Program-made: the position numbers and the translations under genes
In this document: piece by piece, positions 1-48,506 of the stretch
Layout: each line of letters starts with the position of its first letter
Position numbering within the stretch: the stretch's first letter is position 1
Source of the DNA: an uncultured Staphylococcaceae bacterium
GTDB taxonomy: Bacteria; Bacillota_I; Bacilli_A; ML615J-28; CAG-313
Assembly (NCBI GenBank): GCA_964368275.1
Contig: CAYJAQ010000004.1
Coordinates: 1-48,506, forward strand
Length of the DNA: 48,506 nt
Direction of reading: 5' to 3'
Notes under the pieces: model-generated
Database searches by the model: none
What the model was told of the DNA's origin: nothing
Seen by the model: the letters and a program-made list of their open reading frames with translations, nothing else

Positions 1-1262
1 CAAAAGTTAGAGTACCCATTTCCATTTACATTAATCTTTTCTAATGTGGCGTTTAGTCCTTCAATAGCTCCAGATGATAATCTTCTTGGCTTGTTTTCTT
101 TATTTAAAGAGTTTGGAATAGTAATGAATGAATTGATTATGTATTCTTTCCACGTAGCTAATGTCTTAGCAACTTCAAAGAAACTTGGAAGATTAGATTT
201 AAAGAAATCATCAATTAATATTTCTAATTTCTCTGAAGCTTCATCATAAGAAGTTGTTTTATTGAATTCTCGATATCTAGATGTCAGCCAATAAGCTTTA
301 CTTAATTTTTCATCAATAGAAAGCAAGTATGCTCTCATACTATGTTTATCATACCAACCCCTAAGTTTGCGATTGTAAAATCTTCTACCATCGATATCGT
401 CAAACTCTTTAACAAAATAATATCTATATTTTTTTAAAATATAATAATAAGGATGATTGTCTTCAATATTATCAGTTTTTTGGTTGTATTTTTGCATAGT
501 ACTGATTCTAACAGTATTCATCGCATTATTAATGGTTTCCATCACATGGAACGAATCTATGGCAATTTTAGCGTTTTTAAAGTATCTTTTACCTATATCT
601 AGGTAAGTTTCCCACATATCTATCGTTATGTATTCTACTTTCAGTCTTTCTTCAAGAGAAAACCTACTAAAATATTTTTCTAATACATGCTTATGTCTAG
701 AATGAATAATATCATAAATGTTAATCTTTTTAAAATCAACAATAATAAACAAATAAGTATTATCAGTCATTTTATTGTTTATGTGTTTCTCATCACAGGA
801 CATTATAGTAGGTAATGCTTTGGGAGGAGAATAGTCAATATATCGATCAAAAACATCAATGACATTTTGTCTAGAAATATGAAGGTCTCGAGCCACACTT
901 TCAAAAGTAACATTAGCCAATTTTAGTTTATCGAGAATAACAAAAATAGATTCTTTGGAAAGAGTTTCATTAGGATTAGAAAAAGTGTCTTTTTCGTAAA
1001 AAACATGACTACAATTTTTACATTTGTAACGCTGTATATGACATTTAACAATAAACAACATAGTGTAATAAGTACAATGCTTTACAACTTTTGTAATATG
1101 TCCGTTTTTATATAATGATGAAAATCCACAAATAGGACATCTTTCATCACCTGGTACATAATAAGCATCAACATAGATAATACCATTAGCTACTTTAAAA
1201 ACAAATTTATCAAAATCAAAATTAATATCTTTGAAATAATTTAAATATATGATATAATGTAA
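1..1262 (-). CDS. ISL3-family transposase, C-terminal end cut by window edge; start codon unresolved
   Basis: The reverse-strand frame is open from 1280 to position 1. It is absent from the ORF track because its stop is off-window. My translation shows an N-terminal zinc finger (CPICG ... YKCKNCSH). It also shows a central IMSCDEKHINNK and IDMWETYLDIGKRYFKNAKIAIDSFHVM, and a C-terminal SSGAIEGLNATLEKINVNGNGYSNF typical of ISL3 transposases. There is no in-frame ATG/GTG/TTG between the upstream stop (1283-1281) and the zinc finger. Confidence 0.85.
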
Positions 1263-1295
1263 CCGTCCTTTCGTATTAGTTTATCTGGCGATAAT

Positions 1296-1324
1296 ATTAT
1301 AACAAAGGACATTTTTTTATGCAA
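1296..1324 (-). promoter_or_regulatory. sigma-A type promoter of the IS transposase
   Basis: The reverse strand reads TTGCAT (1324-1319), a 17-nt spacer, then TATAAT (1301-1296). An AAAGGA Shine-Dalgarno follows at 1271-1266. Confidence 0.6.
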
Positions 1325-1333
1325 AAAAAATGG

Positions 1334-1374
1334 CTGTCAAGAATTTTGTTGATAATCAACAAAATCTTTGACAG
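1334..1374. repeat. 41-bp imperfect palindrome in the IS leader or end
   Basis: The sequence is CTGTCAAGAATTTTGTTGAT-A-ATCAACAAAATCTTTGACAG. The arms match at 18 of 20 positions (GA versus AG swap). Confidence 0.9.
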
Positions 1375-1467
1375 GTCCACTTTTCAACAAAAATTTTTAC
1401 TTACCTAAAATTAGTCCAAGATAGGGCTATTTTTTAATTTTTATAGACAAGTTTGAGATTATAGCCT

Positions 1468-1545
1468 TACTGACTCGAACAAAAAATGATTCTGATATTA
1501 TACTGACTCGAATCAAATTTGCAGAGTAAAATGTACTGACTCGAA
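1468..1545. repeat. Three direct copies of TACTGACTCGAA with exact 33-bp phasing
   Basis: Copies lie at 1468-1479, 1501-1512 and 1534-1545. All have the same orientation, in a 490-bp stretch with no ORF of 60 aa or more. Confidence 0.9.
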
Positions 1546-1575
1546 CCTATAACCAATAACCAATAAAACAAGAAT

Positions 1576-1624
1576 AGCAGACTAGTAAAATGGTATTATG
1601 CCATGGATATTAGTCTGCTTTTAT
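1576..1624. terminator. Hairpin (perfect 9-bp stem, structured 26-nt loop) with T-rich flanks on both strands; possible bidirectional terminator or insulator
   Basis: AGCAGACTA (1576-1584) pairs with TAGTCTGCT (1611-1619). There is an inner ATGG/CCAT pairing. The hairpin is followed by TTTATT on + and by TTGTTTT on -. Confidence 0.4.
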
Positions 1625-1752
1625 TATTATGCTAGAATAAAAAATAATTCTGTGATATAATACGTGTATAAGAAGTGTTTCAAAGTTATGGTATACTTTT
1701 AATCAATCATAAGTTAATTTCTAAAAAATAAATGATGTTATAGGAGGAATAT

Positions 1753-2832
1753 ATGAACACAGAAATTTTGCAAATAATTGGGTATTTGAATCTTTTAGAA
1801 TTATCATTGTCTAATAAACTAACTAAGGAAACTGTTGAAAAACAATATAGAACAATGTCTCATATTTATCATCCTGATGTTTCAGCAAAGTATTATAAAG
1901 ATGGGAAAAAATTTATACAATTAAAAGAAGCATATAATTTTGTAATAAACAACATTGATTATGTTAATAAATTAATAGAAAACAATTTTTCATCTGAAGA
2001 AAGCATAAACCAATCAAGAAATACTTTTTCTACAAATTGCCAAAATATGAAAACAACCAAGCAAACTAGTGAAAATTATAAAGTGAATAATGTTAACAGG
2101 AAGAAACTTTTTATTAGCATAGGAGTTGTAATATCCATTATTTTATTAATAACAACAATTTCTCTAATAATAGAATCAACCAGACATTATTGTTATTATG
2201 AATTAACTTCTAAAACTGAATATTGTGATAAAGAAGGTACAGCATTGTATAAATGTACAGGTTGTGAGAAATCTTATACTAGAACACTTAAAGCCGCTGG
2301 ACATAATTATATTGTTTCTTCACAAAAAGAAGCTACTTGTTTAACAACTGGTTCAACAACATATAAATGTTCAAAATGTAAAGATACTTATATGGAAACA
2401 ATTAAAGCTACTGGTCACGATTCTTATTATTATGGGGGTGAAGCGTGTAGACGTTGTGGACAATTATCATTTATATGCAGCAATGGTGATACATTACCAT
2501 TAGTAGTAGATACTATATTTTGGACTGGAGATACTGTTGTACAACAATTAATTACAAGTATCAAAATCGATATTCAATATAATGGTGGTATTACGGCAAC
2601 TATTAGTGGCCAAAAAATCTACCAATATAACTCTAAATATGAATTTGTATCATTTAGATGGCAAGTTAGAGACTCCATGAATAATGTTATAGCTGAGGGT
2701 AAAGTACATAAAGAAGGTGTTTATCAAGGTGAATATTTTACAGTTATTTCAAAATCACACTCTTATTCATACGTAAAAGAAACGCAATATTATGTATATA
2801 TATTACCAGGTGAATATGAGGGTAGATCATAA
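1753..2832 (+). CDS. Membrane-anchored J-domain (DnaJ-like) protein with a Cys-repeat extracytoplasmic region
   Basis: The ORF encodes 359 aa, with an AGGAGG RBS at 1742-1747. The N-terminal J domain has an intact HPD (IYHPDV, nt 1870-1878). One hydrophobic helix is present (LFISIGVVISIILLITTISLIIE). Two tandem Cys-rich units follow (YCDKEGTALYKCTGCEKSYTRTLKAAGH and TCLTTGSTTYKCSKCKDTYMETIKATGH), then a beta-rich tail. Confidence 0.8.
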   Translation: MNTEILQIIGYLNLLELSLSNKLTKETVEKQYRTMSHIYHPDVSAKYYKDGKKFIQLKEAYNFVINNIDYVNKLIENNFSSEESINQSRNTFSTNCQNMKTTKQTSENYKVNNVNRKKLFISIGVVISIILLITTISLIIESTRHYCYYELTSKTEYCDKEGTALYKCTGCEKSYTRTLKAAGHNYIVSSQKEATCLTTGSTTYKCSKCKDTYMETIKATGHDSYYYGGEACRRCGQLSFICSNGDTLPLVVDTIFWTGDTVVQQLITSIKIDIQYNGGITATISGQKIYQYNSKYEFVSFRWQVRDSMNNVIAEGKVHKEGVYQGEYFTVISKSHSYSYVKETQYYVYILPGEYEGRS

Positions 2833-3049
2833 CCTTGTGCTAGTTTTATTAATAGCTAGTTCAGGCAGTATAAGATTCAAAGCAACAAATGTAAATGTAT
2901 ATGATAACAAGATGGACATTAGCTTCACAACAAAAACACCAGATATCGTAACCTGTGATATGGCAGGATGGCACATTATAGTTGAAACTGAAAAAGTACC
3001 GATTGATGAAATTAAAGTGTATGTAGAGGGGAAAGAAATTACAAAATAG
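2816..3049 (+). CDS. Small hypothetical protein with an N-terminal hydrophobic segment (77 aa from the internal ATG)
   Basis: The track ORF is 2792-3049. The ATG at 2816 follows an AGGTGA SD-like sequence and overlaps the stop of the upstream gene, suggesting translational coupling. The product starts MRVDHNLVLVLLIASSGS. No family was recognised. Confidence 0.45.
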   Translation: MRVDHNLVLVLLIASSGSIRFKATNVNVYDNKMDISFTTKTPDIVTCDMAGWHIIVETEKVPIDEIKVYVEGKEITK

Positions 3050-3062
3050 AGGAAAGAATAAA

Positions 3063-3149
3063 ATGTGTAATTTATCTGTTGAAGATGTAAAAGCAAAGCT
3101 GAGGGAAAATGAAGAAAAAAGTGGCCAATCAATAACAGTAAATATATAG
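3063..3149 (+). CDS. Possible 28-aa micro-ORF (MCNLSVEDVKAKLRENEEKSGQSITVNI)
   Basis: The ATG is preceded by AGAGGAAAG and the ORF is followed directly by a terminator hairpin. It is too short for the ORF track, and I have no homology evidence. Confidence 0.25.
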   Translation: MCNLSVEDVKAKLRENEEKSGQSITVNI

Positions 3150-3155
3150 CAAAAT

Positions 3156-3188
3156 AGCCAGATGAAGATATCACCTGGCTTTAATTTT
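3156..3188 (+). terminator. Rho-independent terminator of the J-domain operon
   Basis: AGCCAGATG pairs with CACCTGGCT (one mismatch), followed by TTAATTTT. Confidence 0.6.
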
Positions 3189-3265
3189 GTAATTATGTCT
3201 GTTGCAAAACTATTGTAAAAAGGAGAAATTTGGAGTATAATAATTATAGTTTTATTGAACAGATT

Positions 3266-3427
3266 CTGCCCTTTTAGTTACACACTGCAAAAATAAGCAA
3301 TGCCCTTTTTGTTACAATAAAATTATGTATGTAAGCAATAGTTCGTAATCCTGCCCTTTTTGTTACACTTTTTGCAGATTCTGCCCTTTTAGTTATAAAA
3401 TAGTTGAAATCTGCCCTTTTTGTTACA
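3266..3427. repeat. Array of five direct 17-bp repeats, CTGCCCTTTTWGTTACA
   Basis: Copies lie at 3266-3282, 3300-3316 (first base A), 3351-3367, 3381-3397 (ends TTATA) and 3411-3427. Start-to-start spacing is 34, 51, 30 and 30 bp. The region is non-coding. Confidence 0.9.
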
Positions 3428-3547
3428 TACAGGCATTTAGAAGTATAGGTTTATACAGTAGAAAATACTGATTAGACCTTTTTTTATATTTTAATCTTTT
3501 ACAAATAATATTTATAATAAAACTTTTATATTAATTCATTAGTTGTT

Positions 3548-3576
3548 TTTACAATAAATTTGATTTGTGCTATAAT
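3548..3576 (+). promoter_or_regulatory. sigma-A promoter with an extended -10
   Basis: TTTACA (3548-3553), a 17-nt spacer ending in TGC, then TATAAT (3571-3576). It lies upstream of the thioesterase gene. Confidence 0.6.
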
Positions 3577-3597
3577 ATAAGAGTATTTGGAGTGTGT

Positions 3598-4089
3598 ATG
3601 AAAGTAGTAAGAAAGCAATTAAATAGTGATATGTGTATTATTTGTGGTATGAATAATGATGCCGGTTTAAAAGCATCTTTTTATGAGATGGAAGATGATA
3701 CTGTTGTTAGTATATTTACTTATGCTGATAAACATCAAAGTTATCCTGGTCGTACCCATGGGGGAATGATTACTTGTATGCTCGATGAACTGATTGGCCG
3801 GGCCATTTGGATTAGTGAACCCACTACTTGGGGTGTTACTACTGATTTAAGTGTTAGGTTTTTAAAGCCGGTACCTTTAAACCAAAAACTAATGGGAGTA
3901 GGAAGAATTACAAGGAATAATCGCTTTCTTTTTGAAGCTGAGGGATATATAAAAGATGCAAATGGCACAATTTTAGCTAGTGCTAAAGGAACATATTTTA
4001 AATTAAAAGCTGACGAGATTAGTGATACAAATGTGCATGATGTGATGTTTTTAGTTGAAGATGATGTAAAAGAGATTGCACTATATTAA
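3598..4089 (+). CDS. PaaI/hotdog-fold acyl-CoA thioesterase family protein
   Basis: The sequence CIICGMNNDAGLKASFYE ... YPGRTHGGMITCMLDELIGRA resembles PaaI-type hotdog thioesterases. I moved the start to the ATG at 3598, behind a TTGGAG RBS. The track start at 3565 lies inside the promoter. Confidence 0.65.
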   Translation: MKVVRKQLNSDMCIICGMNNDAGLKASFYEMEDDTVVSIFTYADKHQSYPGRTHGGMITCMLDELIGRAIWISEPTTWGVTTDLSVRFLKPVPLNQKLMGVGRITRNNRFLFEAEGYIKDANGTILASAKGTYFKLKADEISDTNVHDVMFLVEDDVKEIALY

Positions 4090-4220
4090 TATGAGACTAC
4101 CAGTACAAATAGATTAATAAAAGTATTGATCAGAAAGTTTTGTCATTTATTTGCTAGATGTTGAAAATTCTCAAGAATATTATTTTTGATCTACTATTAA
4201 TAGACTAGAAAAGAAATTAG

Positions 4221-4618
4221 GTGATTTTTATTAAAAACATTAGACCCCACCATTTACTGTGTATGCAATTTTTTATTGGCAAAGGATATGATGAGAAGTT
4301 TGTTAACAATATGAATGAGGTTATCAATGAATTAAAAAAGAAGATGATGTTAGAATTGTCTTTTCAAATGATGATATTTGTAATTGTTGCCCGAAGTTTG
4401 TTAATGGTGAATGTCAAGATATTGAAAAAGTTAGTAAATATGATAGTCACTTGATGAGTAGATTACACTTAGCAGAAGGCATATTCTCGTATGCAATGCT
4501 TAAGAATCTAGTGTTTGCTGAAATTATTAGACCCAATAAAAGATGTGAAATATGTGCCGACTGTGAATGGAATAGTATTTGTCAAACTAGCACTAAAGCC
4601 TATGGAGATAGTTTATGA
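4221..4618 (+). pseudogene. DUF1284-family gene interrupted by a frameshift at an A6 run (4334-4339)
   Basis: Frame 1 gives MIFIKNIRPHHLLCMQFFIGKGYDEKFVNNMNEVINELKK. After the A-run the family-like sequence continues in another frame (EDDVRIVFSNDDICNCCPKFVNGECQDIEKVSKYDSH ... CEICADCEWNSICQ) to the TGA at 4616-4618. One extra A would restore a single ORF. Confidence 0.6.
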
Positions 4619-4887
4619 GTATTGAAAGTTTCATTAATGAAAAAGGACAGATTAAAACTTGGCCAAGTAAGTTTGCCAAAAAGCGTGAAATTGTTGAGTA
4701 TTTAGCTGATAAATTTGCTTTTGACATCATTTACACAGAAAAAGAATTAAATGCGGTAATAGAGAAGTGGCACACTTTCAATGATCCAATTCTATTGCGA
4801 AGAAGTTTAATTGACTATGGATTTTTTGACCGTGAAAAGGATGGCAGTAAGTATTGGCGAATCCCTCAGGAAGAAGTACAATTATAG
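4615..4887 (+). CDS. DUF2087-like small protein
   Basis: The ORF encodes 90 aa and shows an ATGA overlap with the upstream gene. It contains WPSKFAKKREIVEYLADKF ... YTEKELNAVI ... DPILLRRSLIDYGFFDREKDGSKYW. Confidence 0.55.
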   Translation: MSIESFINEKGQIKTWPSKFAKKREIVEYLADKFAFDIIYTEKELNAVIEKWHTFNDPILLRRSLIDYGFFDREKDGSKYWRIPQEEVQL

Positions 4888-4891
4888 ATTT

Positions 4892-4921
4892 GAAAAAAAG
4901 AACCAAATGGTTCTTTTTTTA
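4892..4921. terminator. Bidirectional rho-independent terminator between convergent genes
   Basis: AAAAAAAGAACCAAATGGTTCTTTTTTT: a stem flanked by an A-run and a T-run. Confidence 0.7.
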
Positions 4922-5698
4922 TCCTAAAGCAACGTCAAGCGCCATCATTACAATAAACCCAAAGATAATCCCTAAACTAGCAATAATTTTATTGTCTTTA
5001 AATGAATCGGGAATCAATTCGGAACATACTACCGCTATCATTGCTCCAGCTGAGAATGATAATAGAAACGGTAGTACATTTTGAACTGTCAGAACAAATA
5101 ATGCACCTATTACTCCTGCGATTGGTTCGACAATCCCCGACGCCTGGCCTAAGAAGAAGGATTTTCCGCGACTGTAGCCATTTGCCCTAAGGGGCATTGC
5201 AACACAAGCTCCTTCAGGAAAATTTTGCAAACCGATTCCAAGCGCCAGCAATAATGCGCCAACAATTGTTACACCTGGCATATTTAAAGGAATAGTAGCA
5301 AAAGCAACACCAACTGCCATACCTTCTGGTATATTGTGAAGAGTTACGGCCGATGTTAGTAAAAAAGTACGTTTTCTTTTTACGTCAATTTTAGACCAAC
5401 GACTGAGCATAATGTCGCTACCAATTACGAATAAACCACCTAGTAAAAATCCAATAACAGGGTCGATGAAGGGCTTTTTTCCCATTCTCTCACATAACTC
5501 AATGGCTGGAGCTAGAAGTGACCAAAATGATGCTGCAATCATTACTCCTCCCGCAAATCCCATCATGAAATCAAGTATTTTTTGGTTAATTGTTTTAAAG
5601 AAAAAGACTAAACTAGCGCCTGCTCCGGTTACAAAGTAAGTAAATAAAGTTGCTAATAATGCCTGAAATACCGGATTTAAGCTTATAAACCATGTCAT
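4919..5698 (-). CDS. ZIP-family divalent metal transporter (ZupT-like)
   Basis: The 259-aa polytopic membrane protein carries the HNIPEGMAVG and QNFPEG motifs typical of ZIP/ZupT. Confidence 0.8.
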   Translation of the reverse strand: MTWFISLNPVFQALLATLFTYFVTGAGASLVFFFKTINQKILDFMMGFAGGVMIAASFWSLLAPAIELCERMGKKPFIDPVIGFLLGGLFVIGSDIMLSRWSKIDVKRKRTFLLTSAVTLHNIPEGMAVGVAFATIPLNMPGVTIVGALLLALGIGLQNFPEGACVAMPLRANGYSRGKSFFLGQASGIVEPIAGVIGALFVLTVQNVLPFLLSFSAGAMIAVVCSELIPDSFKDNKIIASLGIIFGFIVMMALDVALG

Positions 5699-5827
5699 AT
5701 TTATATCACCGATTTAGTATATTCTTGTTATTTTATTCGGTATAGTCGATTACCTAATAACAAATGCACATGTTTCAATTGGCAAAAAGGGTTGTTTGTG
5801 GTATACTAGAAGAAGAAGGAGATTTAT

Positions 5828-6448
5828 ATGCAAGATATTTATTTATTAGGAAAAAAGATTATTATTGAAAAATCCCCAATTGTTCTTAATTATCGTGGTG
5901 AACAAAACTGGCAAGACTACTTTATGGTTATGGCTGGTAATTGGACCTATGACAATGGTTTCTTAATTGGCACCGAAATAGAGAATAAAGGTGGTATATT
6001 ATATACAAAAGAATGCTATGACTTTGATATAATGTTAACTTTTAAATGCCAAACTGTTTTGCCAGCAACGCGAGATTTAAATGCTCTTTGGTGCAGTAAC
6101 TGGGATAATTCCGCTGATTATTTGTCAGATGGTTATGTTTGTGGTTTAAATGGTTGGTATGACCATTTATCAGGAATTGAAAAATGTGGTGAACATGGTT
6201 TCTATGCTTCAACCTCATTGTATAAGTATGTTCCGGGAACTGAAGTAGAAATAACTTGTGGTTCAATTAATGGTCATTGCTTTTTATTAGTTGATGGAAA
6301 ATTAGTCTTAGAGATTGTTGATGATTTCCCATTAACCAGTGGCCATGCTGGCTTTTCTCCGTATTGTACAAGTTTGAAGATTCGTGATGTTACAATTCGT
6401 AAGATATGTTGGGAAAAACGTCTCCAAAGTTATGAAAAGGAGTTCTAG
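5828..6448 (+). CDS. Hypothetical cytoplasmic beta-rich protein
   Basis: The ORF encodes 206 aa with an AGGAG RBS. An extended -10 (TGGTATACT) lies upstream. No family was assigned with confidence. Confidence 0.6.
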   Translation: MQDIYLLGKKIIIEKSPIVLNYRGEQNWQDYFMVMAGNWTYDNGFLIGTEIENKGGILYTKECYDFDIMLTFKCQTVLPATRDLNALWCSNWDNSADYLSDGYVCGLNGWYDHLSGIEKCGEHGFYASTSLYKYVPGTEVEITCGSINGHCFLLVDGKLVLEIVDDFPLTSGHAGFSPYCTSLKIRDVTIRKICWEKRLQSYEKEF

Positions 6449-6504
6449 TTTTTAGTTTATTTTTAAGTATCTAATATATAATATTGTTAGATTGAGGTAA
6501 TGGT

Positions 6505-7179
6505 ATGAAATTATTATTGGTAGAAGATGAAAGAGAGATTGCCAGTGCGGTTGCTAAAGTACTACGTCATAATAATTATTTAGTAGACGTGGTGTATGAT
6601 GGCGAAGAAGCTCTTGATTATTTAGCGTGTGCTGAATATGATGCTGTCATTTTAGATGTAATGATGCCCAAACTAGACGGAGTATCAGTCGCAAAAGAAC
6701 TCCGAAAAAATGGTAACAATGTACCAATTTTAATGCTGACAGCGAAGGCGGAGATTGATGATCGGGTGTTAGGGCTTGATGTGGGTGCAGATGATTACTT
6801 AACTAAGCCCTTTGCAATGAAAGAACTATTAGCACGGATTCGCTCAGTAACTAGACGTAAAGATACTAGCATTAAAGAATATGTTTTTGCTGATATTTCT
6901 CTTAATCCCCAAAATTATGAGTTATCGACAAGTTATAAGAAGTGCCGCTTATCAAGTAAAGAGTTTCAGATGTTAGAATTATTAATGAATAATGCGAATG
7001 TGTTAATATCCACTGAGCGATTTATGGAGAAAGTTTGGGGTTTTGACACGGAGGCAGAGATAAATGTAGTATGGGTGTACATTTCAGCAATTAGAAAAAA
7101 GCTTGATTTCATTAGTGCAAATGTAACAATAAAAGCAGTTAGAGGTTTGGGATATCAATTGGAGAATAAACATGATTAG
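6505..7179 (+). CDS. OmpR-family response regulator
   Basis: A receiver domain (LLVEDE ... DAVILDVMMPKLDG ... LTAK) is followed by a winged-helix output domain (SSKEFQMLELLM ... VRGLGYQL). Confidence 0.9.
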   Translation: MKLLLVEDEREIASAVAKVLRHNNYLVDVVYDGEEALDYLACAEYDAVILDVMMPKLDGVSVAKELRKNGNNVPILMLTAKAEIDDRVLGLDVGADDYLTKPFAMKELLARIRSVTRRKDTSIKEYVFADISLNPQNYELSTSYKKCRLSSKEFQMLELLMNNANVLISTERFMEKVWGFDTEAEINVVWVYISAIRKKLDFISANVTIKAVRGLGYQLENKHD

Positions 7180-8386
7180 AAAATTACAAAAACGTTTTAT
7201 TGTAGTAGCTATGACAGCAGTTACCATTGTCCTTGCCATTATTATGGTAGCTATTAATTTAATTAATTATATAACAGTAACAAATTTTGCTGATGACGTG
7301 CTTGATAATCTTGTTAGAGGTAATGGTCAATTCTTACCTCAACCTGCTCCCCCTAAAGATATGCGGCCACCAAGTGATAAAATGACGGGTGAAACGCGTT
7401 TCGAAACTCGTTATTTCTCAGTAATTTTAGATAATAACCATGAAGCAGTAAAAATTGATACAACGCATATCTTCGCTGTAGATCAGACAAACGCTGTTTT
7501 GTATAGTCAAGAAGTATTAACAACTAAAAGAACATCGGGTTATTTGGATATTTATCGTTATCGTAAAGAACTGACGGAATCAGGTACATTAATAATCTTT
7601 ATTGATTGTTCAAAGCAATTGATGACAGTAAAAGATTTTTTAATAGGAAGTATAATTGTATCGGGTCTAGGAATGGTAGCTGTTACATTAGTTGTAATAC
7701 TATTATCAAAAAGGGCTATTTTGCCAATTGCTAAGAGTTATGAAAAGCAAAAAAGCTTTGTGACTGATGCTAGCCATGAACTAAAAACCCCACTTACGAT
7801 TATTTCGGCTAATAATGAAATACTGGAATTAGAAGTTGGTACAAATGAATATACACGCATGATTGCTAAACAGGTAGAACGAATGGCAACCATGACCAAA
7901 AACTTATTATTATTATCAAAAATTAGTGAAGACGATTTTAAAAATGAATGTGAAAAGTTTGTATTAACAGATGCTATTATCGATGTTACTGATTCATTTA
8001 GAACAGTGATTAGCGATAAACGGGTGTTTGAGGTTACTATTGATAATAATATTAATTATTATGGCAACGAAAAGCTAATTAGACAAATGATTTTTATTTT
8101 GCTCGATAATGCATATAAGTATTCCCAAAAAGCAATTTATGTTAAAATAAGTAGTGAAAAAGGACGAATAATGATTGAGTGTCGAAATGATTGCGAAGGC
8201 GTAGAAATAGGTAACCTAAATAAATATTGTGATCGTTTCTACCGTTCAGCTATTTCTCGTGCATCGAGTATTGAAGGAAGTGGCATCGGCTTATCCATTG
8301 CTAAAGAGATAATCGATATGCATAAGGGAAAACTTACTTTATCAAGTAAAACTGGTCATGATTTCATTGCTGAAATTGAATTATAA
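7172..8386 (+). CDS. Sensor histidine kinase
   Basis: It overlaps the response regulator gene by 8 nt and has two TM helices. It shows an H-box (SHELKTPLT), an N-box (DNAYKYS) and a G-box (GSGIGLSIAKEI). Confidence 0.9.
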   Translation: MIRKLQKRFIVVAMTAVTIVLAIIMVAINLINYITVTNFADDVLDNLVRGNGQFLPQPAPPKDMRPPSDKMTGETRFETRYFSVILDNNHEAVKIDTTHIFAVDQTNAVLYSQEVLTTKRTSGYLDIYRYRKELTESGTLIIFIDCSKQLMTVKDFLIGSIIVSGLGMVAVTLVVILLSKRAILPIAKSYEKQKSFVTDASHELKTPLTIISANNEILELEVGTNEYTRMIAKQVERMATMTKNLLLLSKISEDDFKNECEKFVLTDAIIDVTDSFRTVISDKRVFEVTIDNNINYYGNEKLIRQMIFILLDNAYKYSQKAIYVKISSEKGRIMIECRNDCEGVEIGNLNKYCDRFYRSAISRASSIEGSGIGLSIAKEIIDMHKGKLTLSSKTGHDFIAEIEL

Positions 8387-8400
8387 ATGTCTTCAAAAGT

Positions 8401-8432
8401 AAAAAATCTTCATATGAAGATTTTTATTTTTT
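8401..8432 (+). terminator. Rho-independent terminator after the two-component genes
   Basis: AAAATCTTCA-TA-TGAAGATTTT followed by a T-run. Confidence 0.75.
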
Positions 8433-8500
8433 ACTGATACTTTTAAGTTAATTTAAGTTTAATGTTTTATAATGTTATTGTAGAAAAAGAGGTGCTGACT

Positions 8501-9190
8501 TTGGATAAGGGTAGTGTGTTTAGACGATATGAGTTAAAGTTCATCATTAATAATCAGCAGTACAATGCTATTATAGATACAATTAATCAAAACATGGAGT
8601 TAGATGAGCACGGGAAAAGCTTGGTATGTAATTTATATTTTGATACTTCCAATAGTTTATTAATCCGTCGCTCGATTGAAAAGCCAGTTTACAAAGAGAA
8701 AATTCGTCTTCGTAGTTATGGTATACCTAAATCAAATGATTTAGTTTTTATTGAATTAAAGAATAAGTATGACGGAATTGTTTATAAAAGAAGAATGGCG
8801 TTGCCAGAAAAACAAGCAATGACGGGAATAATTAGTGGCCAAATTGACGATAGTAGTCAAATTGCAAAAGAGATAAATTATTTCTTGAAGCGATATGGTA
8901 AAATTGAGCCATCTGTAGTCTTGAGTTATCAGCGAAGTGCTTATTATGGGATTGGTAATCATGATTTGCGCTTGACTTTTGATACTAATTTGTTATATCG
9001 TGATTATGACTTAAACTTAACTAAAGGAATATATGGTACACCATTATTGGGCGATGATGAAATACTAATGGAAGTAAAAAGTAGCACTGCTTTTCCCCTT
9101 TGGCTAGTACATGAATTAAGTAGTAATAAAATATATAAAAGACCGTTTTCCAAATATGGAATGGCTTATCAATTAAAGAAAGAGGCATAA
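8501..9190 (+). CDS. VTC-domain (Vtc4-like triphosphate-tunnel) putative polyphosphate polymerase domain protein
   Basis: Alternating charged beta-strand motifs are present: YELKF, KEKIRLRSY, FIELKNK, YKRR and ILMEVK. The start is set at an in-frame TTG at 8501, 6 nt after AGAGGTG. The track start at 8462 overlaps a TATAAT box (8467-8472). Confidence 0.7.
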   Translation: MDKGSVFRRYELKFIINNQQYNAIIDTINQNMELDEHGKSLVCNLYFDTSNSLLIRRSIEKPVYKEKIRLRSYGIPKSNDLVFIELKNKYDGIVYKRRMALPEKQAMTGIISGQIDDSSQIAKEINYFLKRYGKIEPSVVLSYQRSAYYGIGNHDLRLTFDTNLLYRDYDLNLTKGIYGTPLLGDDEILMEVKSSTAFPLWLVHELSSNKIYKRPFSKYGMAYQLKKEA

Positions 9191-9192
9191 AC

Positions 9193-9873
9193 ATGGAAAA
9201 GATATTTGATTCTATTATAGCAACTAAAATAACTTTCTGGGGATTCATTGTAATAATGGCAGTGGCATTTTTGTTAGGAATTTGCTTAGCCGTTACGACC
9301 GCATATAAAAGTCGTTATTCTAAAAGCTTTGCAATTACCTTAGCATTGATTCCTGCTGTAGTTTCGTTAGTAATTATAATGGTTAATGGTAATTTAGGTG
9401 CAGGAATTGCTGTTGCGGGTGCGTTTAGTTTAGTAAGATTTCGCTCTTCTCCTGGCACCGCTAAAGAAATATGTGCAATTTTTGTTGCGAGTACAGCTGG
9501 TTTAGCATTAGGAATGGGATATGTCACTTATGCTGTTATCTTTGTAGTTCTAATCGCTTTTGTTTTTTGGGTGCTTTCAGTTACTAATTTTGGCAACACT
9601 TCGGTACATACAAAAGATAAGGTTCTAAAAATAACTATTCCTGAAGATTTAAACTATAGTGATGTATTTATTGATGTATTCAAGAAATATACTACCAAAC
9701 AGCAGCTTGTAAAAGTAAAAACAACTAATATGGGAAGCATGTTCAAACTAACCTACCAGATTACTCTTGTTGGAGGTATAAGCGAGAAGGAATTCATTGA
9801 CGAATTGCGCTGCTTGAATGGTAATTTAGAAGTAATGTTAAGCATAGAAGAACATTCTCAAAGTGAACTGTAA
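9193..9873 (+). CDS. DUF4956-family membrane protein
   Basis: It starts 2 nt after the VTC gene. It has about 4 TM helices, an AFSLVRFRS motif, and a roughly 90-aa soluble C-terminal domain. Confidence 0.7.
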   Translation: MEKIFDSIIATKITFWGFIVIMAVAFLLGICLAVTTAYKSRYSKSFAITLALIPAVVSLVIIMVNGNLGAGIAVAGAFSLVRFRSSPGTAKEICAIFVASTAGLALGMGYVTYAVIFVVLIAFVFWVLSVTNFGNTSVHTKDKVLKITIPEDLNYSDVFIDVFKKYTTKQQLVKVKTTNMGSMFKLTYQITLVGGISEKEFIDELRCLNGNLEVMLSIEEHSQSEL

Positions 9874-9887
9874 AAGGAGTTGATCGT

Positions 9888-11627
9888 GTGAAACTTAAAC
9901 ATAAATTTGTGATGATGCTTGTGGTATTAATAATGGTGTTGTTAGTGTCATGTGATGCCCCCAATCCAGTAGTTCCAGGCGAAGTAGAACTACCTGATAC
10001 TGATATTGCTGTTCCTAATTCTGACGATATGTTTAGTAATAAGGATAATAAGGTGTCATATGCGGAAGATGAAAAAGTTGCTATTTCACTGAATGGTACT
10101 TCAATCAGCTGTGATAGCAGCAATGTAGTAATTAATGGCCAAAATGCGACAATAACCAAAAAAGGTATCTATGAAGTAACGGGTACACTTTATGATGGCC
10201 AAATTGTTGTCAATATTGATAATGCTGATAAAGTAACCGTTATTTTAAATAATGCAAGCATAACAGCTACATCGACTGCTCCTGTATATGTCTTATCAGC
10301 CGATAAAGTGTTCCTAAATATTGTTGGGAATAATGAATTAATAACTACAAACAATTATATTGCAATAGACGATAACAATATTGATGGTACTATTTTTGCT
10401 AAAGACGATTTGACAATTAATGGAACAGGCACTCTTAGCGTGACTAGTTCGTATGGTAATGGAATTGTCGCTAAAGATGATTTGATTATTGTTGGTACTA
10501 CCCTTAATGTTAATGCTGCTGAAGATGGTTTTGATGTTAATGATAGTGTTAGAATGAATAATTGTAATGTTAATATTAAAGCTGAGCATGATGGTATTCA
10601 CTGCGAAAATGATGAAGATACTACGTTAGGCTATATTTACATTGATGGCGGAACTTACAATATTACAGGAATGCTTGATGGTATTCAGGCAAGTTCAACT
10701 ATTCAGATTATAAAAGGCAATTTTACCATAAAAACTGGTGGTGGTAGTGCTAATTCTAGCAGCAATAGTGGTGGATACTGGGGTAGTGTTACAACTGAGT
10801 CAATGAAGGGAATAAAAGCTACTAGTAATATTGTCATAACAAGTGGAGAATTAACGCTTGATACATCAGATGATGCCATTCACTCTAACGGCTCTATTCA
10901 ACTAGATGGTGGTTCTTATGATGTCACAAGTGGTGATGATGGTATTCACGCCGATAGTACTATTATTATTAACGGTGGTATAATCACTATTTCCCAAAGT
11001 TATGAAGGAATAGAAGCCCAGAATATTACGATAAATGGTGGCACAATTAAAATAAGTGCTACTGATGATGGTTTAAATGCGGCTGGTGGTAAGGATGGCT
11101 CAGGGCTTGGCCGACCGGGTTTTGGCTCATTTAATCCTAACAGTAATTGTTTTATTACAATTACGGGGGGAAATCTTTCAGTAAATGCAAGTGGTGATGG
11201 AATTGACGCAAATGGTGCTCTTTACGTTTCTGGCGGTACTACGATTGTTGAAGGGCCAACATCAAGTGGAAATGGTGCCCTTGACTACGATGGAGTTGCT
11301 CAAATTACCGGCGGTGTTTTTGTAGCAATTGGTAGCAGTGGAATGGCCCAAAACTTTGGTAATACCTCATCACAAGCATCAATTCTATATAATATGAATA
11401 GTGCTCAAAATGCTAATACCGAAATAACGATTATGGATAGCAATAATGATATTTTGTTCACACATACTGCTAAAAAACGTTATCAGTCGGTCTTAATTAG
11501 TGGACCTTTTATTACAATTGGTAAAACATATAAGCTAGCTTTAGGTACTACTACGACAAATATTACGATGTCCAGCCTAATTTATTCGATTGGTGGAGGA
11601 ATGGGTGGTGGCGGTCGACCACGCTAA
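9888..11627 (+). CDS. Lipoprotein with parallel beta-helix repeats (Cthe_2159-like carbohydrate-binding family)
   Basis: It has a GTG start after AAGGAG, and a signal peptide with lipobox LLVSC. It shows repeated DDGIHA, DDAIHS, GDGIDANG and DDGLNA turns and SGG-rich loops. The C-terminal tail is GGGMGGGGRPR. Confidence 0.7.
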   Translation: MKLKHKFVMMLVVLIMVLLVSCDAPNPVVPGEVELPDTDIAVPNSDDMFSNKDNKVSYAEDEKVAISLNGTSISCDSSNVVINGQNATITKKGIYEVTGTLYDGQIVVNIDNADKVTVILNNASITATSTAPVYVLSADKVFLNIVGNNELITTNNYIAIDDNNIDGTIFAKDDLTINGTGTLSVTSSYGNGIVAKDDLIIVGTTLNVNAAEDGFDVNDSVRMNNCNVNIKAEHDGIHCENDEDTTLGYIYIDGGTYNITGMLDGIQASSTIQIIKGNFTIKTGGGSANSSSNSGGYWGSVTTESMKGIKATSNIVITSGELTLDTSDDAIHSNGSIQLDGGSYDVTSGDDGIHADSTIIINGGIITISQSYEGIEAQNITINGGTIKISATDDGLNAAGGKDGSGLGRPGFGSFNPNSNCFITITGGNLSVNASGDGIDANGALYVSGGTTIVEGPTSSGNGALDYDGVAQITGGVFVAIGSSGMAQNFGNTSSQASILYNMNSAQNANTEITIMDSNNDILFTHTAKKRYQSVLISGPFITIGKTYKLALGTTTTNITMSSLIYSIGGGMGGGGRPR

Positions 11628-11699
11628 AAACAACTTTAATAATTTCCTTTATATTAGCACTCCAATTTTGGGGTGCTTTATTATGCACAGTGTGATTAG

Positions 11700-11728
11700 T
11701 TGACTATTTCGCTAAAAACTGCTATAAT
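11700..11728 (+). promoter_or_regulatory. Near-consensus sigma-A promoter of the acyl-activation operon
   Basis: TTGACT (11700-11705), a 17-nt spacer, then TATAAT (11723-11728). Confidence 0.75.
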
Positions 11729-11770
11729 ATACTAGTAATTGACACAAAATTTCACAAGTAAGAGGATAGC

Positions 11771-13714
11771 ATGGAAAGAGTTTTGAAGATTGTACGTGAA
11801 TCTGTGAAAAAATTGAATCAAAGCGACTATACATTTAAAGCTATTTTTGATGTGATGTTTGGCTTTAGTGATAATATTATTGCTGAAAAACTTGTAGGTA
11901 CATCAATTAGCTATACTACGTATCATGAATGTCAAGAACTAATTGAAAAGACCTCAGCTTATTATCAAATGATTTTTCAACATATTCCAACAGAATCATA
12001 TATTGGTTTAAAATTAGGAAATTCTCTTGAATGGATAGTAACATTTTGGTCCCTTCTTCAAAGTGGCTATCGTCCAGTCTTAATAAATACCCAATTAGAT
12101 AGTGAAATGATTACTAATGTTTTAACAAAATTAGCTGTTAAAGCGGTAATTACAGATTATCCGGAATTAGGTGATAATGAGTATAATGCCTATAAATTAA
12201 TCGAAGAGGCGAAAAACTTTCAATCGACAGGTTCTGCTCCGAAATGGTCAAATAGTATTGTTCTATCAACATCAGGAACATCAGGTCCTGCTAAGATTTG
12301 TCTGTATGAAGGAAAAGCGATTTGCATGCAAATCTTAAAGAGTTGGTCAATTGTTAAGCAAAATAAAGACATTCGTTCCTTCCATAAAGGCAAAATGAAA
12401 CTTTTAGCCTTTTTGCCATTTTATCATATCTATGGCTTATCAGCTGTTTTACTATGGTTTGGTTTTTTTGGAAGAACTTTTGTTTTCTTGAAGGATAATA
12501 ATCCCGAGAATATCACGAGAACTTGTCAACTCCATCAAGTTACACATGTATTTGCTGTGCCAATTCTTTGGAATACAGTTGCTCAGTCAATCACCAAACA
12601 AGCAGCACGCGATAATTTGTCCGAACGTTTAAAAAAAGGATTAGCAATAAGTGCTAAATGGCAAAACACATTCCCTCGTTTGGGGCGTTTTTTAGCAAGC
12701 AAAGTATTATTCAAAAAAGTCCAAAAAAAGGTATTTGGTCCTTCAATTAAGTTTTGTATTTCTGGTGGAGGGTATGTTCTTGAAGATACTTTAAAAATAG
12801 TAAATGCCATTGGTTATTCCCTTCATGTCGGTTATGGTATGACGGAAATTGGGATAACATCGGTCGAACTTGCTAGTAATTATAGCCAACTAATAAAAGG
12901 ATCAATCGGTCAGCCTTTAAAGGGAATTACTTATCAGATAGTCAATAATGAATTACAAGTAAAAGGTGATTCACTTTTTACCGCAATCTTTCAAAATGAG
13001 TGTTTTGTTCTACGAAGGGAAGAGGAATGGTTTAAAACGGGTGATATTGCCTATCAAGATTCCAAGGGTAATTATTTTATTAATGGACGTTTAGATGATA
13101 TTATTATCGGAGAAAACGGCGAAAATATTAATCCTGATGATTTAGAACGCTATTTTACACTAGATTATGTTAAACGTTTTTCGATATTAGGCGTTCCCAA
13201 CGAAGATGGTAATCTTGAAGTTACACTAGTTGCGCAGATTAGTAAACAGGTAACTAATCATCAAGTTAGAAAACTATTTCAAAATATTAATGCCATCAAT
13301 GCGACAATGCCTATTCATCAACAAGTACGTCGCATTATTGTGACTACTGATAGTATAGCACTTGAAGAATCTTTAAAAGTAAATCGAAAAAAATTGATTA
13401 GTAAAATATTAAAAAATGAGCTTCATGAAGTTGAATTTAAGACTGAGGAAGCAAATAATATTAATTATGAAGATGCACGTATTACCTCAATAAAAAAAAG
13501 TCTAAAGGAAACGATTGCGGCAGTACTAACTAAACAAGCTGAGGACATTCATGATGATGATCACTTTATTATGGATTTAGGGGGTAATAGCCTTGAATAT
13601 TTTGTTCTCATTTCTCGAATTGAAGAGGCTTTTAATATTAAAATTACTTTTACTAATAATACAGTTTTAAATACAGTGAATGAGTTTTGTTTATATATTG
13701 ACAAGAATGAGTAG
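11771..13714 (+). CDS. ANL-superfamily adenylating enzyme fused to a C-terminal carrier (PCP/ACP) domain
   Basis: Motifs present are STSGTSGPAK (P-loop), GYGMTE, FKTGDIA and NGRLDDIIIGENGENINP. The C-terminal roughly 80 aa carries DLGGNSLEY, a phosphopantetheine attachment motif. Confidence 0.85.
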   Translation: MERVLKIVRESVKKLNQSDYTFKAIFDVMFGFSDNIIAEKLVGTSISYTTYHECQELIEKTSAYYQMIFQHIPTESYIGLKLGNSLEWIVTFWSLLQSGYRPVLINTQLDSEMITNVLTKLAVKAVITDYPELGDNEYNAYKLIEEAKNFQSTGSAPKWSNSIVLSTSGTSGPAKICLYEGKAICMQILKSWSIVKQNKDIRSFHKGKMKLLAFLPFYHIYGLSAVLLWFGFFGRTFVFLKDNNPENITRTCQLHQVTHVFAVPILWNTVAQSITKQAARDNLSERLKKGLAISAKWQNTFPRLGRFLASKVLFKKVQKKVFGPSIKFCISGGGYVLEDTLKIVNAIGYSLHVGYGMTEIGITSVELASNYSQLIKGSIGQPLKGITYQIVNNELQVKGDSLFTAIFQNECFVLRREEEWFKTGDIAYQDSKGNYFINGRLDDIIIGENGENINPDDLERYFTLDYVKRFSILGVPNEDGNLEVTLVAQISKQVTNHQVRKLFQNINAINATMPIHQQVRRIIVTTDSIALEESLKVNRKKLISKILKNELHEVEFKTEEANNINYEDARITSIKKSLKETIAAVLTKQAEDIHDDDHFIMDLGGNSLEYFVLISRIEEAFNIKITFTNNTVLNTVNEFCLYIDKNE

Positions 13715-13720
13715 GTAAGT

Positions 13721-14350
13721 ATGAATAAATTTATATTGGGGTTTGTAAAAGTAACAGGAGTACTTCCTGCTGTTATTTACTTAAAACGGAAAGTATATTA
13801 TGAGAATAAAGAAATACAAGGTAAGAAGCTTACCGGTAAAACAATGATTGTCTCTAATCATACTGGCTTGCGCGATTATGTAACTTATCTTTTTCTCTTT
13901 TTCCGCTATTCATTGTGGTTTTTAGCAGCGGAAGTGTTATACAAAAAGCCAAATAATGCAAGACTGATTAAACACTTAGGAGCTATTCGCGTTAATCGGG
14001 ATACCCATGAGGTTGATTTTTTTGCCAATGCCATTAGTGTTTTAGAAGAAAATAAGATACTTTTGGTTTTTCCAGAAGGACGTATTTCGGCGACAAAAAA
14101 ACTATTACCATTTAACACAAGTGCCGCGTATATTGCTTATATGGCAAATGCAAAAATAGTACCAGTTGTTACGGATGGTAATTATGGTTTCTTTAAAAGA
14201 GTCCATGTAATGATTGGAGAACCGCTTTATTTGCGCGATTACCTTGATAAACAATATTTAGAAAAAAATGATATCATCAAGTTAAATGATATTTTACGTA
14301 ATAGAATACTAGAATTACAGCAGAAATTAGCTAATGAGTTAAAAAAATAG
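13721..14350 (+). CDS. PlsC/LPLAT-family acyltransferase (copy 1)
   Basis: It has an N-terminal hydrophobic anchor, an HX4D motif (NHTGLRD), and FPEGR. Confidence 0.85.
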   Translation: MNKFILGFVKVTGVLPAVIYLKRKVYYENKEIQGKKLTGKTMIVSNHTGLRDYVTYLFLFFRYSLWFLAAEVLYKKPNNARLIKHLGAIRVNRDTHEVDFFANAISVLEENKILLVFPEGRISATKKLLPFNTSAAYIAYMANAKIVPVVTDGNYGFFKRVHVMIGEPLYLRDYLDKQYLEKNDIIKLNDILRNRILELQQKLANELKK

Positions 14351-14358
14351 GAGGACCC

Positions 14359-15054
14359 ATGGCAACTACGAAAAAAAGAATCTATCCCAATTGTCGGTTC
14401 TTCCGGATATTTAATCTTAAAATGTTTGTGCTAGATTTTGTCAAAATAACCGGTTGGTTACCATTTTTATTAGTATATCGACCTAAATATATTTTTCAAA
14501 ATAAAAAGTTGCAAAACCGGATAATCAAAGGTCGGGCAATTGTGATTGCTAATCACAATAGTTTAATGGATCCCATTTGTTTATGCTATGCTTTTGCATT
14601 CCGCCGGATTCGTTACCTTGCTGCGGAAGTGCTTTTTGAAAAAAGTCGTCTATTCGCTTGGATGATTCGATCGGTTGGCTGCTTACGAATTAATCGGAAT
14701 ATCGTTGATTTAAAAAGTATGCGCCGCTCGCTTGATGAACTAAATGAAGATGGTGTTATTAGCTTATTTCCTGAAGGAAAATTAAGTAGCGATAATAGTA
14801 CAATTCAATCTTTTAAATCCGGTGTTATTTTATTAGCTCTTAAATCTAATGCACCAGTTATTCCTGTTTATATTGCTTATACCAATAAATCATTTCACCG
14901 AAAGCACATTGTTATCGGTGAACCAATTGATATCACAAAGTACTGTGCTAATAAAATTCCCACAATTGCGGAAATTGAGAAGCTTAGTAACGTTTTAAGA
15001 GAAGCCGAAGAGAAATTGCTTAATTTATATGAGCAAACTGTAAAGAAGGATTAA
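14359..15054 (+). CDS. PlsC/LPLAT-family acyltransferase (copy 2, paralogue of copy 1)
   Basis: It has an HX4D motif (NHNSLMD) and FPEGK. The architecture and the shared AAEVL(Y/F) block match copy 1. Confidence 0.85.
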   Translation: MATTKKRIYPNCRFFRIFNLKMFVLDFVKITGWLPFLLVYRPKYIFQNKKLQNRIIKGRAIVIANHNSLMDPICLCYAFAFRRIRYLAAEVLFEKSRLFAWMIRSVGCLRINRNIVDLKSMRRSLDELNEDGVISLFPEGKLSSDNSTIQSFKSGVILLALKSNAPVIPVYIAYTNKSFHRKHIVIGEPIDITKYCANKIPTIAEIEKLSNVLREAEEKLLNLYEQTVKKD

Positions 15055-15063
15055 GGAAGTAAT

Positions 15064-16545
15064 ATGAAGACAACATTTTCAGATTTCAGTAAATATACTG
15101 ATCAAGAAACATTTAAGAAAATTGTTTATTTACCAACAATAGCTGAATTGTGGCAAAAAGCAGTTAATGATAATGCTCAAGAATATGCTTTTTATTATCA
15201 AGATGAAGTAATTACTTATGAACAAGCTGAGAATGATGTTGCTAAACTACGCTTTCAACTAGCAAAATTAAAGTTAGCAAAAAGGGCTCATATTGGCATA
15301 CTATTAAAGAATGATTATAGTTTTGTCAAGAGTTTCTTAGCAGTAACTACTTTAGGTTATGTTGCGGTTTTACTTCCATATCAAACGCCTAAAGAAGATA
15401 TTCAATATAATGTAGCGTTTTGCGACATTGAAAAACTAATTTACGATAATTCGTCATTAGGTAAGATTAGTGAATTTTCGGCGGAATTTCTGGACAAATT
15501 GATTAATATAGATAACCTACCACTCGAAGATTATCTGCCTTGCCAAAAATGTCAAAAGACCGATCCTGCAGTTATTATTTTTGCTCACGGGACGGGTGTT
15601 TCATGTCAAGCAACTTTGCTAAATCACGGTGCTGTAACAAGAGGAGTAGTGAATGGCTGCCTAGGTTATCACGATGTTTTTAAACAACGCTATCTTTCAG
15701 TAATTCCTCTAACTCATGTTTTTGGGTTAATTAGGAATTTATTAACTAGTATTTATACCGGTTCAACTTTGGGTTTCTGTCCTGACGTGATGCGACTTTT
15801 CCGAGTTATGAAAACATTTAAACCAACAATTTTGGTTATTGTACCTGAACTTGCTAAAATGATTCTCACGGTAATTAAACAAAGAGGTATTGATAATGTT
15901 GGCGGCGAATTGAAAAACATTATTTGTGGTGGAGCCGAAGTTGGTGAAGAACTACCCAAAGCATATAAAGAATTTGATATTGAAATTTTCCCTGGTTACG
16001 GTTTGACTGAAGCTGCTAATATGGTTAGTGGTAATCCTAACAGTATCGACTATCCCCTTTCGGTTGGTCTTCCTTTTCCAGAACAAGAGTTGAAGATAGT
16101 GAATGATGAACTTTTGATAAAAGGTGATAACGTGATGGATGGTTATTATAACGATTCTGATGCTACCAATAAAGTGCTAGTAGACGGTTGGTTAAAAACT
16201 GGTGATTTAGCACGCTTTGATGAATTAGGTCAACTCTATATTATTGGCCGAAAGAAGAATATTATTATTTTTGGTAATGGTGAAAATATTGCGCCAACAG
16301 CATTAGAGCATCTCATAAATAAAGATGACGCAGTGAGAGATTCGCTAGTATATGCTAGCACCAGTGCTTTAGGTGTCGCAACCATAGTTGCCGAAGTGTT
16401 AATGAATGAAGTCTATCTACATAAACAAAATGTACTAGACAAAGAAGCTTACTTTGAAAATTTACTAAATGAAGTAAATAAGAAATTGCCTACTTATGCT
16501 AGAATTAGCCAAATAATAATTCGTACAAATGATTTTTCTCGCTGA
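15064..16545 (+). CDS. ANL-superfamily AMP-ligase homologue with a degenerate P-loop
   Basis: GYGLTEA, LKTGDLA and IGRKKNIIIFGNGENIAP are present. The P-loop position reads FAHGTGVSCQA (no Lys), and the protein ends before the usual C-terminal catalytic Lys. Confidence 0.8.
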   Translation: MKTTFSDFSKYTDQETFKKIVYLPTIAELWQKAVNDNAQEYAFYYQDEVITYEQAENDVAKLRFQLAKLKLAKRAHIGILLKNDYSFVKSFLAVTTLGYVAVLLPYQTPKEDIQYNVAFCDIEKLIYDNSSLGKISEFSAEFLDKLINIDNLPLEDYLPCQKCQKTDPAVIIFAHGTGVSCQATLLNHGAVTRGVVNGCLGYHDVFKQRYLSVIPLTHVFGLIRNLLTSIYTGSTLGFCPDVMRLFRVMKTFKPTILVIVPELAKMILTVIKQRGIDNVGGELKNIICGGAEVGEELPKAYKEFDIEIFPGYGLTEAANMVSGNPNSIDYPLSVGLPFPEQELKIVNDELLIKGDNVMDGYYNDSDATNKVLVDGWLKTGDLARFDELGQLYIIGRKKNIIIFGNGENIAPTALEHLINKDDAVRDSLVYASTSALGVATIVAEVLMNEVYLHKQNVLDKEAYFENLLNEVNKKLPTYARISQIIIRTNDFSR

Positions 16546-16579
16546 ATGATTTAGATTCGCGAGATGAGATGAGGACAAT

Positions 16580-16816
16580 ATGATATTTAATAAACTAAAA
16601 GAAATATTTATTGAGATGTTGGGCAGTGCTAATGTCCCTACTGTAATCACCGAAGATTCAACATTATTTAGTGATTTGGGATTTACATCAGTTACAATGC
16701 TGTACATGGCGATGGCGATTGAAGAAACTTTTAATATTGAAATTGATAATTTTGAGGTTAACCAATTTTGCACTGTCCGTGATGTCTGTAGCTATATTGA
16801 AAATGCCCAAAAATAA
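16580..16816 (+). CDS. Stand-alone acyl/peptidyl carrier protein
   Basis: The 78-aa acidic product has a DLGFTSVTMLYMAMAIEE motif with Ser at the attachment position. Confidence 0.8.
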   Translation: MIFNKLKEIFIEMLGSANVPTVITEDSTLFSDLGFTSVTMLYMAMAIEETFNIEIDNFEVNQFCTVRDVCSYIENAQK

Positions 16817-17499
16817 TGGGGTTTATAATGGATAAAATTAAAATTTTAATTGCTGATGTTTCGGAATTGTCTATCGACGATGCTAAACATTTTGAATATG
16901 TCTCTGCTGATGTTCTAGAACGTCTCACTGATTATCAAATTGAACTTGATCAAAAACGCACATTAGGGGCAGAACTCTTGTTAATCAGAGCTCTTAAGGA
17001 TGACAAAAATATAATTAAAAGCAGAATTAATTATCAATATAATGAGTATAAGAAGCCATTTCTAAAAGATTTTCCCTCTTATCACTTCAATAAAAGTCAT
17101 AGTGGGGTTTATGCCGGTGTTACGCTTGCTGAAATTGAAGTAGGTTTAGACATCGAACAGATTCGCCCGATTAACCGAAAGATAATTCACAAAACGATGA
17201 ATTCTCTTGATGCAAAAAAATGCGAAGTGATGAATGATCAAGAATTTGCAGATTATTTTTTCCATGATTGGACAATAAAAGAGAGTTATCTTAAAACTTT
17301 AGGGGTAGGTATCACAAAGGACTTACGTCAAGTGATTATTGATTATACTAATAAAACTGTTTGTATGGAAGGCTACAAAGTAGGAAATTTTCATTCATTA
17401 AAAATTGCGGATTTCTATTACTTAGCTGTGACTTATTTTGGTGATAAACGTGATTACACTATTTTTGAAGTAAGTCTAACACAGCCTAGATTTCATTAG
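16816..17499 (+). CDS. Sfp-type 4'-phosphopantetheinyl transferase
   Basis: A TAATG overlap links it to the carrier protein gene. Motifs are SHSGVYAGV, VGLDIEQI and WTIKESYLKTLG. An alternative start exists at 16828. Confidence 0.8.
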   Translation: MGFIMDKIKILIADVSELSIDDAKHFEYVSADVLERLTDYQIELDQKRTLGAELLLIRALKDDKNIIKSRINYQYNEYKKPFLKDFPSYHFNKSHSGVYAGVTLAEIEVGLDIEQIRPINRKIIHKTMNSLDAKKCEVMNDQEFADYFFHDWTIKESYLKTLGVGITKDLRQVIIDYTNKTVCMEGYKVGNFHSLKIADFYYLAVTYFGDKRDYTIFEVSLTQPRFH

Positions 17500-17510
17500 T
17501 GGAGGTAAAT

Positions 17511-17960
17511 ATGACTAATTATGCTCAAATAAAGCAACAACTTTATGCCCTAACAGAAGGAGTTGATAACTCGATTAGTAATTATGCTAATACAGCAGCT
17601 TTGCTTTTTAATGAACTTGCTGATGTTAGTTGGGTAGGCTTTTATTTTGTTGATGATGATGAGTTAATATTAGGACCCTTTCAAGGCTTACCTGCTTGTG
17701 TTAGAATTAAGAAAGGCCATGGTGTATGTGGTGAAGCATGGGTAAAAGGGCAGACCTTAGTCATTCCAAATGTTTGCGAATATGCCAATCATATTGCTTG
17801 TGATAGCCGTTCAATGGCCGAGATTGTAATTCCAATTAGAAAGAAAAATGCGATTGTTGGGGTAATGGATATTGATAGTTATCAAGAGAAGCGTTTTACA
17901 AGTGTTGATCAAAAAGGACTAGAATCATTAGTCGAAGTCATTGAGAACTTTATCAAGTAG
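17511..17960 (+). CDS. GAF-domain protein (free methionine-R-sulfoxide reductase MsrC/YebR-like)
   Basis: Motifs are WVGFYF, LGPFQGLPACVRI, GHGVCGEAW, HIACDSRSMAEIVIPI and GVMDIDS. The start is the ATG at 17511, behind GGAGG. Confidence 0.75.
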   Translation: MTNYAQIKQQLYALTEGVDNSISNYANTAALLFNELADVSWVGFYFVDDDELILGPFQGLPACVRIKKGHGVCGEAWVKGQTLVIPNVCEYANHIACDSRSMAEIVIPIRKKNAIVGVMDIDSYQEKRFTSVDQKGLESLVEVIENFIK

Positions 17961-17967
17961 TTAATAG

Positions 17968-17995
17968 GCAAAGTGCAAAGCACTTTCCTTTTTTC
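17968..17995 (+). terminator. Rho-independent terminator closing the seven-gene operon
   Basis: AAAGTGC-AAA-GCACTTT followed by CCTTTTTT. Confidence 0.75.
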
Positions 17996-18076
17996 ATTTA
18001 ACAAGCAAGAAAAATTGTTATTAAAAAGCATTTATTAAAAAATAATGATATAATATGCCAAAAGGAGACATTGATA

Positions 18077-20401
18077 ATGGAAAAAATGATTAAGAATAGC
18101 CGTTTTGCTCATAAAGAGATATTGGCTGATATAAATGATGATGCAAATACAAGATGGTTAAATAAGCCAGTCCTATCTACCAAGGACATTTATAATGGAG
18201 ATACTTTAGAAGGTGTAATTGGTCCAAAAGATGGTTCCATGACTCTTTCTAATAAATTCGCAAATTTTGGTAATAGTAGTTTATTAATTACCGCGAACAC
18301 TCAAGTTGAGAATGTTTTTCCACGTCCTGCCTGCGGAGTTACTTTTCAATTGCCTCATGTAGACTATTCGGAATATAACCGATTAAGTGCTTGGGTTTAT
18401 ATTGAATCTGTTGGCCATCAAAATTTCTATTTTCATTTTTCGTTTGGCAATAATGGTGCTGAAGAAAATCATGCTCCTAGTTTAGTACCAAATGAATGGA
18501 ATCATGTGGTCTGGGAAGTGTCCCATATTAAACGCAATGATGTTACTAAGTTAAGTGTTACCCCTTTCTTAATGGGATGTCCACCAGAAGGATTACCAGA
18601 ATTAAAAGTTTATATTCATAATATTCGCGCAGAACTGGTTAAACAAGATCATGATAAAGGTTGGCAATTAGATGATCGTATTGCGTATTGCCATACAGGT
18701 TACTTTAATAATGCTAAAAAAGTGGCATTAGTTGCGAGTACTCCCAATAAATCTTTTCAAGTATACAATTATAAAGAAGAATTGGTGTATGAAGGGCTTG
18801 TTAAAGGATGTAATTCTAGTCTAGGCTCCTTTTATGAACTTGATTTTTCTAGTTTGACAACTACTGGTGAGTATTATTTAAAGATTGATGAACGCAAGAC
18901 ACCGATGTTTGCAATTAATGATATGCCATACTTATCATCTATTTGGAAAAGTATGAATTTTTTACGAATGTTGCGCTGCGGCGAAGAAGTAGTTAATGTC
19001 CATAGTGCGTGTCATTTAAATTGCCGAACAGTTCATCCAAATGGTAGCAGTGTTCCCAATCATGGTGGTTGGCACGATGCTGGTGATGTTTCGCAGTTTG
19101 AAATTTGTACTGCTGAAATGGCTCAAGCAATTTTAGAACTAGCAGAGAAATATCAATATACTGATACCGATTTATATGAACGCTTGCTTGAAGAGGCTAA
19201 AGTTGGTATCAACTGGCTTTTACAAACACGCTTTGGTGATGGTTCACGAGCTTGTGCTGTAAGTTATTCGATTTGGCGCAGTAATGTTTTAAAACCAGAT
19301 AATAAGAGTGTCTTAATTAGTCAAGCGGAAAATGGTCCTTTTGAAAACTTATGTTCTGCTGCGGCACTTAGTGTTGCTGCCCAGATGTATAAAGAAAGTG
19401 ATGCGGTATTTGCTAAATGGTGTGCTAGAAGTGCTGTGGAAGATTATCAATTTGGAGTTGATGGTTATAAAAAAGGGATATATACAAAACGTTGGGGCAC
19501 CAATGTTGATGCTCAAGTAGTTGGTTGTGCTTGCATGACAGCTTGTGAATTATATTTACTTACTTGTGACAATAAATACATTAATGAAGCTTGCAATTTT
19601 GCAAATATCATCTTAGCTTGTCAACAGTCTGAATATCCAAGTTGGGATATTCCAGTACGAGGTTATTTTTATGAGGACCCTGCACATACTAGTATCTTAA
19701 CTTATGAACATCGTGGCCATGAACAGACACCGATTCAAGGCTTAGCACGTTTACTAGAAATTATGCCTAATCATAATGATGCAGAAAAATGGCGCCATGG
19801 TTTAGAATTATATGCTGAATACGTGATATGGTCAATTGATAAAGCACGACCATACAACCTTTTACCAGCACATATTTACGAAGTTGATAAACTAAATGCT
19901 GAAAGATTTACAATACCAGCGACTCATGGAACAATAGAAGAAGGCATGGCAAATTTAAAACAACAAGCGATGCATGGAATCAAGTTAAATGAAGGAGTTT
20001 ATTTGCGATTATTCCCGATAGCTGTTCAAAGAAGAGGTTATCATGCAACATTATTAAGTAAAGTTAAAGCTGTAACAATGATTGCCAAGGTTTTAGATAA
20101 AACAGAATTAGGGCAAATAGCGATTGATCAGTTAGAATGGATTTTCGGTAAAAATCCATTTGCTTCTTCAACTATGTATGGTGAGGGACACAACTTCCAT
20201 CCACTTTATGTTGCCTTTTCACGCCAAATGGTTGGTGCATTACCTGTTGGTATTAAGACATTGGGCGATGATGATGAACCATTCTGGCCCACAATTAATA
20301 ATGCTGTGTTCAAAGAAATTTGGGGTCATACAACGGGTAAATATCTTTGGGTCTTAGCAGACTTAGTTGAAATAGTTAATAAAAAATCACAGAAGATGTG
20401 A
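18077..20401 (+). CDS. Glycoside hydrolase family 9 protein, no signal peptide
   Basis: It shows the GH9 signature HGGWHDAGD. An Ig-like N-terminal module is typical of GH9 (AYCHTGYF ... YELDFSSLTTTGEYYLKI ... MFAIND), preceded by a roughly 200-aa extra N-terminal region. The start is the ATG at 18077, 9 nt after AGGAG. Confidence 0.8.
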   Translation: MEKMIKNSRFAHKEILADINDDANTRWLNKPVLSTKDIYNGDTLEGVIGPKDGSMTLSNKFANFGNSSLLITANTQVENVFPRPACGVTFQLPHVDYSEYNRLSAWVYIESVGHQNFYFHFSFGNNGAEENHAPSLVPNEWNHVVWEVSHIKRNDVTKLSVTPFLMGCPPEGLPELKVYIHNIRAELVKQDHDKGWQLDDRIAYCHTGYFNNAKKVALVASTPNKSFQVYNYKEELVYEGLVKGCNSSLGSFYELDFSSLTTTGEYYLKIDERKTPMFAINDMPYLSSIWKSMNFLRMLRCGEEVVNVHSACHLNCRTVHPNGSSVPNHGGWHDAGDVSQFEICTAEMAQAILELAEKYQYTDTDLYERLLEEAKVGINWLLQTRFGDGSRACAVSYSIWRSNVLKPDNKSVLISQAENGPFENLCSAAALSVAAQMYKESDAVFAKWCARSAVEDYQFGVDGYKKGIYTKRWGTNVDAQVVGCACMTACELYLLTCDNKYINEACNFANIILACQQSEYPSWDIPVRGYFYEDPAHTSILTYEHRGHEQTPIQGLARLLEIMPNHNDAEKWRHGLELYAEYVIWSIDKARPYNLLPAHIYEVDKLNAERFTIPATHGTIEEGMANLKQQAMHGIKLNEGVYLRLFPIAVQRRGYHATLLSKVKAVTMIAKVLDKTELGQIAIDQLEWIFGKNPFASSTMYGEGHNFHPLYVAFSRQMVGALPVGIKTLGDDDEPFWPTINNAVFKEIWGHTTGKYLWVLADLVEIVNKKSQKM

Positions 20402-20466
20402 TTTTTTACTTTTTTTCTTTCAAATTTGCAAAAATATGCTATAATATGCTATCCAAGGAGTTTATT

Positions 20467-20997
20467 ATGATTAGATTAGCAATAATGATTGATTTAAAAG
20501 GGATTATGAAGTGTATAAATGACGCTAAGGAATTATTTAGATCTGTTAAGTCTGATCAGTGGCAAGCACCTACTGGCTATCCTGATGAGAATAATATTAG
20601 TGATGATATTGTCAATCAAAGAATGTATGTTTTTGAAGATGATAACATAATTAAAGGGTGTATGGCTGTTTTAAGAACTCCTGAACCAACCTATTTAAAT
20701 ATCTATGAAGGGGCTTGGTTAAACAGTGACGAATATTGGACAGTTCATCGGATTGCTGTTAACAAAAAATATTATCACCAAGAGGTTGCTACAGAGATGA
20801 TGAAATTTGTAGAAGTTGAAGCAGCAAGAAATCAAGTTTTTAATATTAAAATTGATACTAAAATTGAGAATAAGAATATGCGAGGGTTAGCAGATAAGCT
20901 AGGATACGTTTATTGTGGCATAATTTATCTTTGCAAGAATGACTTAGATCCTAAACGCCTTGCTTATCAAAAAGTAATTGAAAAAGAAGGAAAATAA
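20467..20997 (+). CDS. GNAT-family N-acetyltransferase
   Basis: The start is the ATG at 20467, after AAGGAG. A TATAAT lies upstream inside the track ORF extension. It has a WTVHRIAVNKKYYHQEVATEMM acetyl-CoA-binding-like segment. Confidence 0.6.
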   Translation: MIRLAIMIDLKGIMKCINDAKELFRSVKSDQWQAPTGYPDENNISDDIVNQRMYVFEDDNIIKGCMAVLRTPEPTYLNIYEGAWLNSDEYWTVHRIAVNKKYYHQEVATEMMKFVEVEAARNQVFNIKIDTKIENKNMRGLADKLGYVYCGIIYLCKNDLDPKRLAYQKVIEKEGK

Positions 20998-20998
20998 A

Positions 20999-21706
20999 AT
21001 GAAATCTTTTAAAGTCATGAAAATAGTTTTTGGTATATTGGGAATCGCTTTTTTAGTTGCTGCGATTGTTGTTACGTTCACCTATAGCAAAATAAAGCAA
21101 ACTTATCAAAAAGTAGATGCTGTTGTTATCTATAGTAATACTGATACTGATTATGATTATACTGTTGTTGAATATAAGTATCGGGGCATATCATATGAAG
21201 GTAGAATAAATTATAGTTCGTTTAATATCAGAGAAGGCGATACAATTACGGTTATGGTTGACCCCGAGGATGCCCGTCAAGTAAAGTACCGGGGAACATA
21301 TGTAATGCTAATCATTATGTTTAGTGCTATGGGTACTTCATTTTGTTTAGTTCCGATTATTATGAATATCGTTTTAAAGAAACGTAACAAACTAAAAAAT
21401 TTTGCTCTGCGTAATGGTAGACGGATAAAAGCTATGGCTGACCAAGTTTGTGAAAATAGATTTGTTTCATATAATAATCGCCACCCATATTATCTAACAT
21501 GCCACTATAAGGATCGTTTTGGGCGCCATGATTTAAAAAGTAACAACTTCTGGGATCCCATCGACCTTCCTGAAAAAGCTGTTTTGTATGTCTATGTAAT
21601 TGATGAAAATAAGTATTATGTTGATTTGACAACAATTAGGGCATATGATGATGATGTTGATTTTGATATTTTTCAAATAGATGATTATCAAGTTGTTGAT
21701 AAGTAA
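20999..21706 (+). CDS. Membrane protein, DUF3592-like
   Basis: Two TM helices bracket a beta-rich domain (VDAVVIYSN ... VVEYKYRGISYEG ... GDTITVMVDPED), followed by a soluble C-terminal domain. Confidence 0.55.
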   Translation: MKSFKVMKIVFGILGIAFLVAAIVVTFTYSKIKQTYQKVDAVVIYSNTDTDYDYTVVEYKYRGISYEGRINYSSFNIREGDTITVMVDPEDARQVKYRGTYVMLIIMFSAMGTSFCLVPIIMNIVLKKRNKLKNFALRNGRRIKAMADQVCENRFVSYNNRHPYYLTCHYKDRFGRHDLKSNNFWDPIDLPEKAVLYVYVIDENKYYVDLTTIRAYDDDVDFDIFQIDDYQVVDK

Positions 21707-21767
21707 TTATTTCATTTGCATTTTAGATTAGATAGTAGTATGATATTACTCGAAAAAGGAAAGATAT

Positions 21768-22652
21768 ATGAAAAGTAATTGTTTTCGTGACCTAATAACA
21801 ACTAAATATAATGAAGCAAATGTTGTTCTAACGGGTATTCCCTATGACAAAGGGTGCTCATGTGAAAAAGGGGCTGCCGATGCACCACGGGTAATGCGTG
21901 AACTATCAAGCTTTTTACCAGCGTGTTCGATGAATGGTGATATCCTAACAAAAATAAAAATGTATGATACAGGTGATATTTTTGCTAAAGACATCCCAGA
22001 GTTAATTGAAAAATGCCACAATTTGTTTGATGATGATAAATTTCAGCTAATATTAGGTGGTGACCACTCAGCGACAATTGCAACGCAAAAAGCTTTTTTG
22101 AAGCGGACCGAAAAACACAACAAGATTCCAGCAATTATTCATATTGATGCACATCCTGATTTTTGTGCTTTCTACGATGGTAGCGCGTATTCACATGCGT
22201 GTACTAACTATCAAGCAGTTTGTAATGGCTATAAGCCAGATAATATTGTGCTGGTCGGAATAAGAGGATACGAAATACAGGAAGTAGAATACTTCTTGAA
22301 ACATCCTGAAATCACTATTTTTAATGCTAGTTCCATTAATAGAAATGGCATTGAAGAGGTAATTGCAAAAATTCTTGCCCGGTTTAATGATGATTATGAA
22401 ATCTATTTATCATATGATATTGATGCTAATGATCCTAGCTTTGCACCAGGCACTGGAACACCCGAAGCTTTTGGTTTAGCGTCTACCCAAATCCTAAAAC
22501 TGATCATGTCAGTTGTAAAAAATTTGAATATTACAGCGATGGATATCGTTGAAGTATCGCCACCACATGATAGCAATAATATGACATCATGGCTTGCGTT
22601 AAAAACTATTTATGAAGTTTTTAATGTATTAATAAATAAAAATAATTTTTAG
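21768..22652 (+). CDS. Ureohydrolase (agmatinase/arginase fold) protein
   Basis: Mn-ligand motifs are present: LGGDHSAT, IHIDAHPDF and SYDIDANDPSFAPGTGTPE. Confidence 0.8.
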   Translation: MKSNCFRDLITTKYNEANVVLTGIPYDKGCSCEKGAADAPRVMRELSSFLPACSMNGDILTKIKMYDTGDIFAKDIPELIEKCHNLFDDDKFQLILGGDHSATIATQKAFLKRTEKHNKIPAIIHIDAHPDFCAFYDGSAYSHACTNYQAVCNGYKPDNIVLVGIRGYEIQEVEYFLKHPEITIFNASSINRNGIEEVIAKILARFNDDYEIYLSYDIDANDPSFAPGTGTPEAFGLASTQILKLIMSVVKNLNITAMDIVEVSPPHDSNNMTSWLALKTIYEVFNVLINKNNF

Positions 22653-22661
22653 GAGAAAATT

Positions 22662-23468
22662 ATGAAACATATAACTTTAGATTGCTATGGCTCGGTTCAA
22701 CATTCACTGGATAGTATGATTTTAATTAATCAATTATTAACTAATTTAACATACCAAGTTGGGCTCAATCCAATTACCCCTCCACATATTATTCCTTACT
22801 ATTATGGAAAAGTAAAAGAAGATATTGGTATTAGTGGTTATGTGCTCTTAGAAGGTGGGCATGTTACTATCCACACTTTCCCAATGCGTGAATGCTATTT
22901 TGTTGATGTCTTTTCTACTTCTGATTACGATGAAAAGGCTATTTACAAGTTTTTCATGGAAAATCTACCATTTAATGAAAAATTGTCGAATTTCTTTATC
23001 CGCAATCGTGCTGTCCAAGCATTTGATGTTTTGCCATATGATCCTAACATCGATTTTGGCCCTCATGTAATGGGAGAGATAAAGACCCAATGTGATATTT
23101 CAATGGAACAAATGTTTGATTTCCTTGAGAAAATTGTTGTAGAAATCAACATGGATCCAATAATTAGAGCTGTCGTTGTTAAGAATGTTACCGAAAACCC
23201 AGATTATTTATCTGGTATTATCATTATTGCTCAAAGTCACATTTCTTTACATTATGAGTATGCTACTAAACGTATTTATGCTGATTTATTCTCTTGTGTA
23301 GCATTTGATTATACAGTTGTTGATAAATACTTTGAACAACTAGGTCAAATAGTTTCTAGCATTTTAGTGCCACGTGGTACAAAACATATTTATAAAGTAA
23401 AGTCAAGCGTTGATAATGCTGAATTGTTAGCCAATACAAAATGGCAACGTGTAATCAAATGTAAATAA
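22662..23468 (+). CDS. Tandem-duplicated AdoMetDC (SpeD/SpeH class 1)-like pyruvoyl-enzyme homologue
   Basis: Two roughly 130-aa halves each align to a class-1 AdoMetDC protomer. Half 1 reads LLEGGHVTIHTFP, with the processing Ser replaced by Gly. Half 2 reads IIAQSHISLHYEY, with Ser192 retained (nt 23235-23237). Confidence 0.7.
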   Translation: MKHITLDCYGSVQHSLDSMILINQLLTNLTYQVGLNPITPPHIIPYYYGKVKEDIGISGYVLLEGGHVTIHTFPMRECYFVDVFSTSDYDEKAIYKFFMENLPFNEKLSNFFIRNRAVQAFDVLPYDPNIDFGPHVMGEIKTQCDISMEQMFDFLEKIVVEINMDPIIRAVVVKNVTENPDYLSGIIIIAQSHISLHYEYATKRIYADLFSCVAFDYTVVDKYFEQLGQIVSSILVPRGTKHIYKVKSSVDNAELLANTKWQRVIKCK

Positions 23469-23490
23469 GATGGCGACTGCCATCTTTTCG
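23468..23490 (+). terminator. Rho-independent terminator
   Basis: AGATGGC-GACT-GCCATCT followed by TTTT. Confidence 0.7.
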
Positions 23491-23573
23491 CATTTATTAA
23501 GCATTATTTAGTCTTTTTATTATGTGCAATAAAATAATTCCAAGAAACTAGCATTTTGATGTTCTTACTTAGT

Positions 23574-23602
23574 TTGACAGAAACTGTAAAAGGTGCTATA
23601 AT
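23574..23602 (+). promoter_or_regulatory. Consensus sigma-A promoter of ktrBA
   Basis: TTGACA (23574-23579), a 17-nt spacer, then TATAAT (23597-23602). Confidence 0.75.
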
Positions 23603-23639
23603 TTACGTAACTTAATTTATAAAATTGTAGGAGAAGCCA

Positions 23640-24950
23640 ATGAAAAAGAAGAATTCACCATATGTAAAAATATTTATTAGCTTTGCTGCAGTAATACTTT
23701 TTGGTACGTTATTACTAATGCTGCCAATTTCTACAAAAGATCGAACTGGCTTATCTTTTATTAACGCCCTTTTTACCAGTACTTCATCAGTGTGTGTAAC
23801 AGGATTAACGGTTATTCCTAATGTTGGTTTAACATTATCTGTTTTTGGTAAAATTGTGATGGCAGTACTAGTTGAAATAGGTGGTTTAAGCTTTTTAACT
23901 TTTGCTATTTTCATTTTTATCATTTTAGGATTAAAGATAGGTATTACTGAACGCTTTCTTATGCGTGAAGCGCTTAATCAAAATTCGGTTACTGGTATCA
24001 TAAAATTAATAAAAATAATTGTCCTAATATCATTCTCTATTCAGTTTGTCGGTTTTGTTGCTAATTGTGTTATTTTAGCTCCATATTATGAAAACTTTGG
24101 TGAACTCCTAGGTGTTAGTGCCTTTCATGCGGTATCAAGTTTCAATAATGCCGGCTTTGATATTTTTGGTAGAACTGATAATATGTTCATGTTTAAAGAT
24201 AATTTTTGGCTTAACTTGAATACAATGTTATTAATTACACTTGGTGGCATTGGTTTTATTGTTATCTATGATGTAGTAAAAGTCCATTCATGGCGTAAAT
24301 TCTCTTTACATACTAAGATTGTTTTAGTTACTTCAATTAGTTTAATTATTTTTGGAACATTGATTTTTAAACTACCAATGTATAATGAGATAACTTGGCT
24401 ACAAGCGGTTTTCCAAAGCGTATCAACAAGAACGGCAGGGTTTGCCACTATGGATATGGCTACACTTAGTAATCCAACTTTCATAGGAACTTTAGCATTG
24501 ATGTTCATTGGTGCTTCACCAAGTTCAACTGGTGGTGGTATTAAGACAACAACGTTCTTTGTTGCTATAATTACAATTATTAGTTATGCAAGAGGGCGTT
24601 CACCTAAAGTTTTTAATCGCCAAATTGCTAGCCAATCGGCGTATAAATCTTTTTCATTAATTGTAATTGCATTAATTGTAATTGTTTTTGCGACTATTGG
24701 CATTTCAATAGCTGAACCAACACAAGACATTCGTGCTATTATGTTGGAAGTTTTTTCGGCATTTGGCACAGTTGGTTTGTCAATGAGTTTAACCCCACTC
24801 CTTACGTCAGTAAGTAAAATTATTCTTTGCTTGTTGATGCTTTTTGGTCGGGTGGGACCATTAACAATAATGAGTATGTGGAATGATCGTTGGCTAAATG
24901 AACCTAATGATAATATCAGTTATGTTGAAGAAAAAATAATCGTCGGATAG
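23640..24950 (+). CDS. ktrB: TrkH/KtrB-family potassium uptake membrane subunit
   Basis: The 436-aa polytopic protein has repeated pore-loop segments (SSVCVTGL, NNAGFD, TRTAGF, SSTGGGIKTTT). Confidence 0.85.
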   Translation: MKKKNSPYVKIFISFAAVILFGTLLLMLPISTKDRTGLSFINALFTSTSSVCVTGLTVIPNVGLTLSVFGKIVMAVLVEIGGLSFLTFAIFIFIILGLKIGITERFLMREALNQNSVTGIIKLIKIIVLISFSIQFVGFVANCVILAPYYENFGELLGVSAFHAVSSFNNAGFDIFGRTDNMFMFKDNFWLNLNTMLLITLGGIGFIVIYDVVKVHSWRKFSLHTKIVLVTSISLIIFGTLIFKLPMYNEITWLQAVFQSVSTRTAGFATMDMATLSNPTFIGTLALMFIGASPSSTGGGIKTTTFFVAIITIISYARGRSPKVFNRQIASQSAYKSFSLIVIALIVIVFATIGISIAEPTQDIRAIMLEVFSAFGTVGLSMSLTPLLTSVSKIILCLLMLFGRVGPLTIMSMWNDRWLNEPNDNISYVEEKIIVG

Positions 24951-24962
24951 GAGAAGATAGAA

Positions 24963-25619
24963 ATGAAAAAAAGTTTTGCTATTATCGGCTTAGGCCGTTT
25001 TGGTTTAGGAATTGTTAAGACACTTAGCGAATTAAAATGTGATGTTTTAGCAATCGATGTTCGCCGTGACAGTGTTGAAAAAGCAGCAGAATATAATAAC
25101 CACTGTGTTATTTGTGATGCCACTAAAAAAGCTAATTTAAAAGAATTGGGAATAAATAATATTGATCACGCAGTAGTTGCTATTGGTAATAATTTGCAAT
25201 CAACTATTTTAACTACGATAAACTTGAAGGAATTAGGAGTTCCCCATATAACTGTTAGAGTAGATGAAGAAGAATACATTTCTGTTATGGAACGCCTTGG
25301 GGCAACTGATGTGATTATTCCCGAAGAAGCATCTTCAATTTCTTTAGCTAATCAAATTGTCAGTGATAATGTTTTAGATTATTACAAAGTAAAAAAAGAA
25401 TATTCAATGATGCAGATTAAAGTAAGAAAACTATTTAAAGCAAGAACATTAATAGATATTGATAGCCGTAATAAATACAATGTTAATATTGTTGGTATCA
25501 TTAGAAATGAAGAATTCTTTATCCCTAAAGGTACTGATGAAATTAGAGCAGAAGACATTTTATTGATAATCGGAAAGACTAATAATATTATTAAATTTGA
25601 TAACTCTATCAATGATTAA
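24963..25619 (+). CDS. ktrA: TrkA/KtrA-family potassium uptake regulatory (RCK) subunit
   Basis: It has an IIGLGRFG Rossmann motif and an RCK_N plus RCK_C layout. Confidence 0.85.
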   Translation: MKKSFAIIGLGRFGLGIVKTLSELKCDVLAIDVRRDSVEKAAEYNNHCVICDATKKANLKELGINNIDHAVVAIGNNLQSTILTTINLKELGVPHITVRVDEEEYISVMERLGATDVIIPEEASSISLANQIVSDNVLDYYKVKKEYSMMQIKVRKLFKARTLIDIDSRNKYNVNIVGIIRNEEFFIPKGTDEIRAEDILLIIGKTNNIIKFDNSIND

Positions 25620-25659
25620 GTTTTTACCGAGATAGTTTATTACTAGAAAGAGGTAAACT

Positions 25660-25905
25660 ATGTTTGGTATTATTTATCGTTTCGTATTTAAAATGTTTTT
25701 AATTGTGCTACCAGCCGTATCATTAGCTGTCATGACAGCTTTTGCGATTGTTGGTTTCATATCACGTTGGTGGTTACTTTTAACACTAGCTTCCTTTATT
25801 GTGGTAATTATTTGGTACAACATTCGCGCTAAACGTGAACATGAAATGTTTATTACTACGGAAAGAGCAACATCGATTGATAAAAGAGATGGAATGGAGG
25901 AATAA
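25660..25905 (+). CDS. Small two-TM membrane protein
   Basis: The 81-aa product has two hydrophobic helices. A hairpin terminator overlaps the stop. Confidence 0.5.
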   Translation: MFGIIYRFVFKMFLIVLPAVSLAVMTAFAIVGFISRWWLLLTLASFIVVIIWYNIRAKREHEMFITTERATSIDKRDGMEE

Positions 25906-25952
25906 CCACTTCCATCTTTTTATAAAATAAATTAAGTAATTAGGAGAAAAAA

Positions 25953-26960
25953 ATGCGTCGCAGAATAATTAAAGATAATTATCAGTCATATTTGGATCTA
26001 ATTGATACAGAGATTGCGATTAAACTGGTTAAGGATACTTTTGAGAAGAAACTTCAAACAGCCCTAAATTTAATTCGGGTTTCAGCACCACTTTTTGTCA
26101 TGCCCCATACTGGTTTAAATGACAATTTAAACGGCTATGAAAAAGCGATATCTTTTAAAGCAAGTGACATAGATAATGATTTGGAGATTGTACAATCTCT
26201 CGCAAAGTGGAAGAGAAATGCCTTAAAGAAGTACCAATTTTCGCATGAAGTAGGATTATATACCGACATGAATGCAATCAGACCATGTGAGGAATTGGAT
26301 AATATTCATTCATTATATGTCGATCAGTGGGATTGGGAAAAAATTATTAGTAAAGATGAAAGAAATTACGAATACCTAAAAAAGGTTGTTTCGCTCATAT
26401 ATCAAGCATTACTTGAAACTGAGGAAGTTGTTGCTAAAGCTTTCCCGGTTTTATCAACTGATCTACCAAAGAACATTACATTCATTTCTAGCCAAGAATT
26501 ATTGGATCGTTATCCAAGTTTAAATGCCAAAGAGCGGGAAGATAAAGCAGCTCAAGAATATGGTGCTGTGTTTATCTATCAAATTGGTTGGCCTCTTACT
26601 AGTGGTGAACCTCATGATGCTAGAGCGGCCGACTATGACGATTGGTCTTTGAATGGAGATATCATTGTTTGGTATGATTTCCTCGGAATCTCATTGGAAT
26701 TATCATCAATGGGAATTAGAGTGGATAAAGAAATGCTTCAAAAACAACTTACCTATAAACACGAAGAAGTAAAGTTAGCATTACCATATTGCGAAGACAT
26801 CTTAAAGGAAGTTCTACCACTGACTATTGGCGGTGGAATAGGGCAATCTAGAATGTGTATGTTTATGCTTAAAAAGGTTCATATTGGTGAAGTACAATCA
26901 TCAGAATGGCCTAATGATGAAATAGATTATTTTCAAAAACATAATGTCCATTTACTCTAA
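25953..26960 (+). CDS. asnA: Aspartate--ammonia ligase (asparagine synthetase A)
   Basis: It is collinear with E. coli AsnA as I remember it (SLAKWKR, YVDQWDWEK, LSSMGIRVD, TIGGGIGQSR). Confidence 0.9.
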   Translation: MRRRIIKDNYQSYLDLIDTEIAIKLVKDTFEKKLQTALNLIRVSAPLFVMPHTGLNDNLNGYEKAISFKASDIDNDLEIVQSLAKWKRNALKKYQFSHEVGLYTDMNAIRPCEELDNIHSLYVDQWDWEKIISKDERNYEYLKKVVSLIYQALLETEEVVAKAFPVLSTDLPKNITFISSQELLDRYPSLNAKEREDKAAQEYGAVFIYQIGWPLTSGEPHDARAADYDDWSLNGDIIVWYDFLGISLELSSMGIRVDKEMLQKQLTYKHEEVKLALPYCEDILKEVLPLTIGGGIGQSRMCMFMLKKVHIGEVQSSEWPNDEIDYFQKHNVHLL

Positions 26961-26996
26961 GTCGCAAAGTGCAATATCGCATTTAGCGACTTTTCT
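26961..26996 (+). terminator. Rho-independent terminator
   Basis: GTCGCAAAGTGC ... GCATTTAGCGAC, an imperfect stem, followed by TTTTCT. Confidence 0.55.
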
Positions 26997-27076
26997 CGCT
27001 TATTATGAAAATTATAAATAATAAAGATGGAAAAAGTAGGACATAATATATTGATAAAAACAAATTAGTAAAAGAT

Positions 27077-27105
27077 TTGTACTTTTCTTTAATTTGTTTT
27101 ATAAT
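27077..27105 (+). promoter_or_regulatory. sigma-A promoter
   Basis: TTGTAC, a 17-nt spacer, then TATAAT (27100-27105). Confidence 0.6.
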
Positions 27106-27128
27106 TGATTTAGAAAGAAGAGGTTAGT

Positions 27129-29102
27129 ATGAAAAAGATTTTTGGTATTATATTTTTACTAGCAGCAGCAGGCTGTGCTTTTTGGACATATAAAACATTT
27201 TCTGGTGGTGAGAAACCAGGTACGCCTACTTATGAGGTAGCGTTTCTAGTTGATGGCAGTGTCTATACTTCTGAAAATGTTCTAAGAGGTGGTAAACCAA
27301 CAATTCCCGAAAATCCTGAAAAGAGTGGCCATACTTTTGTTGAGTGGACACCTAACCCTGGTGACGTAACTTATGTTACTGAAAATCTCAAATTTGAAGC
27401 TGTGTTTACAGTTAATCAATATAATGTTGCTTTCCATACTAATGGGGCTAATGATATTGAAAGTTATACAGGCGATTTTGGAACTAAGGTAACCAAACCA
27501 ACTGATCCAAGCAAAGCTGGTTATGATTTTGCTGGTTGGGAGTATAATGGAGCCTTGTTTAATTTTAATGAAGATACTATCCCTGACCATGATATTATCT
27601 TATCAGCTACTTATACAAAAAAAGAATATACATTAACAATTCACGATGTTGAAGGCGAAACATTTGCAAATATTGTTGCTCATTATGATGAGAGAATTTA
27701 TCAACCAGATGAGCCAGTAGTTGCTGGAAAAGAAGGGTATGCCATAAAATGGTATGCTGATTCTGAATGCAAACAGTTATTTAGTTTTTATCGAATGCCG
27801 GCAGCTAACATGGACATTTATGGTAGATGGGAATTGATTGAAGCAATAGATGCTAGTTTCTTGTCTGAAAATGTTATGAGTATGGCTGTTATTGATACTT
27901 TTGAGCAATTGGTGTATTATATTGAAAATATTGTTTTCTTACGAGATAGCAATAAAGCAGCTGAGATTTTAGAAGATGGTATTTACAAATATTATTATGA
28001 GATTCCGGTTTCTTTTTCAGTTGCTAATTACCGTACTGTGATGGATAATGTAAAAAAGGCTTTAACCATTGATTCGCAGTTTAAGGTTACATCTCGCTTT
28101 GATGAAGATACTAATACTTTCCGCCTTACCTTTGAATTTGATGATGAAGCATATCAAAGTGCTTCGCTAAATGATAAATATTTACAATTAGATGCATTAG
28201 ATTATGTGGTAAAAGGTAAACGCGATGATACTTTCGACAATTTTAAGATTAATAACGTTACTAAAGCATATCCGGTTGAAACTAGTGAGCAGCTATTCTT
28301 TGTAATGAATCGCGGCTATCGACCTGAATTCACCACATTTAATAGTGAAGCTGAGAAAATGTACAAAGCAGCAAAGAATGTGTTAAGACAGATAATCGAT
28401 GATAACATGACTGATATTGAAAAACTATTAGCAATTTATGAATGGATTATTATGGAGAATACTTATGATGCGGCACTAGCACAACTTGTTAAGTCCAATG
28501 ACCCGGCTTATCGGTCTTATTATGGTTTCTTTTTAGAAGGTGTTTTCACTGATAACCGTGCTGTTTGCGATGGCTTATCGAAAGCTTTTACAGTTTTAGC
28601 ACGTATTGAAGGCATTGAAATGATTCAAGTTAGTGGTATTTCAGCTAATAGTAAGACATTACATGCTTGGAATAAGGTACGCCTTGACAATCAATGGTAT
28701 ATTGTTGATGCTACATCTGGTGGTACGATTCAGGGTGACACATATGAAGTCTTAAATCATAATTTCTTCTTAATCACTGAATCTCAAATGGAAAACTATT
28801 ATTATTGTCAATCGACACCAATTGATGCATTTGGCGCATATGATTACTATAAAGAGACTAAATTTACATATGAAGACAACTCTTATGATTTATTCATCGA
28901 TTCACAAGATGAATTAGCGACGATTTTAAAATACTATGTTGAAAATGCTAGTGAGCAAGAAACCTTTGATTTTAAGATCGGTTATGATTATGGCACAAGC
29001 ATTAATGATGAACTAAGTCTAGCAATTCCCGAAGGAGCTACTATTAAATTCTTTATGGATTTAGACGTACTTGTAATTAGTGGTTGGAGTAAAGGAAAAT
29101 AA
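27129..29102 (+). CDS. Surface protein with Listeria-Bacteroides (InlB B-type) repeats plus a transglutaminase-like cysteine-protease domain
   Basis: It has an N-terminal signal or anchor. Repeats carry G(H/Y)xFxxW signatures (GHTFVEWT, GYDFAGWEY, GYAIKWY). The C-terminal domain shows a Cys-His-Asp pattern (AVCDGLSKAF ... LHAWNKV ... YIVDAT). Confidence 0.75.
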   Translation: MKKIFGIIFLLAAAGCAFWTYKTFSGGEKPGTPTYEVAFLVDGSVYTSENVLRGGKPTIPENPEKSGHTFVEWTPNPGDVTYVTENLKFEAVFTVNQYNVAFHTNGANDIESYTGDFGTKVTKPTDPSKAGYDFAGWEYNGALFNFNEDTIPDHDIILSATYTKKEYTLTIHDVEGETFANIVAHYDERIYQPDEPVVAGKEGYAIKWYADSECKQLFSFYRMPAANMDIYGRWELIEAIDASFLSENVMSMAVIDTFEQLVYYIENIVFLRDSNKAAEILEDGIYKYYYEIPVSFSVANYRTVMDNVKKALTIDSQFKVTSRFDEDTNTFRLTFEFDDEAYQSASLNDKYLQLDALDYVVKGKRDDTFDNFKINNVTKAYPVETSEQLFFVMNRGYRPEFTTFNSEAEKMYKAAKNVLRQIIDDNMTDIEKLLAIYEWIIMENTYDAALAQLVKSNDPAYRSYYGFFLEGVFTDNRAVCDGLSKAFTVLARIEGIEMIQVSGISANSKTLHAWNKVRLDNQWYIVDATSGGTIQGDTYEVLNHNFFLITESQMENYYYCQSTPIDAFGAYDYYKETKFTYEDNSYDLFIDSQDELATILKYYVENASEQETFDFKIGYDYGTSINDELSLAIPEGATIKFFMDLDVLVISGWSKGK

Positions 29103-29125
29103 ACCCGCGAGGGTTTTTCTTTTTG
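29101..29125 (+). terminator. Rho-independent terminator
   Basis: AAACCC-GCGA-GGGTTT followed by TTCTTTTT. Confidence 0.75.
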
Positions 29126-29192
29126 AATATGTTGAAAACACTGTCGGAATATGTTATAATTAAGCGACATTTTAATGAAAAGGAGTACAAAA

Positions 29193-31079
29193 ATGGTTAA
29201 GAGATATAAAACACTTGATAAAACTTGGAAAGAAATCTTGTTTGCTATGTCTGGTTTAGGACCAAACCTATTAATGGTATTGATGGGAGCATATTTTTCT
29301 GATGCAATTAATCCTGCCGCTTTACCAACTGGCTCATTACAAGCTATTTCCACAACTTGCTACATTATGCCGTTAGTCTTTCCGATATTATGGTTTTTAG
29401 CAAAAGCTTTTGATGGATTAATTGATATTCCGCTAGCTGCCGTTACTGACAATTTAAAGACAAAATGGGGTAGAAGAAGACCACCAATTGTTGTGTGCAT
29501 TTTACCAATGATTATTTCTTATGCACTTTGTTGGATGCCGATCTTTGGAGAAAACCAATTAGCTAATACCATTTGGATTGCCGCTTGGGCTTTGTTATTC
29601 TTTACAACTTATACAATGTGTTTGATTGCCTTTTATGGAAGTTTATCAACAGTATGTGTAAATGAGAGTCAAAGACTACGGGTTTCTTCGTTTAAAGCTT
29701 TCTTTGATACAATTTCTTATTGCTTAGTGTATGCTTTAGTTCCCGTCCTATTAGGAGCTTTTAACATTCACATTGATAAATTTGTTTTCTTACTATTACC
29801 ATTAATGCTATCAATGCTAATTCCAATCTTTATGATAAAAGAAGGAGATAAGTTTGAAGCAAAATGTAAAGAAAATGGGATTGATATTACACCACTTGCT
29901 GAAGAAAAACGCGTATCAATTTGGGAAAGTATTAAATTAACTTTTACCAATAAAATATTCTTAAAATGGCTTTTAGTTAACTGCTGCACATTTTTCGGTC
30001 TACAGATGTTCTTAGTCGCCATGAATGCGATGATATTAGGTGGTATGGGTATGAGTGGCGCCCAAATGGCAATACTTAATACTTGTGCATTTGCACCAGT
30101 TCCATTAATGCTATATGGCTTTAACAAATTAAAAGCTAAAAAAGGTATGCGCTTTACTTATCAAACTTGCTTATTGTCATTCGCTATTTGTATTTTAGGC
30201 TTTGATATAGCTAGTTTATATGTTATGGGACCTGATAATGTTACCTTGCAGATCATTGTTGGCTGTATCGGTGGTGTAATTGGATCTTGGGCAATTGGTT
30301 CATTCTTCATGATGCCATATATGATTCCAGCTCAAATATCTTCAATTGAAGAAAAATTAACAGGTAAGAACCATTCAGCTATGTATTTTGCTGCTCAAGC
30401 GGTTTCGACATCAATTATTGGAGCAGTTGCTGCTTCCTTAGTATATGAAAATGTTAAGATGCTATTTATCACAAAAGCTGGTGATGGTATCAAATGGGCT
30501 CATAATTTTGAAGAAGCTGCTGAACTATTTGGCACAACAGCAGATAAAGTATATAATCTTGGTACGCTATTAGTACCAATCATTGTTTCAGTATTCTGTG
30601 TTCTTGGTTTCTTCTTGTGTTTCTTAATGCCTAAAAATTATTCACCAAAAGTGGTAGCTAAAGAACTAGGCTTAGAAAAAGAATACGAAGCTAATAAAGA
30701 TCAGTTTGAAGAAGAAGACGAAAAGATCTATGATTCAGAGAGTATTATTGTTATGCTGACTTTATGGATCTTATCAGGTACTATTTTTGGTATTTTCTGG
30801 CGTTACGGAATTATTGAAAAAGTCAATAAACTTTCACCAATTAAGTCACGCCGAGTACATTGGTTGTTGTCAGTTTTGATTCCACCATATTTTGCATATG
30901 TTGTCTTTATGACTAACAAACGCTTAATAGCAGAAGCAAGAGCTAAAAATATGGTTGTGAAAGACCTTAGTGTGTTATACTTAATTTTAGCTTTATTTGG
31001 CTTAAATATCGTTTCTTATATAATAATGCAAAACCAATTAAACGGTATTTTAAAGGTAGTTGAAGCTTCTGAGAATTAA
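29193..31079 (+). CDS. GPH/MFS-family sugar:cation symporter fused to a C-terminal 3-TM DUF4234-like module
   Basis: It has the GPH motif DGLIDIPLAAVTDNLKTKWGRRRP and about 12 TM helices. An acidic linker follows (EEEDEKIYDSE), then an extra hydrophobic module (nt 30633-31076). The start is the ATG at 29193, 8 nt after AAGGAG. Confidence 0.75.
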   Translation: MVKRYKTLDKTWKEILFAMSGLGPNLLMVLMGAYFSDAINPAALPTGSLQAISTTCYIMPLVFPILWFLAKAFDGLIDIPLAAVTDNLKTKWGRRRPPIVVCILPMIISYALCWMPIFGENQLANTIWIAAWALLFFTTYTMCLIAFYGSLSTVCVNESQRLRVSSFKAFFDTISYCLVYALVPVLLGAFNIHIDKFVFLLLPLMLSMLIPIFMIKEGDKFEAKCKENGIDITPLAEEKRVSIWESIKLTFTNKIFLKWLLVNCCTFFGLQMFLVAMNAMILGGMGMSGAQMAILNTCAFAPVPLMLYGFNKLKAKKGMRFTYQTCLLSFAICILGFDIASLYVMGPDNVTLQIIVGCIGGVIGSWAIGSFFMMPYMIPAQISSIEEKLTGKNHSAMYFAAQAVSTSIIGAVAASLVYENVKMLFITKAGDGIKWAHNFEEAAELFGTTADKVYNLGTLLVPIIVSVFCVLGFFLCFLMPKNYSPKVVAKELGLEKEYEANKDQFEEEDEKIYDSESIIVMLTLWILSGTIFGIFWRYGIIEKVNKLSPIKSRRVHWLLSVLIPPYFAYVVFMTNKRLIAEARAKNMVVKDLSVLYLILALFGLNIVSYIIMQNQLNGILKVVEASEN

Positions 31080-31110
31080 AAAACGGATTTTCCCGTTTTT
31101 TTCTTTTTAT
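31080..31110 (+). terminator. Rho-independent terminator
   Basis: AAAACGG-ATTTTC-CCGTTTT followed by a T-run. Confidence 0.75.
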
Positions 31111-31165
31111 TTTAATTGTTAAAAGAAATAAGATGTGATAAAATATTGGCTAATGGAGAAAAATT

Positions 31166-31816
31166 ATGAGATTATTAAAGATATCAGTTATTATTTTACT
31201 TTTTGTTGGTCTTGTATCTTGTAAGGATGATAGCCCAAAGATTGACTGTCAAAATAATCCAGAATCAGAGGAATGTCAGGAGAAGGAAGAACATACTATG
31301 AATCCAATAATAATTATTACATTAACAGACGGAAGAACGATTAATATTGAACTTTATCCCGAAGTTGCACCGAAGAGTGTTGCTAATTTTTTAAAATTAG
31401 TGGAAGCTAAACATTATGATGGTGTTATTTTCCACCGGGTAATTGAAAATTTTATGATTCAAACTGGTCAATACTACATTGATGGTAACTTCATCAAGGA
31501 TAAACCAGAGACTGACCCTATTAAAGGTGAGTTTACGGAAAATGGCTTTAAGAATGATTTATTACATGAATTGGGCGTTATTTCAATGGCTCGTACCAAT
31601 GATCCTAATAGCGCTACTTCACAATTCTTTATTTGCTCGGCTTCATCACCTCATTTAGATGGTAAATATGCTGCCTTTGGTAAAACGATTGATGAAAGTA
31701 GCAATGAAGTTGTCCTTGATATTAGTAAGACCGCTATAGGATATCTAGGACCAGGTTTTGAACATTTTCCGGTAAATCCTGTTACCATTGCTTCGATTAG
31801 AATAAAACAGGATTAG
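31166..31816 (+). CDS. Cyclophilin-type peptidyl-prolyl isomerase, lipoprotein
   Basis: It has the lipobox GLVSC. Cyclophilin motifs FHRVIENFMIQTG and SMARTNDPNSATSQFFI are present. Confidence 0.9.
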   Translation: MRLLKISVIILLFVGLVSCKDDSPKIDCQNNPESEECQEKEEHTMNPIIIITLTDGRTINIELYPEVAPKSVANFLKLVEAKHYDGVIFHRVIENFMIQTGQYYIDGNFIKDKPETDPIKGEFTENGFKNDLLHELGVISMARTNDPNSATSQFFICSASSPHLDGKYAAFGKTIDESSNEVVLDISKTAIGYLGPGFEHFPVNPVTIASIRIKQD

Positions 31817-31818
31817 TC

Positions 31819-32454
31819 ATGAAAATTGTGAAATGTTTAATAGGTGGGATAATAGCTGGTGCTCTTATTTCAATTGGTGGTTGTGCCCTTTTAGCATGTG
31901 AGAATAAGCTCCTTGGTGCTTTCTTATTTACTTTGGGATTATTAACAATATGTTCATTTGGGTTTAATCTTTTTACAGGGAAAGTTGGCTATTTATTGGA
32001 ACAAAAGCCTCGTTATTTAATTGATTTACTAGTGATGTTAATTGGTAATTTCATTGGTACAGTTATTATTGGGCTATTAGTTCGCCTAACTAGACTAACT
32101 AATATTATTGAAGGTGCTGAAAAGCTGATGGCAATCAAGAATAATAATGATCCATTAAGTATATTGGTGCTAGGCATACTCTGCGGTGTTATGGTTTATA
32201 TTGCTGTGGCAGGGTATAAGAAAGCCGAACATCCATTTACTAAAGCTTTGGTTGTTATTATGGCAATTATGACTTTTATTATTGCTGGTTTCGAACATAG
32301 TATTGCTGATATGTTTTATATGGTAGCGGGCAATGTTTGGAGTGTTACATCACTGATTACGTTAACATTGGTTGTCTTTGGTAATAGTATTGGTGCCTTG
32401 CTATGTAATATTCTACTTTATTTATTTAAGAAAGAAGAAAAAAATAATGCTTAA
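31819..32454 (+). CDS. Formate/nitrite transporter (FNT) family protein, short form
   Basis: The 211-aa membrane protein has GFNLFTGK and GFEHSIADMF motifs. Confidence 0.75.
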   Translation: MKIVKCLIGGIIAGALISIGGCALLACENKLLGAFLFTLGLLTICSFGFNLFTGKVGYLLEQKPRYLIDLLVMLIGNFIGTVIIGLLVRLTRLTNIIEGAEKLMAIKNNNDPLSILVLGILCGVMVYIAVAGYKKAEHPFTKALVVIMAIMTFIIAGFEHSIADMFYMVAGNVWSVTSLITLTLVVFGNSIGALLCNILLYLFKKEEKNNA

Positions 32455-33619
32455 TTTTGATTATTACTCGCCTACTAAAATTTATTTTGGCAGAAATCGG
32501 GAAGATGAGATTGGTAAGATTATTCAATCGTATGGATACAAGAAGGTATTATTACATTATGGTCAAAGTTCAATCAAGAAGAGTGGCTTATATGATTGTA
32601 TTGTCAAATCATTAAATGATAATCAAATTAACTTTGTTGAACAAGGTGGGGTTTCAGCAAATCCCAAAATTGAGCTTGTCCGTCAGACGGTTGCTTTATG
32701 TAAAAAAGAACAAGTTGACTTTATTTTAGCAGTTGGTGGTGGCTCGGTAATTGATTCAGCAAAATTAACTGCTGTTGGCAGTTTGGCAGAAGTTGATCCT
32801 TGGTGTTTTAGTATGCATGAAGAAACTGTAAAAAAGGCTTTACCAATTGGCGTTATTTTAACAATTAGTGCAGCTGGTAGTGAACTAAGTAATTCATGTG
32901 TTATTAGTAATCCTGTTGGTAAATTGAAACGCGGCTTTAATAGCGATTTAATTAGACCGCTATTCGCTGTGATGAATCCTGAATTAACATACACGGTTTC
33001 TAAATACCAAACTGGTTGTGGAATTGTTGATATATTGATGCATACCTTAGAACGCTATTTTACGGATACCCCTGATACGGAATTTACTAGTAATCTTTCT
33101 GAAGGTTTATTGAAAACAGTTATTGAAAGTGGTAGAAGAGCAATTGCTAATCCTTTTGACTATGAAGCACGGGCTAATTTAATGATAGCTAGTAGTTTTT
33201 CACATAATGGTTTAACGGGAATGGGGCTACAAATGTTTTTCACTGTTCATAAATTAGAACATGAGCTAAGTGGTATGTATGATGAAGTCGCTCATGGAGC
33301 GGGTCTTTCGGTATTATTCCCAGCTTGGGCCAAATATGTTTACTTACATGATCTTCCACGTTTTGCTCGTTTTGCTAGAAACGTCATGAACGTTGATAGT
33401 ATCTTACCACTAGAAGAACAAGCCCAAGAAGGAATAAAATGTTTAGAGCAATATTTTAAGGAAATTGCAATGCCAACAACACTACATGAACTTGGTATAG
33501 ATAATAGGGGCTTCAGTGAAATGGCTAGTAAAGCAACAAATAATGGTAAAAATGTTGTCAAGGGGATAATTGATCTAACCCCTAAAGATATAATAGCAAT
33601 TTTTGAACTTGCAAAATAA
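32447..33619 (+). CDS. Iron-containing alcohol dehydrogenase (butanol dehydrogenase/YqhD-like)
   Basis: It starts MLNFDYYSPTKIYFG and has GGGSVIDSAK and a His-rich metal site (HxxEH ... HG). The start at 32447 overlaps the FNT gene by 8 nt. The track start at 32372 is an out-of-frame extension into the FNT gene. Confidence 0.85.
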   Translation: MLNFDYYSPTKIYFGRNREDEIGKIIQSYGYKKVLLHYGQSSIKKSGLYDCIVKSLNDNQINFVEQGGVSANPKIELVRQTVALCKKEQVDFILAVGGGSVIDSAKLTAVGSLAEVDPWCFSMHEETVKKALPIGVILTISAAGSELSNSCVISNPVGKLKRGFNSDLIRPLFAVMNPELTYTVSKYQTGCGIVDILMHTLERYFTDTPDTEFTSNLSEGLLKTVIESGRRAIANPFDYEARANLMIASSFSHNGLTGMGLQMFFTVHKLEHELSGMYDEVAHGAGLSVLFPAWAKYVYLHDLPRFARFARNVMNVDSILPLEEQAQEGIKCLEQYFKEIAMPTTLHELGIDNRGFSEMASKATNNGKNVVKGIIDLTPKDIIAIFELAK

Positions 33620-33653
33620 AAAATCACAAGTTGAATAATCAATACTTGTGATT
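33611..33653 (-). terminator. Hairpin with a U-tract on the reverse strand (terminates the tRNA transcript; may also stop adh read-through)
   Basis: AATCACAAGT (33622-33631) pairs with ACTTGTGATT (33644-33653). The T-run occurs only in the reverse orientation (33611-33621). Confidence 0.55.
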
Positions 33654-33787
33654 AGTTAAAGATATTTATATTGTTAACAAAACGATTTAACTAGATAGAA
33701 AGTCATAAGAATAAATACTTTGGCAGTTTCTCTTTAGCAATCGTTTTTTCTTTTAGCACTGACTAAAAGTGTTAATACTAATAAAAA

Positions 33788-33862
33788 TGGCACGCTTGGA
33801 GGGAATTGAACCCCCATCAGCAGGATCGGAACCTGCTACCTTATCCATTAGGCCACAAGCGC
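33788..33862 (-). tRNA. tRNA-Arg (anticodon CCG), CCA encoded
   Basis: I folded the reverse complement by hand into a 75-nt cloverleaf. The acceptor stem is 7 bp with one G-U, the D stem 4 bp and the T stem 5 bp. The anticodon stem GCAGG/CCTGC carries loop TTCCGAT. The 3' end is GCCA. Confidence 0.9.
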
Positions 33863-34035
33863 ATATTGCAATCATAAATAGATTAGATGTTGCGATTAAT
33901 AATAGCATATTTTTTTAGAAAAAGCAATTAAAATGGCCAATATAAAATCATAGCCAAAGTGTTTGCGTTTTTTGGTAAAATATGTTATACTATATATACT
34001 GATAAATAGGTAATATTATCATGTGGGAGAAGAAT

Positions 34036-34683
34036 ATGGCAATAAAAGAACAATTAGAAATAGTAAAAGAATCATTAAAAGATTATCCTAATGTAAAGAT
34101 TGTTGTAGCTACCAAATATATTGGCATTGATAAAACGCGTGAAGTGATTGAGGCTGGTATTAAAGACTTAGGCGAAAATCGTACTGATTCATTTTTAGAA
34201 AAATATGATGCTTTTGAAGGGCAAAACATTAAATGGCATTTTTTCGGTGTTTTACAAACTAGAAAAGTCCGTATGGTGATTGACAAGATTGATTACTTAC
34301 ATTCATTAGATAGTCTTTCACTAGCTAGTGAGATTGATAAACGCCGCAAAAGTCCCTTGGATTGCTTTGTACAAGTCAATGTTTCTAATGACCCAAATAA
34401 GTCAGGCATTGATGAAACCAAAGTTGTACCATTTATTAAGAGTTTAGCAAAATATCCTAATATTCATGTCATAGGTTTAATGACAATTGCTAGATTCACT
34501 TTTGACGAGGATTTATTAAACGGTTATTTTGCGACTATGAAATCATTGCAAGAAGAAGTAAAAGCCCTTAATCTACCCTATGCCCCGTGTGAAGAGTTGT
34601 CGATGGGAATGAGTAACGATTACCTAATTGCGATTAAACATGGTGCTACCACTGTTAGACTAGGTCGTATATTATTAAAATAG
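34036..34683 (+). CDS. YggS/YlmE-family PLP-binding (PLP homeostasis) protein
   Basis: IVVATKYIGIDKTREVIEAGIKDLGENR and the C-terminal TVRLGRIL are typical. The start is the ATG at 34036, after GGGAG. Confidence 0.85.
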   Translation: MAIKEQLEIVKESLKDYPNVKIVVATKYIGIDKTREVIEAGIKDLGENRTDSFLEKYDAFEGQNIKWHFFGVLQTRKVRMVIDKIDYLHSLDSLSLASEIDKRRKSPLDCFVQVNVSNDPNKSGIDETKVVPFIKSLAKYPNIHVIGLMTIARFTFDEDLLNGYFATMKSLQEEVKALNLPYAPCEELSMGMSNDYLIAIKHGATTVRLGRILLK

Positions 34684-34692
34684 GAGGAACTT

Positions 34693-35007
34693 ATGTTCAA
34701 TAAAAAGAAAAAGAATGTAGAACCAAAATATTTGCTTTCTTCATTTGAAAGAATGGAACATCGGATTGTTGAAGATAAAGGCGAATTATTGGAATTATGT
34801 GATGTTATTATTGGGGGTAGAGCCCTCCTCGCTAATTTCGAAAAATTGTCACTAGATGATGCTAATTATATGTTGACTTTCTTATCTGGTGCTGTCTATG
34901 CATTAGCTGGTGAAGTACATAAAACTCATCCAAAAACCTTCTTATTTGGTTCAAGTGCAGAATATAAGGATGGAACTTTAAATGAGTTCTTAAAAGAAAG
35001 AGAATAA
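34693..35007 (+). CDS. sepF: Cell division protein SepF (YlmF), short form
   Basis: Its position between ylmE and ylmG homologues fits. The core reads IIGGRALLANFEKLSLDDANYMLTFLSGAVYALAGEV. Confidence 0.7.
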   Translation: MFNKKKKNVEPKYLLSSFERMEHRIVEDKGELLELCDVIIGGRALLANFEKLSLDDANYMLTFLSGAVYALAGEVHKTHPKTFLFGSSAEYKDGTLNEFLKERE

Positions 35008-35008
35008 A

Positions 35009-35275
35009 ATGGGAATATTACAGACATTTTTAATAGTGTTTTACTGTGCAATTGAAGTTTTCTGGGATTACATGGTAGTAGTAATAATCTTAGGATGGAT
35101 ACCGGGGATTTGGGAAAAAAGATGGTATCAGATTATGTATAAGGGAATCAGCTGGTATATCAGTCGATTTACAGGTTGGATAGTAATTGGACCAATTGAT
35201 TTTACACCAATTTTGGGCTTCCTTCTACTTAGAGGCGTTTTATGGGCCTTGTTAGAAATCATAAAAGTATTATAG
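35009..35275 (+). CDS. YggT/YlmG-family membrane protein
   Basis: The 88-aa product has two TM helices and sits in a conserved position after sepF. Confidence 0.7.
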   Translation: MGILQTFLIVFYCAIEVFWDYMVVVIILGWIPGIWEKRWYQIMYKGISWYISRFTGWIVIGPIDFTPILGFLLLRGVLWALLEIIKVL

Positions 35276-35292
35276 AATAAAAGGACGACGTT

Positions 35293-38028
35293 ATGAAAGA
35301 ATATAAAGATACATTATTAATGATGAAAACGGATTTTCCGATGCGTGGTAATTTAGGTGTAAACGAACTGCCAATTCAATCCATGTGGGAAAATGAAAAA
35401 ATATATGAAAAAGCCCTTAAGAAAAATGAAAATAAAACGAAGTTTTTCTTACATGATGGTCCACCATATGCTAATGGTAGTATTCATATTGGGCATGCTT
35501 TAAACAAAGTATTAAAAGACTTCATTATTCGTTATAAGACAATGAGTGGCTTTTACGCACCGTATCAACCTGGTTGGGATACACATGGTTTGCCGATTGA
35601 AACAGCCCTTACTAAAAATGCGAAAGTAAATCGTAAAGAAATGAGTGTTGTTGCTTTTCGTCGTTTATGCGAAGAATATGCATTGGAACAAGTTGATATT
35701 CAAAAGAAAGGCTTTCAACGTTTAGGTATTTTAGGTGATTGGCAAGATCCATATATCACCCTAAATAAACATTATGAAGCAGAACAAATTCGGGCATTTG
35801 GTGAAATGGCCAAGAAGGGCCTAATCTTCAAGGGTTTAAAACCCGTTTATTGGTCACCATCATCAGAGACTGCTTTAGCAGAGGCCGAAATTGAATATCA
35901 AGATGTTAAAAGCCCCGCCATTTATGTAGCGTTTAAAGTTGTTGATGGTAAAGATGTCATTTCCAAAGATTGTGAATTAGTTATTTGGACAACAACACCA
36001 TGGACAATTCCCGCTAATTTAGCAATTTGTGCTGGTCCCAATTATGAATATGTTGTAGTTGATGCTAACAGCCGTTATTTCGTTATTGCTAAAGAGTTAT
36101 TAGAAGCTTTTGCTAATGAAGCTGGCTTTGAATCATATACTATATTGAGAACAGTTAAAGGTGCTGATTTAGAAGGAATTACTTATCAACATCCTTTATA
36201 TGATCGCATTTCACCAGTTATTTTAGGTGACCATGTCACTTTAGAAACGGGAACAGGTTTAGTACATACAGCACCTGGTCATGGTGCTGATGACTTCATT
36301 GTTGGTAAAAAATATAATCTTGATATTTTATGCCCAGTTGATGCTCAAGGTCGAATGACTGAAGAAGCGGGCGAATTCGTAGGGTTAACTACCGATGAAT
36401 GTAATAAAGCAATTACTAAACGTTTAGAAGAGGAAAATGCGCTTATTAAATTATCATTTATTACGCACAGTTATCCCCATGATTGGCGTACTAAAAAACC
36501 AATTATTTTTCGGGCTACGCCTCAATGGTTCGCCTCAATTGAAGCTTTTAAAGAAGATATTCTAAAAGCTATTCAAGGAGTAAAATGGGTTCCTTCTTGG
36601 GGTGAATTACGAATTTCTAATATGATTAAAGATCGCCAAGATTGGTGTATATCGCGTCAACGTGTTTGGGGTGTTCCAATCCCTGTGTTTTATGCTGAAG
36701 ATGGCACGCCAATTCTTGATTCTGATGTTATAAACCATGTATCTGATTTATTTGATTTATATGGGTCTAATATTTGGTTTGAGAAAGATGCTAAAGAATT
36801 ATTACCAGTTGGTTATACACATCCTAATAGTCCTAATGGTATATTTACCAAAGAAACTGATATTATGGATGTTTGGTTTGATTCTGGTACTAGCCATCAT
36901 AGTGCCTTACTTCAAAAGTATGGCACATGTTTCGCAGATATCTATTTAGAAGGTTCTGACCAATATCGTGGTTGGTTCAATTCTAGTATATCTACTAGTG
37001 TTGCTTTAACTGGTAAAGCCCCTTATAAGACTGTTATTACGCATGGCTTTTCCCTTGATGGTGAAGGCCGTAAAATGAGTAAATCTTTAGGAAATGTTGT
37101 TGACCCTGTTGGTGTATGCAAAGAATTAGGCGCAGATATTTTCCGCTTATGGGTTGCTAGCACTGATTATCAAGCAGATTTTAGAATTTCCAAGGAAATC
37201 TTAAGTCAAGCGAGTGAAGCATACCGGAAAATCCGAAATACCTTCCGCTTTATGTTAGGTAATTTGTTTGATTTTGATCCGGAAAAAGATAGTTTATCTT
37301 ATCAAGAATTAGGGGAAGTTGATCAGTATATATTGTGTAAAGCTAATGAATTAGTTGCACATGTAATTAATTCATATGAAAAATATGATTTTGCTGATGT
37401 TTATCGGACTATTCTTACTTTTATGACTAATGATTTGTCTTCCTTCTATTTAGATTTCACGAAAGACATTCTTTATATCGAAAAAGCAGATGCTAAATCA
37501 CGTCGTAGTATTCAAACGGTTATTTACAAAGTGCTTATGGCATTATTAGAGCTACTTACCCCAATTTTGCCTCATACCACGGAAGAAGTTTATAGCTATG
37601 TTTTAGGTAAGAAAGTGGAAAGTATCTACTTATGTGATATGCCAGAATCTGTTCAATATGCTAATGCCAATGAACTTATGGCAAAATTTGGGCAATTTAT
37701 GGCATTACGAGATGATATACTAAAAGCGTTAGAAGCAGCTCGCAATGAGAAAATTATTGGCAAGAGCTTTTCCGCTCATGTTACAATATATCCAAATGCT
37801 CGCGTATTAAAAGTGATTAACGCGATGAACTTTAATTTAGCTCAAGTCTTCATTGTTTCAAAATTTACAGTAGCTACTAGCCCTGTTAATGGAACGACCT
37901 ATGAATCTGGCGAAATTTTAGTTGAACCGGCTCAAGGTTCAATCTGCAGTCGTTGTTGGCAAGTTGTTGACCACATAGATGACGATGAATTATGCCCACG
38001 CTGCCATGATATTGTAACAAACAAATAA
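35293..38028 (+). CDS. ileS: Isoleucine--tRNA ligase
   Basis: It has a HIGH motif ([10 protein letters not shown]), KMSKS, and a C-terminal zinc-finger (CSRCW ... CPRCH). Length is 911 aa. Confidence 0.95.
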
Positions 38029-38050
38029 ATAAGGAAGGTAAGGAATAACG

Positions 38051-38908
38051 ATGCTTATTACAATTCATTTTTTTCGAAAACGTAATTTAGAGCGAATGGA
38101 CTATGAAAAATTAATTAATTATTTTGAAGAACTTGGTAATTGTCGGATTACATCTGATGATGATTGTGTTGAAATAATTTACAATGACGCAGTCTTTGGT
38201 TTTCCTTATCGATTCTTGATTACTAAGCGTTCACGGGTACGAAGCGTTTATAGCTTAAGTGGTGATTACTTTAATATTAATCTTTTAGTTGAAATTCCGG
38301 TATTATTGCCAGCTTTCGTGTCACGTAATATTTTAAAGTTTATTTTAGAACTTTGCCAGCTTTTTGAGTTAGATTTATATTATGATGGTGTAAAAGATAT
38401 TGTACCATTTGATATGGTATCCATGCTTAGTTACTTGGCTCACACTAAAGAAGAATATTTAACAAGTAATCCTGACCAAAAAGTTTACTATATGGAAAGA
38501 GAAAAATTAAATCAAATTTGCAACTTCCAACAAATGAAACCCTATTTACCGGAGAAAATAAAAGCAGAGACACTGATGAATCCGTATATTGTCATGGTAG
38601 ATAGTAATAATCAAGTTGTTTTAAGTGTTCTTTGGAATGCCGGATGTTCGATGATTTTTCCACCATATTTAGATTATGTTCATATTGAAGAAGATGGTGT
38701 GTTGGTGATTGTCCCAGCGACGATATTCATGAAATATGTAGGACGTTATATGACGGAACTAAAAGATTATATTCCTAATCTGCGATTACAAATGCTTCAA
38801 CCTAAGAGTGCCTTGCGTGCTAAGAAGCATCTTCGTAAAGTCCGTAAGGAAACTGTTCCCCAAAATAGTTTTGAAACAATTAGGTTGATTGATCTAGTTG
38901 AAAAATAG
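38051..38908 (+). CDS. Hypothetical protein, no family recognised
   Basis: The ORF encodes 285 aa with a strong AAGGAAGGTAAGGA RBS. It sits 22 nt after ileS and 8 nt before deoC. Confidence 0.6.
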
Positions 38909-38916
38909 GAGGAAAC

Positions 38917-39579
38917 ATGAAAATTAATAAATTAATCGATCATACAGCATTGAAAGCTGTAGCTACTAAAGATGACATTGAAAAGTTATGTCAAGAAGCC
39001 ATTCAATATGATTTTAAGAGCGTTTGCGTCAATCCAAGTAATGTAGCGCTCGCTGCGAAACTTTTGGAGGGAAGCGATGTTTTAGTATGTACTGTTATTG
39101 GCTTTCCACTAGGGGCTAATACTCCTGAAACCAAAATGCTAGAGACACTAGAAGCTGTGCGAAATGGAGCTGATGAAATTGACATGGTTCAAAATATCGG
39201 CAAAGCTAAAGAACATGATTATAAGTATATTGAAGAAGAAATTAAGATGGTTGTCAGCGCTGCTGGTGGCCGCACTGTAAAAGTTATTCTTGAAACTTGT
39301 TATTTAACGGAAGCTGAAAAAGTTGCGTGCTGTTTAGCTGCTGTGAGAGCCCAAGCTGATTTTGTTAAGACATCAACCGGTTTTGGTACTGGTGGTGCAA
39401 CTGTTAGTGATATTGTCACAATGCGTGCGACCGTTGGCTCGGAAATGGGTGTAAAGGCTAGTGGCGGTATTCGTTCACTTGAAGATGTTGAAGCAATGGT
39501 AAAAGCTGGTGCTACGCGTATTGGGGCATCTAGCGGTGTTGCTATTATGCAAGCAAAGTCTTCTAATGAAGACTACTAG
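38917..39579 (+). CDS. deoC: Deoxyribose-phosphate aldolase
   Basis: Motifs are [17 protein letters not shown], the Schiff-base region DFVKTSTGF, and VKASGGIR. Confidence 0.9.
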
Positions 39580-39588
39580 GAGGAATTC

Positions 39589-40305
39589 ATGAATCCAACT
39601 CCTCATATTGAAGTTAAAGAAGAAGGCGTTATTGCCAAGACTGTTTTAATGCCTGGTGATCCTTTAAGAGCTAAATATATTGCTGAAACTTTTTTAGAAA
39701 ATCCAGTATTATTTAATCAAGTTCGCGGAATGTTAGGTTATACAGGAACATATAAAGGACATAAGGTTTCCGTTATGGGTAGTGGAATGGGAATGCCAAG
39801 TATTGGTATTTATTCCTATGAACTATTTAGTAATTATCATGTGGAGAATATTATTCGTATTGGTTCATGTGGTGCTTATAATCCCGCTTTAAATCTTTAT
39901 GATGTCATTCTTGCAAATGATGCATATAGTGAATCTTCATTTGCTTTTGCTCAAAATGGGGAAGAGCGTCATCAATTAGCAGCAAGTTCATATCTAAATA
40001 AAGTTATTGAAGAAACAGCTGCTGCTGAAGGGATAAAGATTCATAAGGGTACTATTCATTCTTCTGATGTTTTCTATCATGCCCAAGCTGTCCATGAAAA
40101 ACTATTTAAGGAACTTAAGCTTGAAGCAGTTGAGATGGAATCCTTTGCTTTATTCCATAATGCCAATGTGCTTGGTAAAAATGCAGCTTGTATTTTGACT
40201 GTTTCGGATTCGCTTGTTACTCATCAAGCTACCACTTCAACAGAGCGGCAGTTTGCTTTTGAACAAATGATGAAAATAGCTTTAGAGACAGCTATTAAAC
40301 TTTAA
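39589..40305 (+). CDS. deoD: Purine nucleoside phosphorylase, DeoD type
   Basis: Motifs are TPHI, VLMPGDPLRAKYIAE, GTYKGHKVSVMGSGMGMPS, IRIGSCGA and EMES. Confidence 0.9.
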   Translation: MNPTPHIEVKEEGVIAKTVLMPGDPLRAKYIAETFLENPVLFNQVRGMLGYTGTYKGHKVSVMGSGMGMPSIGIYSYELFSNYHVENIIRIGSCGAYNPALNLYDVILANDAYSESSFAFAQNGEERHQLAASSYLNKVIEETAAAEGIKIHKGTIHSSDVFYHAQAVHEKLFKELKLEAVEMESFALFHNANVLGKNAACILTVSDSLVTHQATTSTERQFAFEQMMKIALETAIKL

Positions 40306-40307
40306 AT

Positions 40308-40329
40308 AAAAGGCCTTTGGCCTTTTTTA
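40308..40329 (+). terminator. Rho-independent terminator
   Basis: AAAAGGCC-TTT-GGCCTTTTTT. Confidence 0.8.
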
Positions 40330-40370
40330 ATAAAATAGAAATAATTGCTAATAATAAGGATGGTGATTAA

Positions 40371-41672
40371 ATGAAAGTATATAAAAAAATAATTAATGGC
40401 TTAAATGTCTATTATATTCCGACAAAAAAGATTAAGACTATTATTAGCGGTATTGTTTTTGAAACTAAGTTAACAAAGAAATATCTGCCTGAAAAAACAT
40501 TGCTTAGTTCACTACTTACTAAAACATGTGATGACATGCCATCGGAACAGGAATATGCATCATATTTACGAAATATGTATGACACTAAAATTAGATCAAA
40601 TAATGCTAAGCGTGGGTTAACACTGCGTACCACTTTTTATGTAGATGTTGTTAACTGTAAATATCTTGATGATGAACAGGATTTATTTGCTAGAGCGATT
40701 GATATGTTGTATAAGACAATAACAAAACCTCTATTTGAAGGTGGACGTTTTGTTGAAACTTTAATTGACAAAGAGAAACGATTATTAAAAGAAGAATTGC
40801 AAAGCCAGTATAATAACAAAATGGTTCTTGTTGTAACCGAATTGATTAAAACGATGTTCAAAGATGAGGAATATGCTATTTATGCGGGTCTAGAAGAAAA
40901 AGATGTTGATAATATTACAATGGAAAGTTTGTTGGCAGCTTACAATGACCTTTTACATAGTAATGCCTATGCTTTTGTAATAGGTGATGTTGATGATAAT
41001 GAAGTTGAAAAAGCCTTTGCTAAACATAGTTTACTAAAGACAATGGTTACTAAACAGCTATACATTGATGAGACACCACTTCCTAAGCAAATCAATGAAT
41101 CTGAACGAATCATTAACAAAGATGCTAATCAATCGATTATCGCAGTGGGGTATCGCAGTGATATTCGCATGAATCATGAACTATATCCAGCTATGCGAGT
41201 CTTTAATGGTATGTTTGGTGGTTATTTTCATTCCTCACTTTTTCAAGAGGTACGCGAAAAGAATAGTTTAGCCTATTATATATATTCTGAATATATTGGC
41301 CAAAAAGGGTTCTTATGTGTTACTTCAGGTATTAATGCGGGTGATTTTGTTAAGGTTAAAGAAATATTAGCAAGTACACTAGCCGACTATCAAAAGGGTA
41401 ATATTACCGAAGAGAATCTTAATATGACTAAAGAAGCTCTCATTAATACGATCATTGAAGCAGAAGACGTCGTTGGCGGAATGATTTCAGCTATCTACAA
41501 GCAAGTAGAATTTCCGGAGTTAGTTGTTGATATTAATGATAAAATTAAGCAAATTAAAAATGTTACAATTGACGATATTGTAAAATGCAGTAAGTCGATT
41601 GTTTTAGACACAACCGTCTTTTTAGAAGGTACAGGCGAAGGGGGCGCGGACGATGAAAGTAGTGAAGAATAG
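40371..41672 (+). CDS. M16-family peptidase homologue lacking the HxxEH zinc motif (YmfF-like, probably non-catalytic subunit)
   Basis: The 433-aa product has the M16 fold pattern (SSLFQEVREKNSLAYYIYS) but no HxxEH. Confidence 0.7.
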   Translation: MKVYKKIINGLNVYYIPTKKIKTIISGIVFETKLTKKYLPEKTLLSSLLTKTCDDMPSEQEYASYLRNMYDTKIRSNNAKRGLTLRTTFYVDVVNCKYLDDEQDLFARAIDMLYKTITKPLFEGGRFVETLIDKEKRLLKEELQSQYNNKMVLVVTELIKTMFKDEEYAIYAGLEEKDVDNITMESLLAAYNDLLHSNAYAFVIGDVDDNEVEKAFAKHSLLKTMVTKQLYIDETPLPKQINESERIINKDANQSIIAVGYRSDIRMNHELYPAMRVFNGMFGGYFHSSLFQEVREKNSLAYYIYSEYIGQKGFLCVTSGINAGDFVKVKEILASTLADYQKGNITEENLNMTKEALINTIIEAEDVVGGMISAIYKQVEFPELVVDINDKIKQIKNVTIDDIVKCSKSIVLDTTVFLEGTGEGGADDESSEE

Positions 41673-42942
41673 ACTTGATGAAACGTATTATGTAGAAGTG
41701 CTTCCTAATGGTTTGACGATTTATTTAGCACCTAAGGCTGATTTTCATAAGACATATGCACTGTTTGCGACAAAATATGGTTCAATCGATAATGAGTTTA
41801 TCCCGCGTAATCAAAACAAGTTTGTTCGCCTTCCATATGGTATTGCCCATTTTCTTGAGCATAAAATGTTTGAAACAACTGATGAAGAAGATATTAATCA
41901 ACAGTTTGCCCGTTTTGGAGCTGACACTAATGCCTATACTAGTTATGATCAAACGGTTTATTTGTTTTCGACTACCCAAAATATTGATCAAGCGATAAAC
42001 TTATTACTTGATTTCGTTCAAACTCCAGCCTATACGAAAGCGACGATTGAAGAAGAAAAGGGAATTATTGAACAAGAACTTTTAATGTACATGGACCGGC
42101 CATCAACAGCAATTATAAATGCTAGTCTTGAATCACTTTATCTTCAAAATGATGCACGTATTGATATTGGAGGTACACCTAAATCAATTCATCAAATAAA
42201 AAAGGCTGATTTAGATTTAGCTTATCAGACTTTCTATCATCCTAGTAATATGTGCTTAGTGGTAGTAGGTAAAGTGGATGTAGAACATTTATTAGAAGTA
42301 ATCAAAAAGAATCAATCCTCAAAAGATTATCCACCGGCTGCTAAGATTAGACGACGCTATTATCTTGAGGATAATCAAATAGTTAAGGCAAAGCACGTGA
42401 TTAAGATGGATATTGAAGTACCTAAAGTATCAATAAATCTAAAACTTGATCTCAATGAGCTTGATGCAACTGCTAAAATAAAAGCTGACTTAGCAATTTC
42501 CGCTCTTATGTATCATGAATTTGATCAAACTGCTGACTTTTACCGAGAACTAGAAAACAAGCAATTAGTGAATAACAGTTTTGAATATGAAGTAATTGTT
42601 GAAGATACGTTTGCTTTTATTAGTATAACTTGTGATACTTATGATTATTACTCACTCGCCGAAGAGATAAAAAACCATTTACTATTAATTCCCAAAATTG
42701 TTATTTCGGAAGCTGAGTTCAAGCAGTATTTACGGGTAACTAAAGCTGAATACATCCGTCATTTCAATTCAATTGATTTTTTTGCGGGGATGATAGTCGA
42801 TGCTCATTTTGCTAACATCGATGTATTTGCGGAAAATGCAATAATTGATTCTCTTACATTAGCAGATGTTGAAGACGCCAAATGTCATTTTACCTCTAAT
42901 GCTATTTCAGTTGTTGAAATAGTTCCTAAAAAACATAAGTAA
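41653..42942 (+). CDS. M16-family zinc peptidase (YmfH-like) with an intact HxxEH
   Basis: It has the GIAHFLEHKMF zinc-binding motif. It overlaps the upstream paralogue by 20 nt. Confidence 0.8.
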   Translation: MKVVKNRLDETYYVEVLPNGLTIYLAPKADFHKTYALFATKYGSIDNEFIPRNQNKFVRLPYGIAHFLEHKMFETTDEEDINQQFARFGADTNAYTSYDQTVYLFSTTQNIDQAINLLLDFVQTPAYTKATIEEEKGIIEQELLMYMDRPSTAIINASLESLYLQNDARIDIGGTPKSIHQIKKADLDLAYQTFYHPSNMCLVVVGKVDVEHLLEVIKKNQSSKDYPPAAKIRRRYYLEDNQIVKAKHVIKMDIEVPKVSINLKLDLNELDATAKIKADLAISALMYHEFDQTADFYRELENKQLVNNSFEYEVIVEDTFAFISITCDTYDYYSLAEEIKNHLLLIPKIVISEAEFKQYLRVTKAEYIRHFNSIDFFAGMIVDAHFANIDVFAENAIIDSLTLADVEDAKCHFTSNAISVVEIVPKKHK

Positions 42943-42954
42943 TATTATACAATC

Positions 42955-42986
42955 AAAAAGCCAAGAGTGACTCTTGACTTTTTTTG
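42955..42986. terminator. Bidirectional terminator between convergent M16 and gerC genes
   Basis: AAAAAGC-CAAGAG-TGA-CTCTTG-AC-TTTTTTT. Confidence 0.7.
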
Positions 42987-43016
42987 TAAGCAATTAGAAA
43001 TGGTGTTAATTTTACC

Positions 43017-44075
43017 TTATTTTATATACACAGTAAAATTGTAATCAGTTTTAACATAAAAAGTGGCTAAATCGGCCATTTTTGAACCTTTTATGTCATT
43101 TAAATACATAACGTTGAAAATATCAACATTATCCTCAGCTAATTGCTTACGCATATCTTCTAACTTAGTTTGGACTGAATTTGCTAGCATTTGCTTTATT
43201 TGCTCTTCAGTCAAATGATCAGGATTACTAGTAATGGAAGCTTCCATGTCAATATTAACCACTAAAATATCTTTATCCAGATGTTTTTCAATGTTATATT
43301 CTTTTAGATAAATGGTTGTGTTCTCAATTTTTAGGGGAACTGATTCGAAATTATTAATATAGTTCATACCATCTAGGTTCTTAAAGCTATACATTGATAG
43401 GGCTAAATCGTTCTTTAAGAAACCATAGCCGGATACTTCTAGGGTTATGTAGAATTCTTTTTCTTTTTTAAACACATCTTTATTTACTGAAAGAATAGGA
43501 TACTTGTAAAAACGCTTAGGCAGCAATATGTCATTAGCAAGATCAAAATAAGTGGCAACTTGATGAGTGTGGTTAACTTTTTTGCCTGTAATTATGGTAT
43601 AAAAAGCAGTGATATCTGACATATTTTGAACTTGATATATATCTGCTAGTTTATCAGATGTAACAAATATTTCAAAAGTGGGATAATGATGAGGACTATT
43701 CTTAAATAATTCATAGGCTACAATAACATTGTGGCCGCTAAAGAAGCGTTCTGTGAAAATAACTGTTTTTACGTGATGGAGATCTAAAATAATGTCAGAA
43801 TTGCTGTCAATCTTTTCAATTGCATCAGCTATTGATGGACCGCGACCAATCGCTGTGAAACCTAAGGTCGAAGGCTCAGCTGTTCCAAGAGCAATATGTG
43901 AGAAATTGAGATTATTGATAATGTAGAACGTCACCTCGTATTCTAGCGTATCAATGTCGTAGTCAAGGCCAATACTAGCCACAAAAGTTATTTCATGAAT
44001 TTCAATATAATCATTACAGCCGCTTAATAGAATGCTTAAGATACTGATGAATAAAACTAAGAAGAACTTTCTCAT
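43017..44075 (-). CDS. Ger(x)C-family spore germination lipoprotein
   Basis: It has the lipobox LLSGC, is 352 aa, and is the last gene of the ger operon. It shows a TAATG overlap with the upstream gene. Confidence 0.8.
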   Translation of the reverse strand: MRKFFLVLFISILSILLSGCNDYIEIHEITFVASIGLDYDIDTLEYEVTFYIINNLNFSHIALGTAEPSTLGFTAIGRGPSIADAIEKIDSNSDIILDLHHVKTVIFTERFFSGHNVIVAYELFKNSPHHYPTFEIFVTSDKLADIYQVQNMSDITAFYTIITGKKVNHTHQVATYFDLANDILLPKRFYKYPILSVNKDVFKKEKEFYITLEVSGYGFLKNDLALSMYSFKNLDGMNYINNFESVPLKIENTTIYLKEYNIEKHLDKDILVVNIDMEASITSNPDHLTEEQIKQMLANSVQTKLEDMRKQLAEDNVDIFNVMYLNDIKGSKMADLATFYVKTDYNFTVYIK

Positions 44076-45430
44076 TATTTATCACCACCTATTCGTGGCT
44101 TAAAGAAGCTTTTAATACCTTTTATGGATATTGGTGAAGCAGGGTACAAATATGATAGATCAAAAGAATTGATCGAGCATAGATAGGTTACTACAATCAC
44201 GCTAGACGTGAAGAAGCCGTATAAGCCAAACATATATGATGCAACTAAAATGAATAGACGCATTATTGAAAGGGCAGTAATAAGGTGGGGATTATTGGAA
44301 AAGGCATAACTAGCAAGATAGCATAAAGCTGTAACAAGTAGTACTAAAGCCCCAATTAAGCCACTGTTGACAGCGTTTTGACCAATAAATAATCCACCGA
44401 GGATAACAATTATATTTTGAACATAAGTTGAAGATGAGCGACTACTAGCAAAACGATAAAATTCGAAGAGTAATAGAATAATTATAATCTCTAGAAACAT
44501 CGGTAAGGTTGTTCCTCGTTCGGTTAGTTTTATATTAACTAGGAGTGATAAAGTAAGGGTGTTAGTATGATAGTTAACAATAGCCATGAATAACCCTAAG
44601 ATAAAAATAGAAATAATAAAAAAGATTAACATGAAAATACGCGTAGGAATAGCATAAAAACCAGGAGTTCCTATTTCATCTTTCATGGTTGAAAAGTATG
44701 AAAGATTTACGGGCACAATTAAGGCTGTTGGCGAATTATCGAGGATAACACCAATACGGCCTTGGGAAAGTGAGTGACAAAATGTTTCAGGTGAGCCAGT
44801 GTTTAGAACCGTAGGCATAAAACGACTAACCTGAAAAACACCACTAATAGTGTTAATGGAAATAGCTACATCGGGAGTAATACTATTAATGCGCTCTACG
44901 ACTTCTGCTAAATGCTTATCATGTTCTTTTAGACAGGTAATATAAACAATATTTTTACCTTTCTCACCTATTTCTAATCTTTTTACTATTAAGTCATTAG
45001 TCTTTAACCGTTTTCTTACTAATGCTATATTGATTTTAGCATCTTCAATAAAGCCATCCTGTGAAGCAAAGAGATTTAGAGGGTCTAGTACACTACTAGA
45101 AATACTGCGTAGAGGCTTTTTTTGGAGATTAACTTTGTAAAAATACTTCTCGTCAATCGCAAAAACAATCATTCCATTATAGATACAATTACTAATATGA
45201 TCTGTGCTAGTATCATTCAATACTTCAATTGTACCGGGGTTTTCGGTAGCAAGACTTCGGTAGTTTGATTTATTAATCTTTTCGAAAAAAAACTTATTAA
45301 ATTCCCCAATCTCAGTCATGCTTTCTAAATAAATAAAAATAAATTGGTGCTTTAAATGCTCAAAGGAAATAACATTAGTATCAGCACTATTGGCATAATC
45401 GTCTTTAATTCGTTTTAGAAACAAGCCCAT
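44075..45430 (-). CDS. GerA-family spore germination protein (A subunit)
   Basis: The 451-aa product has a soluble N-terminal domain and a C-terminal block of about 5 TM helices. AGGAG lies 7 nt upstream. Confidence 0.8.
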   Translation of the reverse strand: MGLFLKRIKDDYANSADTNVISFEHLKHQFIFIYLESMTEIGEFNKFFFEKINKSNYRSLATENPGTIEVLNDTSTDHISNCIYNGMIVFAIDEKYFYKVNLQKKPLRSISSSVLDPLNLFASQDGFIEDAKINIALVRKRLKTNDLIVKRLEIGEKGKNIVYITCLKEHDKHLAEVVERINSITPDVAISINTISGVFQVSRFMPTVLNTGSPETFCHSLSQGRIGVILDNSPTALIVPVNLSYFSTMKDEIGTPGFYAIPTRIFMLIFFIISIFILGLFMAIVNYHTNTLTLSLLVNIKLTERGTTLPMFLEIIIILLLFEFYRFASSRSSSTYVQNIIVILGGLFIGQNAVNSGLIGALVLLVTALCYLASYAFSNNPHLITALSIMRLFILVASYMFGLYGFFTSSVIVVTYLCSINSFDLSYLYPASPISIKGIKSFFKPRIGGDK

Positions 45431-46457
45431 TTTCGTTCTCCTTTTTAATAAATTGGTAACTTACAATAATTATGTAGATTAAAATAATTGTACAAGCTGC
45501 TACTATAAACAGAGGCTTAATTATTTTTTGATCTTTGATTAAAATAATACAGCCACAAATAGCGAAAAACGCTGTCATAATTGCCATAGTAATACCCATC
45601 TTCTTAGGAAATAATCCTTTACATAAAATTAAGTAAAGGCTACCTTTATATAGGAGTGTTACCATTAATAAGCTAAGTAAAATGATGTCAAAGTGATCAA
45701 TATAGCGTTTACCACCATGCATAAAGTAGCGTTGAATTGATGGTAAAAAGATATTGTCAAAGTACTGATAGTTAAACATTACATAATTATCAACAATTTG
45801 AATAATCACGTGAAAAGCGATAAATAGCACACTATATATTAGAACCTTTCTCGAAAGTGGTTTTTGAAAATTCTCATCACATAAAACATAAATAAAACCA
45901 TCTAGTAAAATCATTAACAAGATTAAAATACTAAAGATGTTACTCGCAACAAATTCCATATTGGGATAGTCAATTGGCAGTAATAAAGAAAAATCATGAC
46001 GCAAAACCGTTTCAATAGTAATAGCAATAGTAGCTATGAAACTAACTGAAAGAATAATACCTGTCTTAATAAGCGTATTATTCGTAAAAAGTGATAACCC
46101 CGCGATTAGTAAACTACTAGCAATGATGAAGACATAAATAGAAGTTTTATCATAAAACCAAGTAGATATAATTACTGAACTATAAAAAATTAGAATTACG
46201 ATAGAAAGAAATGCATAAATAATAAATATCGTACGAAATAATTTGTTGCTTTTAAGTTTTACTTTCTGAGCTTTTGTTAATGGCTTATAAAATAATATTA
46301 AAATAATCGCAATAGGTAAAACAATTAGCGGAATCATCCAAGCTGATTTACCGGTGTTTTGCATAATTAATGAAGTAACACTTATGCCTGCTGTATTGGT
46401 ACTGTATATTGCTATTAAAATAAATAACATTATATTTGAAGATAAACTTTTTCTCAT
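45405..46457 (-). CDS. GerAB/ArcD/ProY-type spore germination permease (B subunit)
   Basis: It is a roughly 10-TM APC-like protein. I prefer the start ATG at 46457, which has a GAGGTG SD, over the track start at 46469, which has none. Confidence 0.75.
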   Translation of the reverse strand: MRKSLSSNIMLFILIAIYSTNTAGISVTSLIMQNTGKSAWMIPLIVLPIAIILILFYKPLTKAQKVKLKSNKLFRTIFIIYAFLSIVILIFYSSVIISTWFYDKTSIYVFIIASSLLIAGLSLFTNNTLIKTGIILSVSFIATIAITIETVLRHDFSLLLPIDYPNMEFVASNIFSILILLMILLDGFIYVLCDENFQKPLSRKVLIYSVLFIAFHVIIQIVDNYVMFNYQYFDNIFLPSIQRYFMHGGKRYIDHFDIILLSLLMVTLLYKGSLYLILCKGLFPKKMGITMAIMTAFFAICGCIILIKDQKIIKPLFIVAACTIILIYIIIVSYQFIKKENENGLVSKTN

Positions 46458-46710
46458 AGCACACCTCATTTTTATTTTATTATTACCTATAATAATGAAA
46501 AAATACTTATTATACCTATATTACTGTTTTTTTGCAATCTTAGTAAAAGGCAAATCATCTTTTAAAATGCTGCCTAGACAATATGACTATTTTTGATAAT
46601 AATCTGTTGTGAGAATACTGAATATTTAAAATAAGGCTTTTGCTTATTTGCTTTACTTTTGGTATAATGACAATGCAACTCATTAATAGAAAAAGTAGAG
46701 AGGAGGTAAG

Positions 46711-47040
46711 ATGATAAATAATGTTATTATAATTGGTCGATTGACTGAAGATCCCGTGGTAAAAGTTCTCGAAAGTGGAACAAGTGTCTGTACTGTAACA
46801 CTCGCAGTAACGCGTGGATACAAAAATATGGGTGGTGAATATGATACAGATTTTATTAAATGTGTATTATGGGAAGGTATTGCTAATAATACGGCGGAAT
46901 ATTGTAAAAAAGGTTCAGTAGTCGGTATTAAAGGGCGCATCGCATCCCGTGATTCGACAATCTATTTTTCCAAAGAAGAAGACATTAAAAAGACAATCAC
47001 GGTTTTGGAAGTTATCGGCGAACGAATTACGTTCTTCTAG
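46711..47040 (+). CDS. ssb: Single-stranded DNA-binding protein, short form without the acidic C-terminal tail
   Basis: The OB-fold core reads NNVIIIGRLTEDPVVKVLESGTSVCTVTLAVTR ... FIKCVLWEGIANNTAEYCKKGSVVGIKGRI. The protein ends ERITFF after 109 aa. Confidence 0.8.
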   Translation: MINNVIIIGRLTEDPVVKVLESGTSVCTVTLAVTRGYKNMGGEYDTDFIKCVLWEGIANNTAEYCKKGSVVGIKGRIASRDSTIYFSKEEDIKKTITVLEVIGERITFF

Positions 47041-47057
47041 ATCAAGTATTTAGAACT

Positions 47058-47081
47058 AAAGCATCTTGTGATGCTTTTTTC
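47058..47081 (+). terminator. Rho-independent terminator
   Basis: AAAGCATC-TTGT-GATGCTTT followed by TTT. Confidence 0.75.
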
Positions 47082-47082
47082 C

Positions 47083-47111
47083 TTGAAAAATAAAAGTCTT
47101 TTTGTTATAAT
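47083..47111 (+). promoter_or_regulatory. sigma-A promoter of thyA-folA
   Basis: TTGAAA, a 17-nt spacer, then TATAAT (47106-47111). Confidence 0.65.
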
Positions 47112-47131
47112 AGCGTAAAAAGGAGTAGCCC

Positions 47132-48013
47132 ATGAAACAATATCTCGATTTATGTAAAACTGTTCTTGAAAAAGGTACTTACAAGAATGATCGTACCAAT
47201 ACTGGTACCTTATCATATTTTGGCTATCAGATGCGTTTTAATTTAGCTGAAGGTTTTCCACTTTTAACCACAAAACGCGTTCACATGAAATCCATCATTT
47301 ATGAATTATTATGGTTTATAAAAGGTGATACTAATATTCGCTATTTAGTTGAGCATGATGTCCGTATTTGGAATGAATGGCCTTATCAAAAATATCAACA
47401 ATCACCAGCTTATCAAGGTGAAACATTAGAAGAATACGTTGAAAAAATCCGTACTGATAATGATTTTGCTAAGCAATATGGTAATTTAGGTCCTGTCTAT
47501 GGTCGGCAATGGCGAGCTTTTTCGAGTGCTGATGGTGACGCAGTTGACCAACTTCAAAAAGTTATTGATGAAATTAAGATAAATCCCGATTCCCGCCGCC
47601 TTATTGTTAATTCTTGGAATGCTTCATTAATTGACAAGATGGCTTTACCACCTTGCCATATGATGTTTCAATTCTATGTTCAAAATGGTAGATTATCTTG
47701 TATGTTATATCAAAGAAGTGCTGATATATTTTTAGGAGTTCCTTTTAATATTGCTTCCTATGCTTTATTAACAATGATGATTGCTAAAATTTGCCATTTA
47801 GAAGTAGGTGAATTTGTGCATACAATTGGTGACGCCCACATTTATTCAAATCATATGGAGCAAATTGACAAGCAATTGAAACGCACCCCAAAAGCATTAC
47901 CACGGATGATTATTAATGGTAATCAACAAAAAATAGAAGATTTTGAATTCGAAGATTTTGTATTAGAAGATTATAATCCATATAAAGGGATAAAAGGGAC
48001 GGTGGCTGTCTAA
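47132..48013 (+). CDS. thyA: Thymidylate synthase (ThyA type)
   Basis: Motifs are [23 protein letters not shown], a catalytic Cys in [12 protein letters not shown], and DAHIY. Confidence 0.95.
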
Positions 48014-48486
48014 TGTTTTCAATTATTGTAGCAATCGGGCAAAATGGGCTCATAGGTAGTGGTAATGATTTGCCTTGGTATTATCCAGAAGATTTAAAAT
48101 ACTTCAAAAAAACGACTAATGGTAAAACAGTCTTTATGGGTTATAATACTTATTTGTCAATTGTAAATCGTCTGGGACATGCCTTACCTAACCGGAAAAA
48201 CTATGTTTTAACTTATGAAAAGGTCCTAACAGGCGGGGGAATTGTCGTTAATGATTTACCAGTTTTCTTAGCTCAACATGATGAAGAAGAAGTATTTGTC
48301 ATCGGTGGACGAATGATATACGAAATGATGTTACCATATGTTGATAAATTGTACATAACTAGAATTTTAAAAGCGTATTCTGGTGATGTCTTTTTTCCAA
48401 AGTATGATGAAAATGCGTTTGAATTAGTAACAAGTGATTCCCATGATGAATATATTTTTGAAGTATATAAAAGAAAAAAAGGTTGA
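48013..48486 (+). CDS. folA: Dihydrofolate reductase
   Basis: A TAATG overlap links it to thyA. Motifs are IVAIGQNGLIGSGNDLPW, the GKTVFMG region, and VIGGRMIYE. Confidence 0.9.
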   Translation: MFSIIVAIGQNGLIGSGNDLPWYYPEDLKYFKKTTNGKTVFMGYNTYLSIVNRLGHALPNRKNYVLTYEKVLTGGGIVVNDLPVFLAQHDEEEVFVIGGRMIYEMMLPYVDKLYITRILKAYSGDVFFPKYDENAFELVTSDSHDEYIFEVYKRKKG

Positions 48487-48502
48487 TTTTTCAACCTTTT
48501 TT
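48474..48502 (+). terminator. Rho-independent terminator overlapping the folA stop
   Basis: AAAAAAAGGTTGA-TTTT-TCAACCTTTTTT. Confidence 0.8.
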
Positions 48503-48506
48503 GTGT

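Follow-up and report, generated by a model that had tools for sequence, protein, structure and literature searches.

A putative VTC-type polyphosphate polymerase operon beside a two-component system is a conserved module in many related species

Introduction

In the yeast VTC complex (PDB 3G3Q/3G3R, 7YTJ, 8I6V), polyphosphate (polyP) is made by the tunnel protein Vtc4; the complex has SPX domains and fused DUF202 transmembrane (TM) domains, and activity is regulated by inositol pyrophosphates. Bacterial PPK1 and PPK2 also make polyP from a nucleoside triphosphate, the putative product of the locus described here, but with unrelated folds and mechanisms, and their genes are not coupled to those of a membrane protein or lipoprotein dedicated to them. 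A pair formed by a VTC-like protein and a DUF4956 membrane protein has already been described in bacteria beside CotH and pel genes (10.1101/768473; PMC12345266). The CotH/VTC-like/DUF4956(/DUF4832) cassette of Gram-positive pel loci and of C. perfringens NELoc-2 likewise has a secreted or surface protein alongside this pair (10.1101/768473; PMC12345266; PMC2879425). These partners, a secreted CotH kinase and a DUF4832 glycosidase, are extracytoplasmic, and Streptococcus intermedius deletion mutants exist for the pair (10.1101/768473; PMC12345266). The view of the first-pass annotation that no bacterial pair had been characterised holds for biochemistry, but not for description and mutants.

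We analysed a window (the whole stretch of 48,506 nt) in which the same pair is found with a Cthe_2159 lipoprotein as the third gene, its own two-component system and a repeat box, and no pel linkage. This arrangement was not found in the literature searched. The locus is a real, conserved and uncharacterised module, built around a VTC/DUF4956 pair that is itself known and widespread in bacteria.

Results

The locus comprises five open reading frames, all on the + strand. An OmpR/PhoB-family response regulator of 224 aa (6505..7179; Response_reg 3.9e-31, Trans_reg_C 3.1e-20) is followed by a sensor histidine kinase of 404 aa (7172..8386; HisKA 2e-13, HATPase_c 3e-16), whose gene overlaps that of the regulator by 8 nt. 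Downstream are genes encoding a VTC-domain triphosphate-tunnel protein, a putative polyP polymerase (8462/8501..9190; 229 aa from TTG 8501), a DUF4956 membrane protein (9193..9873; 226 aa) and a Cthe_2159-family beta-helix lipoprotein (9888..11627; 579 aa), separated by gaps of 2 and 14 nt. A terminator scan placed an operon-ending intrinsic terminator at 11656..11677 (+ strand), and a promoter scan placed the next promoter at 11700-11728. Pfam profile searches matched VTC (PF09359; E=5.8e-43, 147.6 bits, profile positions 2-232 of 235), DUF4956 (PF16316; E=5.9e-13) and Cthe_2159 (PF14262; E=9.1e-90), all far above threshold. This bears out the family calls of the first-pass annotation, which also had all five reading frames and both gaps right, and whose motifs were all found in the translations (YELKF, KEKIRLRSY, FIELKNK, ILMEVK, FSLVRFR, LLVSC, DDGIHA, GDGIDANG and the GGGMGGGGRPR tail). 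Such a set of genes and motifs is far beyond chance. Public gene calls start the VTC gene at ATG 8462, inside the promoter; the TTG start fits the N-termini of 22 homologues and has a Shine-Dalgarno sequence, GAGGTG, at 8489-8494.

The VTC protein is soluble and basic (pI 9.2), and its AF2 model (pLDDT 90.3) has a triphosphate-tunnel fold. In a PDB fold search the top 13 matches were Vtc4, Vtc3 and Vtc2 tunnel domains (E 1.7e-13, TM 0.73), ahead of all other triphosphate-tunnel enzymes, and sequence comparison pointed the same way, with an hhalign probability of 97.4% over 224 columns against fungal Vtc4 and a profile match to Vtc4 PDB 3g3q (E 7.7e-9). As modelled, it closely resembles the yeast polyP-making enzyme in structure. 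The mapped residues correspond as follows: K13 to Vtc4 K200, R69/R71 to R264/R266, K87 to K281, K96/R98 to K294/R296, R145 to R361, R157 to R373, E191 to E426 and K218 to the catalytic K458. Judged on those Vtc4 residues that could be mapped, all substrate, polyP-path and catalytic positions were invariant in 81 of 81 sequences, so the tunnel Lys, Arg and Glu residues whose retention the first-pass annotation had proposed to check are kept. We infer polyP polymerase activity from this likeness. The protein differs from its yeast counterparts in being a free-standing 229-aa protein with neither an SPX nor a fused DUF202 TM domain. The label 'eukaryote-type' given to it earlier is weakened: the family forms ~9,090 clusters at 50% identity, and among the top matches listed, all were short single-domain proteins of bacterial type.

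The expectation that these genes would be neighbours in other genomes was confirmed in 80 species loci (75 for Cthe_2159). DUF4956 lies directly 3' of VTC in 80/80. Cthe_2159 is the third gene in 61/75 and is absent from 14, and a cognate-type two-component system adjoins VTC in 47/80, in three different arrangements or orientations and with orthologue-grade regulator matches (E 1e-60 to 1e-90), with none adjoining in the other 33. Only the VTC/DUF4956 pair is therefore obligatory. No further conserved neighbour was found in the 80 loci. Longest-ORF calls of neighbouring genes overlap in most loci, compared with the gaps of 2 and 14 nt in the window. The locus would be a sensor-controlled three-gene operon with a putative product, conserved as a module in many related species.

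The kinase has two TM helices around an extracytoplasmic domain of ~120 aa and no HAMP domain. Motifs of this sensor domain are conserved in 38 orthologues, and no Pfam sensor family matched it. NCBIfam scores fell below the cut-offs for all named systems, PhoB/PhoR included. Downstream of the kinase gene is an AT-rich hairpin with a U-run (8395..8433, + strand; -12.6 kcal/mol, z = -3.49), as stable as which none of 200 shuffles was. The terminator reported here earlier is thus a real hairpin, although a weak and leaky one; with fewer than 3 G-C pairs, it was not called by the terminator scan. It is followed at 8442..8459 (+ strand) by the direct repeat TTTAAGTT-AA-TTTAAGTT, a putative response-regulator box with a 10-bp period that overlaps the -35 position and is the sole zero-mismatch match within the window. 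The -10 hexamer of the VTC promoter, TATAAT, lies 8 nt further downstream on the + strand at 8468..8473, one nucleotide from where it had been annotated (8467-8472).

Within the 250 nt preceding VTC, 37/76 species loci had an equivalent box, with a period of 10-11 bp; the expectation per region was 0.0043 (~100-fold enrichment). Related loci have a -10-like hexamer at a similar distance 3' of it. The box was found in 30/46 loci with an adjacent two-component system versus 7/30 without. The conservation of this box, and its tendency to occur where a two-component system adjoins, now back the earlier suggestion that the OmpR/kinase pair regulates the operon, and the regulator presumably binds the repeats. 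A second, degenerate copy read by eye upstream of the two-component genes (6451..6482, + strand) has the same geometry, with TTTAGTT at 6451-6457, TTTAAGT at 6462-6468 (11-bp period) and, after 8 nt, TATAAT at 6477-6482. This putative promoter is tentative in the window because its box fails the strict scan; in 15/47 related loci, the two-component operon is preceded by a box of the stricter kind. The layout is that of PhoB/OmpR-type regulons, in which a winged-helix regulator recognises two 7-8 bp direct repeats with a 10-11 bp period that replace the -35 and end ~8 nt before the -10, with a probable autoregulatory copy. The box differs from the Pho box.

Discussion

We tentatively propose, with a little less than even confidence, that this locus is a signal-controlled, self-contained operon for a membrane-associated VTC-type polyP polymerase module with its output directed at the cell envelope. 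The histidine kinase would sense an extracytoplasmic cue and phosphorylate the OmpR-type regulator, which would bind the direct repeats at the -35 place and switch on vtc-duf4956-cthe_2159 as well as, probably, the operon that encodes it; inositol pyrophosphates have this controlling role in yeast. The tunnel protein would extend a phosphate chain from a nucleoside triphosphate with a divalent metal, as Vtc4 does. DUF4956 would be its obligate partner, which may either conduct the chain across the membrane or tether or gate the enzyme, with the invariant loop VRFRS-PG-AKE and an ACT-like domain facing the cytoplasm. Anchored at the membrane's outer face, the Asp-rich acidic lipoprotein would most likely hold divalent cations and bind a surface polymer; were polyP exported, it could conceivably bind it through cation bridges. 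The idea of export is not supported beyond context.

As in yeast, the tunnel protein is encoded beside a membrane protein. However, DUF4956 showed no similarity to the channel subunit Vtc1 (hhalign probability 0.15%), and the VTC-like channel suggested earlier is not upheld. Its AF2 model (pLDDT 73.6) instead shows about five helices, in what had correctly been called a membrane protein but with about 4, and a beta-alpha-beta-beta-alpha-beta C-terminal domain of ACT/ferredoxin-like type. Fold matches were solely to ACT-type domains, over the last ~85 aa, and the positive-inside rule predicts that this domain is cytoplasmic. An N-terminal helical membrane domain with a cytoplasmic ACT-like C-terminus is also the architecture of the MgtC family (Salmonella MgtC, E. 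coli YhiD). MgtC acts as a regulator and is linked to phosphate and ATP physiology. PolyP might be made in the cytoplasm without export. DUF4956 would then be an anchor or an MgtC-like regulator that detects a metabolite through its ACT-like domain and adjusts the enzyme or the homeostasis of phosphate/ATP, and the lipoprotein would have a separate surface role in the same regulon, in carbohydrate or cation binding.

We regard this alternative as unlikely, yet a serious contender. The lack of the yeast DUF202 and SPX domains and the acidity of the lipoprotein are in its favour, and in one relative (L001/L002) the locus is divergent beside pstSCAB-phoU and a Na/Pi transporter. The DUF4956 family has been called MgtC-like (PMC12345266); the S. 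intermedius homologue is MgtC by CDD, and its authors favour cytoplasmic polyP (10.1101/2024.04.20.589940; PMC12345266). However, no pst cluster recurred near VTC in the 80 loci, and the relationship to MgtC was not confirmed at the sequence level: Pfam MgtC matches were sub-threshold (7/23 family members, best E 0.026), hhalign found no similarity to E. coli YhiD (probability 0.15%), and DUF4956 has invariant motifs of its own (VNGNxGAG, FSLVRFRS-PG-AKE). It is more conserved than the enzyme (mean column identity 66% versus 56%), and its invariant residues cluster in helices 2-4 and the loops of these helices, a pattern not expected of a passive anchor; conservation of the membrane core is extreme, beyond what a tether would need. 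The repeated association of the pair with secreted or surface proteins, here Cthe_2159 and elsewhere CotH and DUF4832, also argues for an output at the envelope.

Most bacterial CYTH/TTM enzymes hydrolyse or otherwise convert triphosphate substrates. The tunnel protein could similarly act on tripolyphosphate, polyP, an NTP or a nucleotide signal, in which case its membrane partner and lipoprotein would be part of a response to envelope stress or of a signalling response; in 6/80 loci the two-component system is joined by an HtrA-like protease. Glu11, invariant in the bacterial proteins where Vtc4 has Thr198, lies where the ExExK motif has its second Glu, a residue that in AtTTM3 helps build the hydrolytic second metal site (PMC4641920), and its retention leaves room for hydrolytic or two-metal chemistry. 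Nor do conserved tunnel residues prove polymerisation, since AtTTM3 has the tunnel-centre residues of Vtc4 yet is a tripolyphosphatase without polymerase activity (PMC4641920). In S. intermedius, a mutant deleted for the VTC homologue showed no phenotype when assayed for aggregation and Pel (PMC12345266). Nevertheless, we consider a non-polymerase improbable. Of the four acidic positions of hydrolytic tunnel enzymes, one is acidic here and three are basic, as in Vtc4 (alignment register read against PMC4641920), and the invariant Lys458 equivalent is catalytic in Vtc4 but dispensable in the plant hydrolase (PMC4641920). Additional invariant lysines (K65, K67, K89) make the tunnel more basic than that of Vtc4, and no hydrolytic tunnel enzyme is as near to the protein in sequence and fold as Vtc4/3/2.

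The lipoprotein has the lipobox LVSC, and a lipobox is present in at least 53/61 Cthe_2159 partners. The mature protein is strongly acidic (pI 4.16) with repeated D-x-G turns, and the median net charge among its homologues is -51, so that direct binding of polyP is unlikely without bridging cations and the polyanion binder envisaged in the first-pass annotation is not borne out. The crystal structure of Cthe_2159 (PDB 4PEU family) carries bound calcium. This acidity, the pectate-lyase-like fold of Cthe_2159 (PMC9210967) and the MgtC-like architecture of DUF4956 could suit a divalent-cation/envelope homeostasis module for Ca2+/Mg2+ buffering at the membrane, with polyP as chelator, DUF4956 as an MgtC-like factor, the beta-helix as a surface cation sink and the kinase as a PhoQ-like sensor, which we judge very improbable, as no cation transporter or known cation-sensing domain was found at the locus and the idea largely re-reads the proposed polymerase module with no independent mechanism. 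The lipoprotein matched PDB 4PEU over residues 68-287 (E 8.6e-30) and shares its Pfam family with Cthe_2159 of Acetivibrio thermocellus (PDB 4PEU/4PHB), which belongs to the pectate-lyase superfamily and folds as a right-handed beta-helix; unlike it, the window protein is membrane-anchored, about twice as long, and has a Gly/Met-rich tail ending in RPR.

Organization of the VTC operon

The first-pass annotation had described five co-directional ORFs, the last three separated by intergenic gaps of 2 and 14 nt, and the sequence agrees on both counts. On the forward strand of the AT-rich window (GC ~33%), Pfam identified a response regulator (6505-7179; REC and Trans_reg_C domains), a histidine kinase (7172-8386; HisKA and HATPase_c domains), a VTC protein (8462/8501-9190; E 5.8e-43), a DUF4956 protein (9193-9873; E 5.9e-13) and a Cthe_2159 protein (9888-11627; E 9.1e-90), so that the family calls made earlier for the last three proteins were correct. 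NCBIfam held no model for these three, and the regulator and kinase fell under the NCBIfam cut-off of every named system, PhoB/PhoR included. The regulator and kinase genes overlap by 8 nt, and separate Shine-Dalgarno sequences precede the two genes that follow VTC. A terminator and promoter scan located a terminator closing the operon at 11656-11677 (+) and a strong promoter of the next cluster at 11700-11728, which together divide the operon from an unrelated acyl-activation/acyltransferase cluster. The hairpin 3' of the kinase gene, previously called as a terminator, is real but weak. The TATAAT -10 element of the VTC promoter lies at 8468-8473, one nucleotide away from its earlier assignment to 8467-8472. 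Rfam detected no structured RNA leader in the operon region.

The VTC gene is likely to start at TTG 8501, because this codon follows a GAGGTG ribosome-binding site and 22 homologues have N-termini that align with it. The ATG at 8462 used in public gene calls (242 aa) lies within the promoter, between the upstream repeat box described below and the -10 element, and is without a ribosome-binding site. Since the homologues fit TTG 8501, database VTC entries probably carry 13 spurious N-terminal residues. Residues of the resulting 229-aa protein are numbered here from TTG 8501.

Two other proposals were rejected. A 206-aa ORF upstream of the regulator gene (5828-6448, +) was not retained as part of the module, since none of the 80 loci compared below encoded a homologue of it; it is preceded by a promoter-like site (5779-5807) and matches no significant Pfam family, with a weak 3-keto-disaccharide hydrolase/LamG-like hint (E 0.054). 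A role in anti-phage defence was discarded after PADLOC returned 0 matches for the VTC, DUF4956 and Cthe_2159 proteins.

The VTC protein and its predicted tunnel fold

Membership of the window protein in the VTC family is solid: it scored 147.6 bits against PF09359 (cut-off 23), covering profile positions 2-232 of 235. An AF2 model built from 23 homologues (pLDDT 90.3, pTM 0.86) predicted a closed eight-stranded beta-tunnel (TTM) fold with a C-terminal plug helix. The top 13 PDB matches to this model in Foldseek were Vtc4/Vtc3/Vtc2 tunnel domains (E 1.7e-13, TMq 0.73), followed by bacterial CYTH and other triphosphate-tunnel enzymes.

A HMMER profile of the bacterial proteins matched Vtc4 at E 7.7e-9, in an alignment ending before the C-terminal catalytic residues, and a PDB sequence search with the C-terminal fragment or its profile did not map these residues. 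We retrieved fungal Vtc4 fragments and used profile-profile alignment (hhalign) for this region, which aligned the bacterial VTC and fungal Vtc4 families over 224 columns, the full length, at a probability of 97.4%. Native Vtc4 numbering was checked via the offsets of the full-length chain 8I6V_E. The HMMER and hhalign map paired residues of the window protein with residues of yeast Vtc4 (window R9, E11, K13, R69, R71, E85, K87, K96, R98, Y143, R145, R157, E191, K193, S217 and K218; yeast Vtc4 R196, T198, K200, R264, R266, E279, K281, K294, R296, Y359, R361, R373, E426, K428, S457 and K458, respectively). The tunnel residues have been retained: the mapped Vtc4 equivalents, including those of catalytic Lys458 and the metal ligand Glu426, were conserved in 81/81 VTC sequences sharing only 45-55% identity overall, with the exception of Y143 (79/81), and conservation in the KEKLR.RSY and RRS..KP.Y stretches is partly by construction because these were the patterns by which loci were retrieved. 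K65, K67 and K89 are further invariant lysines in the bacterial proteins.

Conservation of the gene set

The VTC family comprised 4,539 clusters at 90% identity (E <= 1e-5) and 9,090 clusters at 50% identity (E <= 1e-3). Scanning a single genome for each GTDB species gave at least 597 confirmed relatives, and we examined gene neighbourhoods in the best 80 loci of these, calling ORFs and searching them with the window proteins. These loci are mostly from gut or rumen, most of them metagenome-assembled, and include Lachnospiraceae, Oscillospiraceae, Ruminococcaceae, Christensenellaceae and a few Coriobacteriaceae; among the named isolates are Roseburia inulinivorans DSM 16841 and Mobilisporobacter senegalensis.

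Among these best 80 of at least 597 relatives, DUF4956 lay directly 3' of VTC in every locus (80/80), and the longest-ORF calls of the two genes overlapped in most. Cthe_2159 came next in 61 of the 75 loci having enough sequence, an orthologue-grade regulator/kinase pair (regulator E <= 1e-55) adjoined the cassette in 47/80, and all five genes were found together in 39. The association noticed in the window is a conserved one, and none of the three refuting conditions from the first-pass annotation that sequence data can address (no significant VTC match, loss of the tunnel residues, no conserved co-occurrence) held. The two-component pair was placed upstream on the same strand in 29 of the 47 loci, upstream and divergent in 14, and downstream in 4; its retention through rearrangement argues for a functional link to the cassette. 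Genomic contexts of the cassette differed between loci, and where Cthe_2159 was missing the genes downstream were unrelated. Independent look-ups of precomputed Pfam annotation gave the same gene-set pattern. When the ORFs lying between 7 kb 5' and 9 kb 3' of VTC in the 80 loci were clustered all against all, generic ABC ATPases and an HtrA-like protease were the only other neighbours that recurred. Because of these locus counts, we regard VTC and DUF4956 as the obligatory core, with the lipoprotein and two-component system as frequent additions.

The HtrA-like trypsin-PDZ protease was encoded near the cassette in 6/80 loci (L016:2611-3696, L074:8109-9242, L062:11963-13177, L037:6605-7846, L080:5944-7332 and L076:15977-17653), in L016 between the kinase and VTC genes, a neighbourhood that recalls secretion or envelope-stress regulons. 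The annotated window ORFs included no pst, ppk or ppx gene. In one relative (56% identity; L001:1-9613 and L002), a VTC/DUF4956 pair without the lipoprotein is divergent from pstS-pstC-pstA-pstB-phoU and a Na/Pi cotransporter-PhoU fusion, with a two-component pair alongside. We saw no direct genomic link to phosphate homeostasis other than this pst-phoU arrangement, present in a single relative. A 571-aa public protein (P0400) joining VTC to Cthe_2159 was rejected as evidence of interaction: both domains are truncated (VTC residues 8-197 and the C-terminal part of Cthe_2159) and DUF4956 is missing, so that the likeliest origin is a deletion or an assembly artefact rather than a natural fusion.

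A putative operator upstream of the VTC gene

A perfect direct repeat, TTTAAGTT-AA-TTTAAGTT, lies at 8442-8459, immediately 5' of the VTC promoter -10, and is the sole zero-mismatch match in the window. Alignment by eye of the upstream regions of related loci revealed the box TTTAAGTT-N3-TTTAAGGT, which has a period of 10-11 bp and precedes a -10-like hexamer by ~8-10 nt. Allowing one mismatch per half-site, we detected the box within 250 nt upstream of VTC in 37/76 loci, against 0.0043 expected per region at the background rate taken from the rest of the loci. It was commoner in loci with an adjacent two-component system (30/46) than in those without (7/30), and was also present upstream of the two-component operon in 15/47 loci. 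A degenerate copy in the window, at 6451-6468, is as far from a TATAAT as is the box at the VTC promoter.

By analogy, this layout is that of a classic OmpR/PhoB-type activator site in place of a -35 element, and the box is a putative operator. The regulator (REC and winged-helix domains) and the kinase (HisKA and HATPase_c), encoded together, constitute an OmpR/PhoB-type two-component system. Because of this box layout, control of the operon by the neighbouring two-component pair is the functional statement best supported here. The extracytoplasmic domain of the kinase was conserved among orthologues and matched no known sensor family in Pfam. The box provides a direct experimental handle, and the five genes are small enough for joint expression.

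In a second subgroup of VTC operons, the two-component system was more distant (E ~1e-60 for the regulator, ~1e-35 for the kinase) and the direct repeat was a different one, TTCAAT-N5-CTTCAAT, followed by a conserved inverted repeat, CCTCCTGTAC...GTACAGGAGG (L033:9890-9995, L036:793-898, L038:7747-7852, L040:697-802, L043:9902-10007, L053:2416-2521, L060:9902-10007 and L082:5247-5352). The VTC Shine-Dalgarno sequence forms the 3' arm of the inverted repeat, and the 5' arm overlaps an TGTACAAT -10-like element. With 14 predicted pairs and little covariation, it could be either a Shine-Dalgarno-sequestering hairpin or a palindromic operator. In another public protein (P0505, 351 aa), the VTC domain (124-337) is fused to an N-terminal receiver-like domain (Response_reg 23.2 bits, under the cut-off), which hints that the enzyme of some relatives may be under direct phosphorelay control.

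The DUF4956 membrane protein and the lipoprotein

We tentatively favour, at a little under an even chance, a signal-induced, membrane-associated polyP polymerase module that acts on the envelope. The DUF4956 protein scored 49.3 bits against PF16316 (cut-off 30.6), a family that 23/23 aligned homologues also matched, and its mean column identity was 66%, versus 56% for the enzyme. Its invariant residues are concentrated in the motifs VNGNxGAGxAVAGAFSLVRFRS-PG-AKE and GLxxGMG, within helices 2-4 and the associated loops. The strong conservation of this membrane core suggests that DUF4956 is more than an anchor, and it may be a conduit, gate or regulator. Its model (pLDDT 73.6) has five helices followed by a beta-alpha-beta-beta-alpha-beta domain, and a fold search returned a match for the C-terminal ~85 aa only, a weak one to ACT/ferredoxin-like folds (E ~1e-2). 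The positive-inside rule placed the KSRYSK loop, the RFRS-PG-AKE loop and the ACT-like domain in the cytoplasm.

In one of the two main rivals, which we consider somewhat less likely than the favoured reading, polyP is synthesized in the cytoplasm and DUF4956 serves as an MgtC-like regulator. The S. intermedius homologue was assigned to MgtC by CDD (PMC12345266), and 7/23 DUF4956 members gave sub-threshold matches to MgtC PF02308, the best at E 0.026; E. coli YhiD scores 133.7 bits on MgtC. DUF4956 was rejected as a demonstrable member of the MgtC family, hhalign against YhiD giving a probability of 0.15%, and judging from the model the resemblance would be one of architecture only.

The first-pass annotation had proposed that the three proteins could form a synthesis-coupled export machine for polyP or another NTP-derived polymer. 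We consider polyP export through DUF4956 a minority view, though a live one. Such a machine would combine a yeast-homologous enzyme with an independently evolved conduit and bring polyP to the external membrane surface, there to be used or retained by the cation-loaded acidic lipoprotein in this operon or by secreted CotH kinases elsewhere. The eukaryotic VTC complex unites the catalytic domain with DUF202-type Vtc1-like channel subunits and SPX, whereas the window operon is without DUF202 and SPX: Pfam detected neither in the five window proteins. Homology of DUF4956 to the yeast channel subunit was rejected at the sequence level, hhalign against Vtc1 (sequence identical to 8I6V chain A) giving a probability of 0.15%. 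If the product does cross the membrane, this would explain how bacteria place polyP outside the cell, and synthesis-coupled polymer translocation would have evolved twice around the same enzyme. Such export would be a third bacterial polyP route and the first dedicated pathway for extracytoplasmic polyP, a polymer with known effects on host cells.

The lipoprotein scored 300.9 bits against PF14262, the carbohydrate-binding beta-helix family Cthe_2159, in three stretches, and residues 68-287 matched the solved Cthe_2159 structure 4PEU (E 8.6e-30). It has a signal peptide with a clear lipobox ending in Cys (MKLKHKFVMMLVVLIMVLLVSC). Of 61 partner proteins, at least 53 likewise carry a lipobox, and about half of the 61 have Gly/Met/Pro-rich tails ending in basic residues. 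The beta-helix had been suggested to bind a polyanion. The mature protein has a pI of 4.16 and 44 Asp, and its homologues a median pI of 4.15 and a median net charge of -51; this strong acidity argues against direct polyanion binding. A cation-loaded surface bridging to polyP or an acidic polysaccharide is possible.

Polymerase or hydrolase

Bacterial polyP is textbook PPK1/PPK2 chemistry. If VTC proteins polymerise phosphate, they would constitute a third class of bacterial polyP synthase, common in gut Clostridia.

In hydrolytic tunnel enzymes four glutamates build a second metal site, whereas Vtc4 has basic residues at those four positions, leading the chain out of the tunnel, and Lys458 is catalytic in Vtc4 and dispensable in the plant hydrolase (Martinez et al., PMC4641920). 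By motif register, the window protein is basic like Vtc4 at three of the four acidic-patch positions (R9, K96/R98 and K193), whereas the fourth is an invariant, hydrolase-like Glu11 in place of Thr198 of Vtc4. Polymerase activity is our best guess from these residues; as AtTTM3 illustrates, a conserved tunnel centre does not by itself guarantee polymerisation. A tunnel enzyme without polymerase function, with which Glu11 would fit and the three basic positions would not, appears improbable. In the literature we found no biochemistry and no data on ATP-dependent polyP synthesis for any bacterial VTC protein.

Relation to previously described loci

An accessory cassette of a VTC-like and DUF4956 pair, CotH and a DUF4832 glycosidase has been reported beside Gram-positive pel loci (10.1101/768473). 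Modelling of the S. intermedius proteins gave a Vtc4-like polymerase and a TM and ACT protein resembling MgtC; deletion of the DUF4956 and CotH genes altered Pel levels and aggregation, whereas deletion of VTC had no phenotype, and no polyP assay was given (PMC12345266; 10.1101/2024.04.20.589940). NELoc-2 of C. perfringens has two VTC genes, each followed by a gene for a 222-226 aa membrane protein, mis-annotated at the time as 'tubulin/FtsZ', with a CotH gene nearby (PMC2879425). From their size and location, we infer that these membrane proteins are DUF4956. Our literature search found no description of the arrangement of two-component system, VTC, DUF4956 and Cthe_2159, or of the repeat box upstream of VTC. 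The system is widespread and annotated in databases, and what the window contributes is a variant with a regulatory handle that can be put to use, rather than another type of system.

Other genes in the window

Downstream of the VTC operon, a forward-strand operon at 11771-17960 has a separate promoter (11700-11728) and comprises genes for a 647-aa fusion of an AMP-binding enzyme with a carrier domain, another AMP-binding enzyme, two acyltransferases of the PlsC type, a phosphopantetheinyl transferase of the Sfp type and a GAF protein. Its content resembles a small pathway for lipid or acyl modification that depends on a carrier protein. Alongside ordinary housekeeping genes, the window also contains a GH9 cellulase with a CelD_N domain (18071-20401, +) and a gerA-type spore-germination operon (43017-46469, -), which suggest that the DNA comes from a spore-forming, Clostridium-like bacterium associated with plant fibre. 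A single tRNA gene (33791-33862, -) was the only Rfam match in the window.

Follow-up and report, generated by a model that had tools for sequence, protein, structure and literature searches.

The Aas/LplT system, by which Gram-negative bacteria re-acylate lysophospholipids, is the model on which we read the seven-gene operon (g1 to g7) considered here, which lies in a 48,506-nucleotide stretch of DNA (the window). The operon would be similar to that system in its working but is split into separate parts, and where LplT adjoins aas, the gene sets of relatives hold an MFS transporter in the corresponding position. The similarity of the operon proteins to E. coli Aas is remote in direct BLAST comparison (24-27% identity). 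NCBIfam Aas and LplT-Aas models are among the matches of g2, g3 and g4, with all equivalog scores for operon proteins far below cut-off, and the transporter is not LplT-like. On these comparisons we regard the operon as remote kin of the Aas family only, not as a member. The first-pass annotation had proposed an Aas-like machine in separate pieces, equipped with its own carriers; the locus does look like one, and relatives often have a PPTase of their own, but the low identity to Aas and the unlike transporter set it apart. Slightly better than even (about 0.55), in our estimate, is the probability that the operon serves carrier-dependent activation of long-chain fatty acids that are free and probably of exogenous origin, and their esterification onto a membrane-type lipid acceptor.

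Gene content and flanking sites

An ORF check places seven tightly spaced genes on one strand between 11771 and 17960 (Table 1), with successive gaps of 6, 8, 9, 34, -1 and -1 nt, the last being 11 nt if g7 starts at ATG 17511. Pfam backs each domain call and gives no match to KS, KR, DH, ER, condensation or thioesterase domains in any of g1-g7, and the motifs DLGGNSLEY, NHTGLRD, NHNSLMD and FPEGR/FPEGK are all found in the operon, as is the TAATG overlap that couples the start of g6 to the stop of g5. The gene set, domain calls and motifs of the first-pass annotation are thereby borne out, as is its statement that chain-building domains are missing.

Table 1. Coordinates of the operon, its flanking sites and the detached transporter in the window.
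Feature	Position	Strand	Description and evidence
Promoter-like site	11700..11728	+	TTGACT-17 nt-TATAAT, TG before TATAAT, 11/12 match
g1	11771..13714	+	A-T, acyl-adenylating enzyme fused to carrier (T) domain, 647 aa; Pfam AMP-binding 8.7e-32, PP-binding 4.7e-10
g2	13721..14350	+	LPLAT paralogue P1, 209 aa; PF01553 1.9e-17
g3	14359..15054	+	LPLAT paralogue P2, 231 aa; PF01553 3.2e-21
g4	15064..16545	+	Second ANL homologue (ANL2), 493 aa; AMP-binding 3.3e-43
g5	16580..16816	+	Stand-alone ACP, 78 aa; PP-binding 2.3e-9
g6	16816..17499	+	Sfp-type 4'-phosphopantetheinyl transferase (PPTase), 227 aa; ACPS + AASDHPPT_N
g7	17511..17960 (alternative start 17499)	+	Free methionine-(R)-sulfoxide reductase (fRMsr), GAF fold; Pfam GAF
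Terminator-like hairpin + T run	17970..17995	+	3' of g7; hairpin 17970-17986
MFS_2 (GPH-type) transporter	29175..31079	+	Outside operon, 634 aa; Pfam MFS_2 2.5e-30

The promoter-like site is the best of 40 such matches and lies 42 nt 5' of the g1 start, within a 143-nt gap and 3' of an upstream terminator-like hairpin (11656-11677). Since the 40 matches observed are not above chance (40.7 expected from shuffling), the promoter- and terminator-like sites are plausible from their position only; the hairpin 3' of g7 is weak (7-bp stem with three GC pairs). The sequences said to bracket the operon are thus present, and it is their placement that speaks for them.

With over 1500 homologues (35-47% identity), the g1 protein keeps every family-invariant residue, including Ser607 of DLGGxSLxY and K536/R539. 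Its A4 motif, LPFYH(I/V)(F/Y)G, has a His in place of the Asp of amino-acid adenylases and is, as a motif, of the acyl/aryl-acid rather than the amino-acid type; among PDB structures the family profile is closest to MenE, FadD13 and 4CL. No family member among the homologues listed carries a functional name; one homologue (P0106) is labelled by its source 'long-subunit acyl-CoA synthetase/acyl carrier protein'.

The two LPLATs are both related to PlsC, g2 aligning with the Thermotoga maritima enzyme (5kym) over motifs I-IV and g3 matching it with E 5e-9. Motifs HX4D, G.I.V(D/N)R and FPEGRIS of g2 are unbroken, its FPEGRI(S/T) motif is common to E. coli Aas, and g3 is 27% identical to the Aas acyltransferase domain over 120 aa. 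Among the carrier-related proteins, g5 scores below the cut-offs of the ACP NCBIfam models (52.6 vs 71) and is therefore not a canonical AcpP, while the alignment of g6 to Bacillus subtilis Sfp (1qr0; E 7e-19) takes in both GxDIE and W..KES.

The cassette in other genomes

Relatives of g1 are encoded in at least 535 species-level genomes, mostly of gut and rumen Gram-positive bacteria and including reduced-genome Bacilli, Acholeplasmatales and 'Mollicutes' MAGs. Around this anchor gene the conserved core is A-T / LPLAT-P1 / LPLAT-P2 / ACP, that is, one adenylase and two carriers, usually with an LRAT-like Cys hydrolase (motif H...NCEHF) and sometimes with an MFS_2 transporter, a PPTase or a second ANL; the dominant order over 82 loci is A-T / P1 / P2 / ACP / LRAT. 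Such co-conservation, which the first-pass annotation had named as a check on its proposal, shows that these genes have not come together by chance. Literature searches found no paper on the cassette and no characterised cluster of like composition, in agreement with the first reading, so that the window carries one representative of a gene set that has yet to be studied.

In a neighbour-joining tree, g2 groups with all 62 first-position units (P1) and g3 with all 62 second-position units (P2), and the order P1-then-P2 is fixed in 62/62 loci. The tree points to ancient, functionally distinct paralogues rather than a recent duplication, and the earlier word 'duplicated' is misleading both for the LPLATs and for a core that holds one adenylase. 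In relatives P1 and P2 are often fused into a single protein of about 430 aa.

Module counts were made on 61 loci whose downstream sequence extends for 2.5 kb or more (54 two-LPLAT and 7 P1-only), and these neighbourhood statistics ignore the shared ancestry of the loci. P2 and ACP occur together in 51/54 loci, with ACP 3' of P2, and six of the seven P1-only loci lack both ACP and LRAT, all six having an MFS gene. The PPTase adjoins the cassette in 17/54 two-LPLAT loci and in none of the 7 P1-only loci. This co-occurrence suggests two modules, A-T + P1 (+MFS) and P2 + ACP (+LRAT). LRAT is missing from 12 of the 54 two-LPLAT loci and ANL2 from 46, so neither is essential, and ANL2, present in the other 8, is an accessory member.

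The neighbourhoods often contain FakA (46/82), DegV (42/82) and PlsX (27/82); fakA, degV (fakB) and plsX form the route from exogenous fatty acids to phospholipid. The exogenous acids of the first-pass annotation fit a cassette that adjoins these genes in most genomes, while two different acids transferred in sequence were that annotation's own inference. ANL2 presence is anticorrelated with Fak/PlsX adjacency (2/9 vs 42/46, p 5e-5, uncorrected for shared ancestry). A membrane-anchored alpha/beta hydrolase is found in about 40 loci, a GT2 in 23 and a patatin in 4.

Acyl donors, acceptors and alternative products

Under the reading we prefer, activation and esterification of fatty acids, the g6 PPTase would turn the g1 T domain and the g5 ACP into their holo forms, and the g1 A domain, judging from domain order and motif type, would adenylate a fatty acid and load its own T domain. 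Acyl-S-T would be the donor for P1, as suggested by P1-only cassettes that have A-T and a transporter without ACP, and acyl-S-ACP the donor for P2, as suggested by the co-occurrence of P2 and ACP. In other genomes ACP is probably loaded via ANL2 or FakAB + PlsX; because ANL2 seems adenylation-defective here (see below), loading would have to proceed by g1 in trans or by a PlsX encoded elsewhere. P1 and P2 would differ in the position that they acylate on a glycerolipid or in the lyso-species that they use, and the acceptor substrate may be brought or flipped by the GPH-type transporter at 29175-31079.

The two LPLATs could also form a self-contained route from G3P to phosphatidic acid, P1 acting as GPAT (G3P to LPA) and P2 as LPAAT (LPA to PA) on privately carried exogenous fatty acids, in parallel with or in place of PlsY/PlsC and not in lysolipid repair. 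Two distinct, PlsC-related LPLATs in fixed order and often fused would suit this route, as would the PlsX, FakA and DegV neighbours and the reduced-genome hosts, and with the scores of both domains added together the fused protein attains the AGP_acyltrn cut-off (131 vs 103). However, unfused P1 and P2 proteins fall below that cut-off, and the arginine of the PlsC-type EGTR is absent from motif III, P1 being Aas-like here and P2 having no conserved basic residue. Moreover, P1-only cassettes pair with a GPH-type and not a G3P transporter, and a nearby plsX implies that the ordinary PlsX/PlsY/PlsC pathway is also present in such genomes. We consider this route rather unlikely.

It is quite improbable that the genes form an NRPS-like specialised-metabolite cluster, whose product would be no bulk membrane lipid but a small diacylated, possibly secreted one (for example an acylated amino acid, sugar or glycerate ester). 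An A-T didomain, a stand-alone ACP and an Sfp-type PPTase are what earns a locus the label 'NRPS-like' in genome mining, both carriers differ from canonical AcpP, the linked transporter belongs to a glycoside-symporter family with GT2 frequently nearby, and weak OlsA/OlsF NCBIfam matches occur. These matches score 10-30 times under cut-off, however; Pfam finds no condensation, reductase, thioesterase or OlsB-type N-acyltransferase domain, and a spread over so many species with largely conserved fakA/degV/plsX synteny is more in keeping with core lipid metabolism than with the patchiness of secondary metabolism.

A carrier-bound hydroxy acid had already been raised as acceptor by the first-pass annotation. 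Here the acid would be loaded by g1 onto its own T domain and receive its O-acyl group there from the LPLATs. An acyloxy-acyl (estolide/FAHFA-like) product would then be released by a hydrolase, a role that LRAT or the alpha/beta hydrolase could fill in relatives. A core of one adenylase and two carriers agrees with this scheme, and an LRAT or membrane alpha/beta hydrolase capable of release is almost always linked. Yet the window holds no release enzyme, an Aas/LplT analogue is the simpler account of P1-only cassettes that have a transporter, and we know of no LPLAT acting on a carrier-tethered acceptor; we give the scheme only the slenderest likelihood.

The copy in the window

Several features mark the operon, on gene content and sequence, as a derived version of the cassette. 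The P-loop of g4 reads AHGTGVSCQA, against T(G/S/A)GT(T/S)xxxK in 12/12 orthologues, and its C-terminus ends ...NDFSR-TGA where orthologues end ...RSPSMKIIR with the A10 Lys; the in-frame remnant M-I-stop-I-R follows downstream. Both the P-loop and the C-terminal catalytic lysine, kept in all 12 orthologues, are gone, and g4 appears catalytically impaired, so that the 'two adenylating enzymes' of the first-pass annotation, correct as a count of ANL genes, probably overstate the capacity of this copy.

LRAT, fakA, degV and plsX are all missing from the window and from the next ~10 kb of the contig. The MFS_2 transporter sits 11 kb from the operon, whereas the closest relatives have it between A-T and P1 or 3' of ACP. 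It matches the in-cassette transporter of locus L007 with 625 bits and those of L089 and L040 at 58% and 66% identity, values that exceed those of every enzyme of the set against the same two loci, save ACP against L089 (59%), and it is a probable partner of the operon. It has no similarity to LplT or, by sequence, to solved structures; as a member of the sugar-symporter (GPH) family it might carry a glycoside instead.

With g4 impaired and stop codons within its apparent old C-terminus, LRAT and the Fak/PlsX context missing and the transporter moved, the cassette might be a decaying remnant of little or no function in the source genome. We find this very unlikely: g1, g2, g3, g5 and g6 are full-length with catalytic motifs and all family-invariant residues kept, g4 is 49% identical overall to its orthologues, no lower than the other operon genes to theirs, and loci without LRAT or ANL2 also occur elsewhere, as counted above.

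The GAF protein g7, counted by the first-pass annotation as part of the system, matches E. coli YebR (1vhm; E 7.9e-39), the alignment taking in C..GVCG..HIACD, and among 88 loci scanned it lies beside the cassette solely on the window's own contig. It is probably a passenger, though probably co-transcribed. A GGAGG precedes ATG 17511, which is the more likely start than GTG 17499.

Distribution and modules of the cassette

Relatives of g1, the first gene of the operon, which encodes an adenylase fused to a carrier domain (A-T), are numerous (>1500 homologues at 35-47% identity), and the most informative names among them are 'AMP-binding protein' and 'long-subunit acyl-CoA synthetase/acyl carrier protein'. 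With one genome taken per species, at least 535 genomes hold a g1 relative; with few exceptions these are Bacillota MAGs from gut or rumen (Oscillospiraceae, Acutalibacteraceae, Lachnospiraceae, Christensenellaceae, Bacilli, Acholeplasmatales and 'Mollicutes'). When the proteins of the window were compared with the ORFs of 88 loci, the prevailing gene order was A-T, LPLAT, LPLAT, ACP and an LRAT-like protein; in some loci the two LPLATs form one fused protein of ~430 aa. The LRAT-like protein (~135 aa) matches Pfam LRAT at 8e-24, and its His motif and NCEHF Cys motif are both retained. The first-pass annotation had proposed a gene-neighbourhood comparison, and this finds the gene set co-conserved, with the A-T/LPLAT/LPLAT/ACP order recurring in other genomes. 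The cassette belongs to a large uncharacterised family, of which the window's copy is a trimmed and partly degenerate member.

Module counts rest on those 61 loci whose downstream sequence extends for at least 2.5 kb, 54 with two LPLATs and 7 with only the first paralogue, P1. The two-LPLAT loci contain the ACP in 51/54 cases, LRAT in 42/54, a second ANL enzyme (ANL2) in 8/54, an adjacent PPTase in 17/54 and an MFS_2 transporter in 10/54; the corresponding counts for the P1-only loci are 1/7, 1/7, 1/7, 0/7 and 6/7. Since the MFS_2 transporter lies next to A-T in 6/6 P1-only loci that lack both ACP and LRAT, these data support two modules, one composed of A-T and P1 (± transporter) and the other of the second LPLAT paralogue, P2, and ACP (± LRAT, ANL2 and PPTase). 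From these co-occurrence profiles we infer that the T domain serves as donor to P1 and the ACP as donor to P2. Two variants stand apart. In L001, an Oscillospiraceae MAG, and also in L002, ANL2 is separated from ACP by genes for a radical-SAM activase and a PFL-like glycyl-radical enzyme. The single locus L079, from a Pullichristensenella MAG, combines two A-T genes with an 840-aa LPLAT fusion and a 628-aa ANL2; here the cassette is duplicated or expanded.

The window's seven-gene operon, described in the first-pass annotation as free of chain-building domains, stands as reported because the ORF listing and the Pfam/NCBIfam scans confirmed its ORFs and domains, and the Pfam scan detected no KS, KR, DH, ER, C or TE domain in the seven proteins. 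The genes are tightly spaced (6, 8, 9, 34 and -1 nt from g1 to g6, and -1 or 11 nt from g6 to g7), and 6/7 are preceded by a Shine-Dalgarno-like sequence; the exception is g6, the start of which overlaps the g5 stop. The region's best promoter-like match lies between an upstream hairpin and g1, and a weak hairpin with a T run is found 3' of g7, but these signals are plausible by position only because pattern counts do not exceed the shuffle expectation. Rfam and tRNA scans gave no riboswitch or leader near the operon and a single tRNA-Arg.

Table. Coordinates and properties of features in the window and in homologous loci of other genomes (L numbers)
Feature	Position	Strand	Description	Length
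4HBT gene	3565-4089	+	4HBT-fold thioesterase	
Upstream genes	8462-11627	+	VTC-domain protein; DUF4956 membrane protein; Cthe_2159-family protein	
Hairpin	11656-11677		terminator-like	
Promoter-like site	11700-11728		TTGACT-17-TGcTATAAT	
Operon	11771-17960	+	g1 to g7	
g1		+	AMP-binding + PP-binding (A-T)	647 aa
g2		+	PF01553 acyltransferase (P1)	209 aa
g3		+	PF01553 acyltransferase (P2)	231 aa
g4		+	AMP-binding (ANL2)	493 aa
g5		+	PP-binding (ACP)	78 aa
g6		+	Sfp-type PPTase (predicted)	227 aa
g7		+	GAF protein	149-153 aa
3' of g4 TGA stop	16543-16579		ATG ATT TAG ATT CGC	
Polyamine genes	21768-23468	+	arginase family; AdoMet decarboxylase	
Transporter	29175-31079	+	MFS_2/GPH type	634 aa
IleRS	35293-38028	+	isoleucyl-tRNA synthetase	
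GerA operon	43017-46469		germination	
L001	16225-19235		radical-SAM activase and glycyl-radical enzyme insertion	
L007	7735-9645		YccF-transporter fusion	
L020	9003-9986		alpha/beta hydrolase	
L031	12566-13516		alpha/beta hydrolase	
L079	9872-18478		expanded cassette	
L089	2117-4027		YccF-transporter fusion	

Acyltransferases and adenylating enzymes

In a neighbour-joining tree, the 139 LPLAT units form two cleanly separated clades, P1 and P2. All first-position units, including the N-terminal halves of fusions and the window's g2, fall in P1, and all second-position units, including g3, fall in P2 (62/62 loci). The motifs HX4D (NHTGLRD in g2, NHNSLMD in g3), G.I.VDR and FPE(G) are kept in both clades. 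The only solved structure matched by g2 and g3 is Thermotoga maritima PlsC (5kym; E 3e-6 and 5e-9, respectively), with motifs I-IV aligned. However, both score below the cut-off of TIGR00530 (AGP_acyltrn; 59.6 and 73.2 versus 102.95), the model for the PlsC/AGPAT family, and motif III reads FPEGRIS in g2 and FPEGKLS in g3 versus FPEGTRS in PlsC; the phosphate-binding arginine of EGTR is not conserved, the clade consensus being FPExRLP for P1 and FPEGxI for P2. These results bear on de novo phosphatidic acid synthesis as the role of the cassette, a reading with which the match to PlsC would agree and from which the low AGP_acyltrn scores and the divergent motif III lead away; we regard it as unlikely. 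Nor do the seven proteins resemble an ornithine/aminolipid synthase, as no OlsB-type N-acyltransferase domain occurs among them and the NCBIfam scores are low for OlsA (26.2 and 21.0; cut-off 300) and OlsF (33.4; cut-off 620).

Both motifs of a competent ANL enzyme are present in g1, namely the P-loop TSGTSGPAK and K536/R539, which are (nearly) invariant in its family. The family profile is that of a generic acyl/aryl-acid ANL (top PDB matches MenE, FadD13 and 4CL), and its A4 motif is LPFYH(I/V)(F/Y)G, in contrast to the Asp-containing motif of amino-acid adenylases. Residues 268-323 of g1 have no counterpart in MenE; they may resemble the extra segment of ACSL/FAA1-type long-chain synthetases.

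Both motifs are missing from g4. Its P-loop (A3) is AHGTGVSCQA, where 12/12 orthologues have T(G/S/A)GT(T/S)xxxK, and its C-terminus (...NDFSR-TGA) stops ~8-14 residues short of the orthologue ends, before SMKIIR. All 12 orthologues end in ...R(S/T)xSMKIIR and hence carry the A10 lysine, which ANL enzymes need for adenylation. The codons following the g4 stop in the same frame (M I stop I R) look like the remnant of a broken SMKIIR, which suggests that the nonsense mutations are recent. Recoding of the TGA was considered and rejected, because read-through would give ...FSRWMI-stop, still without the lysine. The identity of g4 to its orthologues (49%) is on a par with that of the other genes of the set; g4 is constrained, yet probably not an efficient adenylase. 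The damage to g4 might be read as the sign that the cassette of this genome is a decaying remnant, a view that we hold to be very improbable, given that g1 retains its catalytic motifs and g4 its level of identity.

The protein encoded by g6 is a predicted Sfp-type PPTase and a good Sfp homologue, with ACPS and AASDHPPT_N domains in a two-lobed fold, a match to Sfp (1qr0) at E 7e-19, and the GxDIE and W..KES motifs aligned.

Fatty-acid supply and a proposed acylation route

The genomic company of the cassette was surveyed in 82 neighbourhoods (-6 to +9 kb) by clustering all ORFs and checking representatives against Pfam. FakA was found in 46/82 neighbourhoods, DegV/FakB in 42/82 (often as two copies), PlsX in 27/82, GT2 in 23/82, an N-terminally anchored alpha/beta hydrolase in ~40/82 and patatin in 4/82. 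FakAB convert exogenous fatty acids to acyl-phosphate, and PlsX turns acyl-phosphate into acyl-ACP. By its linkage to FakA, DegV and PlsX the cassette belongs with the metabolism of exogenous fatty acids and glycerolipids, not with secondary metabolism. Hence a small specialised lipid as the product seems improbable: an A-T didomain is shared with NRPS and NRPS-like clusters, but C, R and TE domains are absent from all seven proteins. Fak or PlsX genes lie near 2/9 cassettes containing ANL2 versus 42/46 lacking it (Fisher p 5e-5, uncorrected for shared ancestry), and this anticorrelation fits ANL2 and FakAB/PlsX as alternative acyl suppliers for the stand-alone ACP. A six-frame search detected no LRAT, FakA, DegV, PlsX, alpha/beta hydrolase or patatin in the window, and no LRAT, FakA, DegV or PlsX domain occurs in the next ~10 kb of the contig. 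The alpha/beta hydrolase (~320 aa, with an N-terminal membrane helix) is located directly 5' of A-T or right after P1 (L020, L031 and ~40 other loci), and by a crude pattern match its presumed nucleophile elbow has Cys in 10 members and Ser in 29.

The closest relatives (L007, L089, L090 and L009) have a transporter gene within the cassette. The window's counterpart is detached, 11 kb downstream of the operon, where it stands alone between genes for a transglutaminase-like surface protein and a cyclophilin; with 625 bits and 58-66% identity to the in-cassette copies it is among the most conserved proteins of the set. In L007 and L089 a YccF inner-membrane domain is fused to the transporter N-terminus; Pfam gives no YccF match for the orthologue in the window. 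The transporter is a divergent GPH/MFS_2 member. Because neither its sequence nor its family profile matched a solved structure at E <= 0.01, we make no assignment to Mfsd2a, MelB or LtaA, and orthology to LplT was rejected (hhalign of the profile against Escherichia coli LplT, probability 0.15%).

The closest analogy is to the Aas/LplT system, with which the cassette shares an HX4D LPLAT, an ANL fatty-acid activator, a carrier-protein thioester donor and, in relatives, an adjacent MFS gene. When compared with Aas (2-acyl-GPE acyltransferase/acyl-ACP synthetase) of E. coli MG1655, g2 has motif III (FPEGRI(S/T)) in common (27% identity over 67 aa), the alignment of g3 extends from HX4D to motif IV (120 aa, 27%) and that of g4 covers 343 aa (24%). 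These three proteins also match NCBIfam Aas models, but the scores are far below the cut-offs (PRK08043: g2 32.7 and g3 22.6 versus 886; PRK08633: g3 56.8 and g4 83.6 versus 1221). Moreover, Aas is a fused acyltransferase-ANL polypeptide that uses the housekeeping ACP, whereas the cassette consists of separate proteins with two non-redundant acyltransferases and private carriers (the fused T domain and a dedicated ACP, with a dedicated Sfp-type PPTase). The transporters also differ (GPH/MFS_2 versus LplT-type MFS_1), most genomes add an LRAT-like Cys enzyme unlike Aas/LplT, and the cassette host is Gram-positive, while LplT/Aas is presented as a Gram-negative system (PMC11416262). Judged from its sequences, the cassette is not a member of the Aas/LplT family.

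We nevertheless favour, at a probability of roughly 55%, that the cassette works like the Aas/LplT system, in carrier-dependent lipid acylation. A fatty acid would be converted with ATP to an acyl-carrier thioester, and an LPLAT would move the acyl group from the carrier to a lipid acceptor, assisted by the dedicated transporter. The acceptor could be a lysophospholipid, a lyso-glycolipid or G3P/LPA. A tethered hydroxy acid as acceptor would suit the two carriers; it is the least probable reading that we weighed. The first-pass annotation saw in the operon a duplicated, disaggregated Aas-like machine. This view is supported in part: the Aas-like logic with private carriers and a PPTase agrees with the comparison, whereas two working adenylating enzymes and a part for the GAF protein are improbable.

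Other known systems resemble the cassette in part. The FakA/FakB-PlsX-(AcpB)-PlsC route of Firmicutes presumably serves the same purpose, the entry of exogenous fatty acids into lipids via a carrier thioester, and its genes adjoin the cassette in most genomes although not in the window; activation is by a kinase in that route and by adenylation in the cassette. Enterococcus faecalis is known to have an auxiliary ACP that serves exogenous fatty acids specifically (PMC6509188). DltABCD and AlmEFG follow the same logic, in that a dedicated adenylase charges a small carrier of its own, from which a membrane acyltransferase modifies envelope lipids or polymers, but they activate amino acids. Such activation was ruled out, since both g1 and g4 carry the acyl/aryl-type A4 with His and the operon has no MBOAT (DltB) or Lip_A_acyltrans (AlmG-type) domain; DltA structures are distant matches only (E ~1e-15). 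The usual fifth gene, found in other genomes only, can be likened to vertebrate LRAT/PLAAT enzymes and to Staphylococcus aureus LnsA, which are permuted NlpC/P60 acyltransferases. Enzymes of the LRAT/PLAAT family act through acyl-thioester intermediates, with PLA1/2 as well as O-/N-acyltransferase activity; their bacterial relatives are poorly understood (PMC7387801). No description of the cassette was found in the literature on Aas/LplT, acyl-ACP synthetases, Fak/PlsX, LRAT and NRPS-like gut clusters.

More tentatively, the cassette may be a widespread Gram-positive acyl-editing ('Lands-cycle-like') machine. Its two non-redundant LPLATs, one supplied by the fused T domain and the other by the dedicated ACP, would attach exogenous fatty acids from host or diet to defined positions of imported or damaged lyso-lipids; we find this possible, short of even odds. 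A paper from 2023 reports no evidence in bacteria for a deacylation/re-acylation remodelling cycle, and describes recycling of lyso-PG via LpgD and PlsC in S. aureus (PMC10404611). If acyl editing is correct, such a cycle would exist in hundreds of gut Bacillota species, possibly protecting them against host phospholipases, and would bear on whether bacteria remodel lipid acyl chains at all. With carrier-dependent acylation, numerous uncultured Bacillota of gut and rumen would likewise possess, beside FakAB/PlsX, a second route for outside fatty acids that is based on adenylation and has carriers of its own and two transferases specific for position or substrate. Such a route would matter for the use of dietary and host lipids by gut bacteria and for their tolerance to host phospholipase A2 and fatty-acid-synthesis inhibitors, and the analysis offers a concrete, testable annotation for >1500 proteins now named only 'AMP-binding protein'.

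Surrounding genes and host

The last gene of the operon, g7, encodes a GAF-fold enzyme, the free methionine-(R)-sulfoxide reductase fRMsr/MsrC, as it matches YebR (1vhm) at E 7.9e-39 over residues 4-146 with the motif C..GVCG..HIACD aligned. Among the 88 loci scanned, a g7-type gene adjoins the cassette only on the window's own contig, and g7 is probably a passenger. A role as sensor or regulator of the system was discarded, since the protein is an fRMsr enzyme and is not co-conserved with the cassette.

Immediately upstream of the operon are genes for a VTC-domain protein, a DUF4956 membrane protein and a Cthe_2159-family protein (579 aa), the last with a hydrophobic leader at its N-terminus; a terminator-like hairpin of their own closes this group. 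The 4HBT-fold thioesterase gene, 8 kb 5' of the operon, is probably unrelated, as no such gene adjoined the cassette in other genomes. Downstream, the arginase-family and AdoMet-decarboxylase genes (polyamine synthesis) lie side by side and are followed by TrkH/TrkA potassium-uptake genes.

The window has a GC content of ~33% and corresponds to part of an 87.7-kb metagenome contig in Logan. No protein in the collection searched exceeds 76% identity to the window's IleRS, and the best named matches are from 'Bacilli bacterium' and 'Erysipelotrichaceae bacterium' MAGs (70-71% identity). Because of this low identity the host lineage is considered undescribed; with its GerA germination operon, the host is an uncultured, probably spore-forming lineage of the class Bacilli.

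Follow-up and report, generated by a model that had tools for sequence, protein, structure and literature searches.

Which reaction is catalyzed by a SpeD-like protein that is encoded directly behind an agmatinase-family gene, and how its two SpeD-like halves would share the work of catalysis, are the questions raised by a locus of an uncultured Staphylococcaceae bacterium (contig CAYJAQ010000004.1, positions 1 to 48,506; this whole stretch of 48,506 nucleotides is referred to below as the window). Proteins of the same fused family are named "S-adenosylmethionine decarboxylase" in databases. The analysis described here argues for a different assignment, in which the two genes probably constitute a bicistronic operon converting L-arginine to putrescine without PLP, via a one-site fused SpeD decarboxylase.

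Organization of the two-gene locus

The features of the locus are as follows.

21715..21744, + strand: promoter-like site TTTGCA-18-TATGAT, within the 61-nt gap 5' of the agmatinase gene
21768..22652, + strand: agmatinase-family ureohydrolase (SpeB-like), 294 aa, with motifs GGDHS, DAHPD and DIDANDP
22651..22655, + strand: AGGAG ribosome-binding site of the putative decarboxylase gene, overlapping the agmatinase stop codon
22662..23468, + strand: predicted fused SpeD-like pseudo-dimer proenzyme, 268 aa, 30.9 kDa, with two PF02675 stretches
22662..23045, + strand: half 1 of the fused protein (aa 1-128), with Gly66 and Thr86; Ser58, His71 and HTFP kept
23046..23465, + strand: half 2 of the fused protein (aa 129-268), with the predicted processing site Gln191-Ser192, His193 and Cys212
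22857-22859, 22872-22874, 23235-23237 and 23295-23297, + strand: codons of Gly66, His71, Ser192 and Cys212, respectively
23467..23486, no strand assigned: palindromic GC-rich hairpin AAGATGGC-GACT-GCCATCTT with a T-rich tail, its first two bases also being the final two of the stop codon of the fused gene
23574-23602, after the hairpin: consensus promoter for the next gene, ktrB

The stop codon of the agmatinase gene (TAG, 22650-22652) and the start codon of the putative decarboxylase gene (ATG, 22662) are separated by 9 nt, exactly the spacing given in the first-pass annotation, and the overlap of the AGGAG site with this stop codon suggests translational coupling of the two genes. The promoter-like site at 21715..21744 is weak, the count of such matches in the region being not above chance; the hairpin at 23467..23486 is a probable terminator closing the two-gene operon. 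Pfam scans of ORFs of at least 150 aa detected no other polyamine genes in the window (the two genes themselves aside). A search for speE homologues in 1.32 Mb of sequence, made up of the 48.5-kb window and up to 10 kb on each side of 85 related loci, also returned none, in line with the earlier remark that no spermidine synthase gene lies nearby.

The upstream ureohydrolase

The product of ORF 21768-22652 matches the Arginase family PF00491 (E 7e-66) and scores 171.3 bits against the agmatinase model TIGR01230, i.e., 3 bits short of its equivalog cutoff (174.3), vs. 121 bits against the arginase model TIGR01229. Its best solved (PDB) relatives are agmatinases (E 1e-34), as compared with 1e-19 for arginases. 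In a full-length alignment with E. coli SpeB (7LOL; E 1.6e-34), whose fold the window protein shares, all three motifs fall on the metal motifs, so that the manganese ligands described earlier as intact are indeed all in place. Unlike SpeB equivalogs, it falls just under the NCBIfam cutoff, and agmatine is its predicted substrate. The ureohydrolase family also includes guanidinobutyrase and guanidinopropionase.

Two SpeD-like halves in a single chain

Separate scans against PF02675 (AdoMet_dc) gave 53.4 bits for half 1 (E 3.6e-14) and 30.0 bits for half 2 (E 7e-7), both above the gathering score of 25 bits; the half-by-half comparison proposed in the first-pass annotation thus bears out its description of the protein as two tandem AdoMetDC-like protomers. 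The family profiles of the two halves also align with each other (hhalign probability 90%, E 1.6e-6, 19% identity), in a register that places G66 opposite S192 and T86 opposite C212. In alignment with T. maritima AdoMetDC (1TLU/1TMI), G66 of half 1 corresponds to S63, as do S192 of half 2 to S63, S184 to S55, H197 to H68, and C212 to C83. The pyruvoyl-type residue set (Ser, His+5, Cys+20) is complete in half 2 (S192, H197, C212, all of them invariant among close relatives) and incomplete in half 1, which has G66 for Ser and T86 for Cys. Both the replacement of the half 1 serine by glycine and the retention of Ser192 (nt 23235-23237) behind Gln191, as initially read from the sequence, are reproduced by these alignments.

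Against the AdoMetDC model TIGR03330, the whole protein (61.8 bits) as well as its halves (39.4 and 26.5 bits) remain below the equivalog cutoff of 75.65, and no match to PF01536 (class 2 AdoMetDC) is found in the fused protein at E <= 1. The AF2 model of the 268-aa protein (pLDDT 87.4, pTM 0.87) has T. maritima and A. aeolicus AdoMetDC as its top Foldseek matches, with TM 0.76-0.83 over one half (for T. maritima AdoMetDC, TM 0.8 and rmsd 1.4-2.3 A). Over the whole chain, the Foldseek matches to eukaryotic AdoMetDC in PDB were not convincing (E 0.01-0.06, rmsd >12 A; for potato AdoMetDC 1MHM, E 0.01 and rmsd 13.5 A), so that the proposed pseudo-dimer packing rests on the model pTM and on homology.

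Residue conservation and a composite active site

Across close family clusters, G66 is present in 120/120 and S192 in 119/119, which argues against a chance origin of the Ser/Gly pattern; G66, H71, S192, H193, and C212 are invariant among the 120 close clusters. A complementary pattern is observed in a distant fused set of 43 representatives (25-46% identity). Half 2 carries the pyruvoyl Ser, the His at +1 and the Cys in all 43, and half 1 has the Ser in one and the Cys in none, but retains the His at +5 and a Ser/Thr at -8 in every representative; half 2's own His+5 and Ser-8 are kept in only 30 and 26 of the 43, respectively. Nor is half 1 an inactive relic, since its sequence conservation equals or exceeds that of half 2 (mean identity 57% vs. 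55% overall and 76% vs. 63% in the core). The His71 and Ser58 of half 1 are taken here to be the equivalents of His68 and Ser55 of T. maritima and of His243 and Ser229 of human AdoMetDC, which act in trans; it is on this structural correspondence that their proposed role in trans is based. This complementary conservation points to one composite active site formed by both halves, as in eukaryotic AdoMetDC with the domain order reversed. The initial description of a fused pseudo-dimer with a single active half therefore holds with regard to the number of sites, but needs to be amended in that the site appears composite, with a contribution of half 1.

The HTWPE motif, previously noted as changed, deviates in both halves. 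In place of its Glu, which binds the ribose of AdoMet, half 1 has Met75 (L54/I39/F9 in the family) and half 2 has Ala201. The residue preceding the processing Ser is Gln in the window subfamily and usually Glu (39/43) in the wider family; other pyruvoyl enzymes tolerate varied residues directly before this Ser. The Pro of the motif, described by Li et al. (2023, PMC10407285) as a hallmark of true AdoMetDCs, is found within HTFP of half 1 in 119 of the 120 close clusters and in 13 of the 43 distant members; half 2 lacks it. An Arg/Lys five residues past His71 (Arg76 in the window protein) is conserved as well (R32/K6 of 43); it is no obvious partner for a cationic substrate and, as such, counts against arginine.

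By homology and conservation, the 268-aa chain would fold as an intramolecular pseudo-dimer packed like the T. maritima AdoMetDC homodimer, and the proenzyme would self-cleave between Gln191 and Ser192, converting Ser192 to a pyruvoyl group at the N-terminus of an alpha chain (residues 192-268; 77 residues, 8.9 kDa) and releasing residues 1-191 as a beta chain (22.0 kDa). Half 2 would contribute the pyruvoyl group together with His193 and, as proton donor, Cys212, and half 1 would donate His71 and Ser58 in trans. The second, symmetry-related site would be dead, with Gly66 in place of Ser and no Cys at position 86 in any member; the His197 and Ser184 of half 2 itself seem to be dispensable in distant relatives. 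As suggested by the gene linkage, arginine would form a Schiff base with the pyruvoyl group, lose CO2 and exit as agmatine, to be hydrolyzed by the upstream agmatinase to putrescine and urea.

Distribution and genomic context of the fused family

A survey of the fusion, as recommended at the outset, located the fused family in at least 144 species-level genomes, mostly of uncultured gut Bacilli/"Mollicutes", and hundreds of metagenome clusters also carry the fused gene. In the literature searched we found no description of this family; the proposed fused one-site design is common in gut Bacilli and new to that literature.

In 70 of 80 related loci, the gene immediately preceding the fused gene, in the same orientation, encodes an agmatinase orthologue. 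In five further loci, the agmatinase gene, again in the same orientation, is separated from the fused gene downstream by about 5.2 kb containing three same-strand ORFs, and at five related loci none was found within 10 kb. Beyond agmatinase, the neighborhood of the fused gene is not conserved. A second link to agmatine is provided by two distant members of the family (P0179 and P0270, 69% identical) in which the pseudo-dimer is fused to an agmatine deiminase (TIGR03380, 341 bits); the P0270 fusion is seen on 3 independent contigs, and the nearest relatives of this agmatine deiminase (P0272, P0273) carry a PLP-dependent ornithine/arginine decarboxylase fold instead. A radical SAM enzyme is the fusion partner in two other members of the family (P0206 and P0282); two distant members stand alone.

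Functional assignment

The upstream agmatinase in 70/80 loci, taken together with the agmatine deiminase fusions, makes arginine decarboxylase the best reading of the fused protein and its most likely function, as predicted from genomic evidence; the first-pass proposal of an arginine decarboxylase feeding the adjacent agmatinase gains support from both. Giles and Graham in 2008 reportedly assigned the role of a SpeD-derived arginine decarboxylase to SSO0536 of Sulfolobus solfataricus. The genes of SpeD homologues that have become arginine decarboxylases (SpeDA) are found in clusters containing speB or aguA/aguB (Li et al., 2023, PMC10407285). The fused family shares with SpeDA the class-1b SpeD fold, the Ser/His/Cys processing and catalytic residues, the clustering with such genes, the lack of a neighboring speE partner and a non-conserved Pro/Glu of HTWPE, and the genomic context in the window and flanks (a linked agmatine-using enzyme, speE not found) is of the SpeDA type. 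SpeDA differ in having a single domain, in chains of about 120-160 aa, and in their expected assembly into symmetric two-site dimers, whereas here a heterologous pair with one site is fused; in addition, the fused family occurs in Bacillota, a phylum outside the SpeDA study of Li et al. (2023, PMC10407285).

Among the alternatives, the one that survives best, although we regard it as unlikely, is a pyruvoyl-dependent decarboxylase for lysine, homoarginine, or another guanidino/amino acid, or else a functionally mixed family in which the window protein is no arginine decarboxylase. Such diversity would be compatible with the radical SAM fusions, with the stand-alone members and with the guanidinobutyrase and guanidinopropionase activities in the ureohydrolase family, and the conserved Arg past His71 could bind an anionic group; yet the window subfamily is tightly linked to agmatinase-like genes with agmatinases as best matches, and the independent link to agmatine deiminase favors agmatine as the product.

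A true S-adenosylmethionine decarboxylase, next to an N1-aminopropylagmatine ureohydrolase (as in the Thermus/Thermococcus spermidine route) and with speE and an arginine decarboxylase located elsewhere, appears improbable. SpeB homologues do act as aminopropylagmatine ureohydrolases in some organisms, databases name the relatives of the fused protein accordingly, and AdoMetDC models are its top Pfam and NCBIfam matches, but its TIGR03330 score (61.8 bits) is below the cutoff (75.65) and the HTWPE Glu is replaced by a hydrophobic or variable residue in both halves. The HTFP Pro of half 1, diagnostic according to Li et al. (PMC10407285), would also favor this function, but is not kept across the fused family (13/43). 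In addition, speE is absent from the window and from within 10 kb of the related loci, whereas published SpeD fusions are directly upstream of it, and a fusion to agmatine deiminase would be senseless for such an enzyme.

The gene order, with the ureohydrolase first in the operon, would match an arginase that makes ornithine for a SpeDC-type ornithine decarboxylase. SpeD-derived ornithine decarboxylases are numerous, one of them forms the C-terminal half of published fusions, and Gln near the processing Ser is among the SpeDC marks (PMC10407285). We nevertheless consider this route very improbable, since the agmatinase score of the ureohydrolase is far above its arginase score (TIGR01230 171 vs. 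TIGR01229 121 bits; among solved relatives, E 1e-34 for agmatinases and 1e-19 for arginases), published SpeDC halves score at most 26 bits on the fused-family profiles, and the intermediate suggested by the agmatine deiminase fusions is agmatine. As far as the figures of the SpeDC study (Li et al., 2023, PMC10407285) go, Gln, Thr, Phe, and Tyr around the processing Ser are diagnostic (Fig. 8), and Fig. S5 of the same paper would place the Gln, Thr, and Phe at -5, -1, and +6 relative to this Ser, with a Leu at +1 (positions inferred); at these inferred Gln/Thr/Leu/Phe positions half 2 has Ile187, Gln191, His193, and Tyr198. Finally, the least credible reading is a protein that is neither processed nor catalytic, be it a decaying duplicate or a partner that binds or regulates agmatinase, given that the Gln (not Glu) before Ser192 and a homologue without Ser or Cys next to an arginase-family gene (P0180, locus L091) are set against the invariance of Ser192, His193, and Cys212 over 120 close and 43 distant clusters and the strong constraint on both halves.

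Comparison with other two-half AdoMetDC systems

With arginine decarboxylase as the preferred function, the architecture of the fused protein can be compared with that of eukaryotic class 2 AdoMetDC (human, potato), likewise a single chain with two SpeD-like halves and one pyruvoyl site. In the human enzyme, the pyruvoyl Ser68 and Cys82 come from one half, and Ser229 and His243 from the other. The pyruvoyl half is N-terminal in eukaryotic AdoMetDC and C-terminal in the window protein, a reversed domain order that would make the small chain alpha in the latter and beta in the former; the likely substrate differs as well. In the trypanosomatid AdoMetDC/prozyme pair, a dead paralogue is likewise needed beside the active one, but as two separate class 2 chains, the window pair being fused and prokaryotic.

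Bacterial fusions of two SpeD domains have been described: SpeD1-SpeD2 in Desulfotignum phosphitoxidans and Ca. Omnitrophica OLB16, and a SpeD-degraded-SpeDC fusion with a single processing site in Victivallis vadensis (Li et al., 2023, PMC10407285). Like the window family, they contain two class-1b SpeD domains per chain of about 270-320 aa, and the V. vadensis form shares the single processing site. The polarity is opposite: in the published fusions, a true AdoMetDC is N-terminal and an ornithine decarboxylase or degraded domain is C-terminal, whereas in the window family Ser and Cys are both found in the C-terminal half and neither in the N-terminal one. Moreover, the published fusion genes are upstream of speE, whereas the window family adjoins agmatinase, and the "dead" half, degraded in V. 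vadensis, is highly conserved here. Against the two half profiles of the window family, the published fusions reach no more than 26 bits; listed family members at 25-30% identity exceed 50 bits on at least one half profile, mostly both. These profile scores support an origin independent of the published bacterial SpeD-SpeD fusions. The earlier suggestion that a eukaryote-like design was independently re-invented is supported as regards the separate origin, with the qualification that bacterial SpeD-SpeD fusions are already on record (PMC10407285).

On balance, we favor the view that the family represents a class of SpeD proteins with an obligate intramolecular "prozyme", in which a pyruvoyl-less N-terminal half gives His and Ser in trans to a single C-terminal site, convergent with eukaryotic AdoMetDC in reversed order; it would provide PLP-independent arginine decarboxylase across uncultured gut Bacilli/"Mollicutes" and some Clostridia and account for a sizeable mis-annotated share of gut putrescine synthesis. 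If these proteins are arginine decarboxylases, metabolic reconstructions of gut Bacilli (i) wrongly predict spermidine-pathway capacity and (ii) miss the conversion of arginine to putrescine and urea, which is relevant to host-microbe interactions. The proposed architecture, if correct, would constitute a second independent shift from a symmetric two-site pyruvoyl dimer to a one-site pseudo-dimer within a single chain, its catalytic residues being divided between the halves as in eukaryotic AdoMetDC, in the opposite domain order. It bears on published scenarios deriving eukaryotic AdoMetDC from bacterial SpeD fusions, and the natural asymmetry of the halves would offer a clean test of cis vs. 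trans residues in pyruvoyl formation.

Variation among related loci

For the distant fused members P0185, P0191, and P0193, the contigs were either short or free of polyamine genes, and no SpeD partner that would indicate a pre-fusion pair of dead and active proteins was found near P0226 and P0230. P0180, a stand-alone SpeD homologue without Ser or Cys, is encoded directly upstream of an arginase-family gene, with no active SpeD paralogue in view. A GH9-like protein of 776 aa encoded in the window (18071-20401) was considered as kin of a 771-aa Clostridia protein and rejected, as the two show no similarity; the 771-aa protein sits between the agmatinase gene and the fused gene in five Clostridia loci.

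A probable operon of agmatinase-family and fused SpeD genes

The first-pass annotation had placed a duplicated AdoMetDC-like gene 9 nt downstream of a ureohydrolase gene with GGDHS, DAHPD and DIDANDP motifs, and the ORF coordinates agree with this layout:

21768-22652, + strand, agmatinase-family ORF (294 aa)
22651-22655, + strand, AGGAG ribosome-binding site of the fused SpeD gene, overlapping the TAG stop of the agmatinase gene
22662-23468, + strand, fused SpeD ORF (268 aa)
23467-23486, GC-rich palindromic hairpin, overlapping the last two bases of the fused-gene stop codon
23574-23602, perfect TTGACA-17-TATAAT promoter preceding the next gene, a TrkH/KtrB homologue

Given the 9-nt gap, the overlapping ribosome-binding site, the hairpin after the second stop and the separate promoter of the next gene, the two genes appear to form a bicistronic operon of their own; the 61-nt gap 5' of it holds only a weak promoter-like match. 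The upstream product matches the Arginase family (PF00491, E 7e-66) and scores just below the cutoff of the agmatinase model TIGR01230 (171.3 vs. 174.3 bits), a score well above those of the arginase and formimidoylglutamase models. Its closest solved structures are agmatinases (E. coli SpeB 7LOL, E 1.6e-34), and the three motifs, together with an EVSP segment, align with their SpeB counterparts.

Two halves and a proposed composite active site

As judged from profiles and structural comparison, the 268-aa protein is an internally duplicated class-1b SpeD domain, which bears out the earlier reading of two tandem AdoMetDC-like halves. Pfam assigns two AdoMet_dc stretches, and the halves scanned singly score 53.4 and 30.0 bits, both above the gathering score. 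The half-1 and half-2 family profiles align with each other (probability 90%, E 1.6e-6) at only 19% identity, so the duplication is old; Gly66 lies opposite Ser192 and Thr86 opposite Cys212. An AlphaFold2 whole-chain model (53 family sequences) reached pLDDT 87.4 and pTM 0.87, and the best Foldseek PDB matches are T. maritima and A. aeolicus AdoMetDC monomers, one half each (TM 0.76-0.83, rmsd 1.4-2.6 Å). Alignment to the T. maritima enzyme puts Gly66 of half 1 at the pyruvoyl Ser63 position and equates Ser184/Ser192/His197/Cys212 of half 2 with Ser55/Ser63/His68/Cys83, confirming the annotated Ser-to-Gly replacement in half 1 and the retained Ser192, preceded by Gln191, in half 2.

Across the 120 closest clusters, G66, H67, H71, F73, R76, S192, H193, H197, C212 and many more residues are (nearly) invariant, and the distant relatives display a strongly asymmetric pattern.

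Residues in the 43 full-length distant fused representatives, numbered from the Ser site
Position 0 (pyruvoyl Ser): half 1, Gly 39, Lys 2, Ala 1, Ser 1; half 2, Ser 43/43
Position +1: half 1, His 35/43; half 2, His 43/43
Position +5: half 1, His 43/43; half 2, His 30/43
Position -8: half 1, Ser/Thr 43/43; half 2, Ser 26/43
Position +20 (catalytic Cys): half 1, never Cys; half 2, Cys 43/43

The sole fused representative with a half-1 Ser (LLEGSHITIHTFP), the 267-aa P0121 at 46% identity to the window protein, still lacks the half-1 Cys.

In eukaryotic AdoMetDC, pyruvoyl Ser68 and Cys82 belong to one half and Ser229 and His243 to the other, their T. maritima counterparts being Ser63/Cys83 and Ser55/His68; in the bacterial homodimer both chains contribute to each site. 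This cis/trans correspondence was reportedly worked out by Ekstrom, Tolbert, Toms and colleagues. Essential residues of T. maritima AdoMetDC are S63, H68 and C83 (Li et al., 2023, PMC10407285). The fused family keeps a single such set, pyruvoyl Ser and Cys in half 2 with His and Ser in half 1, while the mirror set decays, and this residue pattern points to one composite active site drawn from both halves. Judging by conservation, half 1 is not a relic, since its conservation matches that of half 2 (mean identity 57% vs. 55%; core 76% vs. 63%). Thus, of the proposed pseudo-dimer with a single active half, the one pyruvoyl site is supported, whereas half 1 is conserved and retains its His +5 and Ser/Thr -8 throughout. 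Self-cleavage at Gln191-Ser192 is predicted to yield chains of 22.0 kDa (beta) and 8.9 kDa (alpha); the pyruvoyl group and Cys would come from half 2, and His and Ser from half 1 in trans.

Genomic linkage and the probable substrate

Agmatinase is the only conserved neighbour of the fused gene across 80 inspected loci, all others being variable. In 70 of them it immediately precedes the fused gene on the same strand (gaps 0-78 nt), and in five it sits ~5.2 kb upstream, same strand, with three same-strand ORFs between; the remaining 5/80 have none within 10 kb. In two family members of ~602 aa, P0179 and P0270 (69% identical), an agmatine deiminase (AguA) is joined to the dead and active halves as a triple fusion; the deiminase part matches PF04371 and TIGR03380 (341 bits, full model length). 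Their carriers are rabbit-gut MAGs and two ENA assemblies:

L082 1221-3029, P0179 triple fusion
L087 7001-8812, P0270 triple fusion, found on three independent contigs (also L088, L089)
L090 6678-8485, triple-fusion gene, apparently split into 103-aa and 494-aa ORFs

In the nearest AguA relatives, P0272 and P0273 (1050 aa), the partner is instead a PLP-dependent Orn/Arg decarboxylase fold. Since two unrelated agmatine-consuming enzymes, agmatinase and agmatine deiminase, are tied to the fused family, and a PLP decarboxylase of the Orn/Arg family replaces the pseudo-dimer in the deiminase lineage, the linkage pattern is of the kind that classically marks an arginine decarboxylase. Li et al. reasoned alike in arriving at the single-domain SpeDA enzymes, whose genes are found beside speB or aguA/aguB (PMC10407285). 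Comparative genomics thus supports the annotated proposal of an arginine decarboxylase feeding agmatinase, and we regard the full mechanism, joining one composite site, arginine decarboxylation and agmatinase coupling, as reasonably probable.

A true AdoMetDC is an improbable alternative: in both halves a hydrophobic or variable residue takes the place of the HTWPE glutamate, the protein falls short of the equivalog cutoff (61.8 vs. 75.65 bits), and SpeE homologues are absent from the window and all 85 related loci (1.32 Mb total). An ornithine decarboxylase seems very improbable, as half 2 lacks the Gln/Thr/Phe marks of published SpeDC domains and the partner gene is agmatinase-like rather than arginase-like.

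Family extent and relation to published SpeD fusions

A word-indexed search yielded 215 clusters, the best 120 of which are all ~268 aa at 49-68% identity; named relatives appear as 'S-adenosylmethionine decarboxylase' or 'S-adenosylmethionine/arginine decarboxylase-like'. When 50%-identity representatives were searched exhaustively, 585 proteins reached E <= 1e-3, ~50 of them additional fused representatives with identity down to 25%. The phylogenetic survey called for earlier found the fused gene in at least 144 species (one genome per species). Most of the 80 loci come from MAGs sampled in humans, ruminants, rabbits, chickens and digesters; their labels are Bacilli, Mollicutes, Anaeroplasmataceae, Acholeplasmatales, Ca. 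Pelethenecus, Ca. Caccosoma or Ca. Scatosoma and, for a few, Clostridia. Neighbour-joining trees of the fused-protein halves and 51 single-domain relatives placed all first halves in one clade and all second halves in another under both distance schemes; this favours one ancient fusion event, with moderate support (exact split in 95/200 bootstraps each, mean overlap 0.97).

SpeD-derived decarboxylases and SpeD fusions are known already, and the gut-Bacilli form adds to these kinds. Li et al. (2023, PMC10407285) reported SpeD homologues of bacteria and archaea that have become arginine or ornithine decarboxylases, as well as SpeD1-SpeD2 fusions (N-terminal AdoMetDC, C-terminal ornithine decarboxylase) upstream of speE; their text makes no mention of Bacillota, Firmicutes or Tenericutes. 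The published fusions (sequences from OCR of Fig. S5, PMC10407285) score <=26 bits on either half profile and both their halves resemble the 'active' type, so on profile evidence the gut-Bacilli fusion is independent of them, in line with the independent origin first proposed. Its polarity is opposite (dead half N-terminal) and its partner gene is agmatinase rather than speE. Its dead half is conserved, unlike the degraded C-terminal half of the Victivallis vadensis fusion, a form put forward to explain how eukaryotic AdoMetDC arose (Li et al., PMC10407285). The proposed division of labour matches that of eukaryotic AdoMetDC, with the pyruvoyl half C-terminal in the gut-Bacilli family. Our literature search found no paper describing this fused family.

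Atypical loci and genomic surroundings

The loci L067, L069, L071, L073 and L076 carry the fused gene without agmatinase in one common context, with a DnaB_2-like gene on the opposite strand upstream and genes for phosphofructokinase and pyruvate kinase downstream. L070 and L075 share its upstream part, yet keep agmatinase directly 5' of the fused gene, which suggests recent loss or relocation of agmatinase in the former; L075 also has the downstream phosphofructokinase gene, and L070 ends just past the fused gene. In five Clostridia-labelled MAGs (L068, L072, L077, L078, L080), three conserved, closely spaced genes on the same strand separate agmatinase from the fused gene (L068 4823-10004). 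They encode 658, 291 and 771 aa, all without Pfam match, though the N-terminus of the 291-aa protein weakly resembles a KGGVGR-type AAA ATPase.

Recurrent fusions of the pseudo-dimer to a radical SAM domain (NF045502 variant_rSAM, 144 bits; weaker MSMEG_0568 family match) occur in P0206 (599 aa) and P0282 (596 aa, 8 contigs), and hint that part of the wider family acts other than by feeding agmatine enzymes. Stand-alone single-domain homologues lacking both the processing Ser and the catalytic Cys ('prozyme-like') were also found:

L091 4001-4396, P0180, sharing 1 nt with the beginning of an arginase-family gene (4396-5217) on a 1.58-Mb contig
L081 4001-4426, P0226
L092 4001-4441, P0230

No SpeD or polyamine partner is in view at the P0226 and P0230 loci; an active paralogue at another locus could be the partner of such homologues.

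Elsewhere the window is ordinary chromosomal DNA from a low-GC (~33%) spore-forming Firmicute (acyl-AMP ligases, acyltransferases, GH9 glycosidase, KtrAB, AsnA, IleRS, GerA/GerAC, ThyA, DHFR), and Pfam scans of its ORFs of at least 150 aa found no further polyamine genes. VTC-domain and DUF4956 genes (8462-9873), beside a two-component system (6505-8386) and followed by a Cthe_2159 carbohydrate-binding protein (9888-11627), appear unrelated to the pair. Two overlapping same-strand genes lie just 5' of the operon, one for a GNAT acetyltransferase (20398-20997, 199 aa) and one for a 242-aa protein (20978-21706) that has a hydrophobic segment at its N-terminus and matches no family; the GNAT is conceivably a polyamine acetyltransferase, but this neighbour is not kept in related loci.
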